A DNA stretch of 64,000 bases from NCBI RefSeq assembly GCF_003991155.1, contig NZ_CP031293.1; one strand, given 5' to 3'. This stretch comes from Escherichia coli (GTDB lineage: Bacteria; Pseudomonadota; Gammaproteobacteria; Enterobacterales; Enterobacteriaceae). The notes under the pieces were generated by a model, which worked only from the letters and a program-made list of their open reading frames with translations, made no database searches and had not been told where the DNA came from. The position numbers and the translations under genes were made by a program. Positions 1-64,000 of this stretch are shown piece by piece (within the stretch, counting starts at the first letter, position 1; the number at the start of each line of letters is the position of its first letter).

Positions 1-1864
1 TATCCGGCTCAACAATCGGGCGCGATTTTCCTCTGCCCTTCGCTTTGGTTTTGGCAATGTTCTGCCCCAGCGCCAGGATATCGACCACTTTCTTGTTCAA
101 GCCTTGCGGCGTAATGCCGTGTTCCTCGTTGTACTTCTGCTGTTTCTCGCGGCGACGTTCGGTTTCGCCAATCGCTTTCGCCATTGATGGGGTGATCTTA
201 TCGCCGTAGAGAATCGCTTTACCGTTAACGTTACGTGCCGCACGACCAATGGTCTGGATCAACGAACGTTCGGAACGCAGGAAGCCTTCTTTGTCAGCGT
301 CGAGGATCGCCACCAGCGACACTTCCGGCATATCCAGACCTTCGCGCAGTAAGTTGATCCCTACCAATACGTCGAACTCACCCAGACGCAAGTCGCGGAT
401 AATCTCCATACGTTCGACGGTGTCGATATCTGAGTGAAGATAACGCACGCGCTCACCGTGTTCTTCGAGATATTCAGTGAGATCTTCCGCCATCCGCTTG
501 GTCAGAGTTGTAACCAGTACGCGTTCGTTAATTGCCGCTCGCTGACGAATCTCCGATAGAAGATCATCCACCTGTGTCGCTACCGGACGCACTTCAATAA
601 TCGGGTCAAGTAAGCCTGTTGGACGCACCACCTGATCCACCACATCGCCGCCGGATTTTTCCAGCTCGTAATTACCCGGCGTCGCCGAAACATAGATGGT
701 TTGCGGCGCTAATGCTTCGAACTCTTCAAACTTAAGCGGACGGTTATCCAGCGCTGATGGCAGGCGGAAGCCATACTCCACCAGTGTCTCTTTACGCGCC
801 CGGTCACCGCGATACATGCCGCCAATTTGTGGAATGGTGACGTGAGATTCATCGACGACCAACAGCCCATCGGCAGGCAGGTAATCAAACAGCGTCGGCG
901 GTGGCTCACCTGGTCCACGGCCGGAGAGGAAGCGTGAGTAGTTTTCAATGCCCGAGCAATACCCCAGTTCGTTCATCATCTCCAGATCAAACTGGGTACG
1001 CTGGGTCAGCCGCTGCTCTTCAAGCAACTTGTTGTTCTCCAACAGCACTTTGCGTCTGGCGGCCAGTTCTTCTTTGATCTCTTCCATCGCCTGTACGATG
1101 CGCTCGCGCGGCGTGACGTAGTGCGTTTTCGGGTAGATGGTAAAACGTGGAATAGTGGAAACAATCTGCCCGGTCAGCGGGTCAAATAACGACAATCGTT
1201 CCACTTCCTCGTCAAACAGTTCCACGCGAAGTGCAATGTCATCCGATTCTGCCGGGAAGATATCTATCACCTCACCACGAACGCGGAAAGTACCGCGCTG
1301 GAATGCCTGATCATTACGAGCGTATTGCAGCTCCGCCAGTCGGCGCAGAATCGCGCGCTGATCGATAATCATACCGACCGTGAGATGGAGCATCATCTTG
1401 AGATATAAATCAGGATCGCCCAGACCATAAATCGCGGAAACCGATGCCACCACAACCACATCACGCCGCTCCAGCATCGCTTTGGTGGCGGACAAACGCA
1501 TCTGCTCGATATGTTCGTTTACCGAGGCATCTTTCTCAATGAAGGTGTCGGAACTCGGTACATAGGCTTCCGGCTGATAGTAGTCGTAGTAGGAGACGAA
1601 ATATTCCACCGCGTTTTCCGGGAAGAATTCTTTCATTTCGCCATACAACTGGGCCGCCAGCGTTTTGTTGGGCGCAAGTACCATGGTAGGGCGCTGAAGG
1701 TCAGCAATGACATTGGCAATGGTGAAGGTTTTCCCGGAGCCAGTCACTCCAAGTAACGTCTGGTGCGCCAGGCCATCTTCCAGCCCCTCTTCGAGACGTC
1801 GAATCGCCTCTGGCTGATCGCCAGAAGGTTTAAAAGCGGAATTCAGTTTGAACGGTTTACTCAT
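1..1864 (-). CDS. uvrB: UvrB excinuclease ABC subunit B; the N-terminal ~620 codons are present and the C-terminal end runs off the left edge
   Basis: Absent from the ORF track because it is open at the edge. Reverse complement from CAT 1862-1864 reads [48 protein letters not shown]... and stays open to position 1 (...KSRPIVEPD). Confidence 0.96.
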
Positions 1865-1940
1865 GAGTCGCTACCTGAAGGAGTTGGGCGGGCAGGTATG
1901 TAATTTTACTCGTCGTACTTAATTATGCCAACAAATTACA

Positions 1941-1956
1941 CTGGATAAAAAAACAG
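1941..1956 (-). promoter_or_regulatory. LexA (SOS) box of the uvrB promoter
   Basis: CTGGATAAAAAAACAG is CTG-N10-CAG; its reverse complement CTGTTTTTTTATCCAG matches the uvrB SOS box as I recall it. It lies ~80 bp upstream of the uvrB ATG. Confidence 0.85.
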
Positions 1957-2260
1957 TTTCTCACCATAATATTTCTGTTACAGCGTAAACTCAGCTGTCA
2001 ATCATGAGCAAAATTTACTCTGTGGCGAGATAAAACTCCGGCCTTACCGGGTTATCCCCAAAGCAACGGCTTTTTTAACATTTGTCAAGATGAGTGATGA
2101 CAGTTTTATGGCAAGAGATGCCTGTTCAGTGACTGCCATTGCAATTATCTAACCAGTTAAAAAATAAAAGATATTTCTTTGAGCCGTCTTTAACGCCAAT
2201 TCGCGTGCAAGCCGCGTATTCTCTCGCTTGCCTCGTGTTTTCTAACTCTAATACACATGG

Positions 2261-2283
2261 TTATCCACAGGAATAGTGGATAA
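2261..2283. promoter_or_regulatory. Inverted pair of DnaA boxes upstream of uvrB (P3 region)
   Basis: TTATCCACA (2261-2269, perfect DnaA-box consensus) faces GTGGATAA (2276-2283), separated by 6 nt. Confidence 0.6.
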
Positions 2284-2379
2284 CTGTCTGCAGCCCCTAT
2301 CCCCCGCCGCCTGGGCAATTCCCACATCCACCGCATGATGCGGAAGTAAAATTTTTTTCGTGATTATTTTAGAATTTAA

Positions 2380-2431
2380 TTGGTTAAATTGCAGTCAATC
2401 GAAGACGCGATCTCGCTCGCAATTTAACCAA
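2380..2431 (-). terminator. 13-bp perfect inverted repeat just downstream of bioD (possible bio operon terminator or structured 3' end)
   Basis: TTGGTTAAATTGC (2380-2392) and GCAATTTAACCAA (2419-2431) are exact reverse complements with a 26-nt loop. The repeat starts 12 nt past the bioD stop. No clean U-tract. Confidence 0.4.
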
Positions 2432-2442
2432 GTACAGGATGA

Positions 2443-3120
2443 CTACATTAAGGCAAGATTGATGTACTTTCCGGTTGCCGCATTTTCTGGATTTTCTGCA
2501 AGCCAGGGAATTTCGCCCACCAGCGGAGCGGGAATCATGCGGGTGAGCGTGGTCAAATATTCAGCGTGACGCTTGCCCGGTGGAGTGACATCGTTCGCTA
2601 CCCAACCCACCAGAGTGAGTCCGGCTTGCTGCACAGCCTGTGCAGTCAACATCGCGTGATTAATACAGCCGAGTTTCACACCAACTACCAGTATCACCGG
2701 CAGTTGTTCCTGTGTTACCCAATCCGCAAAAGTGAAAGTGTCAGAAAGCGGCGTAAACCAGCCGCCAGCACCTTCCACTAACACCCAGTCAGCCTGTTGT
2801 TCAAGCGCGCGTAATCCGGCGCTCATTACCAATGATTCTATCGGCCTGCCCTCTTGCGCGCTGATGATGTGCGGCGAAGTGGGTTCTGCGAAGGTGTAAG
2901 GATTTACCGTTGCGTAATCCAGCTGCAGGCTGCTGTTGCGCTGTAACGCCAGCGCGTCGCTATTACGTAAGCCTTCCGGGGTCTTTTCGCTGCCAGAGGC
3001 GACCGGTTTATAACCTGCCGTCCGGTGGCCTACTGCCTTTGCGGCTTGTAAAAGTGCACAACTGGCGACGGTTTTCCCCACTTCGGTATCCGTTCCGGTG
3101 ACAAAATAACGTTTACTCAC
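2443..3120 (-). CDS. bioD: Dethiobiotin synthetase, 225 aa
   Basis: ORF 2443..3126 trimmed to the GTG at 3118-3120, giving (M)[16 protein letters not shown] (P-loop) like K-12 BioD. The start overlaps the bioC stop. Confidence 0.95.
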
Positions 3121-3868
3121 GAGCAATCACTCCCAAAAAAAGATGATACGTCAGAGGATATCGCCCCTGTTGTTGCGGCCAGGCCAGTTGCAATCGCTGC
3201 AACTGCGAACGCGTTAATATTCGCGGGTCGCGCCCTTCATGAAGATGCGTGGCACCGATGCCTTTCAGCGAACGCATGGCACTGAGCGCATCATCAAACC
3301 ACAGCGTGATGGGCTGAATATGATGTTGATAATGCACGCCGTTCAGTGACTGTTCGATTTCATCTGGCGGTAAAAAGCGATTAGCATGCGGACGCTCGTC
3401 CACCGCCTGCCACGCCTGATGTAATTCAGGGAGCGATCCCTGCACCAGCGTGGTAAACGCGACCACGCCTCCGGGGCGCACCACCCTGTATAGCTCGCGG
3501 AGTGCCGTGGATAAATTACCGCACCACTGTACCGCGAGATTGCTCCATGCAAGATCGAAGGTTGCAGTCGCTAACGGCAGGGATTCGATATCTCCCGCCA
3601 GATAATGGTCTGCGGCATCCTTCTGGCGTGCCTGAACAAGCATTGGCGGAGAGAGATCTAACGCCGTCACCTGCGCGTGACGTTCCCGCCAGTGGCGGCT
3701 CATCCAGCCAGGTCCACAACCCGCATCCAGTACGTGGGTGTATTTACGCTGTGGGAGCATTGCCAGTAAGACGTCAGCACTCTGGCGCTGTAGATCCGCA
3801 TGTTGCTCATAGTGCGCGGCTGCCCGACCAAATGCCGCTGCAATGGCTTGTTTATTAACCGTTGTCAT
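3113..3868 (-). CDS. bioC: Malonyl-ACP O-methyltransferase, 251 aa
   Basis: ORF 3113..3907 trimmed to the ATG at 3866-3868 ([28 protein letters not shown]...). SAM motif LDAGCGPG present. Overlaps the bioF 3' end. Confidence 0.94.
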
Positions 3869-5009
3869 GCAGCACCTCCAGCAGACTATCGATATCCTGC
3901 ATTTCATGCGCTGCGGTTAGCGTTAAGCGCAGTCGCGCAGTACCAGCGGGTACGGTTGGCGGGCGAATCGCCGTGACCCAGCAACCTTGCTGGCGCAGTT
4001 TTTCTGCCAGTTGTAACGCACGGCTGTTATCACCGACGATCAATGGCTGGATGGCGCTCCATGAATCAGCAAGCGTAAACGGCAAATCCTGCACTCCGGC
4101 ACGAAAACGCGTAATGAGTGCCGCCAGTTTTTCGCGCCGTGCATCACCCTCATCACTGCGAATGACCGCCAGCGACGCACGTAATGCCTGCGCCTGAGCG
4201 GGCGGCATACTGGTGCTGTAGATAAGATGGCGGGCGAATTGCAGCAGATAATCCGCCACCGTATTGGAGCAAAGCACCGCTGCTCCGCTGATGCCAAATC
4301 CTTTGCCAAAAGTCACCACCAGCAATTCTGGTTTTACCTTTTGCAGCCAGCAGCTGCCACGCCCCTGCTCCCCGATAACGCCCGTGCCGTGGGCGTCATC
4401 GACCATCAACCAGCCATCGTGCTGTTGCGTTACCTGCTGGATTTCCTCCAGTGGCGCACTATCGCCGTCCATGCTGAACACGCCTTCTGTCACTACCAGT
4501 TGCTGCCCCGGACAGGGGGAAGCAAGCAGTCGCGCCAGATGAGTGACATCGTTATGAGCAAAACGGCGAAGCGGCGACGGGCTTAAACTTGCAGCCTCCA
4601 GCAATGAGGCATGGCTAAGCCGGTCGGCAACAATACGGTCCTCTTTCGCCATCATCGCGGCAATGACGGCCTGATTTGCGGCAAAACCAGAGATAAACAG
4701 CAGTGCCCGCGAATAGCCCAGCCACTCGGCCAGTTCTTCTTCCAGCGCCTGATGCGCCACGCTATAACCGCTGACGTGACCGGAGCCGCCGCTACCGACG
4801 CCAAATTGCTCCGCACTCTGCTTCCAGGCACGGATAATTTGCGGATGATGGCTTAAACCTAAATAATCGTTACTGGAAAAGTTCAGATACTGGCGATCGT
4901 CCGCCACCAGCCAGCGTCCGGCTCCTTGCGCCACTGGATAACGGCGACGCAGGGCATCGGCAGCACGCCGCGCATCGAGCGCCGCGTTGATTTTCTCCTG
5001 CCAGCTCAT
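3855..5009 (-). CDS. bioF: 8-amino-7-oxononanoate synthase, 384 aa
   Basis: [52 protein letters not shown]... is full-length and near-identical to K-12 BioF. Confidence 0.97.
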
Positions 5010-6046
5010 AGTGCTGCCGCGTTGTAATATTCGTCAGTGTCCGGGGTCATCAGCGCCTGCTCCAGACGCTGCTGTTGTTCGTTATCGCCCGCCAGCACGG
5101 CAGTTTGCTGCGGATTTAGCCCCAGTTTGCGGAACAGTTGCAGGTCTTTATCTTCTTCCGGATTCGGCGTGGTCAGCAGTTTGCAACCGTAGAAAATCGA
5201 GTTTGCGCCAGCCATAAAGCACATCGCCTGAGTCTGTTCGTTCATCTGCTCGCGTCCGGCAGAAAGGCGTACGTAAGAGGTCGGCATCATGATCCGCGCA
5301 ACTGCAATGGTGCGAATAAAATCAAAGGCATCGACATCATCGTTATCCGCCAGCGGCGTGCCTTTCACCTTCACCAGCATGTTGATTGGTACGCTTTCCG
5401 GCGGTGTTGGCAGGTTTGCCAGTTGCAGCAATAATCCGGCGCGATCTTTTACTGTTTCGCCTAAGCCCACAATGCCGCCTGAACAGACTTTGATCCCGGC
5501 GTCGCGCACTTTTTCCAGCGTATCGAGGCGTTCCTGATAGGTACGCGTGGTGATGATATTGCCGTAAAACTCCGGCGAGGTGTCGAGGTTGTGGTTGTAG
5601 TAATCCAGCCCGGCATTCGCCAGGCGCTGCGCCTGAGATTCACTCAACGTGCCCAGCGTCATACACGCCTCCAGCCCCATCGCTTTTACCCCCTGCACCA
5701 TTTGTTCCAGGTACGGCATATCGCGTTCGTGGGGATTCTTCCACGCCGCGCCCATGCAGAAGCGCGTCGATCCTGCCGCTTTCGCTTTGCGCGCCGACTC
5801 CAGCACCTGTTCAACTTCCATCAACCGCTCGGCTTCCAGCCCGGTTTTGTAGCGCGAGCTTTGCGGGCAATATTTGCAATCTTCCGGACAAGCTCCGGTC
5901 TTAATCGACAGCAAAGTGCTGACCTGCACCTGACGAGGATCGAAATGCTGACGATGCACCTGCTGCGCTTCAAACAGCAGATCCAGCAACGGTTTTTCAA
6001 ATAATTCTGTGACTTGCGACAATGTCCAGCGTGGGCGGTGAGCCAT
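5006..6046 (-). CDS. bioB: Biotin synthase (radical SAM), 346 aa
   Basis: [35 protein letters not shown]... with the CPEDCKYC radical-SAM cluster motif. 4-nt overlap with bioF. Confidence 0.97.
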
Positions 6047-6090
6047 GGGGCTTCTCCAAAACGTGTTTTTTGTTGTTAATTCGGTGTAGA

Positions 6091-6126
6091 CTCGTAAACC
6101 TAAATCTTTTCAATTTGGTTTACAAG
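6091..6126. promoter_or_regulatory. bio operator (BirA-biotinyl-AMP site) within the divergent bioA/bioBFCD promoters
   Basis: CTCGTAAACC-N16-GGTTTACAAG lies between the bioB (6046) and bioA (6133) starts. The arms are reverse complements except position 6093 (C where T would pair). Confidence 0.85.
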
Positions 6127-6132
6127 TCGATT

Positions 6133-7422
6133 ATGACAACGGACGATCTTGCCTTTGACCAACGCCATATCTGGCACCCATACACATCCATGACCTCCCC
6201 GCTACCGGTTTATCCGGTGGCGAGCGCCGAAGGTTGCGAGCTAATTTTGTCTGACGGCAGACGCCTGGTTGACGGTATGTCGTCCTGGTGGGCGGCGATC
6301 CACGGCTACAATCACCCGCTGCTTAATGCGGCGATGAAGACGCAAATTGATGCCATGTCGCATGTGATGTTTGGTGGTATCACCCATGCGCCCGCTGTCG
6401 AGCTGTGCCGCAAATTGGTGGCAATGACGCCGCAACCGCTGGAGTGCGTTTTTCTCGCGGACTCCGGCTCCGTAGCGGTAGAAGTGGCGATGAAAATGGC
6501 GTTGCAGTACTGGCAGGCCAAAGGCGAAGCGCGCCAGCGTTTTCTGACCTTCCGCAATGGTTATCATGGCGATACCTTTGGCGCGATGTCGGTGTGCGAT
6601 CCGGACAACTCAATGCACAGCCTGTGGAAAGGCTATCTGCCAGAAAACTTGTTTGCTCCCGCCCCGCAAAGCCGCCTGGATGGTGAATGGGATGAACGCG
6701 ATATGGTGGGCTTTGCCCGCCTGATGGCGGCGCATCGTCATGAAATCGCCGCAGTGATCATTGAACCGATTGTCCAGGGCGCAGGCGGGATGCGCATCTA
6801 CCATCCGGAATGGTTAAAACGAATCCGCAAAATGTGCGATCGCGAAGGTATCTTGCTGATTGCCGACGAGATCGCCACCGGATTTGGTCGTACCGGCAAA
6901 CTGTTTGCCTGTGAACATGCAGAAATTGCGCCGGATATTTTGTGTCTCGGTAAAGCCTTAACCGGCGGCACAATGACCCTTTCCGCCACGCTCACCACGC
7001 GCGAGGTTGCGGAAACCATCAGTAACGGCGAAGCCGGCTGCTTTATGCATGGGCCAACTTTTATGGGCAATCCGCTGGCCTGCGCAGCAGCAAACGCCAG
7101 CCTGGCGATTCTCGAATCTGGCGACTGGCAGCATCAGGTGGCGGCTATTGAAGGGCAGCTACGCGAGCAACTTGCCCCCGCCTGTGACGCCGAAATGGTT
7201 GCCGATGTGCGCGTACTGGGGGCAATCGGCGTGGTCGAAACCACTCGTCCGGTGAATATGGCAGCGCTGCAAAAATTCTTTGTCGAACAGGGTGTCTGGA
7301 TCCGGCCTTTTGGCAAACTGATTTACCTGATGCCGCCCTATATTATTCTCCCGCAACAGTTGCAGCGTCTGACCGCAGCGGTTAATCGTGCGGTGCAGGA
7401 TGAAACATTTTTTTGCCAATAA
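6133..7422 (+). CDS. bioA: Adenosylmethionine-8-amino-7-oxononanoate aminotransferase, 429 aa
   Basis: ORF 6022..7422 trimmed to the ATG at 6133 ([29 protein letters not shown]...), the K-12 BioA N-terminus. The upstream extension would cover the operator. Confidence 0.96.
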
Positions 7423-7480
7423 CGGGAAGTCAGCGTGAGGGTTTCTGGCTACACTTTCTGCAAACAATAAAGGAGGGTTC

Positions 7481-7957
7481 ATGAAACTCATCAGTAACGA
7501 TCTGCGCGATGGCGATAAGTTGCCACATCGTCATGTCTTTAACGGCATGGGTTACGATGGCGATAATATTTCACCGCATCTGGCGTGGGATGATGTTCCT
7601 GCAGGAACGAAAAGTTTTGTCGTCACCTGCTACGACCCGGATGCGCCAACCGGCTCCGGCTGGTGGCACTGGGTAGTTGTTAATTTACCCGCTGATACCC
7701 GCGTATTACCGCAAGGGTTTGGCTCTGGTCTGGTAGCAATGCCAGATGGCGTTTTGCAGACGCGTACCGACTTTGGTAAAACCGGGTACGATGGTGCAGC
7801 GCCGCCGAAAGGCGAAACCCATCGCTACATTTTTACCGTTCACGCGCTGGATGTAGAACGTATTGATGTCGATGAAGGTGCCAGCGGCGCGATGGTCGGG
7901 TTTAACGTTCATTTCCACTCTCTGGCAAGCGCCTCGATTACTGCGATGTTTAGTTAA
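7481..7957 (+). CDS. ybhB: PEBP/RKIP-family protein YbhB, 158 aa
   Basis: MKLISNDLRDGDKLPHRHVFNGMGYDGDNISPHLAWDDVP... with the PEBP motif DPDAP...GWWHW. AGGAGG Shine-Dalgarno upstream. Confidence 0.94.
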   Translation: MKLISNDLRDGDKLPHRHVFNGMGYDGDNISPHLAWDDVPAGTKSFVVTCYDPDAPTGSGWWHWVVVNLPADTRVLPQGFGSGLVAMPDGVLQTRTDFGKTGYDGAAPPKGETHRYIFTVHALDVERIDVDEGASGAMVGFNVHFHSLASASITAMFS

Positions 7958-7965
7958 TCACTCTG

Positions 7966-7988
7966 CCAGATGGCGCAATACCATCTGG
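7966..7988 (+). terminator. Hairpin downstream of ybhB
   Basis: CCAGATGG (7966-7973), 7-nt loop, CCATCTGG (7981-7988). 8-bp stem with a weak T-rich tail. Confidence 0.35.
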
Positions 7989-8108
7989 TATCACTTAAAG
8001 GTATTAAAAACAACTTTTTGTCTTTTTACCTTCCCGTTTCGCTAAAGTTAGTATAAAAAAGCAGGCTTCAACGGATTCATTTTTCTATTTCATAGCCCGG
8101 AGCAACCT

Positions 8109-9392
8109 GTGAACACATTTTCAGTTTCCCGTCTGGCGCTGGCATTGGCTTTTGGCGTGACGCTGACCGCCTGTAGCTCAACACCGCCCGATCAACGTCC
8201 TTCTGATCAAACCGCGCCTGGTACCTCTTCTCGCCCGATTCTGTCGGCAAAAGAAGCGCAGAATTTCGATGCTCAACACTATTTTGCATCCCTGACACCA
8301 GGTGCTGCAGCGTGGAATCCTTCCCCGATTACCCTGCCTGCACAACCTGACTTTGTTGTCGGCCCGGCGGGTACTCAAGGTGTAACGCATACCACGATTC
8401 AGGCGGCGGTAGATGCGGCAATTATCAAGCGTACCAACAAGCGCCAGTATATTGCCGTGATGCCTGGTGAGTATCAGGGAACGGTGTATGTCCCTGCCGC
8501 TCCGGGTGGAATTACTCTGTACGGTACAGGTGAAAAACCGATTGATGTGAAAATTGGGCTTTCCCTTGATGGGGGCATGAGCCCAGCCGACTGGCGTCAC
8601 GACGTCAACCCACGCGGCAAATATATGCCGGGTAAACCAGCGTGGTATATGTACGATAGCTGCCAGAGCAAACGCAGCGACAGCATTGGCGTGCTCTGTT
8701 CTGCGGTCTTCTGGTCACAAAACAATGGCCTGCAACTGCAAAACCTGACCATCGAAAACACACTGGGCGATAGCGTAGATGCGGGTAACCATCCGGCGGT
8801 GGCACTGCGTACTGATGGCGACAAAGTGCAGATCAATAACGTCAATATTCTCGGTCGCCAGAATACCTTCTTTGTCACCAACAGCGGTGTGCAAAACCGT
8901 CTGGAAAGCAACCGTCAGCCGCGTACCCTGGTGACTAACAGCTACATTGAAGGGGATGTGGATATCGTTTCTGGTCGCGGCGCAGTGGTGTTCGATAATA
9001 CCGAATTCCGCGTGGTGAACTCACGTACTCAGCAAGAAGCGTATGTGTTTGCACCGGCTACGCTGTCTAACATCTATTACGGTTTCCTCGCCGTAAACAG
9101 CCGTTTCAATGCTTCCGGTGATGGCGTGGCGCAACTGGGTCGCTCGCTGGATGTTGATGCCAATACCAACGGTCAGGTGGTGATCCGTGATAGCGCCATC
9201 AACGAAGGTTTTAACACGGCGAAACCGTGGGCCGATGCGGTGATTTCCAATCGTCCATTCGCAGGTAACACCGGCAGCGTTGACGATAGCGACGAAATAC
9301 AACGCAATCTGAATGACACTAACTACAACCGCATGTGGGAATACAATAACCGCGGCGTGGGTAGTAAAGTGGTTGCAGAGGCGAAGAAGTAA
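8109..9392 (+). CDS. ybhC: Outer-membrane lipoprotein YbhC, pectinesterase-fold family, 427 aa
   Basis: GTG start. MNTFSVSRLALALAFGVTLTAC carries a lipobox (LTAC). Length and sequence match K-12 YbhC. Confidence 0.93.
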   Translation: MNTFSVSRLALALAFGVTLTACSSTPPDQRPSDQTAPGTSSRPILSAKEAQNFDAQHYFASLTPGAAAWNPSPITLPAQPDFVVGPAGTQGVTHTTIQAAVDAAIIKRTNKRQYIAVMPGEYQGTVYVPAAPGGITLYGTGEKPIDVKIGLSLDGGMSPADWRHDVNPRGKYMPGKPAWYMYDSCQSKRSDSIGVLCSAVFWSQNNGLQLQNLTIENTLGDSVDAGNHPAVALRTDGDKVQINNVNILGRQNTFFVTNSGVQNRLESNRQPRTLVTNSYIEGDVDIVSGRGAVVFDNTEFRVVNSRTQQEAYVFAPATLSNIYYGFLAVNSRFNASGDGVAQLGRSLDVDANTNGQVVIRDSAINEGFNTAKPWADAVISNRPFAGNTGSVDDSDEIQRNLNDTNYNRMWEYNNRGVGSKVVAEAKK

Positions 9393-9400
9393 AAAAAGAA

Positions 9401-9426
9401 AACCCGATAGTCTGAACCATCGGGTT
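9401..9426 (-). terminator. Rho-independent terminator serving ybhJ (minus strand)
   Basis: AACCCGAT...ATCGGGTT stem. On the minus strand it is followed by TTTTCTTTTTTT. Confidence 0.6.
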
Positions 9427-9436
9427 AATGAAACTG

Positions 9437-9464
9437 GGCGCTATATTTCATAGCGCCTTTTTTT
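9437..9464 (+). terminator. Rho-independent terminator serving ybhC
   Basis: GGCGCTA-TATTTCA-TAGCGCC followed by TTTTTTT (9458-9464). Confidence 0.7.
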
Positions 9465-11724
9465 ACATCTGACGGTTTTTATTGAAGTTAATCAAACTAC
9501 CCGCCTTGATAATCTCGCGCTCTTCGGCCGTCAGGCTTTCCATGTAAAGCGTAATTTCCGTTACCGGCGCATCTTCATGGATCACATAACCTTTAAACGT
9601 CGTACCCGGATTATCCAGCGCTGCTTTAATGCCAGGGATGTAAATGTAATCACCTACGTCAAAGTTCGGTGCTTCCGCCATTTGCAGCGGTAACATCCCC
9701 CAGTTGATGACGTTAGAACGGTAGCGTTTAGTCGCGTACTCCTCGGCAATATTCGCCAGACCGCCAATCACACGCTGACAGCTCGCCGCCTGCTCACGCG
9801 CAGAACCATCGCCTGGTTTCACCGCATAGACCATACTGCCAATTTCAGTTTGCAGCGGATCAATATGCTCCTGACCAGCAATCTGCTTAATGCGCGCAAA
9901 CACCTCTGTCAGCTCGCTGACATTTCCCGCCAGACGCTGATTTTCCAGCTCAGCAGTCGCTTTACTTCTACCAACATAACCTGGATCGCGGCGTGACAGG
10001 GTAAACTCCGCCAGACCAATCGGATTTGAACGATAAGAAGAGGTTTCACCGGAAGGAATCAGTTCGTCGGTGGTGGTCACTTCGTCGAGAATCTTCGAGC
10101 ACACTTTGAGGACGATATTGTCAGTCAGCGCACCCAATTCCGGCCAGTCTTTAATGTTCGGTCCGTAAATCAGCGGTTGCTGGGTCGCCCCTTTCACAAA
10201 GCCCTGATAAACACGGTTTTTATACGGCGTTACATCGAAGGCGTACTCCGGCACGTTGTCCCAGCAATCGAGTTCGCTGGCAGAGGTTAAATAGCCACCG
10301 TTTGCCGCAGTCGCAGCGATAGAACGAGCGTCCATCAACGCCACCGCTGACATCTGCCCATTGGCTGGCTTAGAGCCTTCGCGATTCGGGAAGTTTCGCG
10401 TGGTGTGGCGAATACTCAAACCGTTGTTGATTGGCGTATCGCCCGCGCCAAAGCATGGGCCGCAGAACGCGGTTCTGATGATTGCGCCTGCGCCAATCAA
10501 ATCTGCTACCACACCTTTTTTGGCGAGATCCATAAACACCGGCTGTGATGACGGGTAAACCGCTAACGAGAAGGTGTCATTGCCACAGGATTGACCGCGC
10601 AGTGCATTCGCCGCCGCGATGACGTTTTCGTAGTTACCGCCAGAACAGCCCGCGATAATCCCCTGCTGCACTTTCAGGCGACCGTTTTCGACTTTATCCA
10701 GCAGCGAGAGTTTGGCTTTACCGTGTGCCACGCGCTCGGACTCAATTTCAATCTCACGCAGAATGTCGGTCAGGTTCTGGTTCAGCGTGTCGATTTCATA
10801 CACGTTGCTCGGGTGAAACGGCAGCGCAATCATTGGTTTGATGGCGCTTAAATCAACGCTGATGCAGCCATCGTAGTACGCCATCGGTTGAGGGTTAAGC
10901 TGGCAGTAATCCTGGCCGCGACCGTGCAGCGCCAGCCAGTTATGGACTTCTTCATCGGTTTGCCAGACAGAACTTAAACAGGTCGTTTCAGTGGTCATCA
11001 CGTCAACGCTGTTGCGGAAATCGGTAGAGAGCGCTGCAACACCGGGACCTACGAACTCCATCACTTTGTTTTTGACGTAACCGTTTTTGAACACGGCACC
11101 GATGATAGCCAGCGCCACATCCTGCGGCCCCACATACGGCGCAGGTTTTCCGGTCAGATGCACCGCAACCACGCCCGGATAGTCGATATCCCAGGTGTCA
11201 TTAAGCAGTTGTTTTACCAACTCGCCGCCGCCCTCGCCAACCGCCATTGTCCCTAACGCACCGTAACGGGTATGGCTGTCTGACCCGAGGATCATTTTGC
11301 CGCCGCCTGCCATCATCTCACGCATATATTGATGGATGACCGCAATGTGCGGAGGCACAAAAATACCGCCATAACGCTGGGCTGCCGATAAACCAAAAAC
11401 ATGATCATCACCGTTAATAGTGCCGCCGACGGCGCAGAGTGAGTTATGGCAGTTGGTCAGCACATACGGCAGCGGGAAACGTTCCATACCGGACGCTTTA
11501 GCGGTCTGTACAATACCAACAAAGGTAATATCGTGAGAGGCTAATGAATCAAACTTAATTTTAAGCTTATCCATATTTCCGGACGTATTATGAGAAGAGA
11601 GAATAGACCAGGCAATAGTGCCTTTTTTGGCTTCTTCTTTTTTAATTTCGCCGGTGAAATGTTCTTCGGCAATTATTTCGTTATTACTGGCGAGAAACAC
11701 GCCTTTTTCAGATAACTTGATCAT
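9463..11724 (-). CDS. ybhJ: Aconitase-family (Fe-S hydro-lyase) protein YbhJ, 753 aa, substrate unknown
   Basis: ORF 9463..11748 trimmed to the ATG at 11722-11724 ([23 protein letters not shown]...). Aconitase-like motifs GSDSHT and FCGPCFG present. Confidence 0.92.
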
Positions 11725-11778
11725 CAAATGCTCCAGATATCTGCGCACCGTGAAGTGCGCAGAAAGATAATAAATGGA

Positions 11779-11905
11779 TATACTCTAAATAATTCGAGTT
11801 GCAGGAAGGCGACAAGCGAGTGAATCCCCAGGCGCTTACATAAGTAAGTGACTGGGGTGAGCGAACGCAGACGCAGCACATGCAACTTGAAGTATGACGA
11901 GTATA
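11779..11905. repeat. ERIC (IRU) element, ~127 bp imperfect palindrome
   Basis: Contains GTGAATCCCCAGG.GCTTACAT and AAGTAAGTGACTGGGGTGAGCG (the classical ERIC core and primer sites). Terminal inverted repeats TATACTC...GAGTATA. Confidence 0.9.
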
Positions 11906-11906
11906 T

Positions 11907-13340
11907 TTACAGCATGTTCCAGCCGATCAGCATATTCCACCACCACACGCCGAGGGTGATATGCACCAGGAAGGTTAATATCGTCAGTACCGCACCGACC
12001 AACCACCAGGATTTAATATCGTTGTAACCCACGCCAAAGATGACCGGACCTGCCGCGCCGCCATAGTGAGTAACCATGCCGCCATAGGAGTTAGAGAACA
12101 ACAGTGCCAGCGCGGTTAACATTAACGGTGCGCCGGAGACATTCGCCAGCATGGCAAATACCGGTAACATGGCAACGATATAGGCACTACCGGAAGCGAA
12201 GAAATAACGCACGATGATGCTGAGGAAAATAATAACGAAGAAAGCAACGTTACCGTGACCATCAAATGCCAGGTTATTTTTAAAGACTTCAGCTAACCAT
12301 TCGAAGAATTTAACTTTCGATAATAAGGAGCTTAAGCCGATAATACCGCCGTACCAGATTAAGGTATTCCAGCCGCCTTTATTTTTAACCACGTCTTCCC
12401 AGGTAACGATGCCCAGCAGCAGCATAGTTGCCATAACAACGATTGCCACGGTGGATTCATCAACCCCCAGAGACTTACTGAAAATCCAGCCCAGCAGCGC
12501 CAGCACAAAGACACCGAGCAGCATTTTTTCGCGGATTTTCATCGGTCCCAGTTCGGCAAGGCCCGCTTTAGCGATGGTTTTGTTATCCACCTTCTTAATT
12601 TCTGGTGGATACATGGTGTAAATCACCAGCGGGGTGACCAGCAGCATAATGATGCCAGGCAATCCGGCGGCCAGCGCCCATCCACCCCAGCTAATTTGCA
12701 GGTGCAGAATGTCGTTGATCATTTTCAGCGCCAGAATGTTCCCCGCCATTGCGGTAAAGAACATATAGCTGGTGGTTTTGGTGACCATGTAAATGGACAT
12801 CATCAGGTAATGTCCGACACGACGCGGACTTTTTTCCGGTTCTGACCCCAAAGCCACCGCCACGCTGTTGATGATCGGTAACACAATGCCGCCCGCACGC
12901 GCGGTGTTAGACGGTGTTGCCGGAGCCAGTACCAGATCGAGAAATACCGTAACGTAACCCAGACCCAGGGTAGTGCTACCAATTTTACCAATCAGCAAAT
13001 AGGCAATACGTTTACCTAAGCCGGTGGTCACAAATGCGGCGCTTAAGGTAAACGCCGAGAACACCAGCCAGGTGGTACCGGAAGAGTAACCGCTTAATAC
13101 AGCGGTGGTTTTAAATTCCCCACCTGATAAGTTACCCACCACTACCATCGATGCGGCGACGGCAATTAACAGTACGACAGGTTCCGGGAAAGGCTTGATA
13201 ACCAGCCCCACAATGGCCGCCAGGTAAATACCAAAAAGCACCCACGCCAGTTCGCTTAATCCTGCTGGAGCTGGCATAAAGCCAATAATACATGGGATTG
13301 CTAATATCAGAATTAGCTTCCATAACGATTTCTTATTCAT
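11907..13340 (-). CDS. ybhI: DASS (SLC13/CitT-like) family anion transporter YbhI, 477 aa
   Basis: MNKKSLWKLILILAIPCIIGFMPAPAGLSELAWVLFGIYL... is a polytopic membrane protein matching K-12 YbhI. Confidence 0.93.
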   Translation of the reverse strand: MNKKSLWKLILILAIPCIIGFMPAPAGLSELAWVLFGIYLAAIVGLVIKPFPEPVVLLIAVAASMVVVGNLSGGEFKTTAVLSGYSSGTTWLVFSAFTLSAAFVTTGLGKRIAYLLIGKIGSTTLGLGYVTVFLDLVLAPATPSNTARAGGIVLPIINSVAVALGSEPEKSPRRVGHYLMMSIYMVTKTTSYMFFTAMAGNILALKMINDILHLQISWGGWALAAGLPGIIMLLVTPLVIYTMYPPEIKKVDNKTIAKAGLAELGPMKIREKMLLGVFVLALLGWIFSKSLGVDESTVAIVVMATMLLLGIVTWEDVVKNKGGWNTLIWYGGIIGLSSLLSKVKFFEWLAEVFKNNLAFDGHGNVAFFVIIFLSIIVRYFFASGSAYIVAMLPVFAMLANVSGAPLMLTALALLFSNSYGGMVTHYGGAAGPVIFGVGYNDIKSWWLVGAVLTILTFLVHITLGVWWWNMLIGWNML

Positions 13341-13415
13341 TTAATATCCTGTTCTTTCTGTATGACTCATACAGAATTCCTTTATTGATTGTCATTATCA
13401 CGACAACAAAATTTT

Positions 13416-14468
13416 TCAGGGAAGATAAACTTCACCGGAAAATATTTTTCTGGTCGTCCGAATAACAGATGCGCGTAACGTCGTGGCATCCTGACCTTCA
13501 TTACTTAAATGAACGTCGAGCGCACCACTGGGGTGTTCAATATTGATATTGCCGTATCCTACAGAAGGGACGATTTGTCGGGTGACGGTGCCTTCCAATG
13601 CACAACTACTGGAAATAGCAATAGCACCGGTTATCGCCAAAGCGCGATGGCAAGAATGCGGCATAAAATAACGCACATTAATTGCCCCGCCTTTCTGCGC
13701 TGGAGAAATAAGTACAGGTTTAGGGATAACCATATTACTGACATCGCCTAAGCCCATTGCTTTACCCGCTTGTAGACGGATAGATTCAATGCGGGCTAAT
13801 AATGCTTTGTCGGCATCCAGCTCTGCCGGTAATTCATAGCCTGTTTTTCCCAGATATTCAGCAGGAATAATGACAATTGGCATCGCCATATCGATACAGG
13901 TCACCGGGACATCGTCAAAATAATCAATCTGATTATCTGTCGGGAAGACTTTTCCGGTTTTCGTTCCGGCGGCATTCAGGAAAGTGAGCGCAACCGGTGC
14001 GGCAGTACCCGGTACGCCGTCAATTCTGGCGCTACCCTCGTACTCGACAACACCATTTGGCGTTTGCACATCAGCTTCGATGAACGTACCCGTATTGACG
14101 TTGCGGATACGTACGCGGGTAACTGGCGAAGTCGCTGCAATCAAACCATTTTCAATGGCGAATGCCCCAACGCCAGACAGCATATTGCCGCAGTTAGGCG
14201 TGGTATCGACACGTTGCTCATGGACGATAACTTGAGCAAACAGATAATCGACATCTGCATGCGGATCGCTGGAGCGGCTAATAATGGCGACTTTACTGGT
14301 CAGCGGATTACCGCCGCCAATACCGTCAATTTCCAGATCGTTACCGGAACCCATAATTGCCATCAATATTTTATCGCGCTGCGTTTGATCTTCGGGTAGA
14401 TGTTCCGCTAACAGGAACGCGCCCCTCGAGGTTCCACCTCGCATCATCACGCAGGGTATTTTTTTCAT
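13416..14468 (-). CDS. ybhH: PrpF-family (methylaconitate-isomerase-like) protein YbhH, 350 aa
   Basis: MKKIPCVMMRGGTSRGAFLLAEHLPED... shows the PrpF/AcnD-accessory family signature at the N-terminus. Confidence 0.92.
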   Translation of the reverse strand: MKKIPCVMMRGGTSRGAFLLAEHLPEDQTQRDKILMAIMGSGNDLEIDGIGGGNPLTSKVAIISRSSDPHADVDYLFAQVIVHEQRVDTTPNCGNMLSGVGAFAIENGLIAATSPVTRVRIRNVNTGTFIEADVQTPNGVVEYEGSARIDGVPGTAAPVALTFLNAAGTKTGKVFPTDNQIDYFDDVPVTCIDMAMPIVIIPAEYLGKTGYELPAELDADKALLARIESIRLQAGKAMGLGDVSNMVIPKPVLISPAQKGGAINVRYFMPHSCHRALAITGAIAISSSCALEGTVTRQIVPSVGYGNINIEHPSGALDVHLSNEGQDATTLRASVIRTTRKIFSGEVYLP

Positions 14469-14573
14469 AATAATGCCCTCAATTTAAAAACATAACTTAT
14501 TGCGATATGGTTACATTAAGGGCAAAGCATCTCTAATGACTTTAGCTCAACGATTAATAACATTTTTTCATTA

Positions 14574-14590
14574 ATTTAAGTTGGTTAAAT
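14574..14590. promoter_or_regulatory. Candidate LysR-type (T-N11-A) dyad in the ybhH/ybhD divergent region
   Basis: ATTTAA-GTTGG-TTAAAT inverted repeat lies between ybhH (start 14468) and ybhD (start 14652). Assignment to YbhD is inference only. Confidence 0.3.
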
Positions 14591-14651
14591 GCAGTTAAAA
14601 TTTTTAACGGTCAGCCACCCAAAATCGACGCTTCCATTTTCCGGAGTAATA

Positions 14652-15605
14652 ATGAAGCATGAATTATCAAGTATGAAGGCATTTGTCATACTGGCAGAGT
14701 CCAGTTCATTTAACAATGCTGCTAAATTACTCAATATTACGCAACCTGCATTAACGCGAAGAATAAAAAAGATGGAGGAAGATTTACATATCCAACTATT
14801 TGAGCGTACAACTCGCAAGGTTACGTTAACAAAAGCAGGAAAAAGATTGCTCCCGGAGGCGCGGGAATTAATAAAGAAATTCGATGAAACGATTTTTAAT
14901 ATTCGTGATATGAATGCTTATCATCGTGGTATGGTGACATTAGCGTGTATTCCGACCGCAGTATTTTATTTTTTACCGCTGGCAATCGGTAAATTTAATG
15001 AGCTGTATCCCAATATTAAAGTGCGGATTCTGGAACAAGGCACGAATAATTGCATGGAATCGGTGCTGTGTAACGAATCAGACTTTGGCATAAACATGAA
15101 CAACGTCACAAATTCATCCATCGATTTTACCCCACTGGTCAACGAGCCGTTCGTGCTGGCCTGTCGGCGTGACCATCCATTGGCCAAAAAGCAGCTTGTA
15201 GAATGGCAGGAGTTAGTGGGTTACAAAATGATTGGCGTACGCTCCTCCAGCGGCAACCGACTGTTGATAGAACAACAGCTAGCCGACAAGCCCTGGAAGC
15301 TGGACTGGTTTTACGAAGTGCGTCATCTTTCGACGTCATTAGGACTGGTGGAGGCAGGACTGGGGATTTCGGCGCTTCCAGGCCTGGCAATGCCCCATGC
15401 GCCCTATTCTTCGATTATTGGTATCCCACTGGTGGAACCCGTTATACGTCGGACATTGGGGATTATTCGCCGCAAAGATGCCGTGCTTTCTCCGGCAGCT
15501 GAACGCTTTTTTGCCTTGCTGATTAATTTGTGGACTGACGATAAAGACAATTTGTGGACCAATATCGTCGAACGCCAGAGACATGCGTTACAGGAGATAG
15601 GTTAA
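14652..15605 (+). CDS. ybhD: LysR-family transcriptional regulator YbhD, 317 aa
   Basis: ORF 14589..15605 trimmed to the ATG at 14652, preceded by GGAG. MKHELSSMKAFVILAESSSFNNAAKLLNITQPALTRRIKKMEEDL contains the HTH. Confidence 0.92.
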   Translation: MKHELSSMKAFVILAESSSFNNAAKLLNITQPALTRRIKKMEEDLHIQLFERTTRKVTLTKAGKRLLPEARELIKKFDETIFNIRDMNAYHRGMVTLACIPTAVFYFLPLAIGKFNELYPNIKVRILEQGTNNCMESVLCNESDFGINMNNVTNSSIDFTPLVNEPFVLACRRDHPLAKKQLVEWQELVGYKMIGVRSSSGNRLLIEQQLADKPWKLDWFYEVRHLSTSLGLVEAGLGISALPGLAMPHAPYSSIIGIPLVEPVIRRTLGIIRRKDAVLSPAAERFFALLINLWTDDKDNLWTNIVERQRHALQEIG

Positions 15606-15609
15606 TACA

Positions 15610-15633
15610 CCGGCGCAGGAGAGACTGCGCCGG
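15610..15633. terminator. Hairpin between convergent ybhD and pgl
   Basis: CCGGCGCAG-GAGAGA-CTGCGCCGG, a 9-bp GC-rich stem. No clear U-tract on either strand. Confidence 0.4.
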
Positions 15634-15645
15634 GTAAATCAGCGG

Positions 15646-16677
<1,032 letters not shown>

Positions 16678-16795
16678 CTAAAATTAGTCGCTTTTGGCGG
16701 TGAATGCTGAATTAAAACGCAGAATTTTGTCCGATAGTGGTATCGGTGTACCATTCGCGCAGACGAAAATTCTTAACCTTAATCTGGAATACGCC

Positions 16796-17614
16796 ATGAC
16801 CACACGCGTGATTGCTCTCGACTTAGACGGCACCTTATTGACCCCGAAAAAGACCCTGCTTCCTTCATCGATAGAAGCCCTGGCCCGTGCTCGCGAAGCA
16901 GGCTATCGATTAATCATCGTCACAGGTCGCCATCACGTCGCTATTCATCCTTTTTATCAGGCGCTGGCGCTGGATACACCTGCTATTTGCTGTAATGGCA
17001 CCTATTTGTATGATTATCATGCAAAAACCGTGCTGGAAGCGGACCCAATGCCCGTTAATAAAGCCCTGCAACTCATTGAGATGCTGAATGAACACCACAT
17101 TCACGGTCTGATGTATGTCGATGATGCAATGGTCTATGAGCACCCGACCGGGCATGTCATTCGCACGTCTAACTGGGCGCAAACCCTGCCGCCGGAACAG
17201 CGTCCGACTTTCACACAAGTCGCTTCTCTGGCTGAAACGGCGCAACAAGTTAACGCCGTATGGAAGTTCGCCCTGACGCACGATGACCTGCCGCAATTGC
17301 AGCATTTTGGTAAGCATGTCGAACATGAACTGGGACTGGAGTGTGAATGGTCCTGGCACGATCAGGTTGATATTGCACGCGGCGGCAACAGCAAAGGTAA
17401 ACGTTTGACGAAATGGGTTGAGGCACAAGGTTGGTCGATGGAAAACGTCGTGGCATTCGGCGATAACTTTAATGATATCAGTATGCTGGAAGCCGCTGGT
17501 ACAGGCGTGGCGATGGGCAACGCCGATGACGCGGTAAAAGCGCGCGCCAACATTGTGATTGGTGATAACACCACCGACAGCATTGCCCAGTTCATTTATA
17601 GCCACCTGATTTAA
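16796..17614 (+). CDS. ybhA: HAD-family sugar/pyridoxal phosphate phosphatase YbhA, 272 aa
   Basis: ORF 16694..17614 trimmed to the ATG at 16796 (MTTRVIALDLDGTLL, HAD motif I). Confidence 0.94.
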   Translation: MTTRVIALDLDGTLLTPKKTLLPSSIEALARAREAGYRLIIVTGRHHVAIHPFYQALALDTPAICCNGTYLYDYHAKTVLEADPMPVNKALQLIEMLNEHHIHGLMYVDDAMVYEHPTGHVIRTSNWAQTLPPEQRPTFTQVASLAETAQQVNAVWKFALTHDDLPQLQHFGKHVEHELGLECEWSWHDQVDIARGGNSKGKRLTKWVEAQGWSMENVVAFGDNFNDISMLEAAGTGVAMGNADDAVKARANIVIGDNTTDSIAQFIYSHLI

Positions 17615-18673
17615 TCAGGCGGTTATCGACACACTTTTAATTTGCGCGTACAGCCACAGGCCTGGTTTGATCGCCAGTTCATCCCTGGCCCACGGGCTGA
17701 TACGCGCCCACAGCGTTTTACCGCCGACTTCCAGCTCCACTTCCACCTGGCCGTTGTCGTCATAACTATTAACAACTTTTGCCCGCAATACGTTACGAAT
17801 GCTGGTTTGCTGCGGCGGTTGTAAAACCAGAGAAACATCGGAAGCCTGAATGCGGATACGTAGCGCAGCTTGCAGCGGTTCGTCCAGCTTATTGACCCAC
17901 AAATGCTGATCGCCCAGCGCCAGCGCGGTCATCGCGTAATGCGGATGATGCTCAAGCACCGTCACTTTCAGAATGCTACTTTGTTGCTCTTTCGGCAGCC
18001 ACGGATTCATCACGCTACTGCCCCACACTTCTTCCAGCGCGCCAAAGGCTTTCACCTGACCGTTTTCCAGTACCATCACTCTGTCTGCCAGATGGAGGAT
18101 CTCATCCAGCGAATGGCTGACATACAACATCGGAATGTTGATTTCCCGCGTCAGACGTTGCAGATAAGGCAACAGTTCGCGTTTACGCGGAATATCCAGT
18201 GACGCCAGCGGTTCATCCAGCAACAGCAATTCCGGTGCTGTCAGCAAAGCCCGACCAATCGCCACGCGCTGTTTTTCGCCTCCGGACAGGCTGCCTGGTA
18301 AACGATCAAGCAACGGTTCAATGCCTAAAAGCGCCACCAGCTTATCGAACTGATCGACCATGCTTTTCGCCATGCCGTAGCGCAGATTGCCACGCACTTT
18401 GTAATGCGAGAACAGCCGCGCATCCTGAAACACATAGCCTACGCGACGCTTTTCTGGCGTCAGGCAGATACCTTTATCGGCGTCATTTAGTACCCGACCA
18501 TTGAGGACAATCCGCCCTTTTTGCGGGCGCGTCAGCCCACTGATGGCGTTAATCAGCGAGGTTTTTCCGGCACCAGAGACACCAAAAATAGCGGTGATGC
18601 CATTGGCGGGCAGCGTTTCATTAATCGTCAGGCAATGGTTGCCCAACGTCTGGGAAAAATTCAGTTCCAGCAT
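17615..18673 (-). CDS. modC: Molybdate ABC transporter ATP-binding protein, 352 aa
   Basis: Walker [10 protein letters not shown], signature LSGGEKQR and a C-terminal Mop/TOBE domain. Confidence 0.97.
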
Positions 18674-18675
18674 GA

Positions 18676-19365
18676 TTAGCGCCCCGCCCGTTCACGGCTG
18701 ATTCTGGCCAGCCATTCTGAAATCAACAGGGAGATCATCGCCAGCGCAATAGAAATAATACACAGTCTCGCCGCGCCACTTTCCCCACCTGGGGTCTGGA
18801 TCAGGGTATACATAGCAGAAGGAATGGTTCGCGTTTCACCAGGAATGTTCGACACAAAGGTGATGGTTGCGCCAAATTCACCGAGCGAACGAGCGAATGC
18901 CAGTACCGTACCAACAATAATTCCCGGCAACGTCAGCGGTAAGGTAATAGTGAAGAAGACACGCCAGCGCCCGGCACCCAACGTTCTTGCGGCCTGCTCC
19001 AGTTTGATATCAACACCTTCCAGCGCCAGACGAATCGCCCGCACCATCAGCGGAAAAGACATGACAGCGGCAGCGAGAACCGCACCACGCCAGCTAAACG
19101 CGAAAGAAAGACCAAACCAGTCATACAGACGTTCACCGATAAATCCGCGCCGTCCCATCGAAACTAATAATAGGTAACCGACGACCACGGGCGGTAACAC
19201 CAGCGGTAGATGCAGTACGCTGTCGAGCAGAGCTTTGCCCGGAAACGTGCAACGCACCAGTAACCAGGCAAAAAAGATCCCAAACGGCAGGCTAAGCAGC
19301 ACAGCCAGGGAAGAAACTTTCAGGCTTAGTAAAACCGCCTGCCATTCTGGATCGGTCAGTATCAT
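18676..19365 (-). CDS. modB: Molybdate ABC transporter permease, 229 aa
   Basis: [38 protein letters not shown]... matches K-12 ModB. Confidence 0.97.
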
Positions 19366-20138
19366 TACTTGGTTGTAAATCCGTAACGTTTAAAGATTTC
19401 CGCTGCCTGCGGTCCCTTCAGATAATCATAAAATGCTTTCACTGTCGCATTATTATGCCCTTCCACAACAGCAACCGGATATTCCACTTTTTTATGTGAA
19501 TCTTCCGGGAAGGTGGCAACCACTTTTACCCCTTTGCTGGCAACTGCGTCAGAACCGTAAACAATACCCAGCGGCGCTTCATTGCGTTCGACCAACGCCA
19601 GCGCGCCACGAACATCTTCCGCCGGAGCCAGTTTCGGGGAGAGCGTATCCCATGCGCCCAGTTTTTGCAGTGCTTCTTTCGCATAAATGCCAGCAGGGAC
19701 ATGTTCCGGATCACCAACCGCGAGGCGACCGCCATTCAGCAGCGAAGTCCAGTTGGTTTTGCTGTCGATGGTGAAATCTTTCTGCTCGCTGGCTTTCGGT
19801 GCTACAACGACCAGGCTATTGCCGAGCAGTGTCTGGCGCGAAGCCGTATCGATCGCTTTTTTATCAACCGCATAATCCATCCATTTCTGATCGGCAGAAA
19901 TAAACAGATCCGCAGGCGCACCCGCTTCAATCTGACGGGCCAAAGTAGATGACGAAGCGAAAGAAGAAACCACATCCACGCCTTTCTCTTTTTTATACTG
20001 CGTAGCAATGTCCTGCATTGCGTTAGTCAGTGATGCGGCGGCGAACACCGTGATTTTCCCTTCATCTGCCAGTGCATTGCCAGCAACAGCGAAAGAGAGT
20101 GCCGCCCCGGTAAACAAGTTCAACCATTTACGAGCCAT
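19365..20138 (-). CDS. modA: Periplasmic molybdate-binding protein, 257 aa
   Basis: MARKWLNLFTGAALSFAVAGNALADEGKITVFAAASLTNAMQDI... has a signal peptide. 1-nt overlap with modB. Confidence 0.97.
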   Translation of the reverse strand: MARKWLNLFTGAALSFAVAGNALADEGKITVFAAASLTNAMQDIATQYKKEKGVDVVSSFASSSTLARQIEAGAPADLFISADQKWMDYAVDKKAIDTASRQTLLGNSLVVVAPKASEQKDFTIDSKTNWTSLLNGGRLAVGDPEHVPAGIYAKEALQKLGAWDTLSPKLAPAEDVRGALALVERNEAPLGIVYGSDAVASKGVKVVATFPEDSHKKVEYPVAVVEGHNNATVKAFYDYLKGPQAAEIFKRYGFTTK

Positions 20139-20157
20139 TGGTAACCCCTTAATCTAA

Positions 20158-20181
20158 CGTTATGTAGGCGTCAATATAACG
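20158..20181. promoter_or_regulatory. ModE-molybdate operator at the modABC promoter
   Basis: CGTTAT-GTAGGCGTCAAT-ATAACG dyad lies 20 bp upstream of the modA ATG. It fits the CGTTATAT...ATATAACG-type ModE site. Confidence 0.75.
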
Positions 20182-20264
20182 GCAAGTTCGGAATTTTCCC
20201 AGCAGTTATTGCTAACCTTTGTGAGGTAGATGAGAAAAAATATCGGCAGGAAAAGCAGGAAGTT

Positions 20265-20296
20265 GAGAAAAAGAAAATGCCCGACTAAGCGGGCAT
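20265..20296 (-). terminator. Rho-independent terminator of acrZ
   Basis: On the minus strand, ATGCCCG-CTTAGT-CGGGCAT is followed by TTTCTTTTTC. Confidence 0.7.
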
Positions 20297-20304
20297 TCAG
20301 GGAA

Positions 20305-20472
<168 letters not shown>

Positions 20473-20582
20473 TCATGAGACTATTCTAACCGCTAAGCAC
20501 AGAAAAGCACTCCCCTTTTGTGCGGTCAGCTTTGCGTGGCGTTCGTTTTCCGTCACAATAAGACTTTTGCCAGGACATTGTT

Positions 20583-21371
20583 ATGCAGGCCGAAATCCTT
20601 CTCACCCTTAAGCTCCAACAAAAATTATTCGCCGACCCGCGCCGCATTTCGCTACTAAAACACATTGCGCTTTCCGGTTCCATTAGCCAGGGAGCGAAAG
20701 ATGCCGGTATCAGCTATAAAAGCGCCTGGGATGCCATTAACGAGATGAATCAGTTAAGTGAGCATATTCTGGTTGAGCGCGCAACAGGCGGTAAAGGTGG
20801 CGGCGGCGCAGTACTGACCCGCTATGGTCAGCGACTGATTCAGCTCTATGACTTACTGGCGCAAATCCAGCAAAAAGCCTTTGATGTGTTAAGTGACGAT
20901 GACGCCCTGCCGCTGAACAGCCTGCTGGCCGCGATCTCACGTTTTTCACTGCAAACCAGCGCCCGTAACCAGTGGTTCGGTACCATCACCGCCCGCGATC
21001 ATGATGACGTTCAACAGCATGTTGATGTCTTACTGGCTGATGGAAAAACACGCCTGAAAGTCGCAATTACCGCACAAAGCGGCGCACGTCTGGGGCTGGA
21101 TGAAGGCAAAGAAGTGTTGATATTGCTAAAAGCGCCGTGGGTAGGGATTACTCAGGACGAGGCGGTCGCGCAAAACGCTGACAACCAATTACCGGGTATT
21201 ATTAGTCATATTGAGCGCGGCGCAGAGCAGTGCGAAGTATTAATGGCGCTACCCGACGGGCAAACACTGTGCGCCACAGTGCCGGTAAATGAAGCGACTT
21301 CTCTTCAGCAAGGACAGAATGTCACGGCCTACTTTAATGCCGACAGCGTGATTATCGCCACGCTGTGCTAA
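20583..21371 (+). CDS. modE: Molybdate-responsive transcriptional regulator ModE, 262 aa
   Basis: MQAEILLTLKLQQKLFADPRRISLLKHIALSGSISQGAKDAGISYKSAWDAINEMN... with tandem Mop domains. Confidence 0.97.
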   Translation: MQAEILLTLKLQQKLFADPRRISLLKHIALSGSISQGAKDAGISYKSAWDAINEMNQLSEHILVERATGGKGGGGAVLTRYGQRLIQLYDLLAQIQQKAFDVLSDDDALPLNSLLAAISRFSLQTSARNQWFGTITARDHDDVQQHVDVLLADGKTRLKVAITAQSGARLGLDEGKEVLILLKAPWVGITQDEAVAQNADNQLPGIISHIERGAEQCEVLMALPDGQTLCATVPVNEATSLQQGQNVTAYFNADSVIIATLC

Positions 21372-21438
21372 GCGTGTTGACAATTTGTTATGAAACACGT
21401 ATCCCTGTCAGTAATCGCTGCACAAAATGGGATATAAA

Positions 21439-22911
21439 ATGTCATCGTTGCAAATTTTGCAAGGCACGTTTCGTCTTGGCGACACAAAAACGCTGCAATT
21501 GCCTCAGCTAACGTTAAACGCGGGTGATAGTTGGGCGTTTGTCGGTTCGAATGGAAGCGGGAAATCGGCGCTGGCCCGCGCGCTGGCAGGTGAACTTCCG
21601 CTTTTGAAAGGTGAACGGCAAAGCCAGTTTTCCCACATCACTCGTCTCTCCTTCGAGCAATTGCAAAAGCTCGTCAGCGACGAATGGCAGCGGAATAACA
21701 CCGATATGCTTAGTCCTGGCGAAGATGACACCGGGCGTACCACGGCTGAGATCATTCAGGATGAAGTAAAGGATACTCCGCGTTGCATGCAACTGGCGCA
21801 GCAGTTCGGTATTACCGCCCTCCTCGACCGACGCTTTAAATACCTTTCCACTGGCGAGACGCGAAAAACCCTGCTGTGTCAGGCGCTGATGTCGGAGCCT
21901 GACTTGTTGATCCTTGATGAACCGTTCGATGGCCTGGATGTTGCCTCACGTCAGCAGCTGGCTGAGCTACTCGCCTCGTTACATCAGTCCGGTATTACTC
22001 TGGTACTGGTGCTCAATCGCTTCGATGAGATCCCGGAATTTGTCCAGTTTGCTGGCGTGCTGGCGGATTGCACGTTAGCGGAAACTGGCGCTAAAGAAGA
22101 ACTGCTCCAACAAGCACTCGTTGCGCAACTGGCGCATAGCGAACTGCTTGAAGGTGTGCAAATGCCGGAGCCGGATGAACCTTCAGCACGTCACGCCTTA
22201 CCCGCCAACGAACCGCGCATTGTGCTGAACAATGGCGTGGTTTCTTATAACGAACGCCCCATTCTTAATAACCTTAGCTGGCAGGTGAATCCAGGCGAAC
22301 ACTGGCAAATTGTCGGGCCAAATGGCGCGGGAAAATCGACGTTATTAAGCCTGATTACTGGCGATCATCCGCAAGGTTACAGCAACGATTTGACGCTTTT
22401 CGGACGACGTCGCGGCAGCGGCGAAACCATCTGGGATATCAAAAAGCATATCGGTTACGTCAGCAGTAGTTTGCATCTGGATTACCGGGTCAGCACTACT
22501 GTGCGTAATGTGATTCTTTCTGGCTATTTTGATTCGATTGGCATTTATCAGGCCGTTTCGGATCGCCAGCAAAAACTGGTGCAGCAGTGGCTGGATATTC
22601 TCGGCATTGATAAACGCACGGCTGACGCTCCGTTCCATAGTCTTTCCTGGGGACAGCAGCGTCTGGCGCTGATCGTCCGCGCGCTGGTGAAACATCCGAC
22701 GTTGCTTATTCTCGATGAACCACTACAGGGGCTGGACCCGCTCAATCGCCAGCTTATCCGCCGTTTTGTTGATGTGCTGATTAGCGAAGGTGAAACGCAA
22801 TTGTTGTTTGTTTCGCACCACGCTGAAGATGCGCCTGCCTGTATTACCCATCGTCTTGAGTTCGTGCCGGACGGTGACTTTTATCGCTATGCGCTGACAA
22901 AAATTAACTGA
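21439..22911 (+). CDS. modF: ModF, ABC-type ATPase with two nucleotide-binding domains, 490 aa
   Basis: ORF 21427..22911 trimmed to the ATG at 21439 (MSSLQILQGTFRL...). Walker A motifs GSNGSGKS and GPNGAGKS. Confidence 0.93.
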   Translation: MSSLQILQGTFRLGDTKTLQLPQLTLNAGDSWAFVGSNGSGKSALARALAGELPLLKGERQSQFSHITRLSFEQLQKLVSDEWQRNNTDMLSPGEDDTGRTTAEIIQDEVKDTPRCMQLAQQFGITALLDRRFKYLSTGETRKTLLCQALMSEPDLLILDEPFDGLDVASRQQLAELLASLHQSGITLVLVLNRFDEIPEFVQFAGVLADCTLAETGAKEELLQQALVAQLAHSELLEGVQMPEPDEPSARHALPANEPRIVLNNGVVSYNERPILNNLSWQVNPGEHWQIVGPNGAGKSTLLSLITGDHPQGYSNDLTLFGRRRGSGETIWDIKKHIGYVSSSLHLDYRVSTTVRNVILSGYFDSIGIYQAVSDRQQKLVQQWLDILGIDKRTADAPFHSLSWGQQRLALIVRALVKHPTLLILDEPLQGLDPLNRQLIRRFVDVLISEGETQLLFVSHHAEDAPACITHRLEFVPDGDFYRYALTKIN

Positions 22912-22930
22912 GTCGGTAATGCTGACTGTA

Positions 22931-22963
22931 CCGGAGGCGGCCTAAGCGCCCTCTCCGGCCTAC
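22931..22963. repeat. REP-like palindromic unit
   Basis: CCGGAGGCGGCCTAAGCGCCCTCTCCGGCCTAC is an imperfect GC-rich palindrome ending in the REP-typical TCCGGCCTAC. Confidence 0.5.
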
Positions 22964-23078
22964 AGTTCGACGCATGCAGGCATGAAACCGCGTCTTTTTT
23001 TCAGATAAAAAGCGCAATCATTCATAAACCCTCTGTTTTATAATCACTTAATCGCGCATAAAAAACGGCTAAATTCTT

Positions 23079-23094
23079 GTGTAAACGATTCCAC
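23079..23094. promoter_or_regulatory. gal external operator OE (GalR/GalS)
   Basis: GTGTAAACGATTCCAC is an exact match to the OE sequence as I recall it. Confidence 0.9.
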
Positions 23095-23116
23095 TAATTT
23101 ATTCCATGTCACACTT
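23095..23116. promoter_or_regulatory. cAMP-CRP site of the gal promoters
   Basis: TAATTTATTCCATGTCACACTT has a good TGTCACA half-site. It is centred ~41.5 bp upstream of the inferred P1 start. Confidence 0.75.
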
Positions 23117-23129
23117 TTCGCATCTTTGT

Positions 23130-23147
23130 TATGCTATGGTTATTTCA
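23130..23147 (+). promoter_or_regulatory. Overlapping gal P2/P1 -10 elements and start sites
   Basis: TATGCTATGGT holds two -10 hexamers (TATGCT, TATGGT) 5 bp apart, followed by TATTTCATACC. P1 +1 is assigned to A23147 from memory of the gal promoter. Confidence 0.75.
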
Positions 23148-23172
23148 TACCATAAGCCTAATGGAGCGAATT

Positions 23173-24189
23173 ATGAGAGTTCTGGTTACCGGTGGTAGCG
23201 GTTACATTGGAAGTCATACCTGTGTGCAATTACTGCAAAACGGTCATGATGTCATCATTCTTGATAACCTCTGTAACAGTAAGCGCAGCGTACTGCCTGT
23301 TATCGAGCGTTTAGGCGGCAAACATCCAACGTTTGTTGAAGGCGATATCCGTAACGAAGCGTTGATGACCGAGATCCTGCACGATCACGCTATCGACACC
23401 GTGATCCACTTCGCCGGGCTGAAAGCCGTTGGCGAATCGGTACAAAAACCGCTTGAATATTACGACAACAATGTCAACGGTACTCTGCGCCTGATTAGCG
23501 CCATGCGCGCCGCTAACGTCAAAAACTTTATCTTTAGCTCCTCCGCCACCGTTTATGGCGATCAGCCCAAAATTCCATATGTTGAAAGCTTCCCGACCGG
23601 CACACCGCAAAGCCCTTACGGCAAAAGCAAGCTGATGGTGGAACAGATCCTCACCGATCTGCAAAAAGCCCAGCCGGACTGGAGCATTGCCCTGCTGCGC
23701 TACTTCAACCCAGTTGGCGCGCATCCGTCGGGCGATATGGGCGAAGATCCGCAAGGCATTCCGAATAACCTGATGCCATACATCGCCCAGGTTGCTGTAG
23801 GCCGTCGCGACTCGCTGGCGATTTTTGGTAACGATTATCCGACCGAAGACGGTACTGGCGTGCGCGATTACATCCACGTAATGGATCTGGCGGACGGTCA
23901 CGTCGTAGCGATGGAAAAACTGGCGAACAAGCCAGGCGTACACATCTACAACCTCGGCGCTGGCGTGGGCAGCAGCGTGCTGGACGTGGTTAATGCCTTC
24001 AGCAAAGCCTGCGGCAAACCGGTTAATTATCATTTTGCACCGCGTCGCGAGGGCGACCTTCCGGCCTACTGGGCTGACGCCAGCAAAGCCGACCGTGAAC
24101 TGAACTGGCGCGTAACGCGCACACTCGATGAAATGGCGCAGGACACCTGGCACTGGCAGTCACGCCATCCACAGGGATATCCCGATTAA
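23173..24189 (+). CDS. galE: UDP-glucose 4-epimerase, 338 aa
   Basis: ORF 23131..24189 trimmed to the ATG at 23173 (MRVLVTGGSGYIGSHTCVQLLQNGHDVIILDNL, Rossmann GxxGxxG). Confidence 0.97.
   Translation: MRVLVTGGSGYIGSHTCVQLLQNGHDVIILDNLCNSKRSVLPVIERLGGKHPTFVEGDIRNEALMTEILHDHAIDTVIHFAGLKAVGESVQKPLEYYDNNVNGTLRLISAMRAANVKNFIFSSSATVYGDQPKIPYVESFPTGTPQSPYGKSKLMVEQILTDLQKAQPDWSIALLRYFNPVGAHPSGDMGEDPQGIPNNLMPYIAQVAVGRRDSLAIFGNDYPTEDGTGVRDYIHVMDLADGHVVAMEKLANKPGVHIYNLGAGVGSSVLDVVNAFSKACGKPVNYHFAPRREGDLPAYWADASKADRELNWRVTRTLDEMAQDTWHWQSRHPQGYPD
23192..23207. promoter_or_regulatory. gal internal operator OI (inside galE)
   Basis: GTGGTAGCGGTTACAT lies ~113 bp from OE, consistent with the GalR repression loop. 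Confidence 0.9.
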
Positions 24190-24198
24190 GGAACGACC

Positions 24199-25245
24199 AT
24201 GACGCAATTTAATCCCGTTGATCATCCACATCGCCGCTACAACCCGCTCACCGGGCAATGGATTCTGGTTTCACCGCACCGCGCTAAGCGCCCCTGGCAG
24301 GGGGCGCAGGAAACGCCAGCCAAACAGGTGTTACCTGCGCACGATCCAGATTGCTTCCTCTGCGCAGGTAATGTGCGGGTGACTGGCGATAAAAACCCCG
24401 ATTACACCGGGACTTACGTTTTCACTAATGACTTTGCGGCCTTGATGTCTGACACGCCAGATGCGCCAGAAAGCAACGATCCGCTAATGCGTTGCCAGAG
24501 CGCGCGCGGTACCAGCCGGGTGATCTGCTTTTCACCGGATCACAGTAAAACGTTGCCAGAACTGAGCGTTGCGGCATTGACGGAAATCGTCAAAACCTGG
24601 CAGGAGCAAACCGCAGAGCTGGGAAAAACGTACCCGTGGGTACAGGTCTTTGAAAACAAAGGCGCGGCGATGGGCTGCTCTAACCCGCATCCGCACGGAC
24701 AGATTTGGGCAAATAGCTTCCTGCCTAACGAAGCTGAGCGCGAAGACCGCCTGCAAAAAGAATATTTTGCCGAACAGAAATCACCAATGCTGGTGGATTA
24801 TGTTCAGCGCGAGCTGGCAGACGGTAGCCGTACCGTTGTCGAAACCGAACACTGGTTAGCCGTTGTACCTTACTGGGCTGCCTGGCCGTTCGAAACGCTA
24901 CTGCTGCCCAAAGCCCACGTTTTGCGGATCACCGATTTGACCGACGCCCAGCGCAGCGATTTGGCACTGACGTTGAAAAAGCTGACCAGTCGTTATGACA
25001 ACCTCTTCCAGTGCTCCTTCCCCTACTCTATGGGCTGGCACGGCGCGCCATTTAATGGCGAAGAGAATCAACACTGGCAGCTGCACGCGCACTTTTATCC
25101 GCCTCTGTTGCGCTCCGCCACCGTACGTAAATTTATGGTTGGTTATGAAATGCTGGCAGAAACCCAGCGAGACCTGACCGCAGAACAGGCAGCAGAGCGT
25201 TTGCGCGCAGTCAGCGATATCCATTTTCGCGAATCCGGAGTGTAA
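24199..25245 (+). CDS. galT: Galactose-1-phosphate uridylyltransferase, 348 aa
   Basis: [35 protein letters not shown]... with the active-site HPHGQ. Confidence 0.97.
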
Positions 25246-25248
25246 GAA

Positions 25249-26397
25249 ATGAGTCTGAAAGAAAAAACACAATCTCTGTTTGCCAACGCATTTGGCTACC
25301 CTGCCACTCACACCATTCAGGCGCCTGGCCGCGTGAATTTGATTGGTGAACACACCGACTACAACGACGGTTTCGTTCTGCCCTGCGCGATTGATTATCA
25401 AACCGTGATCAGTTGTGCACCACGCGATGACCGTAAAGTTCGCGTGATGGCAGCCGATTATGAAAATCAGCTCGACGAGTTTTCCCTTGATGCGCCCATT
25501 ATCGCGCATGAAAACTATCAATGGGCGAACTACGTTCGTGGCGTGGTGAAACATCTGCAACTGCGTAACAACAGCTTCGGCGGTGTGGACATGGTGATCA
25601 GCGGCAATGTGCCGCAGGGAGCCGGGTTAAGTTCTTCCGCTTCACTGGAAGTCGCGGTCGGAACCGTATTGCAGCAGCTTTATCATCTGCCGCTGGACGG
25701 CGCACAAATCGCGCTTAATGGTCAGGAAGCAGAAAACCAGTTTGTAGGCTGTAACTGTGGAATCATGGATCAACTGATTTCCGCGCTCGGCAAGAAAGAT
25801 CATGCCTTGCTGATCGATTGCCGCTCACTGGGGACCAAAGCTGTTTCCATGCCGAAAGGCGTGGCTGTCGTCATCATCAACAGTAACTTCAAACGTACCC
25901 TGGTTGGCAGCGAATACAACACCCGTCGTGAACAGTGCGAAACCGGTGCGCGTTTCTTCCAGCAGCCAGCGCTGCGCGATGTCACCATTGAAGAGTTCAA
26001 CGCTGTTGCGCATGAACTGGACCCAATCGTGGCGAAACGCGTGCGTCATATCCTGACTGAAAACGCCCGCACCGTTGAAGCTGCCAGCGCGCTGGAGCAA
26101 GGCGACCTGAAACGTATGGGCGAGTTGATGGCGGAGTCTCATGCCTCTATGCGCGATGATTTCGAAATCACCGTGCCGCAAATTGACACTCTGGTAGAAA
26201 TCGTCAAAGCTGTGATTGGCGACAAAGGTGGCGTACGCATGACCGGCGGCGGATTTGGCGGCTGCATCGTCGCGCTGATCCCGGAAGAGCTGGTGCCTGC
26301 AGTACAGCAAGCTGTCGCTGAACAATATGAAGCAAAAACAGGTATTAAAGAGACTTTTTACGTTTGTAAACCATCACAAGGAGCAGGACAGTGCTGA
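25249..26397 (+). CDS. galK: Galactokinase, 382 aa
   Basis: [48 protein letters not shown]... with the GHMP kinase motif GAGLSSSAS. Confidence 0.97.
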
Positions 26398-27431
26398 ACG
26401 AAACTCCCGCACTGGCACCCGATGGTCAGCCGTACCGACTGTTAACTTTGCGTAACAACGCAGGGATGGTAGTCACGCTGATGGACTGGGGTGCGACTTT
26501 ACTTTCCGCCCGTATTCCGCTTTCCGATGGCAGCGTCCGCGAGGCGCTGCTTGGCTGCGCCAGCCCGGAATGCTATCAGGATCAGGCCGCATTTCTGGGG
26601 GCCTCTATTGGTCGTTATGCCAACCGCATCGCCAATAGCCGTTATACCTTTGACGGTGAAACCGTGACGCTTTCGCCAAGTCAGGGCGTTAACCAGCTGC
26701 ACGGCGGCCCGGAAGGGTTCGACAAACGTCGCTGGCAGATTGTGAACCAGAATGATCGTCAGGTGCTATTTGCCCTGAGTTCAGATGATGGCGATCAGGG
26801 CTTCCCGGGTAATCTCGGCGCGACGGTGCAATATCGTCTGACCGACGATAACCGTATCTCCATTACTTATCGCGCCACAGTTGATAAACCTTGCCCGGTG
26901 AATATGACTAATCACGTCTATTTCAATCTTGACGGCGAGCAGTCTGACGCGCGCAATCATAAGTTGCAGATTCTGGCGGACGAATATCTGCCGGTTGATG
27001 AAGGCGGCATTCCGCACGACGGTCTGAAATCTGTCGCCGGAACCTCTTTTGATTTCCGCAGCGCCAAAATCATCGCCAGTGAGTTTCTTGCCGACGACGA
27101 TCAGCGCAAAGTGAAAGGTTACGATCACGCGTTCTTGTTACAGGCCAAAGGCAATGGCAAGAAAGTGGCGGCGCATGTCTGGTCAGCAGATGAAAAATTG
27201 CAGCTGAAGGTCTACACCACCGCTCCGGCTCTGCAATTCTACTCCGGCAACTTCCTCGGCGGCACACCGTCGCGGGGAACCGAACCTTACGCCGACTGGC
27301 AAGGGCTGGCTCTGGAAAGCGAGTTTCTGCCGGACAGCCCGAACCACCCTGAATGGCCGCAACCGGACTGCTTCCTGCGTCCTGGCGAAGAGTATTCCAG
27401 CCTGACGGAATATCAGTTTATTGCTCAGTAA
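26391..27431 (+). CDS. galM: Aldose 1-epimerase (galactose mutarotase), 346 aa
   Basis: GTG start overlapping the galK stop. (M)[38 protein letters not shown]... Confidence 0.95.
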
Positions 27432-27435
27432 TGTT

Positions 27436-27456
27436 AAGCCCTCGTCATGAGGGCTT
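27436..27456 (+). terminator. Hairpin after galM (gal operon 3' end)
   Basis: AAGCCCTC-GTCAT-GAGGGCTT starts 5 nt after the stop. Short T-containing tail. Confidence 0.55.
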
Positions 27457-27584
27457 TATCCTCATATTGTTCAAATCACCAGCAAACACCGACATATTTG
27501 CAACTCAATATTCACAACAACCTTACACTGCGACACTATTTTCGCTATGGTTATGCGTAAGCATTGCTGTTGCTTCGTCACGGC

Positions 27585-27608
27585 AATATAATGAGAATTA
27601 TTATCATT
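27585..27608. promoter_or_regulatory. Fur box upstream of gpmA
   Basis: AATATAATGAGAATTATTATCATT: the core ATAATGAGAATTATTATC matches the GATAATGATAATCATTATC consensus at about 16 of 18 positions by eye. It lies ~30 bp upstream of the ATG. Confidence 0.6.
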
Positions 27609-27633
27609 AAAAGATGATTTGAGGAGTAAGTAT

Positions 27634-28386
27634 ATGGCTGTAACTAAGCTGGTTCTGGTTCGTCATGGCGAAAGTCAGTGGAACAAAGAAAACCGTTTCA
27701 CCGGTTGGTACGACGTGGATCTGTCTGAGAAAGGCGTAAGCGAAGCAAAAGCAGCAGGTAAGCTGCTGAAAGAGGAAGGTTACAGCTTTGACTTTGCTTA
27801 CACCTCTGTGCTGAAACGCGCTATTCATACCCTGTGGAATGTGCTGGACGAACTGGATCAGGCATGGCTGCCCGTTGAGAAATCCTGGAAACTGAACGAA
27901 CGTCACTACGGTGCGTTGCAGGGTCTGAACAAAGCGGAAACTGCAGAAAAGTATGGCGACGAGCAGGTTAAACAGTGGCGTCGTGGTTTTGCGGTGACTC
28001 CGCCGGAACTGACTAAAGATGATGAGCGTTATCCGGGTCACGATCCGCGTTACGCGAAACTGAGCGAGAAAGAGCTGCCGCTGACGGAAAGCCTGGCGCT
28101 GACCATTGACCGCGTGATCCCTTACTGGAATGAAACTATTCTGCCACGTATGAAGAGCGGTGAGCGCGTAATCATCGCTGCACACGGTAACTCTCTGCGT
28201 GCGCTGGTGAAATATCTCGATAACATGAGCGAAGAAGAGATTCTTGAGCTGAATATCCCGACCGGCGTGCCGTTGGTTTACGAATTTGACGAGAACTTCA
28301 AACCGCTGAAACGCTATTATCTGGGTAATGCTGACGAGATCGCAGCAAAAGCAGCTGCTGTTGCTAACCAGGGTAAAGCGAAATAA
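27634..28386 (+). CDS. gpmA: 2,3-bisphosphoglycerate-dependent phosphoglycerate mutase, 250 aa
   Basis: ORF 27619..28386 trimmed to the ATG at 27634 ([29 protein letters not shown] motif). GAGGAG Shine-Dalgarno. Confidence 0.97.
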
Positions 28387-28408
28387 ACGTCATTCGCTTA
28401 AAAATGAG

Positions 28409-28438
28409 AAAGCCGACTGCAAGTGAGTCGGCTTTTTT
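28409..28438 (+). terminator. Rho-independent terminator of gpmA
   Basis: AAAGCCGACT-GCAAGTG-AGTCGGCTTTTTT. Confidence 0.85.
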
Positions 28439-28467
28439 GTTTGTCGTTGCTAACAATGGAGCACATT

Positions 28468-28499
28468 GCCTGATGCGACGCTGCGCGTCTTATCAGGGC
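28468..28499. repeat. REP element
   Basis: GCCTGATGCGACGCTGCGCGTCTTATCAGGGC is the typical REP sequence (GCCTGATGCGACGCT...GTCTTATCAGGC). Confidence 0.8.
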
Positions 28500-28533
28500 T
28501 GCAAACGTACAGTCATGGCGATTCGACTATAAA

Positions 28534-29586
28534 TTACCCGCGACGCGCTTTTACTGCATTCGCCAGTTGACGTAACAGAGCATCGGTATCATCCCAGCCA
28601 ATGCAGGCATCGGTGATGCTCTTGCCATAGGCCAGCGGTTCCCCACTCTCGAGGCTCTGATTGCCTTCCACCAAATGGCTTTCCACCATCACGCCAATAA
28701 TAGCCTTTTCGCCACCGGCAATCTGCTGGCAAACGTCAGCACAAACATCCATCTGCTTTTTGAATTGTTTGGACGAGTTGGCGTGGCTGAAATCGATCAT
28801 CACCTGCGCTGGCAGACCTGCTTTGTTCAGCCCTTCTTTCACTTCAGCAACGTGCTTCGCGCTGTAGTTAGGCTCTTTACCGCCGCGCAGAATGATATGG
28901 CAATCGCCGTTACCGCTGGTATTCACAATCGCCGAATGCCCCCATTTCGTTACGGACAGGAAGCAGTGCGGCGCACCGGCGGCATTAATAGCATCGATAG
29001 CCACTTTAATCGTACCATCAGTGCCATTTTTGAAGCCTACCGGACAAGAAAGACCAGACGCCAGTTCGCGGTGCACCTGCGATTCCGTAGTACGTGCGCC
29101 AATTGCGCCCCAGCTCATCAGGTCAGCGAGATATTGTGGAGTGATCATATCCAGGAATTCACCCGCCGCTGGCAGACCGCTGTCGTTAATATCGAGCAGC
29201 AATTTGCGGGCAATACGCAGACCGTCGTTGATCTGGAAGCTGTTATCCATATGCGGATCGTTAATCAGCCCTTTCCAGCCCACCGTAGTACGCGGCTTTT
29301 CAAAATAGACGCGCATTACGATTTCCAGCTCATCTTTCAGCTCTTCACGCAGCGCCAGCAAGCGAGTGGCATACTCTTTTGCTGCGACAGGATCATGAAT
29401 TGAGCATGGGCCAATCACCACCAACAGGCGATCATCATTACCTTTTAGGATCTTATGGATCGCTTTTCGGGCATGGGCAACCGTATTCGCGGCATTTTCA
29501 GTAGCGGGGAATTTTTCCAGCAATGCGACAGGAGGAAGTAACTCTTTGATTTCTTTGATGCGTAAATCGTCGTTCTGATAATTCAT
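28534..29586 (-). CDS. aroG: DAHP synthase, Phe-sensitive, 350 aa
   Basis: MNYQNDDLRIKEIKELLPPVALLEKFPATENAANTVAHARKAIHKILKGNDDRLLVVIGPCSIHD... Confidence 0.97.
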   Translation of the reverse strand: MNYQNDDLRIKEIKELLPPVALLEKFPATENAANTVAHARKAIHKILKGNDDRLLVVIGPCSIHDPVAAKEYATRLLALREELKDELEIVMRVYFEKPRTTVGWKGLINDPHMDNSFQINDGLRIARKLLLDINDSGLPAAGEFLDMITPQYLADLMSWGAIGARTTESQVHRELASGLSCPVGFKNGTDGTIKVAIDAINAAGAPHCFLSVTKWGHSAIVNTSGNGDCHIILRGGKEPNYSAKHVAEVKEGLNKAGLPAQVMIDFSHANSSKQFKKQMDVCADVCQQIAGGEKAIIGVMVESHLVEGNQSLESGEPLAYGKSITDACIGWDDTDALLRQLANAVKARRG

Positions 29587-29656
29587 GTCTGTTCCAGTGT
29601 TGCCATACTTATCTTAGTGAATGCAATACTTCCAATCTATATCTTCCGTCAGAATG

Positions 29657-29674
29657 TGTAAACGGGGTTTTACA
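29657..29674. promoter_or_regulatory. TyrR box at the aroG promoter
   Basis: TGTAAACGGGGTTTTACA is a perfect TGTAAA-N6-TTTACA, ~70 bp upstream of the aroG ATG. Confidence 0.8.
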
Positions 29675-29901
29675 CTATGAACGGATTAATCCTGGAATTA
29701 GCAAGAAAAACGCCAGATTGTCGCGAAAAACGAGATCTCTCCTACAATTTCTAACTGTAACTCCTTTGTTTGTTAATTATTTCAAGATTCTCTGCTGGGT
29801 ATCTTTGCCTGGCTGAAATCTTAAACCATTGCCTTATATTCACCTGCAAATGCACTGTTGGAAGAGGTTATCCGACATAACGACCATAACAGGAGCATCC
29901 T

Positions 29902-30282
29902 ATGAAAATGACAAAACTGGCCACACTATTTTTGACTGCCACTCTAAGCCTTGCCAGCGGTGCCGCACTGGCTGCCGATAGCGGAGCGCAAAGCAATAAC
30001 GGCCAGGCAAACGCCGCAGCTGATGCGGGCCAGGTAGCCCCTGATGCCCGTGAAAATGTCGCGCCAAATAACGTCGACAATAACGGGGTAAATACCGGTT
30101 CTGGCGGCACAATGCTGCATCCGGATGGTTCTTCAATGAACAATGACGGCATGACCAAAGATGAAGAGCACAAGAACACCATGTGCAAAGATGGTCGCTG
30201 CCCGGATATCAATAAAAAAGTCCAAACCGGTGATGGCATCAACAATGATGTCGATACCAAAACCGACGGTACCACGCAGTAA
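29902..30282 (+). CDS. ybgS: YbgS, secreted Asn/Gly/Asp-rich protein of unknown function, 126 aa
   Basis: [24 protein letters not shown] is a signal peptide, followed by a low-complexity N/G/D-rich region. Matches K-12 YbgS. Confidence 0.9.
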
Positions 30283-30303
30283 CCCTGCGAAATAGCCAAT
30301 AAT

Positions 30304-30327
30304 GGGAGAGCGGAGTCTCTCCCTTTT
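30304..30327 (+). terminator. Rho-independent terminator of ybgS
   Basis: GGGAGAG-CGGAGT-CTCTCCC followed by TTTT. Confidence 0.75.
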
Positions 30328-30395
30328 AATTTTTCCCTTCTAAAAGCAGTATGATGTCATAAAGTTAAGTGAGAATAATTAAGGGATGACTCGTC

Positions 30396-31337
30396 ATGGC
30401 GCACTCACACTCACACACTTCCTCACACCTGCCAGAAGATAATAATGCTCGTCGCTTGTTGTATGCTTTCGGCGTGACTGCCGGGTTTATGCTCGTAGAA
30501 GTCATTGGTGGTTTTCTTTCCGGTTCTCTGGCATTGCTGGCCGATGCAGGTCATATGTTGACCGATACTGCCGCCCTGCTTTTCGCCCTACTCGCCGTGC
30601 AATTTTCACGTCGTCCTCCCACCATTCGCCACACTTTCGGTTGGCTAAGATTGACCACGCTCGCGGCGTTTGTGAATGCCATCGCCCTGGTGGTAATTAC
30701 CATTTTGATTGTCTGGGAGGCGATAGAACGCTTCCGCGCGCCGCGTCCGGTCGAGGGCGGCATGATGATGGCAATTGCCGTGGCTGGATTGCTGGCAAAT
30801 ATACTTTCTTTCTGGTTACTTCATCACGGCAGCGAAGAGAAAAACCTCAACGTGCGAGCAGCGGCACTGCATGTGCTCGGGGACCTGCTGGGTTCGGTTG
30901 GGGCTATTATTGCCGCGTTGATTATTATCTGGACCGGCTGGACACCTGCTGACCCCATTCTCTCAATACTGGTGTCGCTTCTGGTTCTGCGTAGCGCTTG
31001 GCGACTGTTGAAAGATAGCGTGAATGAATTACTTGAAGGTGCACCGGTATCGCTGGATATCGCTGAACTGAAGCGTCGTATGTGCCGGGAAATCCCGGAA
31101 GTCCGCAATGTGCACCATGTACATGTATGGATGGTAGGCGAGAAACCGGTGATGACGCTGCATGTGCAGGTGATCCCGCCACACGATCACGATGCCTTGT
31201 TGGATCAGATCCAACACTACCTGATGGATCACTATCAGATTGAGCACGCCACCATTCAGATGGAATATCAACCTTGTCATGGGCCAGACTGCCACCTGAA
31301 TGAAGGGGTGTCTGGCCATTCACATCATCACCATTAA
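30396..31337 (+). CDS. zitB: Zn(II) cation-diffusion-facilitator efflux protein, 313 aa
   Basis: [39 protein letters not shown]... is a CDF-family protein with His-rich termini (...GHSHHHH). Confidence 0.95.
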
Positions 31338-32053
31338 TGGGACAGCGCGCGTGAGCCTCTTTCGCGTGCGCTGTTGATCCACATCCGGCTGCCGTTGAGC
31401 GCAATAAAGGTCAGGATGATGTACTCCAGAGACATGGCGTAAACGCCCTGAAGTGCAAAAATAACGACGCTAATCACGTTAATAATCACCCACAACAGCC
31501 AGTTTTCCACATATTTACGCGTCATCAGAATCATTGCCACGATAGATAACACCATCATGCAGGAATCCCAGAACGGGAAAGCGTCCGGTTGCAGTTCAGG
31601 CATCGCAACCTGTAATCCTAATGCTTGCATGATGATGACTGCCACGCGGGTCAAAAATGCAAACACCGGATTGATAAATACCGTCATCAGACCAATCGAA
31701 ACAACGCAAACCGCCAACCAGCTTAGCGCCTTCGGCAATGGCAACCAGCGAATTTTCAACTCCGCCTCGTTCTGACTGGTTTGTCGCGACCACGCATACC
31801 AACCGTAAATATTCGCGGCAAAGAAAAACACCTGTAATAGCAGGCTGGCATACAGCTGAATCTGAAAGAAAATAATGCCAAACAAGGTGACGTTGATCAG
31901 GCCAAAAAAGTAGTTGCTGATCTTCTCCAGACTGGCAAGGCCAATACACAGCAACCCGGCGATTGTGCCTACCGCTTCGATCCATGAGAGATCATAACCG
32001 CCTGCCCCTATTGGTATATGTACCAGGATATTCTGCACACTAAAAAAATCCAT
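31334..32053 (-). CDS. pnuC: Nicotinamide riboside transporter, 239 aa
   Basis: [44 protein letters not shown]... The 3' end overlaps the zitB 3' end by 4 nt. Confidence 0.95.
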
Positions 32054-32090
32054 CTTTCCCCCAAAGCGTAACGTTACGCCTTATTATTCG

Positions 32091-33134
32091 TTATCCACGT
32101 AGTGTAGCCGCAAATTCCAGCATACGATTGAGCGGCACCAGCGCCCTCTCTCGCAGCCTTTCATCAACATGAACCTCGTGATTGCTTCCTTCCTGTTCTA
32201 ATGCCTCTGCGATAGCCCGAAGGCCATTCATGGCCATCCACGGACAATGCGCGCAACTGCGGCAGGTTGCGCCCTCACCCGCGGTTGGTGCTTCCAGTAA
32301 CTCTTTATCTGGCACCGCCTGCTGCATTTTGTAGAAAATGCCCCGATCGGTTGCCACGATAAGCCGCTGATGTGGCAATGTTTTCGCAGCAGCGATCAGT
32401 TGACTGGTGGAACCGACCGCATCCGCCATATCGACAATAGCTTGTGGTGATTCTGGATGCACCAGTATGGCAGCATCCGGGTATTCTTCTTGCAAGCGGG
32501 TTAACGCCTGAGTCTTAAATTCATCATGCACAATGCAGGCACCCTGCCAGCATAAAATGTCTGCGCCCGTCTGTTTTTGCACGTAACGCCCCAGATGTTT
32601 GTCGGGTGCCCAGATGATTTTTTCACCCAAACTATCCAGATGATCAATAAGTTCGACGGCAATGCTTGAAGTTACCACCCAATCTGCCCGCGCTTTTACC
32701 GCAGCAGAAGTGTTGGCGTAGACGACGACAGTATGATCGGGATGGGCATCGCAAAATGCGTTAAATTCTTCAACAGGGCAGCCGAGATCCAGTGAACATT
32801 CAGCCTGAAGTGTCGGCATCAGAATTGTTTTTTCCGGACTGAGAATTTTGGCGGTTTCTCCCATAAATCTCACCCCCGCGACTAACAACGTAGAAGCGGG
32901 ATGCTTTGCACCGAAGCGCGCCATTTCCAGAGAATCAGAAATACAGCCACCGGTTTCTTCTGCCAGTTGTTGAATTTCGGGATCGGTGTAGTAGTGGGCA
33001 ACCATCACCGCATTACGTTCTTTTAGCAGACGTTTTATCTTCTCACGGTAATACGCTTTTTCATCAATACTTAACGGCGTCGGCTTCGGGGGGAAAGGAT
33101 AAATCGCCGCTTCAGGATCAAACATCACGCTCAT
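32091..33134 (-). CDS. nadA: Quinolinate synthase A, 347 aa
   Basis: [63 protein letters not shown]... Confidence 0.97.
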
Positions 33135-33206
33135 CTTACCATCTCGTTTTACAGGCTTAACGTTAAAACCGACATGAGCGTAATATTCGCTGTTATCGGT
33201 GAAATT

Positions 33207-33224
33207 TGTTTTATATGCTAAACA
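33207..33224. promoter_or_regulatory. NadR (NAD) box upstream of nadA
   Basis: TGTTTTATATGCTAAACA fits TGTTTA-N6-TAAACA with one mismatch, ~75 bp upstream of the nadA ATG. Confidence 0.7.
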
Positions 33225-33351
33225 AGATAGTCGAATGGTGGGGAAAAGTCACTCGAATTACGCCTGATTCCACCGACGTAGAGTTGCTTGCACAGTAAGC
33301 TCTGACGATGTCATCAGGTTTACAAAGTGAAATTGAGGATACCTGAATAGC

Positions 33352-33378
33352 AAAAAAGCGCCTTTAGGGCGCTTTTTT
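33352..33378 (-). terminator. Terminator of the lysT tRNA operon (symmetrical, A/T-flanked)
   Basis: AAAAAAGCGCC-TTTA-GGGCGCTTTTTT lies immediately 3' of the last tRNA. Confidence 0.8.
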
Positions 33379-33382
33379 ACAT

Positions 33383-33458
33383 TGGTGGGTCGTGCAGGAT
33401 TCGAACCTGCGACCAATTGATTAAAAGTCAACTGCTCTACCAACTGAGCTAACGACCC
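33383..33458 (-). tRNA. lysQ: tRNA-Lys (anticodon UUU), 76 nt including CCA
   Basis: Reverse complement is GGGTCGTTAGCTCAGTTGGTAGAGCAGTTGACTTTTAATCAATTGGTCGCAGGTTCGAATCCTGCACGACCCACCA. Symbol assigned by position in the K-12 order. Confidence 0.93.
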
Positions 33459-33491
33459 CTTGCGGGATTATGCTGCTTTAATCATTCAGGA

Positions 33492-33567
33492 TGGTGGGTC
33501 GTGCAGGATTCGAACCTGCGACCAATTGATTAAAAGTCAACTGCTCTACCAACTGAGCTAACGACCC
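33492..33567 (-). tRNA. lysZ: tRNA-Lys (UUU)
   Basis: Identical 76-nt sequence to the other Lys copies. Symbol assigned by order. Confidence 0.93.
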
Positions 33568-33615
33568 ATACGGGTGTTACCTGAAAGATTTCTACTCGGA
33601 ACCAATCTTTAAAAT

Positions 33616-33691
33616 TGGTGGGTCGTGCAGGATTCGAACCTGCGACCAATTGATTAAAAGTCAACTGCTCTACCAACTGAGCTAACGACCC
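33616..33691 (-). tRNA. lysY: tRNA-Lys (UUU)
   Basis: Identical 76-nt sequence. Symbol assigned by order. Confidence 0.93.
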
Positions 33692-33694
33692 GAG

Positions 33695-33770
33695 TGGTGG
33701 GTGATGACGGGATCGAACCGCCGACCCCCTCCTTGTAAGGGAGGTGCTCTCCCAGCTGAGCTAATCACCC
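33695..33770 (-). tRNA. valZ: tRNA-Val (anticodon UAC), 76 nt including CCA
   Basis: Reverse complement is GGGTGATTAGCTCAGCTGGGAGAGCACCTCCCTTACAAGGAGGGGGTCGGCGGTTCGATCCCGTCATCACCCACCA. Confidence 0.93.
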
Positions 33771-33821
33771 GATACTGCGCTGGATACTACAAACTACTTC
33801 CACCGAACCCACCGTCATTAG

Positions 33822-33897
33822 TGGTGGGTCGTGCAGGATTCGAACCTGCGACCAATTGATTAAAAGTCAACTGCTCTACCAACTGAGCTAACGACCC
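33822..33897 (-). tRNA. lysW: tRNA-Lys (UUU)
   Basis: Identical 76-nt sequence. Symbol assigned by order. Confidence 0.93.
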
Positions 33898-33899
33898 GG

Positions 33900-33975
33900 T
33901 GGTGGGTGATGACGGGATCGAACCGCCGACCCCCTCCTTGTAAGGGAGGTGCTCTCCCAGCTGAGCTAATCACCC
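33900..33975 (-). tRNA. valT: tRNA-Val (UAC)
   Basis: Identical to the other Val copy. Only 2 nt separate it from lysW. Confidence 0.93.
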
Positions 33976-34010
33976 GATACTACGCTGGATACTACAACTA
34001 ACTACGTTAG

Positions 34011-34086
34011 TGGTGGGTCGTGCAGGATTCGAACCTGCGACCAATTGATTAAAAGTCAACTGCTCTACCAACTGAGCTAACGACCC
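34011..34086 (-). tRNA. lysT: tRNA-Lys (UUU), first gene of the operon
   Basis: Identical 76-nt sequence. Symbol assigned by order. Confidence 0.93.
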
Positions 34087-34136
34087 ACTTTTTCGTTGCT
34101 TTCGGTTTGTTTGATATCCCGTGGCAACGGCGGCAT

Positions 34137-34164
34137 ATATTACTGATTTCAGACTTGAGCGCAA
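34137..34164 (-). promoter_or_regulatory. Candidate sigma70 promoter of the tRNA operon with a GC-rich discriminator
   Basis: Minus strand reads TTGCGC-16 nt-TAATAT followed by ATGCCGCCG (stringent-type discriminator), ~50 bp upstream of lysT. Confidence 0.5.
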
Positions 34165-34208
34165 CAAAAATTTCGATGTAGATCACTCAACTGCTTATGA
34201 TTCGCACG

Positions 34209-45435: not shown

Positions 45436-45981
45436 ATCCACCCAGTCGCGAAAATGGCCTGCGTTATTGCCAGAGGTAATAAAACCTTTGATTAACGTTA
45501 CTCATACTGGTAGCACCTTCATGTACCTCTCTTTTTTACGAAAAATCAAAAGAGCTAACTAAGGTCATAATTCGCATGAATCATTAACCATTTGTTATTT
45601 TCAACATTATTTTTACATTAAGCAGAGATGAATTGCAGTGAAATTCGACTTAAATTTTATGAAATGCATTTACTCATGGCTAAACCCATATCACTAAAAT
45701 GCAAATTAGAAGTAGATCACAAATACCTCAATACACCAAATCAAGTTAATTTTAAAAATTTAACATTCATGACATTAGTTGACATAACACACTGAATTAA
45801 CATGAGAATTTAACAACATACTTTAAACAATCATTTCCCGAAAGACATTTTGAAAATAGATCAATTGCAACATTACGGTCAGATAAAGACACTCCTGTGA
45901 TATTAAACCTGTGCCGTTATGAACGGCCATAAATACGACGTGTGTAACTTATTTTACTCTCTGTCTTACAAAGGATTACCC

Positions 45982-46431
45982 ATGAAGAAAGCAACACTTG
46001 TGATTGGCGTTATTGGCGCGGACTGCCATGCAGTAGGCAATAAAGTTCTGGACCGCGTTTTTAGCAACCATGGCTTCAGAGTCATTAATCTGGGCGTAAT
46101 GGTCAGCCAGGACGAATATATTGATGCGGCCATTGAAACTGGCGCTGACGCGATTGTCGTCTCCTCTATCTATGGGCATGGCGATATCGACTGTCTGGGC
46201 ATGCGCGAACGCTGCATCGAGCGTGGACTGGGGGACATCCTGCTCTATGTGGGCGGTAACCTGGTGGTCGGAAAACATGACTTCGCTGACGTGGAAACCA
46301 AATTCAAAGAGATGGGATTTGATCGCGTCTTTGCCCCAAGTCATGACTTAGAAGATGTTTGTCAGCTGATGGCACACGATATCAACCAACGTCATGACGT
46401 TGATACTCGTATTCTTGAAGAGGCAATCTGA
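45982..46431 (+). CDS. glmS: Glutamate mutase (methylaspartate mutase) small B12-binding subunit sigma, 149 aa
   Basis: ORF 45919..46431 trimmed to the ATG at 45982 after [29 protein letters not shown] carries the DxHxxG cobalamin-binding motif and aligns to clostridial MutS/GlmS. Not the glucosamine-6-P synthase glmS. Confidence 0.88.
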
Positions 46432-47819
46432 TGCAAATCGTCTCTGTCGATATTGGATCGACGTGGACCAAAGCAGCCCTCTTCGCCCGGGAGGGGGATG
46501 CGTTAACGTTGGTTAACCACGTACTGACCCCAACCACCACCCATCATCTGGCGAAGGGGTTTTTCTCCAGCCTGAACCTGGTGTTAAACGTAGATAATGC
46601 CCTCCCCCTGTTTAACAACGGTGAGGTTGCATTGAAGTATTCCTCCTCTGCCAAAGGTGGGCTGGCGGTTGCCGCAATGGGATTGGTGCCTTCTATCACC
46701 CTGGAAACCGCGAAAGTAACCGCTCACTCTGCGGGGGCTAAAATTGCGCAATATTACGCCTACAAGCTGAACCGCCGTGATATCCAGGCACTGGAAGAAA
46801 CGCAGCCCGATATTCTCTTGTTCACCGGCGGCACCGACGGCGGAGAAGAAAGCTACGGCCTGAATAACGCCCGTGTGCTGGCAGAATCCAAACTCGACTG
46901 CGCCATTATTTATGCCGGAAACCGGGATATTCAGGACGAGGTGCAGGAGATCCTAGGGCATAAAGACCTGACCATCGTCGACAACGTTCTGCCCGATCTT
47001 GACCATCCGAACCCTTTAGCTGCACGCCAGGCTATCTGCGACATATTCCTTAAACGCATCGTTAAAGGGAAAGGGCTGGATGTCGTTGTTGATAAAACAG
47101 GCGAAGAACCAATGCCGACACCGTGGACAGTCTTTGAACTGGTTAAGGCAATCAGTAATGTCGATCACAGCTGGAAAGAGTTCATGCTGATCGACATGGG
47201 TGGCGCAACCACCGATGTCTATTCCGCCTGTGCCAACACGCTCTCGCCCGACACCGTTTTACACGGCGTACCGGAACCCTTCGTGAAACGGACGGTGGAA
47301 GGCGATCTGGGAATGCGCGTCTCGGCAATGGTGGTTGGTGAAAGTGCGAAAGAGTTAGTCAATGTGAATTTTGCTCAGCAACCCGCACAGCTGGACGCTT
47401 TTTATCATTACCTCCGTCATCTAGTCGCTCATCCCGACTACTTACCCGCGAATGCAGAAGAAAAATATTTCGATACCGTCCTGGCCGGACTGTGTGTGGG
47501 TTATGCCACCGAAAGACATGCGGGCACCAAAAAAGAGGTCTGCACCTGCGTCGGCAATGTCGATTTACAGATGGGACGTGACCTGACAACCGTGCGTAAA
47601 GTCGTCGGATCCGGCGGATGGCTCTCGCGTGCCAGTCAGTTCGATATGCATCACTGGTTGAAATACCGCGAGTTAAACGACGACGGTAAACGCATTCTCT
47701 TACCGACCGAATTTGAATATTACCGCGATTCCCGGGGGCTATTACCACTGCTGGCAAACGTCGCCAGAGTCGATCCGCTGGCCGCCGCGCGCACCAGTAT
47801 TCAATGCTTAACCCTATAA
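46431..47819 (+). CDS. glmL: Glutamate mutase accessory protein MutL/GlmL (ASKHA-fold, putative reactivase/chaperone), 462 aa
   Basis: [18 protein letters not shown]... is an actin/HSP70-like phosphate-1 motif. It sits between the S and E subunits as in clostridia. The ATG overlaps the glmS TGA. Confidence 0.8.
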   Translation: MQIVSVDIGSTWTKAALFAREGDALTLVNHVLTPTTTHHLAKGFFSSLNLVLNVDNALPLFNNGEVALKYSSSAKGGLAVAAMGLVPSITLETAKVTAHSAGAKIAQYYAYKLNRRDIQALEETQPDILLFTGGTDGGEESYGLNNARVLAESKLDCAIIYAGNRDIQDEVQEILGHKDLTIVDNVLPDLDHPNPLAARQAICDIFLKRIVKGKGLDVVVDKTGEEPMPTPWTVFELVKAISNVDHSWKEFMLIDMGGATTDVYSACANTLSPDTVLHGVPEPFVKRTVEGDLGMRVSAMVVGESAKELVNVNFAQQPAQLDAFYHYLRHLVAHPDYLPANAEEKYFDTVLAGLCVGYATERHAGTKKEVCTCVGNVDLQMGRDLTTVRKVVGSGGWLSRASQFDMHHWLKYRELNDDGKRILLPTEFEYYRDSRGLLPLLANVARVDPLAAARTSIQCLTL

Positions 47820-47837
47820 CAATTAAGGCTGCAATCA

Positions 47838-49283
47838 ATGGAACTTCGAAATAAGAAATTAACCCATGACGAATTCATGACCGAGCGGCAACAGGTACTG
47901 AAAACCTGGGAAACCGGCAAGGATGTTGAAAACTTTGAAGATGGCGTTAAATACCAACAAACCATTCCTGAGCATAAACGCTTCTCTCTTGCCCTGCTGA
48001 AAGCAGACAAGGAAGGTAAAACTCTTAGCCAACCGCGCGCAGGCGTGGCGCTGATGGACGAACACATCGAACTACTGAAAACACTACAAGAAGAGTGCGA
48101 TCTGCTGCCGAGCACCATCGATGCATATACCCGTCTGAATCGGTACGAAGAAGCGGCTGTAGGGATTAAAAAATCCATCGAAGCCGGAACCTCTAAACTG
48201 AACGGTTTACCGGTCGTTAACCACGGCGTCGCAGCTTGCCGTCGCCTCACCGAAACTCTGCAAAAACCGCTACAGATCCGCCACGGCACGCCAGATGCGC
48301 GTCTGCTGGCTGAAATCTCGATGGCCAGCGGCTTTACCAGTTATGAAGGCGGCGGCATTTCCTACAATATTCCGTATGCCAAGCGCGTAACGCTGGAAAA
48401 ATCGATCCGCGACTGGCAGTACTGCGACCGTTTAATGGGGATGTATGAAGAACACGGGATCCGCATCAACCGCGAACCGTTTGGCCCACTAACGGGTACC
48501 CTGATCCCGCCGTTTATCTCGCACTCTATCGCGATAATCGAAGGCTTGCTGGCGCTGGAACAGGGTGTGAAATCTATCACCGTTGGTTATGGACAGGTCG
48601 GCAGCCTGACGCAGGATGTTGCGGCGATCCAGTCTCTGCGTGAACTTGCACACGAATATTTTCAGAGCTATGGCTATACCGACTATGAATTAAGTACCGT
48701 GTTTCACCAGTGGATGGGCGGCTTTCCGGAAGACGAATCGAAAGCGTTCGCTATTATCTCCTGGGGCGCAGCCGTCGCGGGGATGTCTGGTGCCACCAAA
48801 GTCATCACCAAAAGTCCGCACGAAGCCTGGGGCATCCCGACTGCCGCTGCCAACATTCAGGGGCTGAAAGCCTCCCGCCAGATGCTCAACATGGTCAACG
48901 AGCAGAAATTCCCGCCGTGCCCTGCGGTTGAACTGGAAATTGAACTGATTAAGAGCGAGGTTCGCGCGGTACTGAATAAAGTGTTCGAACTGGGTAATGG
49001 TGATATTGCGCGCGGTACGGTGCTGGCATTTGAAGCGGGCGTACTGGATGTGCCGTTTGCGCCAGCCGCCTGCAACGCGGGCAAAATTCTTCCGGTCCGT
49101 GACAACACCGGCGCGATACGCGTACTGGAAGCCGGAGCCGTTCCATTGCCAAAAGATATTCTCGACCTCCACCACGATTACGTTGCGGAACGCGCACGCT
49201 TTGAAGGACGCCAACCGACATTCCAGATGGTTGTAGATGACATCAATGCTGTATCCCACAGTAAATTAATAGGAAGACCATAA
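47838..49283 (+). CDS. glmE: Glutamate mutase large catalytic subunit epsilon, 481 aa
   Basis: MELRNKKLTHDEFMTERQQVLKTWETGKDV...QPRAGVALMDEHIELLKTLQ...PSTIDAYTRLNRYEEA is collinear with clostridial MutE/GlmE. Confidence 0.9.
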   Translation: MELRNKKLTHDEFMTERQQVLKTWETGKDVENFEDGVKYQQTIPEHKRFSLALLKADKEGKTLSQPRAGVALMDEHIELLKTLQEECDLLPSTIDAYTRLNRYEEAAVGIKKSIEAGTSKLNGLPVVNHGVAACRRLTETLQKPLQIRHGTPDARLLAEISMASGFTSYEGGGISYNIPYAKRVTLEKSIRDWQYCDRLMGMYEEHGIRINREPFGPLTGTLIPPFISHSIAIIEGLLALEQGVKSITVGYGQVGSLTQDVAAIQSLRELAHEYFQSYGYTDYELSTVFHQWMGGFPEDESKAFAIISWGAAVAGMSGATKVITKSPHEAWGIPTAAANIQGLKASRQMLNMVNEQKFPPCPAVELEIELIKSEVRAVLNKVFELGNGDIARGTVLAFEAGVLDVPFAPAACNAGKILPVRDNTGAIRVLEAGAVPLPKDILDLHHDYVAERARFEGRQPTFQMVVDDINAVSHSKLIGRP

Positions 49284-50524
49284 TGAAAATAAAACAGGCT
49301 CTGTTCACCGCTGGCTACTCCTCATTCTATTTCGATGACCAGCAGGCGATAAAAAACGGAGCGGGTCATGACGGCTTTTTTTATACCGGGGAGCCGGTAA
49401 CACAGGGGTTTAACGCCGTTCGTCAGGCCGGGGAGTGCGTATCAGTACAGTTGATTCTGGAAAACGGCTCGGTCGCCGTAGGTGACTGTGCTGCCGTACA
49501 GTATTCCGGGGCAGGTGGTCGCGATCCACTGTTCCTCGCTGAGCACTTTATTCCGTTCCTCAACGACCATATCAAGCCATTACTGGTAGGCCGCGATGTG
49601 GATGCTTTCCTGCCGAATGCCCGTTTCTTCGACAAATTGCGTATTGACGGCAACTTGCTGCATACCGCCGTGCGCTACGGATTATCACAGGCGCTGCTTG
49701 ATGCTACCGCGCTGGCAACCGGCCGTCTGAAAACTGAAGTAGTTTGCGATGAATGGCAGTTGCCACGCGTGGCGGAATCCATTCCATTATTTGGTCAGAG
49801 CGGGGACGATCGATATATCGCCGTCGATAAGATGATCCTTAAGGGCATCGACGTGCTGCCCCATGCACTGATTAATAACGTCGAAGAGAAACTGGGCTTT
49901 AAAGGTGAAAAACTGCGCGAATATGTCCGCTGGCTGTCGGATCGTATTCTGAGCAAGCGCACCAGCGCACGCTACCACCCTACCCTGCACATCGATGTAT
50001 ACGGCACTATCGGTCTGATCTTCGATATGGATCCGCTTCGCTGTGCGCAATACATCGCCAGCCTGGAAAAAGAAGCGCAAGGCCTGCCGCTCTACATTGA
50101 AGGGCCGGTCGATGCCGGTAACAAGCCCGATCAAATTCGCCTGCTGACCGCGATTACCAAAGAGCTGACGCGCCTCGGTTCCGGCGTGAAAATTGTGGCC
50201 GATGAATGGTGTAACACCTACCAGGATATTGTTGATTTCACTGATGCCGCCAGTTGTCACATGGTGCAAATCAAAACCCCGGATCTGGGCAGTATTCACA
50301 ACATCGTCGATGCGGTTCTTTACTGCAACAGCCACAGCATGGAAGCGTACCAGGGCGGCACCTGCAATGAAACTGATGTCAGTGCCCGCACCTGTGTCCA
50401 CGTCGCCCTTGCCGCTCGCCCTATGCGTATGCTGGTAAAGCCAGGGATGGGCTTTGACGAAGGCCTCGATATCGTCTTCAACGAAATGAATCGTACTATC
50501 GCGCTGTTGCAGGCTAAGGATTAA
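49283..50524 (+). CDS. mal: 3-methylaspartate ammonia-lyase (enolase superfamily), 413 aa
   Basis: MKIKQALFTAGYSSFYFDDQQAIKNGAGHDGF...CAAVQYSGAGGRDPLF...HMVQIKTPDLG closely parallels Clostridium tetanomorphum MAL. TAATG overlap with glmE. Confidence 0.92.
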   Translation: MKIKQALFTAGYSSFYFDDQQAIKNGAGHDGFFYTGEPVTQGFNAVRQAGECVSVQLILENGSVAVGDCAAVQYSGAGGRDPLFLAEHFIPFLNDHIKPLLVGRDVDAFLPNARFFDKLRIDGNLLHTAVRYGLSQALLDATALATGRLKTEVVCDEWQLPRVAESIPLFGQSGDDRYIAVDKMILKGIDVLPHALINNVEEKLGFKGEKLREYVRWLSDRILSKRTSARYHPTLHIDVYGTIGLIFDMDPLRCAQYIASLEKEAQGLPLYIEGPVDAGNKPDQIRLLTAITKELTRLGSGVKIVADEWCNTYQDIVDFTDAASCHMVQIKTPDLGSIHNIVDAVLYCNSHSMEAYQGGTCNETDVSARTCVHVALAARPMRMLVKPGMGFDEGLDIVFNEMNRTIALLQAKD

Positions 50525-50527
50525 CAA

Positions 50528-51898
50528 ATGGCTCGTTCTTTTAAAGTCTTATCGCCAACGGCAATCCTCGGGTATGGATTCCCGGAAGAGAGCTTCCGCA
50601 AAGCGATGGCAGAATCGCCCGATCTGATCGCCGTTGATGCAGGCTCTTCCGATCCTGGCCCCCACTACCTCGGAGCGGGCAAACCGTTTACCGATCGCGC
50701 AGGGGTCAAGCGCGATCTGCGCTATATGATCACCGCAGGCGTGCAAAATAATATACCGGTGGTGATCGGAACAGCTGGCGGTTCTGGTGCCGCACCACAC
50801 CTGGAGTGGTGCCGAGAAATAATTCATGAGATTGCCCGGGAAGAGCGACTCGTGTTCTCGATGGCGCTGATCCCGGCAGACGTTGACAAAGCCATCGTCC
50901 ACCAGGCGCTGGATAACGGCAAAATCACGGCGCTGGATTTTGTCCCGCCGTTAACCCACGACGCGATTGACGAAAGTACGTATATCGTTGCGCAAATGGG
51001 CATCGAACCCTTCCAGCGGGCGCTGAAAGAAGGCGCGCAAGTGGTGCTGGGCGGGCGCGCTTACGACCCGGCCTGCTTTGCTGCGCTCCCGATCATGCAA
51101 GGCTTTGATGAAGGTCTGGCGCTGCATTGTGGGAAAATCCTTGAATGCGCGGCAATCGCCGCAACGCCCGGCTCAGGCTCTGACTGTGCGATGGGCATCA
51201 TTGATGACAACGGCTTTACGCTGAAGACATTTAATCCGAAGCGTAAATTTACCGAAACGTCAGCGGCTGCACACACACTGTATGAGAAATCCGATCCCTA
51301 CTTCCTGCCTGGACCTGGCGGCGTGTTGAACCTGAAAGGCTGCACATTTAAAGCGGTCAATGACGGCGAAGTGTACGTCAGCGGTTCTAAGCATGAAGAA
51401 ACGCCGTATGCCCTGAAACTGGAAGGTGCGCGACGGGTGGGCTTCCGCTGTCTGACCATCGCAGGAACGCGCGACCCGATCATGATCGCCGGGATCGATA
51501 AAATCATCGATGAAGTCAAAACCAGCGTTTCACGTAACCTGTCGCTCGACGATGACAGCATTCGCATCAATTTCCACCTGTACGGCAAAAACGGGGTGAT
51601 GGGCGACCATGAACCGATGCAAACTGCCGGGCATGAGCTGGGGATTGTCCTTGATGTAGTTGCACCGACCCAGGAAATTGCCAATAGCGTTTGCTCGCTG
51701 GTGCGCTCTACCATGCTGCACTACGGCTATGAAAACCGCATCGCTACCGCAGGCAATCTGGCGTTCCCGTTCTCCCCTTCTGATATCCAGGGCGGGCCGG
51801 TATACGAATTTTCCATATATCACCTGATTGAAGCCAACGACGCTCTGCGTTTTGATTTCCATATTGAACAGGTGACGCCAGAAGGAGTTCAGGCATGA
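50528..51898 (+). CDS. Uncharacterised protein, AtuA/DUF1446-like, 456 aa
   Basis: MARSFKVLSPTAILGYGFPEESFRKAMAESPDLIAVDAGSSDPGPHYLG... The family call is from memory of DUF1446 architecture and its habitual pairing with DUF4387; it was not checked against profiles. Confidence 0.75.
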   Translation: MARSFKVLSPTAILGYGFPEESFRKAMAESPDLIAVDAGSSDPGPHYLGAGKPFTDRAGVKRDLRYMITAGVQNNIPVVIGTAGGSGAAPHLEWCREIIHEIAREERLVFSMALIPADVDKAIVHQALDNGKITALDFVPPLTHDAIDESTYIVAQMGIEPFQRALKEGAQVVLGGRAYDPACFAALPIMQGFDEGLALHCGKILECAAIAATPGSGSDCAMGIIDDNGFTLKTFNPKRKFTETSAAAHTLYEKSDPYFLPGPGGVLNLKGCTFKAVNDGEVYVSGSKHEETPYALKLEGARRVGFRCLTIAGTRDPIMIAGIDKIIDEVKTSVSRNLSLDDDSIRINFHLYGKNGVMGDHEPMQTAGHELGIVLDVVAPTQEIANSVCSLVRSTMLHYGYENRIATAGNLAFPFSPSDIQGGPVYEFSIYHLIEANDALRFDFHIEQVTPEGVQA

Positions 51899-52212
51899 AA
51901 CAGTCAATTGTCTCACTGGCGCAAGTCATTCGTTCGAAAAATGCCGGACCTTACGAACTGGTTTTAGATATTTTATTTAAAACGAAAGAAAACTATGAGC
52001 GAGTTAAATCATCAGGGCAATTAACCCCAGAACTGATTGCGCGCTTATATCATGTTGAACCTGACTTTATTCACCGTATTGTCTGGTTTGATCCTTCTAA
52101 CGCAGTAAAAATCGTCATGCCACGAGATATTATCTCCGGGAATGTAGGTGACAATGATGTCTATGGTGCACAGCAACATGCACCTTTATTAAATATGAGT
52201 TTCGATTTGTAA
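51895..52212 (+). CDS. Uncharacterised protein, DUF4387-like, 105 aa
   Basis: ...VIRSKNAGPYELVLDILFKTKENYERVKSSGQLTPELIARLY...DVYGAQQHAPLL matches my recollection of the DUF4387 signature. ATGA start/stop overlap with the upstream gene. Confidence 0.75.
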   Translation: MKQSIVSLAQVIRSKNAGPYELVLDILFKTKENYERVKSSGQLTPELIARLYHVEPDFIHRIVWFDPSNAVKIVMPRDIISGNVGDNDVYGAQQHAPLLNMSFDL

Positions 52213-52295
52213 AAATCCGAATACTTTTAGCCAACTGACATCCCGTCACTTATTGCAGTTCAACACTTCAGCTATTTGTAAGGTTGTAATAGCAG

Positions 52296-52327
52296 GTAGA
52301 TGCCTGAATCTCTATTCAGGCATCTAC
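52296..52327 (+). terminator. Strong intra-cluster hairpin (14-bp perfect stem): terminator, attenuator or processing site
   Basis: GTAGATGCCTGAAT-CTCT-ATTCAGGCATCTAC is followed by TTCTCCTGATTCTGATTT. It lies between the DUF4387-like gene and the transporter gene. Confidence 0.55.
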
Positions 52328-52372
52328 TTCTCCTGATTCTGATTTATCGCCGTGCACCTGATGGAGGAAAAA

Positions 52373-53653
52373 ATGAAGAAAATAAGTTTAACCACGATGA
52401 TTCTTTTGGCGCTGGTACTTGGAATGATTATCGGCGTAGTGCTCAATAACACTGCTTCACCGGAAACCGCAAAACTCTATGCGCAAGAAATATCGATATT
52501 CACGACGATTTTCTTACGACTGATAAAAATGATTATCGCTCCGTTAGTGGTCTCTACCCTGGTGGTAGGTATAGCTAAAATGGGAGATGCCAAAGCCCTT
52601 GGTCGTATTTTTTCTAAAACACTCTTTTTATTTATTTGCGCCTCATTGCTGTCAATTGCCTTAGGCTTGATAACGGTAAATTTCTTCATGCCAGGCACAG
52701 GAATTAATTTTGTTGCACACGGTGCCGAAACCACCGGAGTGGTCGCGTCAGAACCCTTTACACTAAAAGTATTTATTTCGCATGCTTTCCCCACCAGCAT
52801 TGTCGATGCCATGGCACACAATGAAATTTTGCAAATCGTGGTGTTCTCAATTTTCCTCGGCTGTAGCCTGACGGCGATTGGTGAGAAAGGCAGCGCCATC
52901 GTTCACGCCTTAGATTCGCTGGCACATGCCATGTTAAAGCTCACTGGCTACGTCATGCTCTTCGCTCCCCTGACCGTATTCGCCGCTATTTCAGCATTGA
53001 TTGCTGAACGAGGACTGGCAGTTATGGTGAGCGCCGGGATCTTTATGGGTGAATTTTATTTCACCATGTTGTTACTTTGGGTGCTGCTTATCGGTCTGGC
53101 CATCGTTTATGTCGGCCCCTGCATCAGACGCCTGACCCGTGCCCTTTCGGAACCCGCCCTGCTGGCATTTACCACATCCAGTTCTGAAGCGGCTTTTCCG
53201 GGAACGCTTGAAAAACTGGAGCAATTTGGCGTTTCCCCCAAAATTGCCAGCTTTGTCTTACCCATTGGCTACTCATTTAATCTCGTTGGATCAATGGCCT
53301 ACTGCTCCTTCGCCACAGTTTTCATCGCCCAGGCCTGCAATATCCATTTATCCATCGGTGAGCAAATCACCATGCTGTTGATCCTGATGTTGACCTCGAA
53401 AGGAATGGCTGGCGTACCACGCGCCTCAATGGTGGTTATCGCCGCCACGCTCAACCAGTTCAATATTCCGGAAGCGGGGCTGATCTTGCTGATGGGCGTT
53501 GATCCGTTCCTTGATATGGGGCGTTCCGCGACAAACGTCATGAGCAACGCAATGGGCGCTGCGATGGTGAGTCGGTGGGAAGGCGAACATTTCGGCGAGG
53601 GCTGTCGGGGTAAAGCATTAAAACCCAATGAATCGAACGTTGCTCTGCCCTGA
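52373..53653 (+). CDS. Dicarboxylate/amino acid:cation symporter (DAACS; GltP/DctA-like), 426 aa
   Basis: ORF 52352..53653 trimmed to the ATG at 52373 after GGAGG. MKKISLTTMILLALVLGMIIGVVLN... is polytopic with the family-typical region GVPRASMVVIAATL. Confidence 0.88.
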   Translation: MKKISLTTMILLALVLGMIIGVVLNNTASPETAKLYAQEISIFTTIFLRLIKMIIAPLVVSTLVVGIAKMGDAKALGRIFSKTLFLFICASLLSIALGLITVNFFMPGTGINFVAHGAETTGVVASEPFTLKVFISHAFPTSIVDAMAHNEILQIVVFSIFLGCSLTAIGEKGSAIVHALDSLAHAMLKLTGYVMLFAPLTVFAAISALIAERGLAVMVSAGIFMGEFYFTMLLLWVLLIGLAIVYVGPCIRRLTRALSEPALLAFTTSSSEAAFPGTLEKLEQFGVSPKIASFVLPIGYSFNLVGSMAYCSFATVFIAQACNIHLSIGEQITMLLILMLTSKGMAGVPRASMVVIAATLNQFNIPEAGLILLMGVDPFLDMGRSATNVMSNAMGAAMVSRWEGEHFGEGCRGKALKPNESNVALP

Positions 53654-53760
53654 GGGGGATCTTAAGCAATCAGAAGCCAATGACTACGCATTTTTATAAG
53701 CCGGATCATGAAGTTAGACGGCAATTAAGTAAAACTAACGTTTAAGGTGAAAAGTGAAAT

Positions 53761-55413
53761 ATGTCCAAACCATTTATCTGGCAAGAACCGTTTCTACAAA
53801 ATAAAGACGGTACAGAATATACATTAATTAGCGATCAACATATTACAGTAACGGAATTAGACGGCGAAGAAGTGATAAAAATCGCTCCTGAAGCATTAAC
53901 GCTGCTTGCCCGGCAGGCATTTTATGAAGCCTCTTTTTTCTTACGTTCCGCTCATTTGCAACAGGTCGCCAGCATTCTTAACGATCCGCACGCCAGTAGT
54001 AATGATAAATACGTTGCGTTGCAGTTATTACGTAATGCTGAAGTCTCAGCAAAAGGGGTATTACCCAACTGTCAGGATACCGGCACCGCAACTATTGTTG
54101 CCAGTAAAGGGCAACAGATATGGACCGGAGGTAACGACGCTGAAGCCTTAAGCAAAGGCATTTACACCACTTTTCAGGAAAATAATCTGCGCTTTTCACA
54201 AAATGCGCCACTGGATATGTATACCGAAGTCAATACGCAAACCAATCTACCGGCGCAGATTGATATCAGCGCCGTCGCTGGTGATGAGTACCATTTTCTC
54301 TGTATTAATAAAGGGGGCGGCTCTGCCAATAAAGCCGCGCTTTATCAGGAAACCAAATCCCTATTGCAACCAGAAAAACTGACCGCATTTTTAATCGAAA
54401 AAATGAAATCGCTGGGCACCGCTGCCTGCCCGCCTTACCACATCGCCTTTGTCGTCGGAGGGCTTTCAGCCGATCAAACCTTAAAAGTTGCCAAGCTGGC
54501 CTCAACGAAATATTACGACAATTTGCCCACCAGCGGAAACGAGCAAGGACAAGCATTCCGTGATATTGAGCTGGAAAAAGTATTGCTCGAGGCCAGTCAG
54601 CAATTTGGTATTGGTGCGCAATTTGGGGGTAAATATTTCGCTCATGATATTCGCGTCATTCGTCTGCCGCGTCACGGTGGCTCTTGCCCGATAGCTATGG
54701 CGCTCTCCTGTTCTGCGGATCGCAATATCAAAGCAAAAATTAACAAGCACGGTATCTGGCTGGAAAAACTCGAACACAATCCGGGGCAATATATTCCAGC
54801 CTCACTGCGGGAAGAAAATCACGCGCAACATGTACAGCTGGATCTAAACCGTCCGTTGCGTGACGTGATGCAGGATCTCGCCAGATTACCGGTAGGCACC
54901 CGCGTGTCGTTAAGTGGTCCCATCGTAGTGGCGCGCGATATCGCCCACGCCAAAATAAAAGCGCGGCTGGATAGCGGCGAACCGATGCCGGATTACCTGA
55001 AGCATCATATTGTCTATTACGCTGGCCCGGCGAAAACACCGGAGAACATGGCCTGCGGTTCACTGGGTCCAACCACGGGCGGTCGAATGGACGGTTATGT
55101 CGATACCTTCCAGGCGGCTGGCGGCAGTCTGGTGATGTTATCGAAAGGTAACCGCAGCCAGCAGGTCACCGATGCCTGTCACAAACATGGCGGCTTCAAT
55201 CTGGGGAGTATTGGCGGTGCAGCTGCGTTACTGGCGCAAGAATATGTCAAAAGTCTGCGTTGCCTGGAATACCCGGAGCTGGGTATGGAAGCGGTGTGGA
55301 TGATGGAAGTGGAAAATTTACCCGCATTCATCCTGGTAGATGATAAAGGCAATAATTTCTTTAGTCAGTTTGAGCAGCAACACCGCTGCGCCAGTTGCCC
55401 TGCGGGACATTAA
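53761..55413 (+). CDS. fumD: Class I (Fe-S) fumarate hydratase family enzyme, probable mesaconase/fumarase, 550 aa
   Basis: [30 protein letters not shown]...[10 protein letters not shown]...[11 protein letters not shown] is FumA/FumB-like over its full length. The fumD symbol follows the O157:H7 class I fumarase I recall being reported next to the glutamate mutase genes. Confidence 0.85.
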
Positions 55414-55422
55414 GGAAAATGA

Positions 55423-56025
55423 ATGGAAGCGCGAATTTCAACTGAACGGCATGTGCAGCGCCAGCAGAAATTGAAGGAACAGGTCGATACGCGCGTCGCG
55501 GCGGCGATAGAGAAAAAAGGGATTTTGATTGTTTTCACCGGCAACGGCAAAGGGAAATCCACTGCCGCGTTTGGTACTGTGACGCGCGCGGTGGGTCATG
55601 GCAAAACGGTGGGGGTTGCGCAGTACATCAAGGGGCAATGGGACAACGGCGAATACAACCTTCTCCAACCGCTGGGGGTTGAGTTTCATATTATGGGAAC
55701 CGGTTTTACCTGGGAGACACAGAACCGGCAAGCGGATATCGACGCGGCGAAAGAGGTCTGGTCGGAAAGCAAACGGATGCTGGCTGACAAGCGTTACGAC
55801 TTAGTGGTGCTTGATGAGCTGACCTATATGCTGGCTTACCATTATCTGGACACCGAAGAAGTGATCGCTTCTCTGCAAAACCGCCCGGCACAACAAAGTG
55901 TCATTGTCACCGGACGCGGTTGCCACAGTCAGATATTAAAAATGGCGGATACGGTCAGCGAAATCCGCCCCGTCAAACATGCTTTTGATAACGGCATTCA
56001 GGCGCAGCCGGGTATCGACTGGTAA
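55423..56025 (+). CDS. ATP:cob(I)alamin adenosyltransferase, CobA/BtuR/CobO family, 200 aa
   Basis: ...GILIVFTGNGKGKSTAAFG (P-loop)...DLVVLDELTY...VIVTGRG... is typical of the CobA family. Starts 9 nt after fumD. Confidence 0.88.
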   Translation: MEARISTERHVQRQQKLKEQVDTRVAAAIEKKGILIVFTGNGKGKSTAAFGTVTRAVGHGKTVGVAQYIKGQWDNGEYNLLQPLGVEFHIMGTGFTWETQNRQADIDAAKEVWSESKRMLADKRYDLVVLDELTYMLAYHYLDTEEVIASLQNRPAQQSVIVTGRGCHSQILKMADTVSEIRPVKHAFDNGIQAQPGIDW

Positions 56026-56027
56026 TA

Positions 56028-56059
56028 ACTGCGCCTGGCATCCCGCCAGGCGCAGGTTT
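56028..56059 (+). terminator. Terminator between convergent cobA-like and LysR genes
   Basis: CTGCGCCTGG-CATCCCG-CCAGGCGCAG (10-bp stem) followed by GTTTT. Confidence 0.7.
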
Positions 56060-56964
56060 TACATCTCCTGCGGTACGACCGATTTCGCCAGCAACCATTC
56101 ACGAAATTGCTGCAAGTGCGGTGAGTCAGACTTCTCTTCCTGCCACGTCATAATAAAACGATTACCGGTACGAATAGGCACATCACAGGGAATCACCATA
56201 TCGCCACTATCCAAATCATGTTGAATAGCGAACCGTGGTAACAGCGCCACGCCGAGATTAGAGCGCACGGCGGCAATCAGCATTGAAAGCAAATCGAAAC
56301 GTGGTCCGTTATTGACCAGCGGACTGCTAACGCCAGATAAAGCAAACCACTCTTCCCAGCCAGTAATACGGGTGCTTTGATGCAGAAGTGGTAACTCAGT
56401 AAGCAGTTCTGCCACTGACAGTTTTTGATCGGACATTGCAAGCAAACTGCCGCTGCATACCGGCAAAATCTCCTCATCAAAGAGATATTCTACTTCCGCC
56501 CAGGGCGCGCAAAAATTTTCGCGCATAATGACAGCATCGTACTCCCGATTAAGAAAATCGCCGTTATTAGCTAAAGAATGAATATTAACAATAATATCGG
56601 GATGTAACTTTGTGAATTCATGTAAATTTGGGATTAACCAGTGGGTACTAAAAGTAGGATTAACGGCAAGTTCAATAACCTGAACCGTAGGCTGCCAGGT
56701 CATAATGGTATTGGTATCGCGTTCCAGCTTATTTAATGTTTCTTTTACTATCCCCAGGTAATACTTCCCTGCATCATTAAGAAAAATGCGTTTTTTAGAG
56801 TGTGAAAATAACGGAGTACGTAAAAATTCCTCCAGCGCACTTACTTGTCTGAATACTGCACTTTGGGTTAACGCTAACTCCTCTGCCGCTCTGGTATAAC
56901 TTTCATGACGTGCGACGACCTCAAAAGTCACCAGCAGTTCCGTTTTAGGTATTTTTCCTCGCAT
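56059..56964 (-). CDS. LysR-family transcriptional regulator (GcvA-like), 301 aa
   Basis: MRGKIPKTELLVTFEVVARHESYTRAAEELALTQSAVFRQVSALEEFL contains the wHTH, followed by a LysR substrate-binding domain. Confidence 0.88.
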   Translation of the reverse strand: MRGKIPKTELLVTFEVVARHESYTRAAEELALTQSAVFRQVSALEEFLRTPLFSHSKKRIFLNDAGKYYLGIVKETLNKLERDTNTIMTWQPTVQVIELAVNPTFSTHWLIPNLHEFTKLHPDIIVNIHSLANNGDFLNREYDAVIMRENFCAPWAEVEYLFDEEILPVCSGSLLAMSDQKLSVAELLTELPLLHQSTRITGWEEWFALSGVSSPLVNNGPRFDLLSMLIAAVRSNLGVALLPRFAIQHDLDSGDMVIPCDVPIRTGNRFIMTWQEEKSDSPHLQQFREWLLAKSVVPQEM

Positions 56965-57002
56965 AATGCCTTCCCTTAAAAATAGTTGAAACTATCAAAA
57001 AA

Positions 57003-57026
57003 CCATTACTTATTGCTAAGTAATGG
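57003..57026. promoter_or_regulatory. Perfect 24-bp palindrome upstream of the LysR gene (candidate autoregulatory operator)
   Basis: CCATTACTTA-TTGC-TAAGTAATGG lies 39 bp upstream of the regulator ATG. Confidence 0.4.
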
Positions 57027-57115
57027 CAACCAAAGCAGCAATCAATATTTTATAAAAATCATGTTCGATATTTATAACCTGGTAAGCCTGGCGTGACAAT
57101 TGTCTCAATCAGACA

Positions 57116-57154
57116 ATAATAATCCGAAAAGCAAAACGCCCTTCGGATTATTAT
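57116..57154 (-). terminator. Hairpin downstream of the ammonia-lyase-like gene
   Basis: ATAATAATCCGAA-13 nt-TTCGGATTATTAT is a 13-bp stem. On the minus strand it is followed by ATTGTCTGATTG. Confidence 0.45.
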
Positions 57155-57234
57155 GATTCAAGTTAAGTGAAGATTATTAAATTGATAGCAATTATCATAT
57201 CTATGGATATTATGACAAACAATCAACAAAAATT

Positions 57235-58905
57235 TTATTTTTGATTTATAGCATATCCTTCTAAGAATTTTTGCGAAGCTGCAATATCTGGGGTAAAGAC
57301 CCGATCCTGGTCGACAAACGGCACGACTTTTCTGTATTCGGTAAACATTGCTTTGGTGGATTTCCCTAATGCCAGTTGTGGATCGGCCTGCAACCGTAAA
57401 TCGAGAGCCTGTGCGGAATGCATCAGTTCAATGCCATAAATCACGTTCAGATTATCGACAACCTGTTTCAATCTTCTGGCCGCGTGGTCATTATTGGCAC
57501 CGGTATCTTCTATACCTCCGGCAACCGGTTGAATATCGAAAGAAACCGGGTTAGCGAGATCGACATTTTCCGCATGCAGCGCAACAAACGGGATATGTAA
57601 TGAACCGAAGCCATGACCTTTATTACCTGCTGCCGACAGGAAGCGTGACAAACCGGTAAAGTGATCATCTTCAAGATGCAGCGAGCGGCGCATACTGTTA
57701 TGTGAAACATGCACTAACGCCACGGTCAGACGCTGGGTGGCAAGCGCAACCGGTAACGATTCGAAATTCGCCGTCGGGAAGATCCCACCGCTGATTGCCC
57801 CATCTTTAACAAAATATTGCGCGACCTGACTGGAGTCCTGATACGCTTTGTCTGCATTCAGCACGGTTGCCGGGTTGTCATCGGAACTGTTGATCTGCAC
57901 GGTAATGGTATCTTCAGCATCGCGCAACGCGCGCATTGCCTCAGAAATGGTATACACCGTCGTTCTGAACGATAACGGATCCTGCAATGCACGTTTGTCA
58001 TGCTTATGCCATAAATAAGAACCACTTAACGCATCGCGAATCTCTTTAGCGGAATCAGCCAACTGCGGGAAAGGACGCACGGCGATCGACTGCGGCAGTA
58101 CCGGCGCGACATTGCCATTCAACGCTTCCAGACTCATAGCGAAAACCACCGGGCTGACATTCAGCAACTGACGTGCCGAACGAACAGCTTCGATAGCGTA
58201 GGCTGTCCCGACGCTGTTGTTCGATAAAATCGCCAGCATATCTTTACCCTGCGGTACCAGTGGCTTAAGTCCCACTTTCGCCAGCGCGTCACCACCGCTC
58301 ATTTGCACGCCATTTACTCGGGCTTTCCATTCCCCCATCATCACCAGACCAACGTGCGAAGCGAGCATAATATCCGCTGCGCCGATACTTCCCCGCACCG
58401 GAATTAACGGTGTAACGCCGCGATTAATAAATTCGGCATACAACTCGGCAATATAAGGCTGTGCGCCGGTTTGCCCATGCAGCATGGTATTTAAACGTAA
58501 TACCATTGAAAGGCGTGCCAGATAATCCGGTAACATCGGACCAACGCCCGCAGAATGGGCGCGCAGCGCGGCAGCATTAAATTTTTTCGACGCGTCAATC
58601 ACCTCAGGCGTTAAATTTCCTTTGGCATCAAATATGGGCTGATCTTTATTTAGCCCCACGCCCACGGTTAAGCCATAAACAGGCGTACCTGAATGCGCGG
58701 CAGTCATCACCAGATCATAACTTTTTTCCATGCGCTCCATGGCGTTCGACGCGATTTTGACGCCGTTATCACCTAATGCAATTGACCAGGCCTGGTCAAT
58801 GGAAAGATGTTCGCCATCCAGCGTAATGGTTGATTTCGCCATCGCAATGGAGCAAACGCTCCAGAGCACAACGGTGACAGTGACTCTTCGTATCAATCCT
58901 TTCAT
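57235..58905 (-). CDS. Aromatic amino acid (histidine/phenylalanine) ammonia-lyase-family protein with an N-terminal signal peptide and no Ala-Ser-Gly MIO motif, 556 aa
   Basis: MKGLIRRVTVTVVLWSVCSIAMA|KSTITLDGEHLS... aligns collinearly with HutH from residue ~25. The MIO region reads GSIGAADIMLASH where HAL has GSVGASGDLAPLAH. Confidence 0.85.
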   Translation of the reverse strand: MKGLIRRVTVTVVLWSVCSIAMAKSTITLDGEHLSIDQAWSIALGDNGVKIASNAMERMEKSYDLVMTAAHSGTPVYGLTVGVGLNKDQPIFDAKGNLTPEVIDASKKFNAAALRAHSAGVGPMLPDYLARLSMVLRLNTMLHGQTGAQPYIAELYAEFINRGVTPLIPVRGSIGAADIMLASHVGLVMMGEWKARVNGVQMSGGDALAKVGLKPLVPQGKDMLAILSNNSVGTAYAIEAVRSARQLLNVSPVVFAMSLEALNGNVAPVLPQSIAVRPFPQLADSAKEIRDALSGSYLWHKHDKRALQDPLSFRTTVYTISEAMRALRDAEDTITVQINSSDDNPATVLNADKAYQDSSQVAQYFVKDGAISGGIFPTANFESLPVALATQRLTVALVHVSHNSMRRSLHLEDDHFTGLSRFLSAAGNKGHGFGSLHIPFVALHAENVDLANPVSFDIQPVAGGIEDTGANNDHAARRLKQVVDNLNVIYGIELMHSAQALDLRLQADPQLALGKSTKAMFTEYRKVVPFVDQDRVFTPDIAASQKFLEGYAINQK

Positions 58906-58955
58906 TGTGTTTCCTTATCATGATGAGTTTAACAACGGGTTACTGCGACAACGTT

Positions 58956-59906
58956 TTAATTTGTTCTATCTGTTTTCCCCCGCCGGACAATACTGGTCAC
59001 CAGGCGAGCGGCAACTTTCGCAGTTAAATTATCGCGGTCCAGGTCCGGGTTAAGTTCGGCAATATCCGCAGCAATCAACTTCTCGCTACCGGCGATTAAA
59101 TTCACAATGGCTTCAGTAATATTTAACGGCACGCCTAACGGTGATGGAGCAGAAACACCGGGCGCCTGATAACCTGGTAAAACATCGAGACAAATCGTTA
59201 AATAAATGGCGTCACAAGCCTGAATATCTGCCGAGAGCGCATTAGCGATCTCATGCAAACCACGTTCAAATTGCAGAGATTCGTCCAGCCAATAACGCAC
59301 ACCGAGACAATCAGCGCGATCAAATAACGCCTGAGTATTGGCAAAACGACTTATTCCCAGCACGCGATAATGAAACGGTTTGCCATGCTGCGCGTTCCAC
59401 TCTTGCATCTGACGAAACGGCGTACCTGAATTGGCTTGTTCCGCCATCCGTAAATCAAAATGCGCGTCAAGGTTCACAATCAGTAACCGCTGAATATCCG
59501 GACGCGACTGCATAATCCCCTGAAATGTTCCCCACGCCACTTCATGACCGCCCCCCAGAACCACCGGTAAACTGCCGCGCGCAATGGCTGTAGATACGTT
59601 AGCCGCCAGACGATTTTGTGCGGATTCCAGCGCGTGGTCCTCGCTTTGTACATCGCCCATATCGAAAATAGCGCCTTCACAGAGCACTGGCATATTTCCC
59701 AACATGCTGCGCAACGCGCCCGGTCCGCCTGCTGCACCCGCTCGCCCATCATTACGTTGCACTCCGTCATCAACGGCAAAACCAATCAGCGTACAACCGC
59801 CGTGGCTTTGTTCACTAAACGGTTGCACATGCTGATGCCAGCGAGTGCTGATGCCGGTTTCCTGCGAGTCAACACGCCCACTCCACGGCAAAAATGTTTG
59901 CTTCAT
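58956..59906 (-). CDS. hutG: Formimidoylglutamase (arginase fold), 316 aa
   Basis: ORF 58956..59945 trimmed to the ATG at 59904-59906 after GGAG. MKQTFLPWSGRVD... with GGGHE, DAHFD and CLDVL metal-site motifs. TAATG overlap with hutI. Confidence 0.88.
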   Translation of the reverse strand: MKQTFLPWSGRVDSQETGISTRWHQHVQPFSEQSHGGCTLIGFAVDDGVQRNDGRAGAAGGPGALRSMLGNMPVLCEGAIFDMGDVQSEDHALESAQNRLAANVSTAIARGSLPVVLGGGHEVAWGTFQGIMQSRPDIQRLLIVNLDAHFDLRMAEQANSGTPFRQMQEWNAQHGKPFHYRVLGISRFANTQALFDRADCLGVRYWLDESLQFERGLHEIANALSADIQACDAIYLTICLDVLPGYQAPGVSAPSPLGVPLNITEAIVNLIAGSEKLIAADIAELNPDLDRDNLTAKVAARLVTSIVRRGKTDRTN

Positions 59907-61117
59907 TACCAACTCCTTTTTCCGCCGACAATAAGCCCCTGGCAAGGCTGATGCCCAAACCAGTAAGCCAGTTCACGTGGATGATTAAGATCCCAGACCG
60001 CCATATCCGCCCGTAATCCCGGTGCAAGTTCACCCCGGTCAATAAGTCCAAGTGCCTTTGCCGCATTACGCGTAACGCCCTGAACGGCTTCCAGCGGCGT
60101 CATGCGAAACAGCGTACAGGCCATATTGATCATCAATGGCAATGACATATTGGGAGACGTTCCGGGATTATGGTCCGTGGAGATAGCAATCGGCACACCT
60201 GCGGCCCGCAGAGCGACAATCGGCGGCAGATGGGTTTCGCGCAGGAAGTAATAAGCACCGGGAAGCAAAACCGCCACTGTTCCAGCCGCTTTCATGGCGG
60301 CGATCCCCGACTCGCTCAGGTACTCCAGATGATCGCAGGAGAGTGCAGAAAACGCCGCTGCCAGCGCCGCGCCTTGCTGGTCAGAAAGCTGTTCGGCATG
60401 CAGTTTTACAGGTAATCCATAGCTTTGCGCTTTACTGAAAACGCGCCGTACCTGCTCTGGAGTAAAGGCGATGTTTTCACAAAAAGCATCAACTGCATCA
60501 ATCAGCCCCTGTTCATGCAACACGCACATCCAGTCGCAAAGCGCCGTAATGTAATCATCACTGCGCCCGGCAAACTCTGGCGGCAGGCTGTGCGCCCCGA
60601 GAAACGTAGACTGAATATGTAACCCGGTAGATTGCTGCAAGCGGCGGATCACGCGTAAACAACGTGCTTCATCTTCCAGCGTTAAGCCATAACCCGATTT
60701 GATTTCAAGCGTACTGACGCCTTCACGTTGCCAGTTTCGCAGTCGCTGCGCCGCCAGTTCAAACAACTGTGTTTCGCTGGCTGCCCGCGTGGCATTAACC
60801 GTAGATAAGATCCCGCCGCCCGCTCTGGCGATATCTTCATAAGCCACGCCTTGCAACCGCATCTCAAACTCGTTCGCCCTCTGGCCGCCATACACCAGAT
60901 GTGTATGACAATCCACCAGACCGGGTGTCAGCAACTTACCCTGTAGATCGTGTTCCTCTGTAATATCAGCCGTCAGTTCACGGGGGATCTGCGTGGCCTT
61001 CCCAAGCCAGACAATCGAGTCACCACGGCTGATTAATGCCCCCTTTTCAATCACTCCCCAATCGTTAGCGGAAAGCGTCGCCAGCGTGGTATTTCGCCAG
61101 AGCGTTAATGCACTCAT
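59906..61117 (-). CDS. hutI: Imidazolonepropionase, 403 aa
   Basis: ORF 59906..61150 trimmed to the ATG at 61115-61117 (MSALTLWRNTTLATL...). It carries the amidohydrolase motif GLVDCHTHLVYGG. ATGA overlap with hutD. Confidence 0.9.
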   Translation of the reverse strand: MSALTLWRNTTLATLSANDWGVIEKGALISRGDSIVWLGKATQIPRELTADITEEHDLQGKLLTPGLVDCHTHLVYGGQRANEFEMRLQGVAYEDIARAGGGILSTVNATRAASETQLFELAAQRLRNWQREGVSTLEIKSGYGLTLEDEARCLRVIRRLQQSTGLHIQSTFLGAHSLPPEFAGRSDDYITALCDWMCVLHEQGLIDAVDAFCENIAFTPEQVRRVFSKAQSYGLPVKLHAEQLSDQQGAALAAAFSALSCDHLEYLSESGIAAMKAAGTVAVLLPGAYYFLRETHLPPIVALRAAGVPIAISTDHNPGTSPNMSLPLMINMACTLFRMTPLEAVQGVTRNAAKALGLIDRGELAPGLRADMAVWDLNHPRELAYWFGHQPCQGLIVGGKRSW

Positions 61118-61704
61118 AAGGATTTTTCCCCTCGTAGATAATAAAGCCACCAGCCCGCCAGCTCACCGACGGAGACTTTCTTCCGTGGTACGAAACGCCA
61201 GGGCCTGCCATCAGGTGCAACCAGCCATAACAACATATTTGCCGCGACAAACACCCTTTTCTTGCCGCTTATCCACTCCCCTTCACACAGCGTGAACAGG
61301 CCCGCTTGCGCAAGTGACGGAGGACGCCAGTCAACGGCACTTTGCACCCGCAACATCCCCGCATCGCCTTCCCGCGCCATAACATTCAGATCGCGAACCC
61401 CGCCGCCCAGCAGCTGGCAATCAGGCATAGCTTCTCCAGGGAAAATTAAGGCGGGATCGTGACGTTGCAGGTTGATGATCGAATCGGCAAACGTTAGCTT
61501 CACCCCTTCCCCGTCGAGAATCGCGAGGCCACGAACCACGCCAGGCCACGCTGAAAAAGAGCCATCCTGACTGACATTCGCCATACTGATGCGCAACAAC
61601 CAGTTTTCATCATCGGGCCAGGCAAGCAGCTGTCGGGTAAACCCCCCGCCGTTGCGCCACGGTTGCAGCGGCTTATCCATTGCAGAAATCAGCATCGGTT
61701 CCAT
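61114..61704 (-). CDS. hutD: HutD-family protein, 196 aa
   Basis: ...PLQPWRNGGGFTRQLLAWP... is the HutD signature (W-x-NGGG-x-T). Start codon uncertain: ATG at 61704 or the in-frame ATG three codons downstream (61695). Confidence 0.8.
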   Translation of the reverse strand: MEPMLISAMDKPLQPWRNGGGFTRQLLAWPDDENWLLRISMANVSQDGSFSAWPGVVRGLAILDGEGVKLTFADSIINLQRHDPALIFPGEAMPDCQLLGGGVRDLNVMAREGDAGMLRVQSAVDWRPPSLAQAGLFTLCEGEWISGKKRVFVAANMLLWLVAPDGRPWRFVPRKKVSVGELAGWWLYYLRGEKSL

Positions 61705-61705
61705 A

Positions 61706-63115
61706 TTAAGACTCGGGATAAATCGTATAAGCAGGAACGCAGGTGGTGCGTTTGGCCCACGGGTAATAGATAACGGCGGTAATTAACAAGCCGACAATCC
61801 AGGAGATATCCGCCCCATCCATCAGGACAGAAATGGGTCCCTGATACAGTTTTTGATTCAGGAAGGGGATCTGCACCAACACGCCTACGCCATAGCACGT
61901 CAAAGCGGTTTTGTTATACGCGCCATAACGCCCTTCCGGGGTATAAAGTGCCGGAATATCGGTTTTACCTTGTGAGATGAAGTAGTAGTCGATGAGATTA
62001 ATGGCGCTCCACGGCACAAATACCGTCAACAGCAGCAGAACGAAGTTTTTGAAATTATTCAAAAAATCTGCGCTTGCCGCCAGCGCGACGACCATCGACA
62101 ACAGCACGAACCCTACAACGTAGGCAGCACGAACACGCTGTGAAACCTGACTGCGATTATTAAAGGCGCTGACGGTCGCCAGAATCGACATAAAGCCACC
62201 GTAGGCATTCAAACAGTTCACCGTCAGTTTGCCGCAAACAATCACCGTATAAATCAGAATGGCGAAGGTGGGTCCGGCTAACTCACCCATAAAACCAACC
62301 TGATCCTTCAGGAAGTTAGCACCACAGGCCGCAACAAGCACGCCAAACGTCATGGCACATTGCGCGCCAAGCGTGGTTCCCAGAAAGGTGGCAAAGAAGA
62401 TTGATTTTGCTGGCGTATCAGAGGGTAAATAGCGGGAATAATCAGAGGCGTAAGGGGCAAACGTTAATTGCCATCCGGCAGAGAGAGCAATCGTTAATAA
62501 AAAGACCGACAGACTAAATGGCTTTTGACCAAATGCCGCAGCCACATCGTAGTGACCGCTAAGTTGAGTGGCCAGGTAAATAAACCCCAGAATACTTAAT
62601 ATCCCTGCAACACGGCCAACGACGTGAATAAGTTTATAACCGACCAATGCGATCATCGCGGTCAGCATGCCGAAAATAATAATTCCGGTCGATGCCGATT
62701 CGAAACCAAATATCCGGTTAATCGCCTGACCGGATAATACTGTACCCGTCGCGGCAAATCCAAGGTACATAATAATCACCATCAGTAACGGTAGCGCCGC
62801 TCCTTTAACGCCAAAGCGGATACGACTGGAGATCATCTGGGGTAATCCCAGCTTTGCCCCCTGCGACGAGTGCAATGCCATTACTGCACCACCAATAATA
62901 TTACCGATTAATAAACCAATTATTGCTGACATGGCTTCGGAGCCAAAAATAATCGCTAACGCGCCGTCCACCACAGCGGTAATTTGTAAGTTAGCACTTA
63001 GCCATAAAGTAAACTGACTGGATGGCGAGCCGTGGCGAGCAGACTCAGGAACGGCGTTAATCGTATTTGATTCTAATACTGGCTTTTTACTGCGGATAGG
63101 GCTGCTTGATTCCAT
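61706..63115 (-). CDS. NCS1-family (purine-cytosine/hydantoin-type) permease, 469 aa
   Basis: ORF 61706..63160 trimmed to the ATG at 63113-63115 after AGGAG. MESSSPIRSKKPVLESNTINAVPESARHGSPSSQFTLWLSANLQI... is polytopic. Confidence 0.85.
   Translation of the reverse strand: MESSSPIRSKKPVLESNTINAVPESARHGSPSSQFTLWLSANLQITAVVDGALAIIFGSEAMSAIIGLLIGNIIGGAVMALHSSQGAKLGLPQMISSRIRFGVKGAALPLLMVIIMYLGFAATGTVLSGQAINRIFGFESASTGIIIFGMLTAMIALVGYKLIHVVGRVAGILSILGFIYLATQLSGHYDVAAAFGQKPFSLSVFLLTIALSAGWQLTFAPYASDYSRYLPSDTPAKSIFFATFLGTTLGAQCAMTFGVLVAACGANFLKDQVGFMGELAGPTFAILIYTVIVCGKLTVNCLNAYGGFMSILATVSAFNNRSQVSQRVRAAYVVGFVLLSMVVALAASADFLNNFKNFVLLLLTVFVPWSAINLIDYYFISQGKTDIPALYTPEGRYGAYNKTALTCYGVGVLVQIPFLNQKLYQGPISVLMDGADISWIVGLLITAVIYYPWAKRTTCVPAYTIYPES

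Positions 63116-64000: not shown

Follow-up and report, generated by a model that had tools for sequence, protein, structure and literature searches.

A candidate CmlAB citramalate lyase within an Escherichia coli glutamate mutase operon points to a complete methylaspartate pathway

The window, a 64,000 nt stretch of the Escherichia coli contig NZ_CP031293.1, carries genes on the forward strand from 45982 to 56025 in the order glmS-glmL-glmE-mal-DUF1446-DUF4387-DAACS transporter-fumD-cobO (Table 1). Genes were called with Pfam and NCBIfam profiles and the RefSeq annotation of an identical strain. The functions that an earlier note had read from the sequence (uptake, glutamate mutase S, L and E, methylaspartase and a class I fumarase-type hydratase) were all recovered where it had placed them; the span it considered runs from the RefSeq start of glmS (45982) to the stop of fumD (55413), and the operon extends one gene further, to cobO. 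GlmS, GlmE, GlmL and Mal all score above NCBIfam equivalog cut-offs. The symporter falls below those of the GltP and DctA equivalogs, so glutamate is its presumed substrate. The FumD protein lies under the FumA model's own cut-off, and the region around its gene shares 98.5% DNA identity with O157:H7. Among complete E. coli genomes, roughly one in five (1117/5426), O157:H7 included, carries the operon, which has also been described in Salmonella, Klebsiella, Citrobacter, Yersinia and Morganella (Kronen & Berg 2015).

Table 1. Features of the glutamate mutase operon and its downstream neighbourhood (positions in the 64,000 nt window)
Feature	Position	Strand	Assignment	Basis
glmS	45982..46431	+	glutamate (methylaspartate) mutase B12-binding subunit S	NF002612 253 bits (cut-off 110), PF02310, RefSeq start
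glmL	46431..47819	+	glutamate mutase accessory/reactivating protein	NF040745 508.5 bits (cut-off 475), PF13941
glmE	47838..49283	+	glutamate mutase catalytic subunit E	TIGR01503 865 bits (cut-off 390)
mal	49283..50524	+	3-methylaspartate ammonia-lyase	TIGR01502 544 bits (cut-off 286), PF05034, PF07476
cmlA	50528..51898	+	predicted CmlAB citramalate lyase large subunit, AtuA/DUF1446 family	PF07287
cmlB	51895..52212	+	predicted CmlAB citramalate lyase small subunit, DUF4387	PF14330 134 bits
symporter	52373..53653	+	dicarboxylate/amino acid:cation symporter (SDF/DAACS, GltP/DctA-like)	PF00375 343 bits
fumD	53761..55413	+	class I fumarase as putative mesaconase (mesaconate to (S)-citramalate)	NF011921 1286 bits (cut-off 1060)
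cobO	55423..56025	+	ATP:cob(I)alamin adenosyltransferase, last operon gene	PF02572 216 bits, RefSeq name cobO
hairpin	56029..56055	.	GC-rich, 11 pairs, 9 of them G-C; between convergent cobO and lysR	pattern match only
lysR	56059..56964	-	LysR-type regulator gene	PF00126, PF03466
hut operon	57235..64000	-	hutH-like ammonia-lyase, hutG, hutI, hutD, permease, start of hutU	RefSeq (identical strain), PF00221

The strong hairpin that follows cobO, which the convergent lysR gene shares, is likely to be a terminator. The position of the lysR gene beyond it is conserved in 14 enterobacterial loci, making its product a candidate regulator of the glutamate operon. Next to this lies the hut operon, which leads from histidine to glutamate and continues past the end of the window; it adjoins the island in only 143 of the 5426 E. 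coli genomes. A search of 42.5-64 kb for Rfam families, including the cobalamin riboswitch, gave no matches, and shuffled sequence contained promoter-like sites at least as often. Two low-GC open reading frames at the edge of the island matched nothing in PADLOC and gave sub-threshold Pfam matches only (E = 0.036 or weaker).

In clostridia the citramalate lyase is a homologue of citrate lyase, and the equivalent step in enterobacteria was set out as an unsolved problem by Kronen & Berg in 2015. When E. coli CitC, D, E, F, X and G were searched by tblastn against the whole 64 kb window, the best match had E = 0.075, with nothing under E = 0.94 for CitD, CitE or CitF; against the clostridial clusters the same queries readily give hits, at 33-51% identity. 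No citrate-lyase-type gene is annotated across the window in the RefSeq record of the identical strain either, which bears out the earlier observation that 43-64 kb has no CitE/CitF/CitD-type lyase or activating ligase, and neither a CoA-transferase nor a CitE-like gene is present in the window. The genome search that the same note had proposed for citrate lyase genes located a complete citCDEFXG-citT locus in the identical strain (NZ_CP029747.1, 1071043-1077781), approximately 127 kb from the island; citC, citX and citG occur in the genome only at this host locus, and not near the operon.

The genes directly following mal encode proteins that match a crystallised enzyme along their full length. 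The DUF1446 protein is 92.1% identical to chain A of PDB entries 9ERQ and 9EVF over 456 of 456 residues (36 substitutions), and the DUF4387 protein is 84.6% identical to chain B over its full 104 residues (16 substitutions; E = 5e-57). These chains, released in October 2025, are named 'Citramalate lyase subunit A (cmlA)' and 'B (cmlB)', and the entries are entitled 'Citramalate lyase - AMPPNP - citramalate complex' and 'Citramalate lyase - ADP - pyruvate complex'. The crystallised sequence has 98% identity to the gene occupying the same position after mal in a Klebsiella genome. This, together with a 2026 preprint in which cmlAB of Raoultella planticola, a gift of the Berg laboratory, was expressed in vivo (bioRxiv 10.64898/2026.01.16.699985), suggests that the structures are of the Raoultella enzyme. 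In the preprint the reaction of cmlAB is described as a direct split of citramalate into pyruvate and acetate, ATP being unmentioned, and both mesaconate-dependent growth and labelling are found to require cmlAB. This preprint alone was turned up by literature searches on CmlA/CmlB and citramalate lyase, while searches on DUF1446/DUF4387 found no functional study. That such a pair constitutes a lyase is therefore already known from the named structures, and is not a new discovery; that the E. coli proteins act as one is predicted from the 92% and 85% identities and from synteny.

A gap of just 3 nt separates mal from cmlA, and the ATG of cmlB overlaps the cmlA stop codon as ATGA; cmlAB is translationally coupled into the operon. 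This overlap, and the fusion of AtuA and DUF4387 domains in all ten of the long homologues scanned, indicate that the two subunits form one unit. CmlA matches PF07287 with 70.6 bits against a gathering threshold of 22.8, a weak and partial match for a protein of this size that reflects its membership of a divergent subfamily. Glycine-rich loops at residues 39-51, 81-88 and 214-217 are invariant within the CmlA group, and D42, G44, G87, R177, D180, E253 and E299 show conservation of 95% or more across the family. The AtuA family comprises 2383 clusters at 50% identity, with many paralogues at 33-48%; fungal and plant members are found among the approximately 2400 AtuA/DUF4387 clusters, and in one AtuA homologue a family III CoA-transferase forms part of the same protein.

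The distribution of these genes was surveyed in 80 mal loci, each from a distinct species. Half (40/80) have cmlA and cmlB directly after mal, 15 have citD, citE and citF, and eight have a CitE-like lyase alone; cmlAB and citDEF were never found together within the mal cluster (0/80), the survey covering 10 kb around the locus. Among the 45 loci with full flanks, 27 have cmlAB, eight citDEF, seven only a CitE-like gene and three none of these arrangements. Mutual exclusion between cmlAB and citDEF has a Fisher p value of 2x10^-4 when phylogenetic relatedness is ignored. Loci of the cmlAB type extend across Enterobacterales, Rhodocyclales, Acidobacteriota, Aminicenantes, Riflebacteria, Spirochaetes, Planctomycetes and Latescibacterota. 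A family III CoA-transferase lies beside the CitE-like lyase in a Marinobacter locus, the one locus of this class whose neighbours were scanned. Dictyoglomus was previously noted to have a DUF1446 gene after mal, and was grouped with the clostridial-type clusters (Kronen & Berg 2015), hence DUF1446 and citDEF may co-occur there. Outside the enterobacteria a P-loop gene is conserved after cmlB; it was weighed as a possible third component of the lyase and rejected, since it is also found in loci of the citDEF type, those with CitE only and those lacking a lyase, and is absent from E. coli.

Taken as a whole, the glmS-glmL-glmE-mal-cmlA-cmlB-transporter-fumD-cobO operon very probably encodes a complete pathway that turns glutamate into pyruvate, acetate and ammonia, a reading to which we assign a probability of about 0.88. 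Glutamate would be taken up by the DAACS symporter and converted to (2S,3S)-3-methylaspartate by the adenosylcobalamin-dependent mutase GlmSE, with GlmL acting as its accessory protein and CobO making the coenzyme adenosylcobalamin. Mal would then remove ammonia, yielding mesaconate, and FumD would hydrate this to (S)-citramalate, as shown for the O157:H7 orthologue. The earlier note's statement that this enzyme hydrates mesaconate was correct, its kcat/Km being 2x10^6 for mesaconate and 7.5x10^5 for fumarate (Kronen & Berg 2015). Finally, CmlAB would split (S)-citramalate, giving pyruvate together with a C2 compound that has been reported to be acetate; it would replace the clostridial CitDEF by non-orthologous displacement. 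As the crystallised complexes hold AMPPNP with citramalate and ADP with pyruvate, a nucleotide would be expected to take part in the chemistry; most plausibly, the C4 carboxylate would be transiently phosphorylated, with the acyl phosphate taking the activating role of the CitDEF thioester.

The closest known system is the CmlAB of 9ERQ/9EVF and R. planticola itself, from which the present pair differs in its E. coli host and in the substitutions already enumerated. The CitDEF-type lyase of Clostridium tetanomorphum (Buckel & Bobi 1976) catalyses the same net reaction at the same position in the methylaspartate pathway, but its proteins are unrelated; CmlAB, by contrast, has no acyl carrier subunit, phosphoribosyl-dephospho-CoA prosthetic group or CitC/X/G activation genes, and binds a nucleotide, according to the PDB titles. 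AtuA belongs to the same Pfam family, PF07287, is likewise associated with a DUF4387 domain, and has been proposed to catalyse a reaction that also releases acetate, by cleavage of the bond that links a tertiary carbinol carbon to CH2-COO-. Unlike CmlAB, it is a single fused polypeptide of approximately 600 aa with a CoA ester substrate and a tentatively assigned function, and its sequence identity to CmlA is low. The chemistry of the family fits the role proposed for CmlAB. The C5 compound is also split into pyruvate and a C2 unit after mal by the CoA route, which employs a mesaconate/citramalate CoA-transferase and a CitE/HpcH-like (S)-citramalyl-CoA lyase, but this needs a CoA donor, produces acetyl-CoA and has both its genes absent from the window.

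The earlier note had regarded the pathway as incomplete in cis, and offered three ways out: that the host citrate lyase substitutes, that the DUF1446/DUF4387 pair provides the function, or that the pathway ends at mesaconate or citramalate. Reliance of the operon on host CitDEF, supplied in trans, is suggested by the complete citrate lyase locus elsewhere in the genome and the homology of the clostridial enzyme to citrate lyase, yet in extracts of citrate-grown O157:H7 whose citrate lyase reached 0.48 U/mg, no cleavage of citramalate could be detected (Kronen & Berg 2015). As lineages with cmlAB next to mal never have citDEF in the cluster, and a dedicated lyase is already present in cis, this is the least probable of the alternatives and can practically be set aside. 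The same enzymology speaks against isocitrate lyase and methylisocitrate lyase, which likewise gave negative results and were rejected as the cleaving enzyme (Kronen & Berg 2015).

Termination at mesaconate or (S)-citramalate, which would be excreted, act as an electron sink or enter another route, with the DUF pair being unrelated, draws on the behaviour of O157:H7, in which no citramalate lyase activity, methylaspartase activity or glutamate-dependent growth was found under any condition tried; E. coli may leave the operon unexpressed or use it for something else. Furthermore, FumA and FumB of E. coli hydrate mesaconate too (Kronen & Berg 2015), and detoxification therefore does not require a dedicated step after it. 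Such an end point is nonetheless highly improbable given the translational coupling of cmlAB into the operon, its placement directly after mal in loci from many phyla and the 92% and 85% identity of its products to an enzyme whose crystal structures contain citramalate in one case and pyruvate in the other. It is also very unlikely that E. coli CmlAB has diverged towards another 3-hydroxy acid, leaving citramalate to a CoA-dependent route: the diversity of the AtuA family, the homologue fused to a CoA-transferase and the third class of mal locus, with a CoA-transferase and CitE-like lyase, would all be compatible with this, but the window proteins belong to the orthologous group of the crystallised enzyme and share its operon position, and the genes that such a route would use are missing from the window. 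Hence, of the three options, that of the DUF pair is upheld by the structures, the in vivo preprint and the exclusive distribution; host citrate lyase is opposed by the published enzymology, and there is no longer any need to invoke an early end to the pathway. The match of CmlAB to 9ERQ/9EVF places a dedicated lyase of a non-CitDEF kind inside the operon, so the view of the pathway as incomplete was wrong. The note had held that a dedicated lyase, either encoded just outside the window or co-regulated, would make the pathway conventional; one is present, but being itself unconventional, it leaves the pathway complete rather than conventional.

A more far-reaching interpretation, which is possible but doubtful, is that CmlAB represents a new kind of C-C lyase in which ATP phosphorylates the C4 carboxylate, that the whole AtuA/DUF4387 family consists of nucleotide-dependent, acetate-releasing enzymes, and that the hut-linked loci form a histidine fermentation module. 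Acetyl phosphate would then be released and ATP regained via acetate kinase, or alternatively the phosphate would be handed back to ADP on the enzyme. If the depositors of the structures have shown this mechanism, it would be new to the databases and not to them.

The practical value of recognising CmlAB is in annotation, RefSeq labelling CmlA an 'acyclic terpene utilization AtuA family protein' and CmlB a 'DUF4387 domain-containing protein', with cmlA mislabelled as methylaspartate ammonia-lyase in some records. It also lets the locus be understood as a B12-dependent and self-contained pathway taking glutamate to pyruvate and acetate, which the adjacent hut operon extends back to histidine in some strains; under the more far-reaching interpretation, the 143 hut-adjoining E. 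coli loci would constitute a module for fermenting histidine to pyruvate and acetate. The locus thus bears on the use of amino acids by enterobacteria in the gut.

Nine closely spaced genes on the forward strand (45982-56025) make up the methylaspartate operon, all assigned through Pfam and NCBIfam, with the four mutase and lyase proteins each surpassing the NCBIfam equivalog cut-offs. The genes within the span of 45982-55413 proposed in the earlier note do belong to the operon, but since cobO follows and a GC-rich hairpin then precedes a convergent LysR-family gene, this span ends one gene early. Over 10.6 kb (45500-56100) there is 100% identity with E. coli 2016C-3878 (NZ_CP029747.1), whose chromosome matches the entire window apart from one IS1 copy that the reference has and the window lacks. 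In 2016C-3878 the island is flanked by cydAB on one side and by the hut operon, then rtcB and sucDCBA, on the other, and of 5426 complete E. coli genomes, 1117 contain at least 80% of the 45500-56100 stretch. At the island's left edge, in a region of 36% GC, lie two ORFs (314 and 140 aa), both present in O157:H7 and hypothetical in RefSeq, which matched nothing in NCBIfam or PADLOC and gave only sub-threshold matches in Pfam (E 0.036 or weaker); the IS1 of 2016C-3878 lies just downstream and truncates the second ORF. Elsewhere, and by position unrelated to the island, four core-genome genes form a cluster that resembles an uncharacterised pathway for di- or tricarboxylates: ybhD (LysR), ybhH (PrpF-like, annotated as 4-oxalomesaconate tautomerase), ybhI (an anion permease) and ybhJ (a hydratase of the aconitase family).

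Features of the methylaspartate island and other loci in the window
Feature	Position	Strand	Assignment
ybhD-ybhH-ybhI-ybhJ	about 9463-15605		
ORF, 314 aa	43988-44932	+	
ORF, 140 aa	45013-45435	+	
glmS	45982-46431	+	Pfam/NCBIfam
glmL	46431-47819	+	Pfam/NCBIfam
glmE	47838-49283	+	Pfam/NCBIfam
mal, methylaspartate ammonia-lyase	49283-50524	+	Pfam/NCBIfam
cmlA, AtuA/DUF1446 protein	50528-51898	+	Pfam/NCBIfam
cmlB, DUF4387 protein	51895-52212	+	Pfam/NCBIfam
SDF/DAACS symporter	52373-53653	+	Pfam/NCBIfam
Class I fumarase, fumD type	53761-55413	+	Pfam/NCBIfam
cobO	55423-56025	+	Pfam/NCBIfam
GC-rich hairpin	56029-56055		
LysR-family gene	56059-56964		
hut operon (extends past window end)	57235-64000	-	

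The earlier observation that CitDEF-type lyase genes are missing was correct. RefSeq annotation lists no citrate-lyase-type gene across the window, and tblastn searches of its 64 kb with E. coli CitC, CitD, CitE, CitF, CitX and CitG from the same strain's cit locus gave a best E value of 0.075, a result that is meaningful because the same queries readily reveal clostridial citDEF adjoining mal (33-51% identity). Kronen & Berg (PLoS One 2015, PMC4682846) described this gene cluster, characterised FumD as a mesaconase and pointed out the need for further cleavage of citramalate, assaying the obvious candidate enzymes; they also found no conditions under which the operon was expressed, and remarked on the DUF1446 gene after mal, frequently mis-annotated as methylaspartase. 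The host citrate lyase might fill this step, and the strain's genome does contain citCDEFXG-citT about 127 kb from the operon; however, an extract of citrate-grown O157:H7 with induced citrate lyase (0.48 U/mg) had no citramalate lyase activity, which argues against this explanation, and isocitrate lyase and methylisocitrate lyase were likewise negative for citramalate cleavage (PMC4682846).

A PDB sequence search instead supports the DUF1446/DUF4387 pair. Chain A of 9ERQ and 9EVF, citramalate lyase complexes with AMPPNP-citramalate and ADP-pyruvate respectively, aligns with the DUF1446 protein over all 456 residues (E = 2.8e-292; 92.1% identity, 420/456), and chain B aligns with the DUF4387 protein (E = 5e-57; 84.6%, 88/104); the depositors named these chains "Citramalate lyase, subunit A (cmlA)" and "subunit B (cmlB)". 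Mesaconate-dependent growth and labelling of acetyl-CoA-derived leucine have been found to depend on cmlAB from Raoultella planticola, described as cleaving citramalate directly into pyruvate and acetate (bioRxiv 10.64898/2026.01.16.699985). The reasoning of the earlier note was sound, and the second of its alternatives, that this pair is the lyase, is right. Both the question (2015) and the answer (released in the PDB in 2025 and used in the 2026 preprint) have already been made public, so the system is known rather than newly discovered.

The two proteins appear to act as one unit. Only 3 nt separate mal from cmlA, the cmlA stop and cmlB start codons overlap (ATGA), and all ten long CmlA homologues scanned (P0243-P0389) are AtuA-DUF4387 fusions. 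The family comprises 2383 clusters at 50% identity (E <= 1e-3), only a few being CmlA-like (at least 50% identity), and the reaction proposed for AtuA resembles that of CmlAB in breaking the same type of bond, from a tertiary carbinol carbon to CH2-COO-, with release of acetate. One fusion (P0275, 1096 aa) carries an additional C-terminal family III CoA-transferase domain, while others have an N-terminal segment resembling Hsp70 (P0350) or DUF2465 (P0346), a hint that this family, so far little studied, has further substrates and couplings.

Homology above curated thresholds, or to characterised orthologues, shows the conversion of glutamate to methylaspartate by GlmSE, aided by GlmL and CobO, then to mesaconate by Mal and to (S)-citramalate by FumD. 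The DAACS symporter probably imports the glutamate, and the LysR protein is a probable regulator. Near-identity to the ligand-bound enzyme, together with synteny, supports CmlAB as the candidate for the final cleavage to pyruvate and acetate. Because a free carboxylate does not readily lose an acetate carbanion directly, CitDEF goes through a thioester. In CmlAB the nucleotide is probably involved chemically, and the AMPPNP-citramalate substrate and ADP-pyruvate product complexes suggest that an acyl phosphate instead takes this role. Acetyl phosphate may leave the enzyme, the phosphate may be handed back to ADP, or ATP may be just an effector. Acetate is the only C2 product named in the preprint, and its release in free form fits the up-regulation of Acs in evolved strains (bioRxiv 10.64898/2026.01.16.699985).

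A scan anchored on Mal, with one genome per species, yielded 80 loci (Mal identity 58-94%), each searched with the window's proteins and CitC-G. In 40 of these (27 of the 45 with full flanks) cmlA and cmlB directly follow mal, mostly with gaps of 5-105 nt; 15 (8/45), in Clostridia, Oscillospiraceae and Erysipelotrichaceae, have citD, citE and citF; eight (7/45) have only a CitE-like lyase; and 17 (3/45), mostly on truncated contigs, have neither type. No locus of the 80 combines cmlAB with citDEF (Fisher test p = 2x10^-4, indicative only, given the phylogenetic relatedness of the loci), the pattern expected if the pathway's final enzyme has undergone non-orthologous displacement. The cmlAB class, in which a single-chain class I fumarase often lies downstream, includes Enterobacterales, Propionivibrio, Telmatospirillum, Holophaga, Aminicenantes/Saccharicenans, Riflebacteria, Spirochaetes, Planctomycetes and Latescibacterota. 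In Marinobacter (L025, 11265-13323), the genes after mal encode a family III CoA-transferase and an HpcH/CitE-like lyase, indicating a CoA-ester route downstream of mesaconate; seven further loci (L022, L023, L030, L036, L045, L049 and L064; Ruegeria, Saccharospirillum, Cellvibrionaceae, Kofleriaceae and others) have a CitE-like gene at the same position, the neighbours having been scanned in L025 only.

Other genes accompany mal. Of the 80 loci, 33 (for example L043:13002-13949, L056:2857-3906 and L062:551-1453) encode a protein of about 315 aa that bears the Walker A motif GDEGSGKST, though neither the window nor any enterobacterial locus surveyed does so; it has no above-threshold Pfam or NCBIfam family and a weak MeaB-like match. 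The loci that carry it include all three lyase types (cmlAB, citDEF and CitE-only) and some that lack a lyase, so it accompanies the mutase/mal part rather than the lyase, one possibility being a chaperone for the B12 enzyme. In nine enterobacterial loci (e.g. L010:14340-15377) the symporter gene and fumD are separated by an additional gene encoding 346 aa, also drawn by Kronen & Berg (PMC4682846) and absent from the window; in L010, the single example scanned, it is glutaminase A (glsA), which would give the pathway a glutamine entry point.

The hut operon beside the island encodes a hutH-like ammonia-lyase, hutG, hutI, hutD, a permease and hutU, leading from histidine to glutamate. Among the 5426 complete E. 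coli genomes, just 143 show this arrangement, whereas the island itself is in 1117; in O157:H7 there is no hut at the island, lysR being followed directly by sucD. Together, the two clusters would form a route from histidine to pyruvate and acetate, similar to the 'oxidative histidine pathway', a histidine fermentation recently described for gut anaerobes.

Follow-up and report, generated by a model that had tools for sequence, protein, structure and literature searches.

A gene pair of the AtuA/DUF1446 and DUF4387 families in the methylaspartate operon of Escherichia coli probably encodes an orthologue of the citramalate lyase CmlAB

Introduction

Known citrate and citramalate lyases work via thioesters (PMC4682846). 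The acyl carrier protein (ACP)-dependent citramalate/citrate lyase (CitDEF with CitC/X/G; Clostridium tetanomorphum, EC 4.1.3.22) splits (S)-citramalate into pyruvate and acetate at the end of the methylaspartate pathway, and in Clostridia it is often encoded in similar glm-mal-mesaconase clusters (PMC4682846). It is built with an acyl carrier subunit bearing a prosthetic group and an acyl-transferase subunit, and is served by activation enzymes. In mesaconate and itaconate use, succinyl-CoA:citramalate CoA-transferase and (S)-citramalyl-CoA lyase likewise convert citramalate to pyruvate and a C2 unit (PMC4682846 Fig 2), by way of CoA thioesters and with acetyl-CoA as the product. The enzymes of this second route are missing from most enterobacteria (PMC4682846). 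A gap had been apparent since 2015: enterobacteria such as E. coli O157:H7 have glutamate mutase, methylaspartase and mesaconase, with no recognisable citramalate-cleaving enzyme, and a DUF1446 gene beside mal in this organism was already pointed out at that time (PMC4682846).

The gap is filled by CmlAB, a two-subunit citramalate lyase that was known, and had been characterised by others, before the present analysis. Two crystal structures released in October 2025, PDB 9ERQ ('Citramalate lyase - AMPPNP - citramalate complex') and 9EVF ('Citramalate lyase - ADP - pyruvate complex'), name their chains "Citramalate lyase subunit A (cmlA)" and "subunit B (cmlB)". Moreover, a 2026 preprint reports that cmlAB of Raoultella planticola (Berg laboratory) cleaves citramalate in vivo, yielding pyruvate and acetate; an evolved acetyl-CoA auxotroph grew on mesaconate solely with the Cml plasmid, label tracing into leucine confirmed that acetyl-CoA was made from mesaconate, and the Raoultella enzyme thus already serves as a tool (bioRxiv 10.64898/2026.01.16.699985). 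Our literature search turned up this preprint and the 2015 FumD paper, and found no primary CmlAB paper.

CmlAB works without CoA and without an acyl carrier protein. It shares its net reaction and its place at the pathway end with CitDEF, but the two are unrelated proteins, and CmlAB is without the carrier subunit, the transferase subunit and the activation enzymes, and binds ATP/ADP. The enzymes of the citramalyl-CoA route are also unrelated to it. The class is notable for cleaving a C-C bond independently of CoA and ACP, apparently with the help of ATP, a discovery that belongs to others. Its Pfam families are those of AtuA from acyclic terpene utilisation in Pseudomonas and Thauera (PF07287, often fused to DUF4387), whose substrate is the CoA ester of a terpenoid acid rather than citramalate and whose gene context also differs; to our knowledge, the activity of AtuA has never been demonstrated. 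Here we compare with these systems a gene pair found in a 64-kb stretch of an E. coli chromosome, hereafter the window.

Results and Discussion

The methylaspartate operon and its gene pair

The operon reads glmS-glmL-glmE-mal-cmlA-cmlB-transporter-fumD-cobO, all on the plus strand, and beside cmlAB it carries all of the remaining pathway enzymes (glmS, glmL, glmE, mal and fumD) as judged from Pfam and NCBIfam. The first pathway gene, glmS (45982..46431), encodes methylaspartate (glutamate) mutase subunit S (NF002612, 253 bits; RefSeq annotation of an identical genome); its mechanically called ORF begins at 45919 as against the annotated 45982. It is followed by glmL for the accessory or reactivating protein of the mutase (46431..47819; NF040745, 508 bits), glmE for mutase subunit E (47838..49283; TIGR01503, 865 bits) and mal for methylaspartate ammonia-lyase, which makes mesaconate (49283..50524; TIGR01502, 544 bits, with MAAL_N and MAAL_C). 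Downstream of the pair lie a dicarboxylate/amino acid:cation symporter gene of GltP/DctA type, probably for glutamate uptake (52373..53653 from the RefSeq start; PF00375, 343 bits), and fumD (53761..55413; NF011921, 1285.9 bits), whose product is a class I fumarase/mesaconase that hydrates mesaconate and so provides CmlAB with its substrate, (S)-citramalate. The symporter ORF itself spans 52352..53653, the annotated start corresponding to 52373, and the gene is termed GltP in PMC4682846. FumD of E. coli O157:H7 is a biochemically proven mesaconase (PMC4682846). The last gene, cobO (55423..56025; PF02572, 216 bits, and annotation), encodes the cob(I)alamin adenosyltransferase that makes the mutase coenzyme. 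A terminator-like hairpin with an 11-bp stem and 9 G-C pairs (56029..56055, plus strand), recognised by consensus match only, is the probable end of the operon. Beyond it a convergent LysR-family gene (56059..56964, minus strand; PF00126 and PF03466), drawn as LTTR in PMC4682846 Fig 5, is predicted to be a candidate regulator of the island. The hut genes adjoin the operon.

The putative large subunit gene, cmlA, is a 456-aa ORF at 50528..51898 and the putative small subunit gene, cmlB, a 105-aa ORF at 51895..52212, both on the plus strand and both with an ATG start. The TAA stop of mal occupies 50522-50524 and the cmlA ATG follows 3 nt further on; the stop of cmlA and the start of cmlB share an ATGA overlap (51895..51898). 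Each gene is preceded by a Shine-Dalgarno sequence 7 nt 5′ of its ATG, AAGGA within the 3′ end of mal for cmlA (50516..50520) and GAAGGAG within the 3′ end of cmlA for cmlB (51881..51887), both read from the sequence. Synthesis of the two proteins would therefore be coupled by the overlap together with these strong internal ribosome-binding sites. A first-pass annotation, made from the letters of the window, had placed the two ORFs 3 nt after the methylaspartase stop, with the ATGA overlap and upstream of the transporter and mesaconase genes; the spacing and the overlap are exact, and the symporter gene followed by fumD is indeed present.

We also looked for lyases of the described types. A CitDEF-type enzyme was rejected as a candidate, as none of the eight operon proteins from glmS to fumD matches CitD, CitE, CitF, CitC, CitX or CitG in Pfam or NCBIfam, while the ninth, CobO, matched corrinoid adenosyltransferase families alone in Pfam, with no Cit-type match. 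Across the 64-kb window no citDEF-type, citramalyl-CoA lyase or other citramalate-cleaving gene is annotated.

Family assignment and likeness to crystallised CmlAB

In Pfam, the cmlA product matches PF07287 AtuA (DUF1446) over residues 63-394 (E 1.5e-19, 70.6 bits; gathering cut-off 22.8 bits) and the cmlB product matches PF14330 DUF4387 over residues 6-101 (E 2.6e-39, 134.3 bits; cut-off 27 bits). The DUF4387 signature is invariant in 30 homologues (S14, K15, G18 and P19; D88, Y90, G91, A92, Q93, Q94, H95, A96, P97 and L98). Going by profile scores, the cmlA product is a divergent subfamily within PF07287: close relatives of CmlA reach more than 600 bits, which sets the 70.6-bit match to AtuA apart as a distant one.

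The comparison with crystallised CmlAB is much closer. Against chain A of 9ERQ/9EVF the cmlA product is 92.1% identical (420/456), and against chain B the cmlB product is 84.6% identical (88/104), both without gaps. The two pairs have the same build of 456 aa plus 105 aa and belong to the same gene families; CmlA is homologous to the large protein over its full length, with the DUF4387 homologue of CmlB encoded directly downstream. The crystallised enzyme comes from another host species and differs by 36 substitutions in CmlA and 16 in CmlB. All 36 fall at variable columns, and the 153 invariant columns are common to both proteins (153/153). For the near-identical Raoultella enzyme, the name, the assembly of A with B, the binding of AMPPNP plus citramalate and of ADP plus pyruvate, and lyase activity on citramalate in vivo are established. 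The window pair is thus very probably the E. coli orthologue of CmlAB, a heteromer of an AtuA/DUF1446 and a DUF4387 subunit. For the explanation as a whole, in which this orthologue stands at the end of a route from glutamate to pyruvate and acetate, we put the probability at roughly 0.88.

Several expectations of the first-pass annotation can be judged from these data. The families it had assigned, DUF1446/AtuA and DUF4387, were both confirmed by Pfam. Its proposal that the pair replaces the missing citramalate-cleaving step gains support from the 9ERQ/9EVF depositors and the 2026 preprint, which name the enzyme citramalate lyase CmlAB. That the two proteins are subunits of one enzyme is supported by the pairing of their near-identical orthologues as chains A and B within each PDB entry, and by natural A-B fusions. 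Its statement that neither family had an established function is outdated, given the substrate and product structures of October 2025 and an enzyme in use as a tool.

Alternatively, the large protein might be an additional methylaspartate ammonia-lyase or act on methylaspartate in some other way, and its close homologues P0002, P0060 and P0072 do bear the name '3-methylaspartate ammonia-lyase' in some sources. This reading is effectively refuted. PF07287 is the sole Pfam match, with no MAAL_N, MAAL_C or enolase-type domain; no NCBIfam model matched; the true Mal is encoded by the preceding gene; the ligands in the crystals are citramalate and pyruvate; and Kronen and Berg had flagged the annotation as unexplained (PMC4682846).

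Speaking against the CmlAB identity, Kronen and Berg found extracts of E. coli ATCC 700728 to be without citramalate lyase activity, and identified no condition that led to expression of the cluster (PMC4682846). Citrate, acetate or propionate had served as growth substrate for the cells they assayed, and ATP is not among the assay components they list (PMC4682846).

Proposed pathway and reaction mechanism

With CmlAB as the last enzyme, imported glutamate would be converted to methylaspartate by the B12-dependent mutase, deaminated to mesaconate by Mal and hydrated to (S)-citramalate by FumD. CmlAB would then cut the C2-C3 bond of (S)-citramalate to yield pyruvate and a C2 unit, finally acetate. 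Histidine, degraded to glutamate via the adjacent hut genes, is a second source of glutamate.

ATP/ADP appears to be involved in CmlAB, which the first-pass annotation had not foreseen; the basis for this is the titles of the two PDB entries. From the ligands, we suggest that ATP acts as a co-substrate, with phosphoryl transfer to the C4 carboxylate giving citramalyl phosphate. This acyl phosphate would take the role that the thioester has in the ACP- and CoA-dependent lyases, making retro-aldol cleavage possible, and the immediate C2 product would be acetyl phosphate. Conversion of acetyl phosphate to acetate, whether by acetate kinase or by CmlAB itself, would regenerate ATP and leave the cleavage of citramalate into pyruvate and acetate as the net reaction. 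We rate this acyl-phosphate mechanism at slightly better than even odds. ATP-citrate lyase uses ATP in a similar manner, activating the carboxylate of a tertiary hydroxy acid as citryl phosphate ahead of C-C cleavage. The resemblance to the chemistry proposed here is a mechanistic analogy only: unlike CmlAB, ATP-citrate lyase needs CoA and cuts citryl-CoA, and no similarity of sequence or fold between it and CmlAB was detected.

In the preprint the product is acetate, and neither ATP nor acetyl phosphate is mentioned (bioRxiv 10.64898/2026.01.16.699985). CmlAB could alternatively be a citramalate lyase in which the nucleotide is merely structural or allosteric, the free acid undergoing a plain retro-aldol cleavage as in isocitrate lyase, with acetate released directly and no phosphoryl transfer. 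Upregulation of FumA and Acs in the mesaconate-evolved chassis fits a free acetate product (bioRxiv 10.64898/2026.01.16.699985), and no known ATP-utilising fold was detected. However, the non-hydrolysable AMPPNP traps the substrate while ADP accompanies pyruvate, the pattern expected if ATP turns over. Moreover, forming a carbanion adjacent to a free carboxylate is chemically difficult, and the thioesters of the known citrate and citramalate lyases (PMC4682846) also argue against a plain cleavage. We consider it rather unlikely.

Conservation and distribution

We compared 80 related loci in genomes of many phyla. Among the 77 loci with room, cmlB directly follows cmlA in 76, and in the remaining one it lies 266 nt downstream. 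The genes overlap in 47/77 loci, by a 4-nt ATGA-type overlap in 42/77, and the gap is no larger than 20 nt in 73/77. Among the 150 best representatives of the family, 17 are natural A-B fusions. A survey of gene neighbourhoods, which the first-pass annotation had suggested, bears out the association with the pathway: mal is directly upstream of cmlA in 63/73 loci with room, and glmS, glmE and mal are all upstream in 53/62.

Within E. coli, the genes are carried by 1125 of 5426 complete genomes (about 21%). This limited spread would suit a cryptic remnant of horizontal transfer that plays no physiological role today, as would the findings of Kronen and Berg, who identified neither expression conditions nor glutamate-dependent anaerobic growth (PMC4682846). 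Such a remnant is nevertheless very unlikely. All nine of the nine operon genes are intact, and the operon brings its own transporter and B12 adenosyltransferase. Its gene order, and its site beside cydAB, are kept in Citrobacter, Klebsiella and Salmonella. Furthermore, cmlA and cmlB have dN/dS values of 0.035-0.074 against orthologues from other enterobacteria (Citrobacter, Klebsiella, Salmonella, Buttiauxella and an uncultured Enterobacter, with Pseudescherichia for cmlA only), values that are approximate as dS is saturated. On the CmlAB reading, about one fifth of complete E. coli genomes would hold a complete and selectively maintained route from glutamate, and with the hut genes from histidine, to pyruvate and acetate.

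For the window itself, the practical value is a corrected annotation of the two genes. RefSeq labels cmlA 'acyclic terpene utilization AtuA family protein' and cmlB 'DUF4387 domain-containing protein'. Some database records name the large protein methylaspartate ammonia-lyase.

The wider family and other gene contexts

At 50% identity the AtuA/DUF4387 family falls into 2,383 clusters, and it includes many natural fusions. The CmlAB ligands imply a reaction that splits a tertiary beta-hydroxy acid into a ketone and an acetyl unit. Thioester-free, ATP-assisted cleavage through an acyl phosphate could conceivably be shared by the entire family, including AtuA proper with 3-hydroxy-3-isohexenylglutaryl-CoA, although we regard this extension as doubtful. 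Five loci (L053, L061, L066, L074 and L078) have stand-alone cmlAB-like pairs with no glutamate mutase or methylaspartase neighbour; as part of the same tentative proposal, these pairs may serve other sources of citramalate or hydroxy acids.

Among the loci without mal, two (L059 and L063) are preceded by genes for 2-hydroxyglutaryl-CoA-dehydratase-like proteins or for their activators. Elsewhere, L076 aside, the neighbours are unrelated, for example a protease, a beta-lactamase-fold protein, a transposase and an ABC ATPase, and no second pathway can be proposed from them. Lastly, at one locus without the mutase (L076), cmlAB is found with a TRAP DctM transporter, a MerR gene, a sigma-54 activator and a class I fumarase subunit, a context consistent with mesaconate use.

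Gene organisation and operon context

The mal ORF, encoding methylaspartate ammonia-lyase (49283-50524), stops with TAA at 50522-50524 and thus cmlA (50528-51898, + strand, 456 aa, ATG start) begins 3 nt downstream. Reading of the sequence shows that ATGA at 51895-51898 is common to the end of cmlA and the beginning of cmlB (51895-52212, + strand, 105 aa, ATG start). Both genes have good Shine-Dalgarno motifs on the + strand, AAGGA at 50516-50520 and GAAGGAG at 51881-51887, each 7 nt before the ATG. The first-pass annotation had described these ORFs, the 3-nt spacing and the ATGA overlap correctly in all elements.

Pfam and NCBIfam searches give the operon order, on the + strand, as glmS, glmL, glmE, mal, cmlA, cmlB, symporter, fumD and cobO. 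The first three encode glutamate (methylaspartate) mutase and its accessory protein, whilst cmlB is followed by genes for a Sodium:dicarboxylate symporter family transporter (Pfam), a class I fumarate hydratase (NF011921, 1285.9 bits) and a corrinoid adenosyltransferase, after which lies a strong terminator-like hairpin (56029-56055). These enzymes convert glutamate to methylaspartate (GlmSE), mesaconate (Mal) and (S)-citramalate (FumD, characterised in PMC4682846). In the RefSeq annotation of the 64 kb neither a citrate/citramalate lyase (citDEF) nor a citramalyl-CoA lyase gene appears; cmlA is labelled only 'acyclic terpene utilization AtuA family protein', cmlB only 'DUF4387 domain-containing protein'.

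The island is flanked by cydAB on one side and the hut (histidine utilisation) cluster on the other. A LysR regulator gene and then the hut set (HAL-type ammonia-lyase, hutG, hutI, hutD-like, permease, hutU) occupy 56059-64000 on the - strand, adjoining the glutamate operon and convergent to it. Given this adjacency, the island could take histidine via glutamate to pyruvate and acetate. The E. coli WP2-W18-ESBL-08 chromosome is 99.99-100% identical to the window, and both genes are present in 1125 of the 5426 complete E. coli genomes.

Orthology to citramalate lyase CmlAB

CmlA matched PF07287 (AtuA/DUF1446) at 70.6 bits against a cut-off of 22.8 over residues 63-394, and CmlB matched PF14330 (DUF4387) at 134.3 bits, the two Pfam families anticipated for them; neither matched any NCBIfam model. 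Judged by sequence, CmlA is a divergent AtuA-family member that passes the Pfam threshold. HMMER places 2,383 50%-identity clusters in this family at E <=0.001 and 443 at E <=1e-30, and 17 of the best 150 50%-identity representatives are fusions with the DUF4387 part C-terminal.

The closest relative of the pair is CmlAB of PDB 9ERQ/9EVF. In a Protein Data Bank sequence search CmlA matched chain A of these entries over its full length (E 2.8e-292) and CmlB matched chain B (E 5.2e-57), chains named by the depositors 'Citramalate lyase, subunit A (cmlA)' and 'subunit B (cmlB)'. Gapless identity to the crystallised proteins is 420/456 (92.1%) for CmlA and 88/104 (84.6%) for CmlB. Moreover, when window CmlA was aligned with 32 diverse homologues (61-89% identity), all 153 invariant columns were the same in the crystallised protein, and all 36 substitutions but one, a conservative D148E, lie at variable positions. 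The window proteins were also modelled with AlphaFold (pLDDT 85.3 and 88.7), and the models can be overlaid on the crystal chains, with a Foldseek TM of 0.93 on 9evf_A.

Entry 9ERQ, released on 2025-10-22, is titled 'Citramalate lyase - AMPPNP - citramalate complex', and 9EVF, released on 2025-10-08, 'Citramalate lyase - ADP - pyruvate complex'. An evolved acetyl-CoA-auxotrophic E. coli is reported to grow on mesaconate via FumA and Cml; plasmid curing abolished this growth and isotope tracing confirmed the carbon flow (bioRxiv 10.64898/2026.01.16.699985). The Berg laboratory, from which the Raoultella planticola enzyme used there comes, had pointed out in 2015 that mal is followed in enterobacteria by a DUF1446 gene without known function, and had called the fate of citramalate unclear (PMC4682846). 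Taken together, the PDB matches, ligands, in vivo use and 2015 observation point to the window genes being E. coli orthologues of this known enzyme, with a probability of about 0.9. The central proposal of the first-pass annotation, a two-subunit enzyme for the missing citramalate-cleaving step, is therefore supported by 9ERQ/9EVF and the preprint, but its description of the pair as uncharacterised is out of date, given that CmlAB structures were released in October 2025 and the enzyme has already been used. As the function of CmlAB is already known, the remaining gain is the correction of E. coli annotation.

The ACP-dependent citramalate lyase of Clostridia carries out the same net reaction as CmlAB with unrelated proteins. 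The defining CitDEF/CitCXG components are absent from the pair and its operon, ruling out a CitDEF-type lyase. The reaction proposed for AtuA, from a tertiary beta-hydroxy acid to a ketone and acetate, is of the same kind as that of CmlAB and, by analogy, a single type of reaction may be common to the family.

Proposed mechanism

Given the AMPPNP-trapped substrate complex and the ADP-pyruvate product complex, we think that ATP is a co-substrate of CmlAB. The citramalate C4 carboxylate would be phosphorylated first, and the acyl phosphate, standing in for the thioester of ACP-/CoA-dependent lyases, would undergo retro-aldol cleavage. Acetyl phosphate would then be released, or the phosphoryl group handed back to ADP on the enzyme. 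An acetate kinase step would render the process ATP-neutral, as needed to keep the fermentation energetically worthwhile. This scheme is the most economical chemistry given the ligands, and we rate it at slightly better than even odds. Against it count the preprint, which gives acetate as the product without any mention of ATP (bioRxiv 10.64898/2026.01.16.699985), and the fact that no kinase-like fold was found for CmlAB.

The extracts that showed no citramalate lyase activity in 2015 were assayed in a mixture that lists no ATP, and the cells had received citrate, acetate or propionate as growth substrate (PMC4682846) and may not have expressed the cluster. Moreover, the most conserved loops of both subunits (CmlA ~37-63, CmlB 85-98) are the lowest-confidence parts of the monomer models, as would be expected of segments that become ordered only around a ligand or where the subunits meet. 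Both the assay mixture that lists no ATP and the weakly modelled loops fit a role for ATP.

Comparative genomics

Comparison across genomes supports the assignment independently. Taking one genome per species, we surveyed 80 loci with relatives of >=56% identity, from Enterobacteriaceae, Morganella, Rifleibacteriota, Spirochaetes, Acidobacteriota/Aminicenantes, Lentisphaerota, Planctomycetota, Bacillota and others. cmlB directly follows cmlA in 76 of the 77 loci with room and lies 266 nt downstream in the other; spacing is <=20 nt in 73/77, with overlap of any size in 47 and a 4-nt stop/start overlap in 42. mal is directly upstream in 63/73 loci, glmS, glmE and mal are upstream in 53/62, and a class I fumarase homologue lies <=5 kb downstream in 33/62. 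For both genes dN/dS is 0.035-0.074 against Citrobacter, Klebsiella, Salmonella, Buttiauxella, Enterobacter and (cmlA only) Pseudescherichia, values that are approximate as dS is saturated.

At L076, a locus that lacks mutase genes, cmlAB is accompanied by genes for a TRAP DctM permease, for regulators and for a fumarase alpha-type subunit, a gene set that fits direct use of mesaconate. In a Bacillota MAG (L063, 2013-3822) a 2-hydroxyglutaryl-CoA dehydratase D-component-like gene and a BcrAD/BadFG-type activator ATPase directly upstream of cmlAB replace the mutase genes, with mal kept further upstream; in another (L059, 1192-1986) only an activator-type ATPase takes their place in the region scanned. 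Stand-alone cmlAB-like pairs of 57-58% identity occur at ~10001-11700 in L053, L061, L066, L074 and L078; genes for glutamate mutase, methylaspartase and fumarase are all absent from the surrounding 10 kb, and the neighbours are unrelated (carboxyl transferase, M4 protease, LysR, PAC2, transposase).

Other features of the window

The cmlB stop (52212) is separated from the transporter ATG (52373) by a 160-nt spacer with a hairpin at 52295-52328, which has a perfect 15-bp stem (GUAGAUGCCUGAAUC ... GAUUCAGGCAUCUAC), a 4-nt loop and no U-tract; the whole spacer folds better than shuffles (z -2.4). Possible roles of the hairpin are stabilisation or processing of the mRNA, or partial attenuation between the lyase genes and the transporter gene. 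Immediately upstream of glmS, two + strand ORFs (43988-44932, 314 aa; 45013-45435, 140 aa), hypothetical proteins in RefSeq, hit no Pfam or NCBIfam model even with the E-value limit relaxed to 1, and tblastn found no counterpart at any of the 80 related loci, those of Citrobacter, Klebsiella and Salmonella among them. A tRNA cluster at 33383-34086, between nadA and cpoB, comprises seven genes (five for Lys, two for Val), has internal repeats that are ~93% identical and is ordinary E. coli chromosome content. Lastly, several public records of close CmlA homologues, P0002, P0060 and P0072, bear the name '3-methylaspartate ammonia-lyase', a propagated misannotation already queried in PMC4682846.

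Follow-up and report, generated by a model that had tools for sequence, protein, structure and literature searches.

Near its end, a 64,000-nt stretch of Escherichia coli DNA (NZ_CP031293.1; hereafter the window) runs into a hut cluster that has no hutH, and the last gene of this cluster encodes a homologue of histidine ammonia-lyase (HAL) with a signal peptide-like N-terminus and without the Ala-Ser-Gly triad from which HAL derives its MIO electrophile. The locus thus raises the question of what such a protein does beside the Hut enzymes: is it a broken histidase, a binding or sensor protein, or an enzyme with a different chemistry? The gene almost certainly belongs with the secreted lyases, described only in the last years, that remove trimethylamine from betaines derived from histidine, and is no broken histidase; the sites relevant to its assignment are as follows.

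57235..58905, minus strand: lyase ORF, predicted to encode the precursor of a HAL/PAL-superfamily trimethylammonia-lyase that needs no MIO (PF00221 and 6s7j matches; RefSeq WP_001361287.1 has the same coordinates)
57238..58836, minus strand: predicted mature enzyme, residues 24-556 (homology to T. denticola ergothionase and the Enterococcus proteins, all leaderless, begins at residues 25-27; dN/dS 0.037)
58837..58905, minus strand: predicted Sec-type signal peptide, residues 1-23 (MKGLIRRVTVTVVLWSVCSIAMA), with cleavage after A-M-A (n/h/c pattern; dN/dS 0.28, frame kept)
58911..58916, minus strand: Shine-Dalgarno-like AAGGAA, with AGGA 6 nt before ATG1 (AGGAA at equal spacing in the related locus L082)
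58675..58677, minus strand: Tyr77, predicted beta-proton acceptor (204 of 204 homologues; same number as Tyr77 of Swoo_3913, role from published work)
58354..58392, minus strand: residues 172-184, GSIGAADIMLASH, counterpart of the MIO-forming loop of HAL, lacking Ala-Ser-Gly and shorter by one residue (alignment; loop shortened in every MIO-less representative)
57964..57984, minus strand: QDPLSFR, residues 308-314, with Gln308 and Arg314 as predicted carboxylate binders and Leu311 in place of HAL Tyr280 (alignment)
57589..57597, minus strand: His437-Ile438-Pro439, with Ile438 where T. denticola ergothionase has its thiolate-binding Lys384 (alignment of TIQKTF with SLHIPF)

Family and active site of the lyase

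The ORF occupies exactly 57235..58905 on the minus strand, starts with ATG and encodes 556 amino acids plus stop. PF00221 covers the product from end to end (residues 34-526 against profile positions 1-466 of 466, E = 2.4e-123), and the family motifs are located at Y77-GLTVGVG, Q308-DPLSFR-314, D342-DNP-345 and G172-SIGAADIMLASH-184, which bears out the initial annotation in describing a full-length HAL/PAL-family protein with all the motifs that it quoted. The top PDB match by sequence is the ergothionase 6s7j (E = 5.5e-85, vs 6.7e-50 for the best HAL), and the same structure is the top Foldseek match of the AF2 model (TM 0.90), which has a pLDDT of 85.7 and also matches HAL, TAM and PAL at E <= 1e-25. 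Against the NCBIfam hutH model TIGR01225 the lyase scores 281.1 bits, below the equivalog cutoff of 539.15, and against PRK09367 297.6 (cutoff 524); its identity to the true HutH of related clusters is 27-30%. With these scores and no MIO triad, the earlier view that this is not a canonical histidase stands.

Concerning the MIO loop, HMMER pairs GSIGAA-DIML of the lyase with GSVGASGDLAP of Pseudomonas putida HAL, leaving a one-residue gap and no Ser-Gly; the shorter, triad-less loop and the Leu (Leu311) replacing the Tyr of QDPYS had both been read correctly. Among the 50%-identity cluster representatives, those with ASG or SSG always have Tyr at the QDPYS position, and those with the shorter loop always have Leu or Ile, except one divergent representative with Glu. 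Since the shortened loop and Leu311 co-vary in this way, they constitute a subfamily signature and no chance losses. These apparent defects of a HAL are not unprecedented, because they are hallmarks of the MIO-independent trimethylammonia-lyases, of which the ergothionase 6s7j (released in 2019) and the periplasmic Shewanella enzymes Swoo_3913, SO_3057 and SO_3299, described in 2025 and 2026 (bioRxiv), are examples. The premise from which the gene was initially judged, that all characterised members need MIO and are cytoplasmic, is thereby outdated, as an MIO-free ergothionase and periplasmic MIO-free lyases have been described.

Published studies of trimethylammonia-lyases, including Swoo_3913, assign the roles of catalytic base to the Tyr, of carboxylate ligands to the Gln, Arg and Asn, and of imidazole ligands to the His and Glu. 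The corresponding Y77, Q308, R314, N339 and E466 are present in 204 of 204 homologues and H117 in 203, and dN/dS of the lyase against an 85% relative is 0.043 overall. Judged by the near invariance of its ligand and catalytic residues and by this purifying selection, the protein is an enzyme, and its sequence places it almost certainly among the MIO-independent trimethylammonia-lyases, on the branch of the HAL/PAL fold that holds ergothionases and histidine-betaine lyases.

The hut cluster and its distribution

The genes and sites surrounding the lyase are:

56059..56964, minus strand: LysR/GcvA-like regulator downstream of the lyase, link doubtful (profile matches)
57002..57027, minus strand: terminator-like hairpin downstream of the lyase, 11-bp stem and T-run (consensus match only; L001 13028-13003)
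58956..59906, minus strand: hutG, formimidoylglutamase, its stop 50 nt upstream of the lyase ATG (TIGR01227, 292 bits, cutoff 229)
59906..61117, minus strand: hutI, imidazolonepropionase (TIGR01224, 451 bits, cutoff 298)
61114..61695, minus strand: hutD/Ves family gene (PF05962)
61706..63115, minus strand: NCS1-family permease of the type found in canonical hut clusters, proposed urocanate importer (PF02133)
63279..64000, minus strand: hutU, urocanate hydratase, 3' part within the window, gene extending to ~64976 (TIGR01228, 934 bits for the full length from L001, cutoff 375)

The gene order is hutU-NCS1 permease-hutD-hutI-hutG-lyase, all on the same strand, with the lyase last and with neither hutH nor hutC. 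No terminator-like site was found in the 50-nt gap between hutG and the lyase, and the hairpin at 57002..57027 possibly marks the end of the hut-lyase transcript. The thiourocanate hydratase model gives full-length hutU 670 bits (cutoff 930) and the S-methyl-thiourocanate hydratase model 672 (cutoff 880), so that hutU falls short of both. In the cluster neighbourhood there is no reductase, desulfhydrase, thiourocanate hydratase or flavocytochrome reductase near the lyase; the urocanate consumer with which it shares a cluster is the catabolic HutU, not the reductase UrdA. What is new here is the setting: the Hut operon is of the canonical kind and includes a hut-type permease, and no periplasmic reductase lies alongside. 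The idea, already raised, that the hut cluster has recruited an enzyme of another chemistry is supported. The LysR/GcvA-like gene is kept in ~980 E. coli genomes that lost the hut-lyase module and is, for this reason, probably not dedicated to it.

Orthologues of the permease (65-70% identity) adjoin hutU and a true, ASG-containing hutH in two related loci, L089 and L091, the latter also presenting the gene order with the ASG-containing hutH. In L082 an 85% permease orthologue lies directly upstream of an 85% lyase orthologue, and the adjacent hutU is decayed. The urocanate-specific transporter HutTu occurs in Pseudomonas hut clusters; we take it to be an NCS1 protein orthologous to the cluster permease.

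The expectation that a hutH might lie beyond position 64000 is not borne out: the complete genome that matches the window has RtcB and sucD upstream of hutU, so none adjoins the cluster, and none is found elsewhere in the window. The statement that the lyase sits where hutH would be expected is right as to the hut cluster but not as to the slot, since hutH of related clusters lies between the permease and hutD, and the lyase follows hutG. Of 5426 complete E. coli genomes, only 11 contain a hutH-like sequence, each time on a plasmid, and no chromosome gives a match.

The complete cluster, with its lyase, is present in 143 of the same 5426 genomes (~2.6%), and, apart from the lyase, no gene of the ergothionase family was detected in complete E. 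coli genomes, where the Lys-type paralogue of Escherichia sp. L028 (same type as E. albertii P0081) has no match. In 80 related loci, each representing another species, no hut genes lie within 10 kb, and the metagenome loci with such genes are all of the E. coli type. Other members of the clade are found in non-hut settings, i.e. a hydroxyproline cluster and a cluster with a CoA-transferase and a FabK-like reductase. The hut-lyase module is often deleted or decayed, and in E. coli W the island is absent at the sucD-mngR junction. As a separate observation, L108 and L110 contain hutU-like genes at only 48-49% identity, which probably belong to thiourocanate-type clusters.

Export, substrate and alternative readings

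The N-terminus displays an n-region with K2, R6 and R7, the hydrophobic core VTVVLWSVCSIAMA and then A-M-A followed by K; the Kyte-Doolittle 14-residue mean of the core is 2.14, vs a maximum of 1.56 within residues 31-556. In the AF2 model residues 1-22 form a lone helix with pLDDT < 50, and the fold starts at residue 25. N-terminal extensions of at least 15 aa are present in 106 of 121 called homologues, 99 of these 106 passing crude n/h/c criteria, and identity to the query is 14% in the extension, vs 57% in the mature part. The characterised relatives bear leader peptides, the lyase clade is nested inside signal-bearing lineages in the NJ tree, and Enterococcus homologues, which are Gram-positive, have no leader and begin directly at the mature N-terminus. 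L082, at 76% nucleotide identity, keeps the spacing of the ribosome-binding site, the frame and the hydrophobic character, with no indels in codons 1-23. The Sec-type features noted initially are thus present as a 23-aa pattern conserved in character, and export of the lyase to the periplasm by such a leader is, on this evidence, very probable. Tat export was discarded, as the RR of MKGLIRRV is not kept in the 85% relative (MRKIVQGL) or in the homologues and the leader is short, which favours Sec. The protein was also considered as a lipoprotein, and W-S-V-C is no lipobox. No SD-like site was found at normal distance before the alternative ATG at Met22 (58840-58842), and a start there was rejected because the position of the ribosome-binding site and the conservation favour ATG1; database records starting at Met22 drop the signal peptide from the annotation of the lyase.

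Concerning specificity, position 438 is occupied by Lys in 172, Val in 15, Ile in 9 and Asp in 8 of the 204 homologues. The equivalent residues are Asn439 in Swoo_3913 and Gln434 in SO_3299, and replacing the thiolate-binding Lys is reported to abolish ergothionase activity. A second novelty is that, in the alignment, the clade of this lyase has His-Ile where ergothionases have Gln-Lys. With Lys replaced by Ile438 and HutU classified as a urocanase equivalog, the lyase probably does not act as an ergothionase. Nine positions set the His-Ile/Val clade apart from the Lys-type, including F/Y469 to Gly and E/N/D464 to Gly, both flanking the imidazole ligand Glu466; these differences could reflect a bulkier or otherwise different substituent on the substrate. 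It should be noted that SO_3299 also lacks the Lys (it has Gln), yet rejects hercynine and accepts N-pi-methyl-hercynine, so that a missing Lys alone is no proof of hercynine specificity. In the one class proven to cleave hercynine this residue is Asn. The only Asn-type representative found, P0244, which stands in for Swoo_3913 in the clade comparison with a numbering not exactly that of Swoo_3913, is 41% identical to the lyase and falls in a different clade of the NJ tree; the Lys therefore looks to have been lost independently in the two. None of 390 proteins matches the SO_3299 primers, and both SO_3299 and Swoo_3913 lie outside the 80 loci compared.

Hercynine (histidine betaine) appears the most likely substrate, with a confidence slightly above even, because Ile438 replaces the Lys and the partner genes encode a bona fide urocanase, imidazolonepropionase and formimidoylglutamase. 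In the proposed mechanism, Tyr77 would take the beta-proton from an N-alpha-trimethylated histidine derivative held by Gln308, Arg314 and Asn339 at its carboxylate and by His117 and Glu466 at its imidazole, yielding a 2-enoate and trimethylamine; an MIO electrophile would not be needed, as trimethylamine is a good leaving group. We favour, if only somewhat, a pathway in which the Sec-exported lyase cleaves hercynine to urocanate and trimethylamine in the periplasm, urocanate is taken up through the co-operonic hut-type NCS1 permease (its substrate being likewise predicted), and HutU, HutI and HutG convert it to glutamate and formamide. The lyase would then take the place of HutH as the pathway entry enzyme in a minority of E. 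coli strains, which offers a reason for an E. coli hut operon without histidase or HutC.

The substrate of the periplasmic lyase might nevertheless be a different histidine derivative trimethylated at N-alpha, such as S-methyl-ergothioneine, an N-methyl-hercynine or an ovothiol-type betaine, with a product that does not go to HutU and a hut linkage owed to chance when the island was put together. This is doubtful but has an appreciable chance, since it would account for the nine clade-specific substitutions around active-site elements, with a hydrophobic Ile/Val for the Lys, and has in SO_3299 a precedent of unexpected specificity; the clade also occurs in unrelated gene contexts, hut linkage is confined to Escherichia, and the module is frequently decayed or deleted. 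It has to face, however, HutU, HutI and HutG above their equivalog cutoffs, with HutU below the thiourocanate-type ones, a lyase that is last in a tight same-strand cluster with no alternative downstream enzymes nearby, and the conservation of His117 and Glu466, ligands of unsubstituted imidazole nitrogens. The ergothionase reading has a history: Wolff reportedly described an ergothionase from Escherichia coli in 1962. A 2026 paper considered such activity in E. coli questionable, as no homologue was known; the lyase is the sole gene of this family detected among complete E. coli genomes, and its closest solved and characterised relatives are ergothionases. That it converts ergothioneine to thiourocanate and trimethylamine and stands behind Wolff's enzyme is still highly unlikely: Ile replaces the thiolate-binding Lys found in 172 of 204 homologues including SO_3057, a Lys whose loss reportedly inactivates ergothionase, the surroundings contain neither a desulfhydrase nor a hydratase or reductase for thiourocanate, and E. 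coli W, a possible source of Wolff's enzyme, is without the island at sucD-mngR.

Two further readings concern the protein itself. Translation from Met22, as in the 535-aa NCBI records, would give a cytoplasmic lyase whose betaine substrate is imported as such by the permease; this would suit the cytoplasmic Hut enzymes, agrees with the PGAP-derived records P0002 and P0006, which begin MAKSTITL, and with the leaderless Enterococcus relatives. We regard it as distinctly unlikely given AAGGAA 6 nt before ATG1 with no comparable site suitably before Met22, the retention of ribosome-binding site, frame and hydrophobicity in L082 (dN/dS 0.28, no indels at 76% nucleotide identity), the signal-like extension of 106 of 121 homologues, a clade lying inside signal-bearing lineages, and the 556-aa form annotated in other RefSeq records. 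The binding or sensor protein of the initial annotation, i.e. a catalytically dead, histidase-derived periplasmic protein, would make sense of the loss of MIO and of HAL Tyr280, of export and of the LysR regulator nearby, but is hardly credible, as three characterised homologues are active enzymes with the same losses, the base Tyr77 and the ligand residues are (nearly) invariant under strong purifying selection (dN/dS 0.04), and the LysR gene persists where the lyase is deleted.

Going beyond the preferred hercynine pathway, the His-Ile/Val-Pro clade might represent a third specificity class, with a previously undescribed E. coli nutrient route in which a dietary histidine betaine is cleaved outside the cytoplasm and the urocanate skeleton alone is imported and burned through Hut; this extension is speculative, and we consider it rather unlikely. 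Trimethylamine would be released into the gut, the carbon would possibly pass on via the adjacent methylaspartate glutamate-fermentation genes, and the lyase gene could be the missing determinant of the 1962 'E. coli ergothionase' if ergothioneine is tolerated without the Lys. Gut-bacterial trimethylamine is the precursor of TMAO. The 2026 paper argues, from BLAST matches that all bear the label HAL/PAL/TAL, that few gut bacteria have ergothionase-type lyases and that E. coli has none; the present gene is indeed annotated as 'HAL/PAL/TAL family ammonia-lyase' or, in one genome at least, as 'hutH', so that a trimethylammonia-lyase-type gene in ~2.6% of complete E. coli genomes is hidden by annotation.

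Comparison with known systems

Among characterised enzymes the lyase is closest to SO_3057, a periplasmic ergothionase from Shewanella oneidensis MR-1, at ~55% identity and in the same >50%-identity group; P0112, which is ~55% identical to the lyase, fits it in both cloning primers and in its 545-aa length. The two share the lack of MIO, the shortened loop, a leader peptide that is cleavable in SO_3057 and predicted to be so in the lyase, the catalytic Tyr and the residues that hold carboxylate and imidazole, whereas the His-Ile-Pro of the lyase is Gln-Lys-Ala in SO_3057. The SO_3057 gene is flanked by those for the two subunits, FAD and haem, of a periplasmic flavocytochrome c, and its role is in anaerobic respiration (bioRxiv 10.64898/2026.04.22.720169); its partner is thus that flavocytochrome, while those of the lyase are cytoplasmic Hut enzymes and a permease.

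Swoo_3913, the histidine betaine trimethylammonia-lyase (HBTL) of Shewanella woodyi, is MIO-less and predicted to be periplasmic, and its reaction, the one proposed for the E. coli lyase, yields urocanate and trimethylamine (bioRxiv 10.1101/2025.08.13.670108). Both proteins have a neutral residue for the ergothionase Lys (Asn vs Ile) and a near-identical numbering up to residue 339. Swoo_3913 is coupled to the periplasmic reductase UrdA, so that its urocanate is an electron acceptor and is not imported. More generally, the known periplasmic trimethylammonia-lyases supply acceptors to periplasmic reductases, and the coupling differs here, with a proposed importer and cytoplasmic catabolism.

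The ergothionase of T. denticola (6s7j), the top solved structure by sequence and fold, would share the MIO-free elimination chemistry; it and the Burkholderia-type ergothionases differ from the lyase in being cytoplasmic and leaderless, in having Lys384 and in feeding a thiourocanate pathway. HutH (P. putida 1B8F) has the same fold, the same operon neighbourhood and, if the model is true, the same product, urocanate, but unlike the lyase it has Tyr280 and an MIO formed from Ala-Ser-Gly, lacks a signal peptide and acts on histidine with release of ammonia.

Family assignment of the lyase

57235..58905, minus strand: lyase ORF, ATG start, 556 aa

The product harbors the aromatic amino acid lyase domain PF00221 over residues 34-526, covering the whole profile (Pfam, E = 2.4e-123), but reaches the cutoff of none of the family's curated NCBIfam models (281 bits vs 539 for hutH, TIGR01225). 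HMMER alignment with the P. putida histidine ammonia-lyase (HAL) places a one-residue gap, with no Ser-Gly, where HAL carries the triad that forms the MIO electrophile (GSIGAA-DIMLASH vs GSVGASGDLAPLAH), and pairs QDPLSFR with QDPYSLR. All motifs quoted in the initial annotation are found in the sequence, and its observation of a lost MIO triad, a Tyr to Leu replacement and a signal-like N-terminal extension was borne out by ORF translation, alignment and hydropathy. It had regarded the first two as anomalies; however, in an alignment of cluster representatives drawn from the 5920 hits of an exhaustive HMMER search, every ASG or SSG representative has Tyr at the QDPYS position, while those with the shortened loop have Leu or Ile, in all but one divergent case (Glu). 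Since short loop and Tyr replacement co-vary, both define a large MIO-less subfamily.

Ergothionase, which strips trimethylamine from ergothioneine, does not require MIO. The Treponema denticola ergothionase structure (PDB 6s7j) is the top solved-structure match by sequence (E = 5.5e-85, with HALs next at about 1e-49), and also ranks first by fold for the AlphaFold2 model of the lyase (pLDDT 85.7, pTM 0.88; Foldseek E = 1e-31, target TM 0.90), with HAL, TAM and PAL structures behind. The lyase almost certainly belongs to the MIO-free trimethylammonia-lyase family and chemistry class.

Active site residues and clade structure

Exported members of the MIO-less subfamily have been described in two preprints from one group (10.1101/2025.08.13.670108; 10.64898/2026.04.22.720169). 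Swoo_3913, from Shewanella woodyi, is a trimethylammonia-lyase for histidine betaine (hercynine) that depends on Mg2+ and is predicted to be periplasmic; it supplies urocanate to a neighbouring urocanate reductase of the periplasm (10.1101/2025.08.13.670108). In S. oneidensis, the ergothionase SO_3057 is periplasmic and SO_3299 uses N-pi-methyl-hercynine, both lying within flavocytochrome c operons (10.64898/2026.04.22.720169). The functional residues named are a catalytic Tyr, Gln/Arg/Asn carboxylate ligands and His/Glu imidazole ligands, with T. denticola Lys384, a thiolate-binding residue that ergothionase activity cannot do without, acting as specificity switch; Swoo_3913 has Asn439 in its place and SO_3299 has Gln434 (10.1101/2025.08.13.670108; 10.64898/2026.04.22.720169). 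The closest characterised relative is SO_3057, matched by the 545-aa homologue P0112, which fits the two primers used to clone SO_3057 (EQVVL at the mature N-terminus, TDFITHY at the C-terminus) and is ~55% identical to the lyase.

Across 204 homologues Y77, Q308, R314, N339, N344 and E466 never vary, and H117 is found in 203. In the column of query position 438, corresponding to the ergothionase Lys, Lys accounts for 172 sequences, Val for 15, Ile for 9 and Asp for 8; the lyase displays His437-Ile438-Pro439 at the site where the majority has Gln-Lys-x. His-Ile is restricted to two named species, E. coli and E. marmotae, and a single 85% relative (P0007); His-Val is seen in leaderless Enterococcus proteins and in P0008, a metagenomic protein that bears a signal. 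Nine positions cleanly split this His-Ile/Val clade from the Lys-type proteins, among them 180 (beside the one-time MIO loop), 435-437, and 464 and 469 on either side of Glu466. In a neighbour-joining tree (200 bootstraps) the clade (72%) nests within signal-bearing Lys-type lineages, with a Burkholderiaceae group as its sister (88%), and the Asn-type representative lies far away, hence the loss of Lys was probably independent of that in Swoo_3913. In Sutterellaceae (Turicimonas, Parasutterella, Sutterella; loci L072, L075-L079, L104-L106 and a second copy in L030) there is a second signal-bearing paralogue class, with Glu-Asp in place of Gln-Lys and an Asp as residue 176, which sometimes shares its locus with a Lys-type copy.

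Genomic context in E. coli and elsewhere

The window is 100% identical to several complete E. coli genomes, and of 5426 complete genomes 143 carry the 8-kb segment over at least 80% of its length. The gene order in NZ_CP029747 begins with the sdh-suc genes ending with sucD, then RtcB; one strand carries hutU, an NCS1 permease, hutD, hutI, hutG, the lyase and LysR, the other cobO, class I fumarase, a DAACS symporter, DUF4387, AtuA-like, methylaspartate ammonia-lyase and glutamate mutase E/L/S, after which IS1 closes the order. The hut-lyase cluster lacks hutH and hutC, no further PF00221 gene occurs anywhere in the window, and a hutH probe of all E. coli genomes detected only 11 copies, plasmid-borne. 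HutU, HutI and HutG score above their equivalog cutoffs, the full-length HutU reaching 934 bits against the urocanase model while missing the cutoffs of the hydratase models for thiourocanate and S-methyl-thiourocanate.

43211-64000, continuing past the window end: accessory island, ~24 kb, between cydA and sucD
57002-57027: terminator-like hairpin, 11-bp stem and T-run, between lyase stop and LysR start (consensus match only)
L095 (O157:H7 Gim1-1) 7966-8632: deletion scar, corresponding to window 56965-57372 and fragments

In K-12 and W the site between sucD and cydA holds mngR-mngA-mngB. The island encodes the full methylaspartate (mesaconate) set for glutamate fermentation (glutamate mutase S/L/E, methylaspartate ammonia-lyase, AtuA-like and DUF4387, DAACS symporter, class I fumarase, cobO), as well as IS1 and a pair of hypothetical genes where GC content is low (0.36 at 44-46 kb). 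Glutamate being the Hut end product, the Hut and methylaspartate modules could form a single route. Promoter-like hexamers, consensus matches only, occur in the same 270-nt lyase-LysR gap as the hairpin.

About 980 of 1127 island-bearing complete E. coli genomes, O157:H7 included, lack the hutU-through-lyase module and keep the methylaspartate island and LysR gene. The LysR-sucD junction of O157:H7 retains two pieces of the lyase gene, 138 nt and 62 nt long, plus RtcB fragments, therefore the module was ancestral to the island and then deleted, and its function seems dispensable in most lineages. Two metagenomic E. coli-type contigs display other deletion or decay variants: in L098 (9399-11485) a hutU fragment adjoins the lyase from residue 62 on, and L103 has only fragmented matches to several hut genes and the lyase.

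Permease orthologues 60-72% identical lie inside canonical hut clusters, in Comamonas in the order hutC-like regulator, hutH, GntR regulator, NCS1, hutU, hutD, hutI, and in contig L091 as hutU, NCS1, hutH (GSVGASGD), hutD, hutI, which is the E. coli order plus hutH. The urocanate-specific transporter HutTu, which we take to be an NCS1 family member, is present in Pseudomonas hut clusters. In L082 (Logan SRR27755633), the locus of the 85% relative, an 85% permease orthologue lies immediately upstream of the lyase, beside a decayed hutU; the segment 1398-5377 holds this degenerate 3' remnant (37% amino acid identity over 113 residues, split over small ORFs), followed by permease and lyase, and hutD, hutI and hutG are absent.

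Outside this species, 80 related lyase loci were examined and none has hut genes within 10 kb (0/80); flavocytochrome genes accompany Lys-type relatives. The leaderless His-Val-Pro relatives of Enterococcus (L084/L085, 4518-11554) belong to a conserved set with, in this order, a PrdR-like sigma-54 activator, FadX-like CoA-transferase, MFS transporter (lactate/oxalate-formate family), lyase and FabK-like FMN enoyl reductase, whose composition suggests reductive use of an enoate product in the cytoplasm. In L108 and L110 distant homologues (42-43% identity) lie near hutU-like, hutD-like and hutI-like genes, the hutU-like ones just 48-49% identical to HutU; such clusters probably serve the breakdown of ergothioneine or thiourocanate in the cytoplasm.

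Export, proposed route and known systems

Residues 1-23 of the lyase comprise a basic n-region, a hydrophobic 14-residue stretch (Kyte-Doolittle 2.14 vs a maximum of 1.56 elsewhere in the protein) and A-M-A directly before Lys24, and residues 1-22 are modeled as a lone helix with pLDDT <50. Of 121 called homologues, 106 are extended at the N-terminus by 15 aa or more (median 24), and 99 of these satisfy simple n/h/c criteria; identity of the extension to the query is 14%, vs 57% for the mature part, and the Enterococcus homologues start at the mature N-terminus. AAGGAA precedes ATG1 by 6 nt, likewise in L082, where the frame of codons 1-23 is kept (dN/dS 0.28), and from these sequence features ATG1 is considered the correct start. 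Public annotation is inconsistent at 58840-58905: P0002 and P0006 begin at Met22 (535 aa, no signal peptide), WP_001361287.1 (556 aa) takes ATG1, and in at least one genome (NZ_CP163132.1) the gene is labelled hutH, histidine ammonia-lyase. Export of the lyase is predicted with good confidence, Sec being likelier than Tat because the RR is not conserved.

In the proposed mechanism, Sec would export the precursor, with cleavage after Ala23, and the periplasmic lyase would eliminate trimethylamine from hercynine with Tyr77 as the base and no need for MIO; the hut-type permease would then bring urocanate in, to be converted to glutamate and formamide via HutU, HutI and HutG. That the lyase is instead a dead binding protein is very unlikely, given the strong constraint indicated by its dN/dS of 0.043 vs the 85% relative (dS saturated). 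As for its reaction, we lean on balance towards hercynine to urocanate, an assignment weakened because SO_3299 shows that an enzyme without the Lys need not use hercynine, the pocket is altered at further positions in the clade, and relatives are also found in other contexts.

According to a separate 2026 paper, E. coli lacks any ergothionase homologue, and our literature search found nothing on the hut-lyase cluster. MIO-free trimethylammonia-lyases, periplasmic ones included, are an already known kind of enzyme, of which the lyase is one. It differs from the known examples in its occurrence in E. coli, in the His-Ile/Val-Pro signature of its clade, unlike that of every characterised trimethylammonia-lyase, and in being tied to an importer and the cytoplasmic Hut pathway, whereas the known periplasmic examples are tied to a periplasmic reductase.
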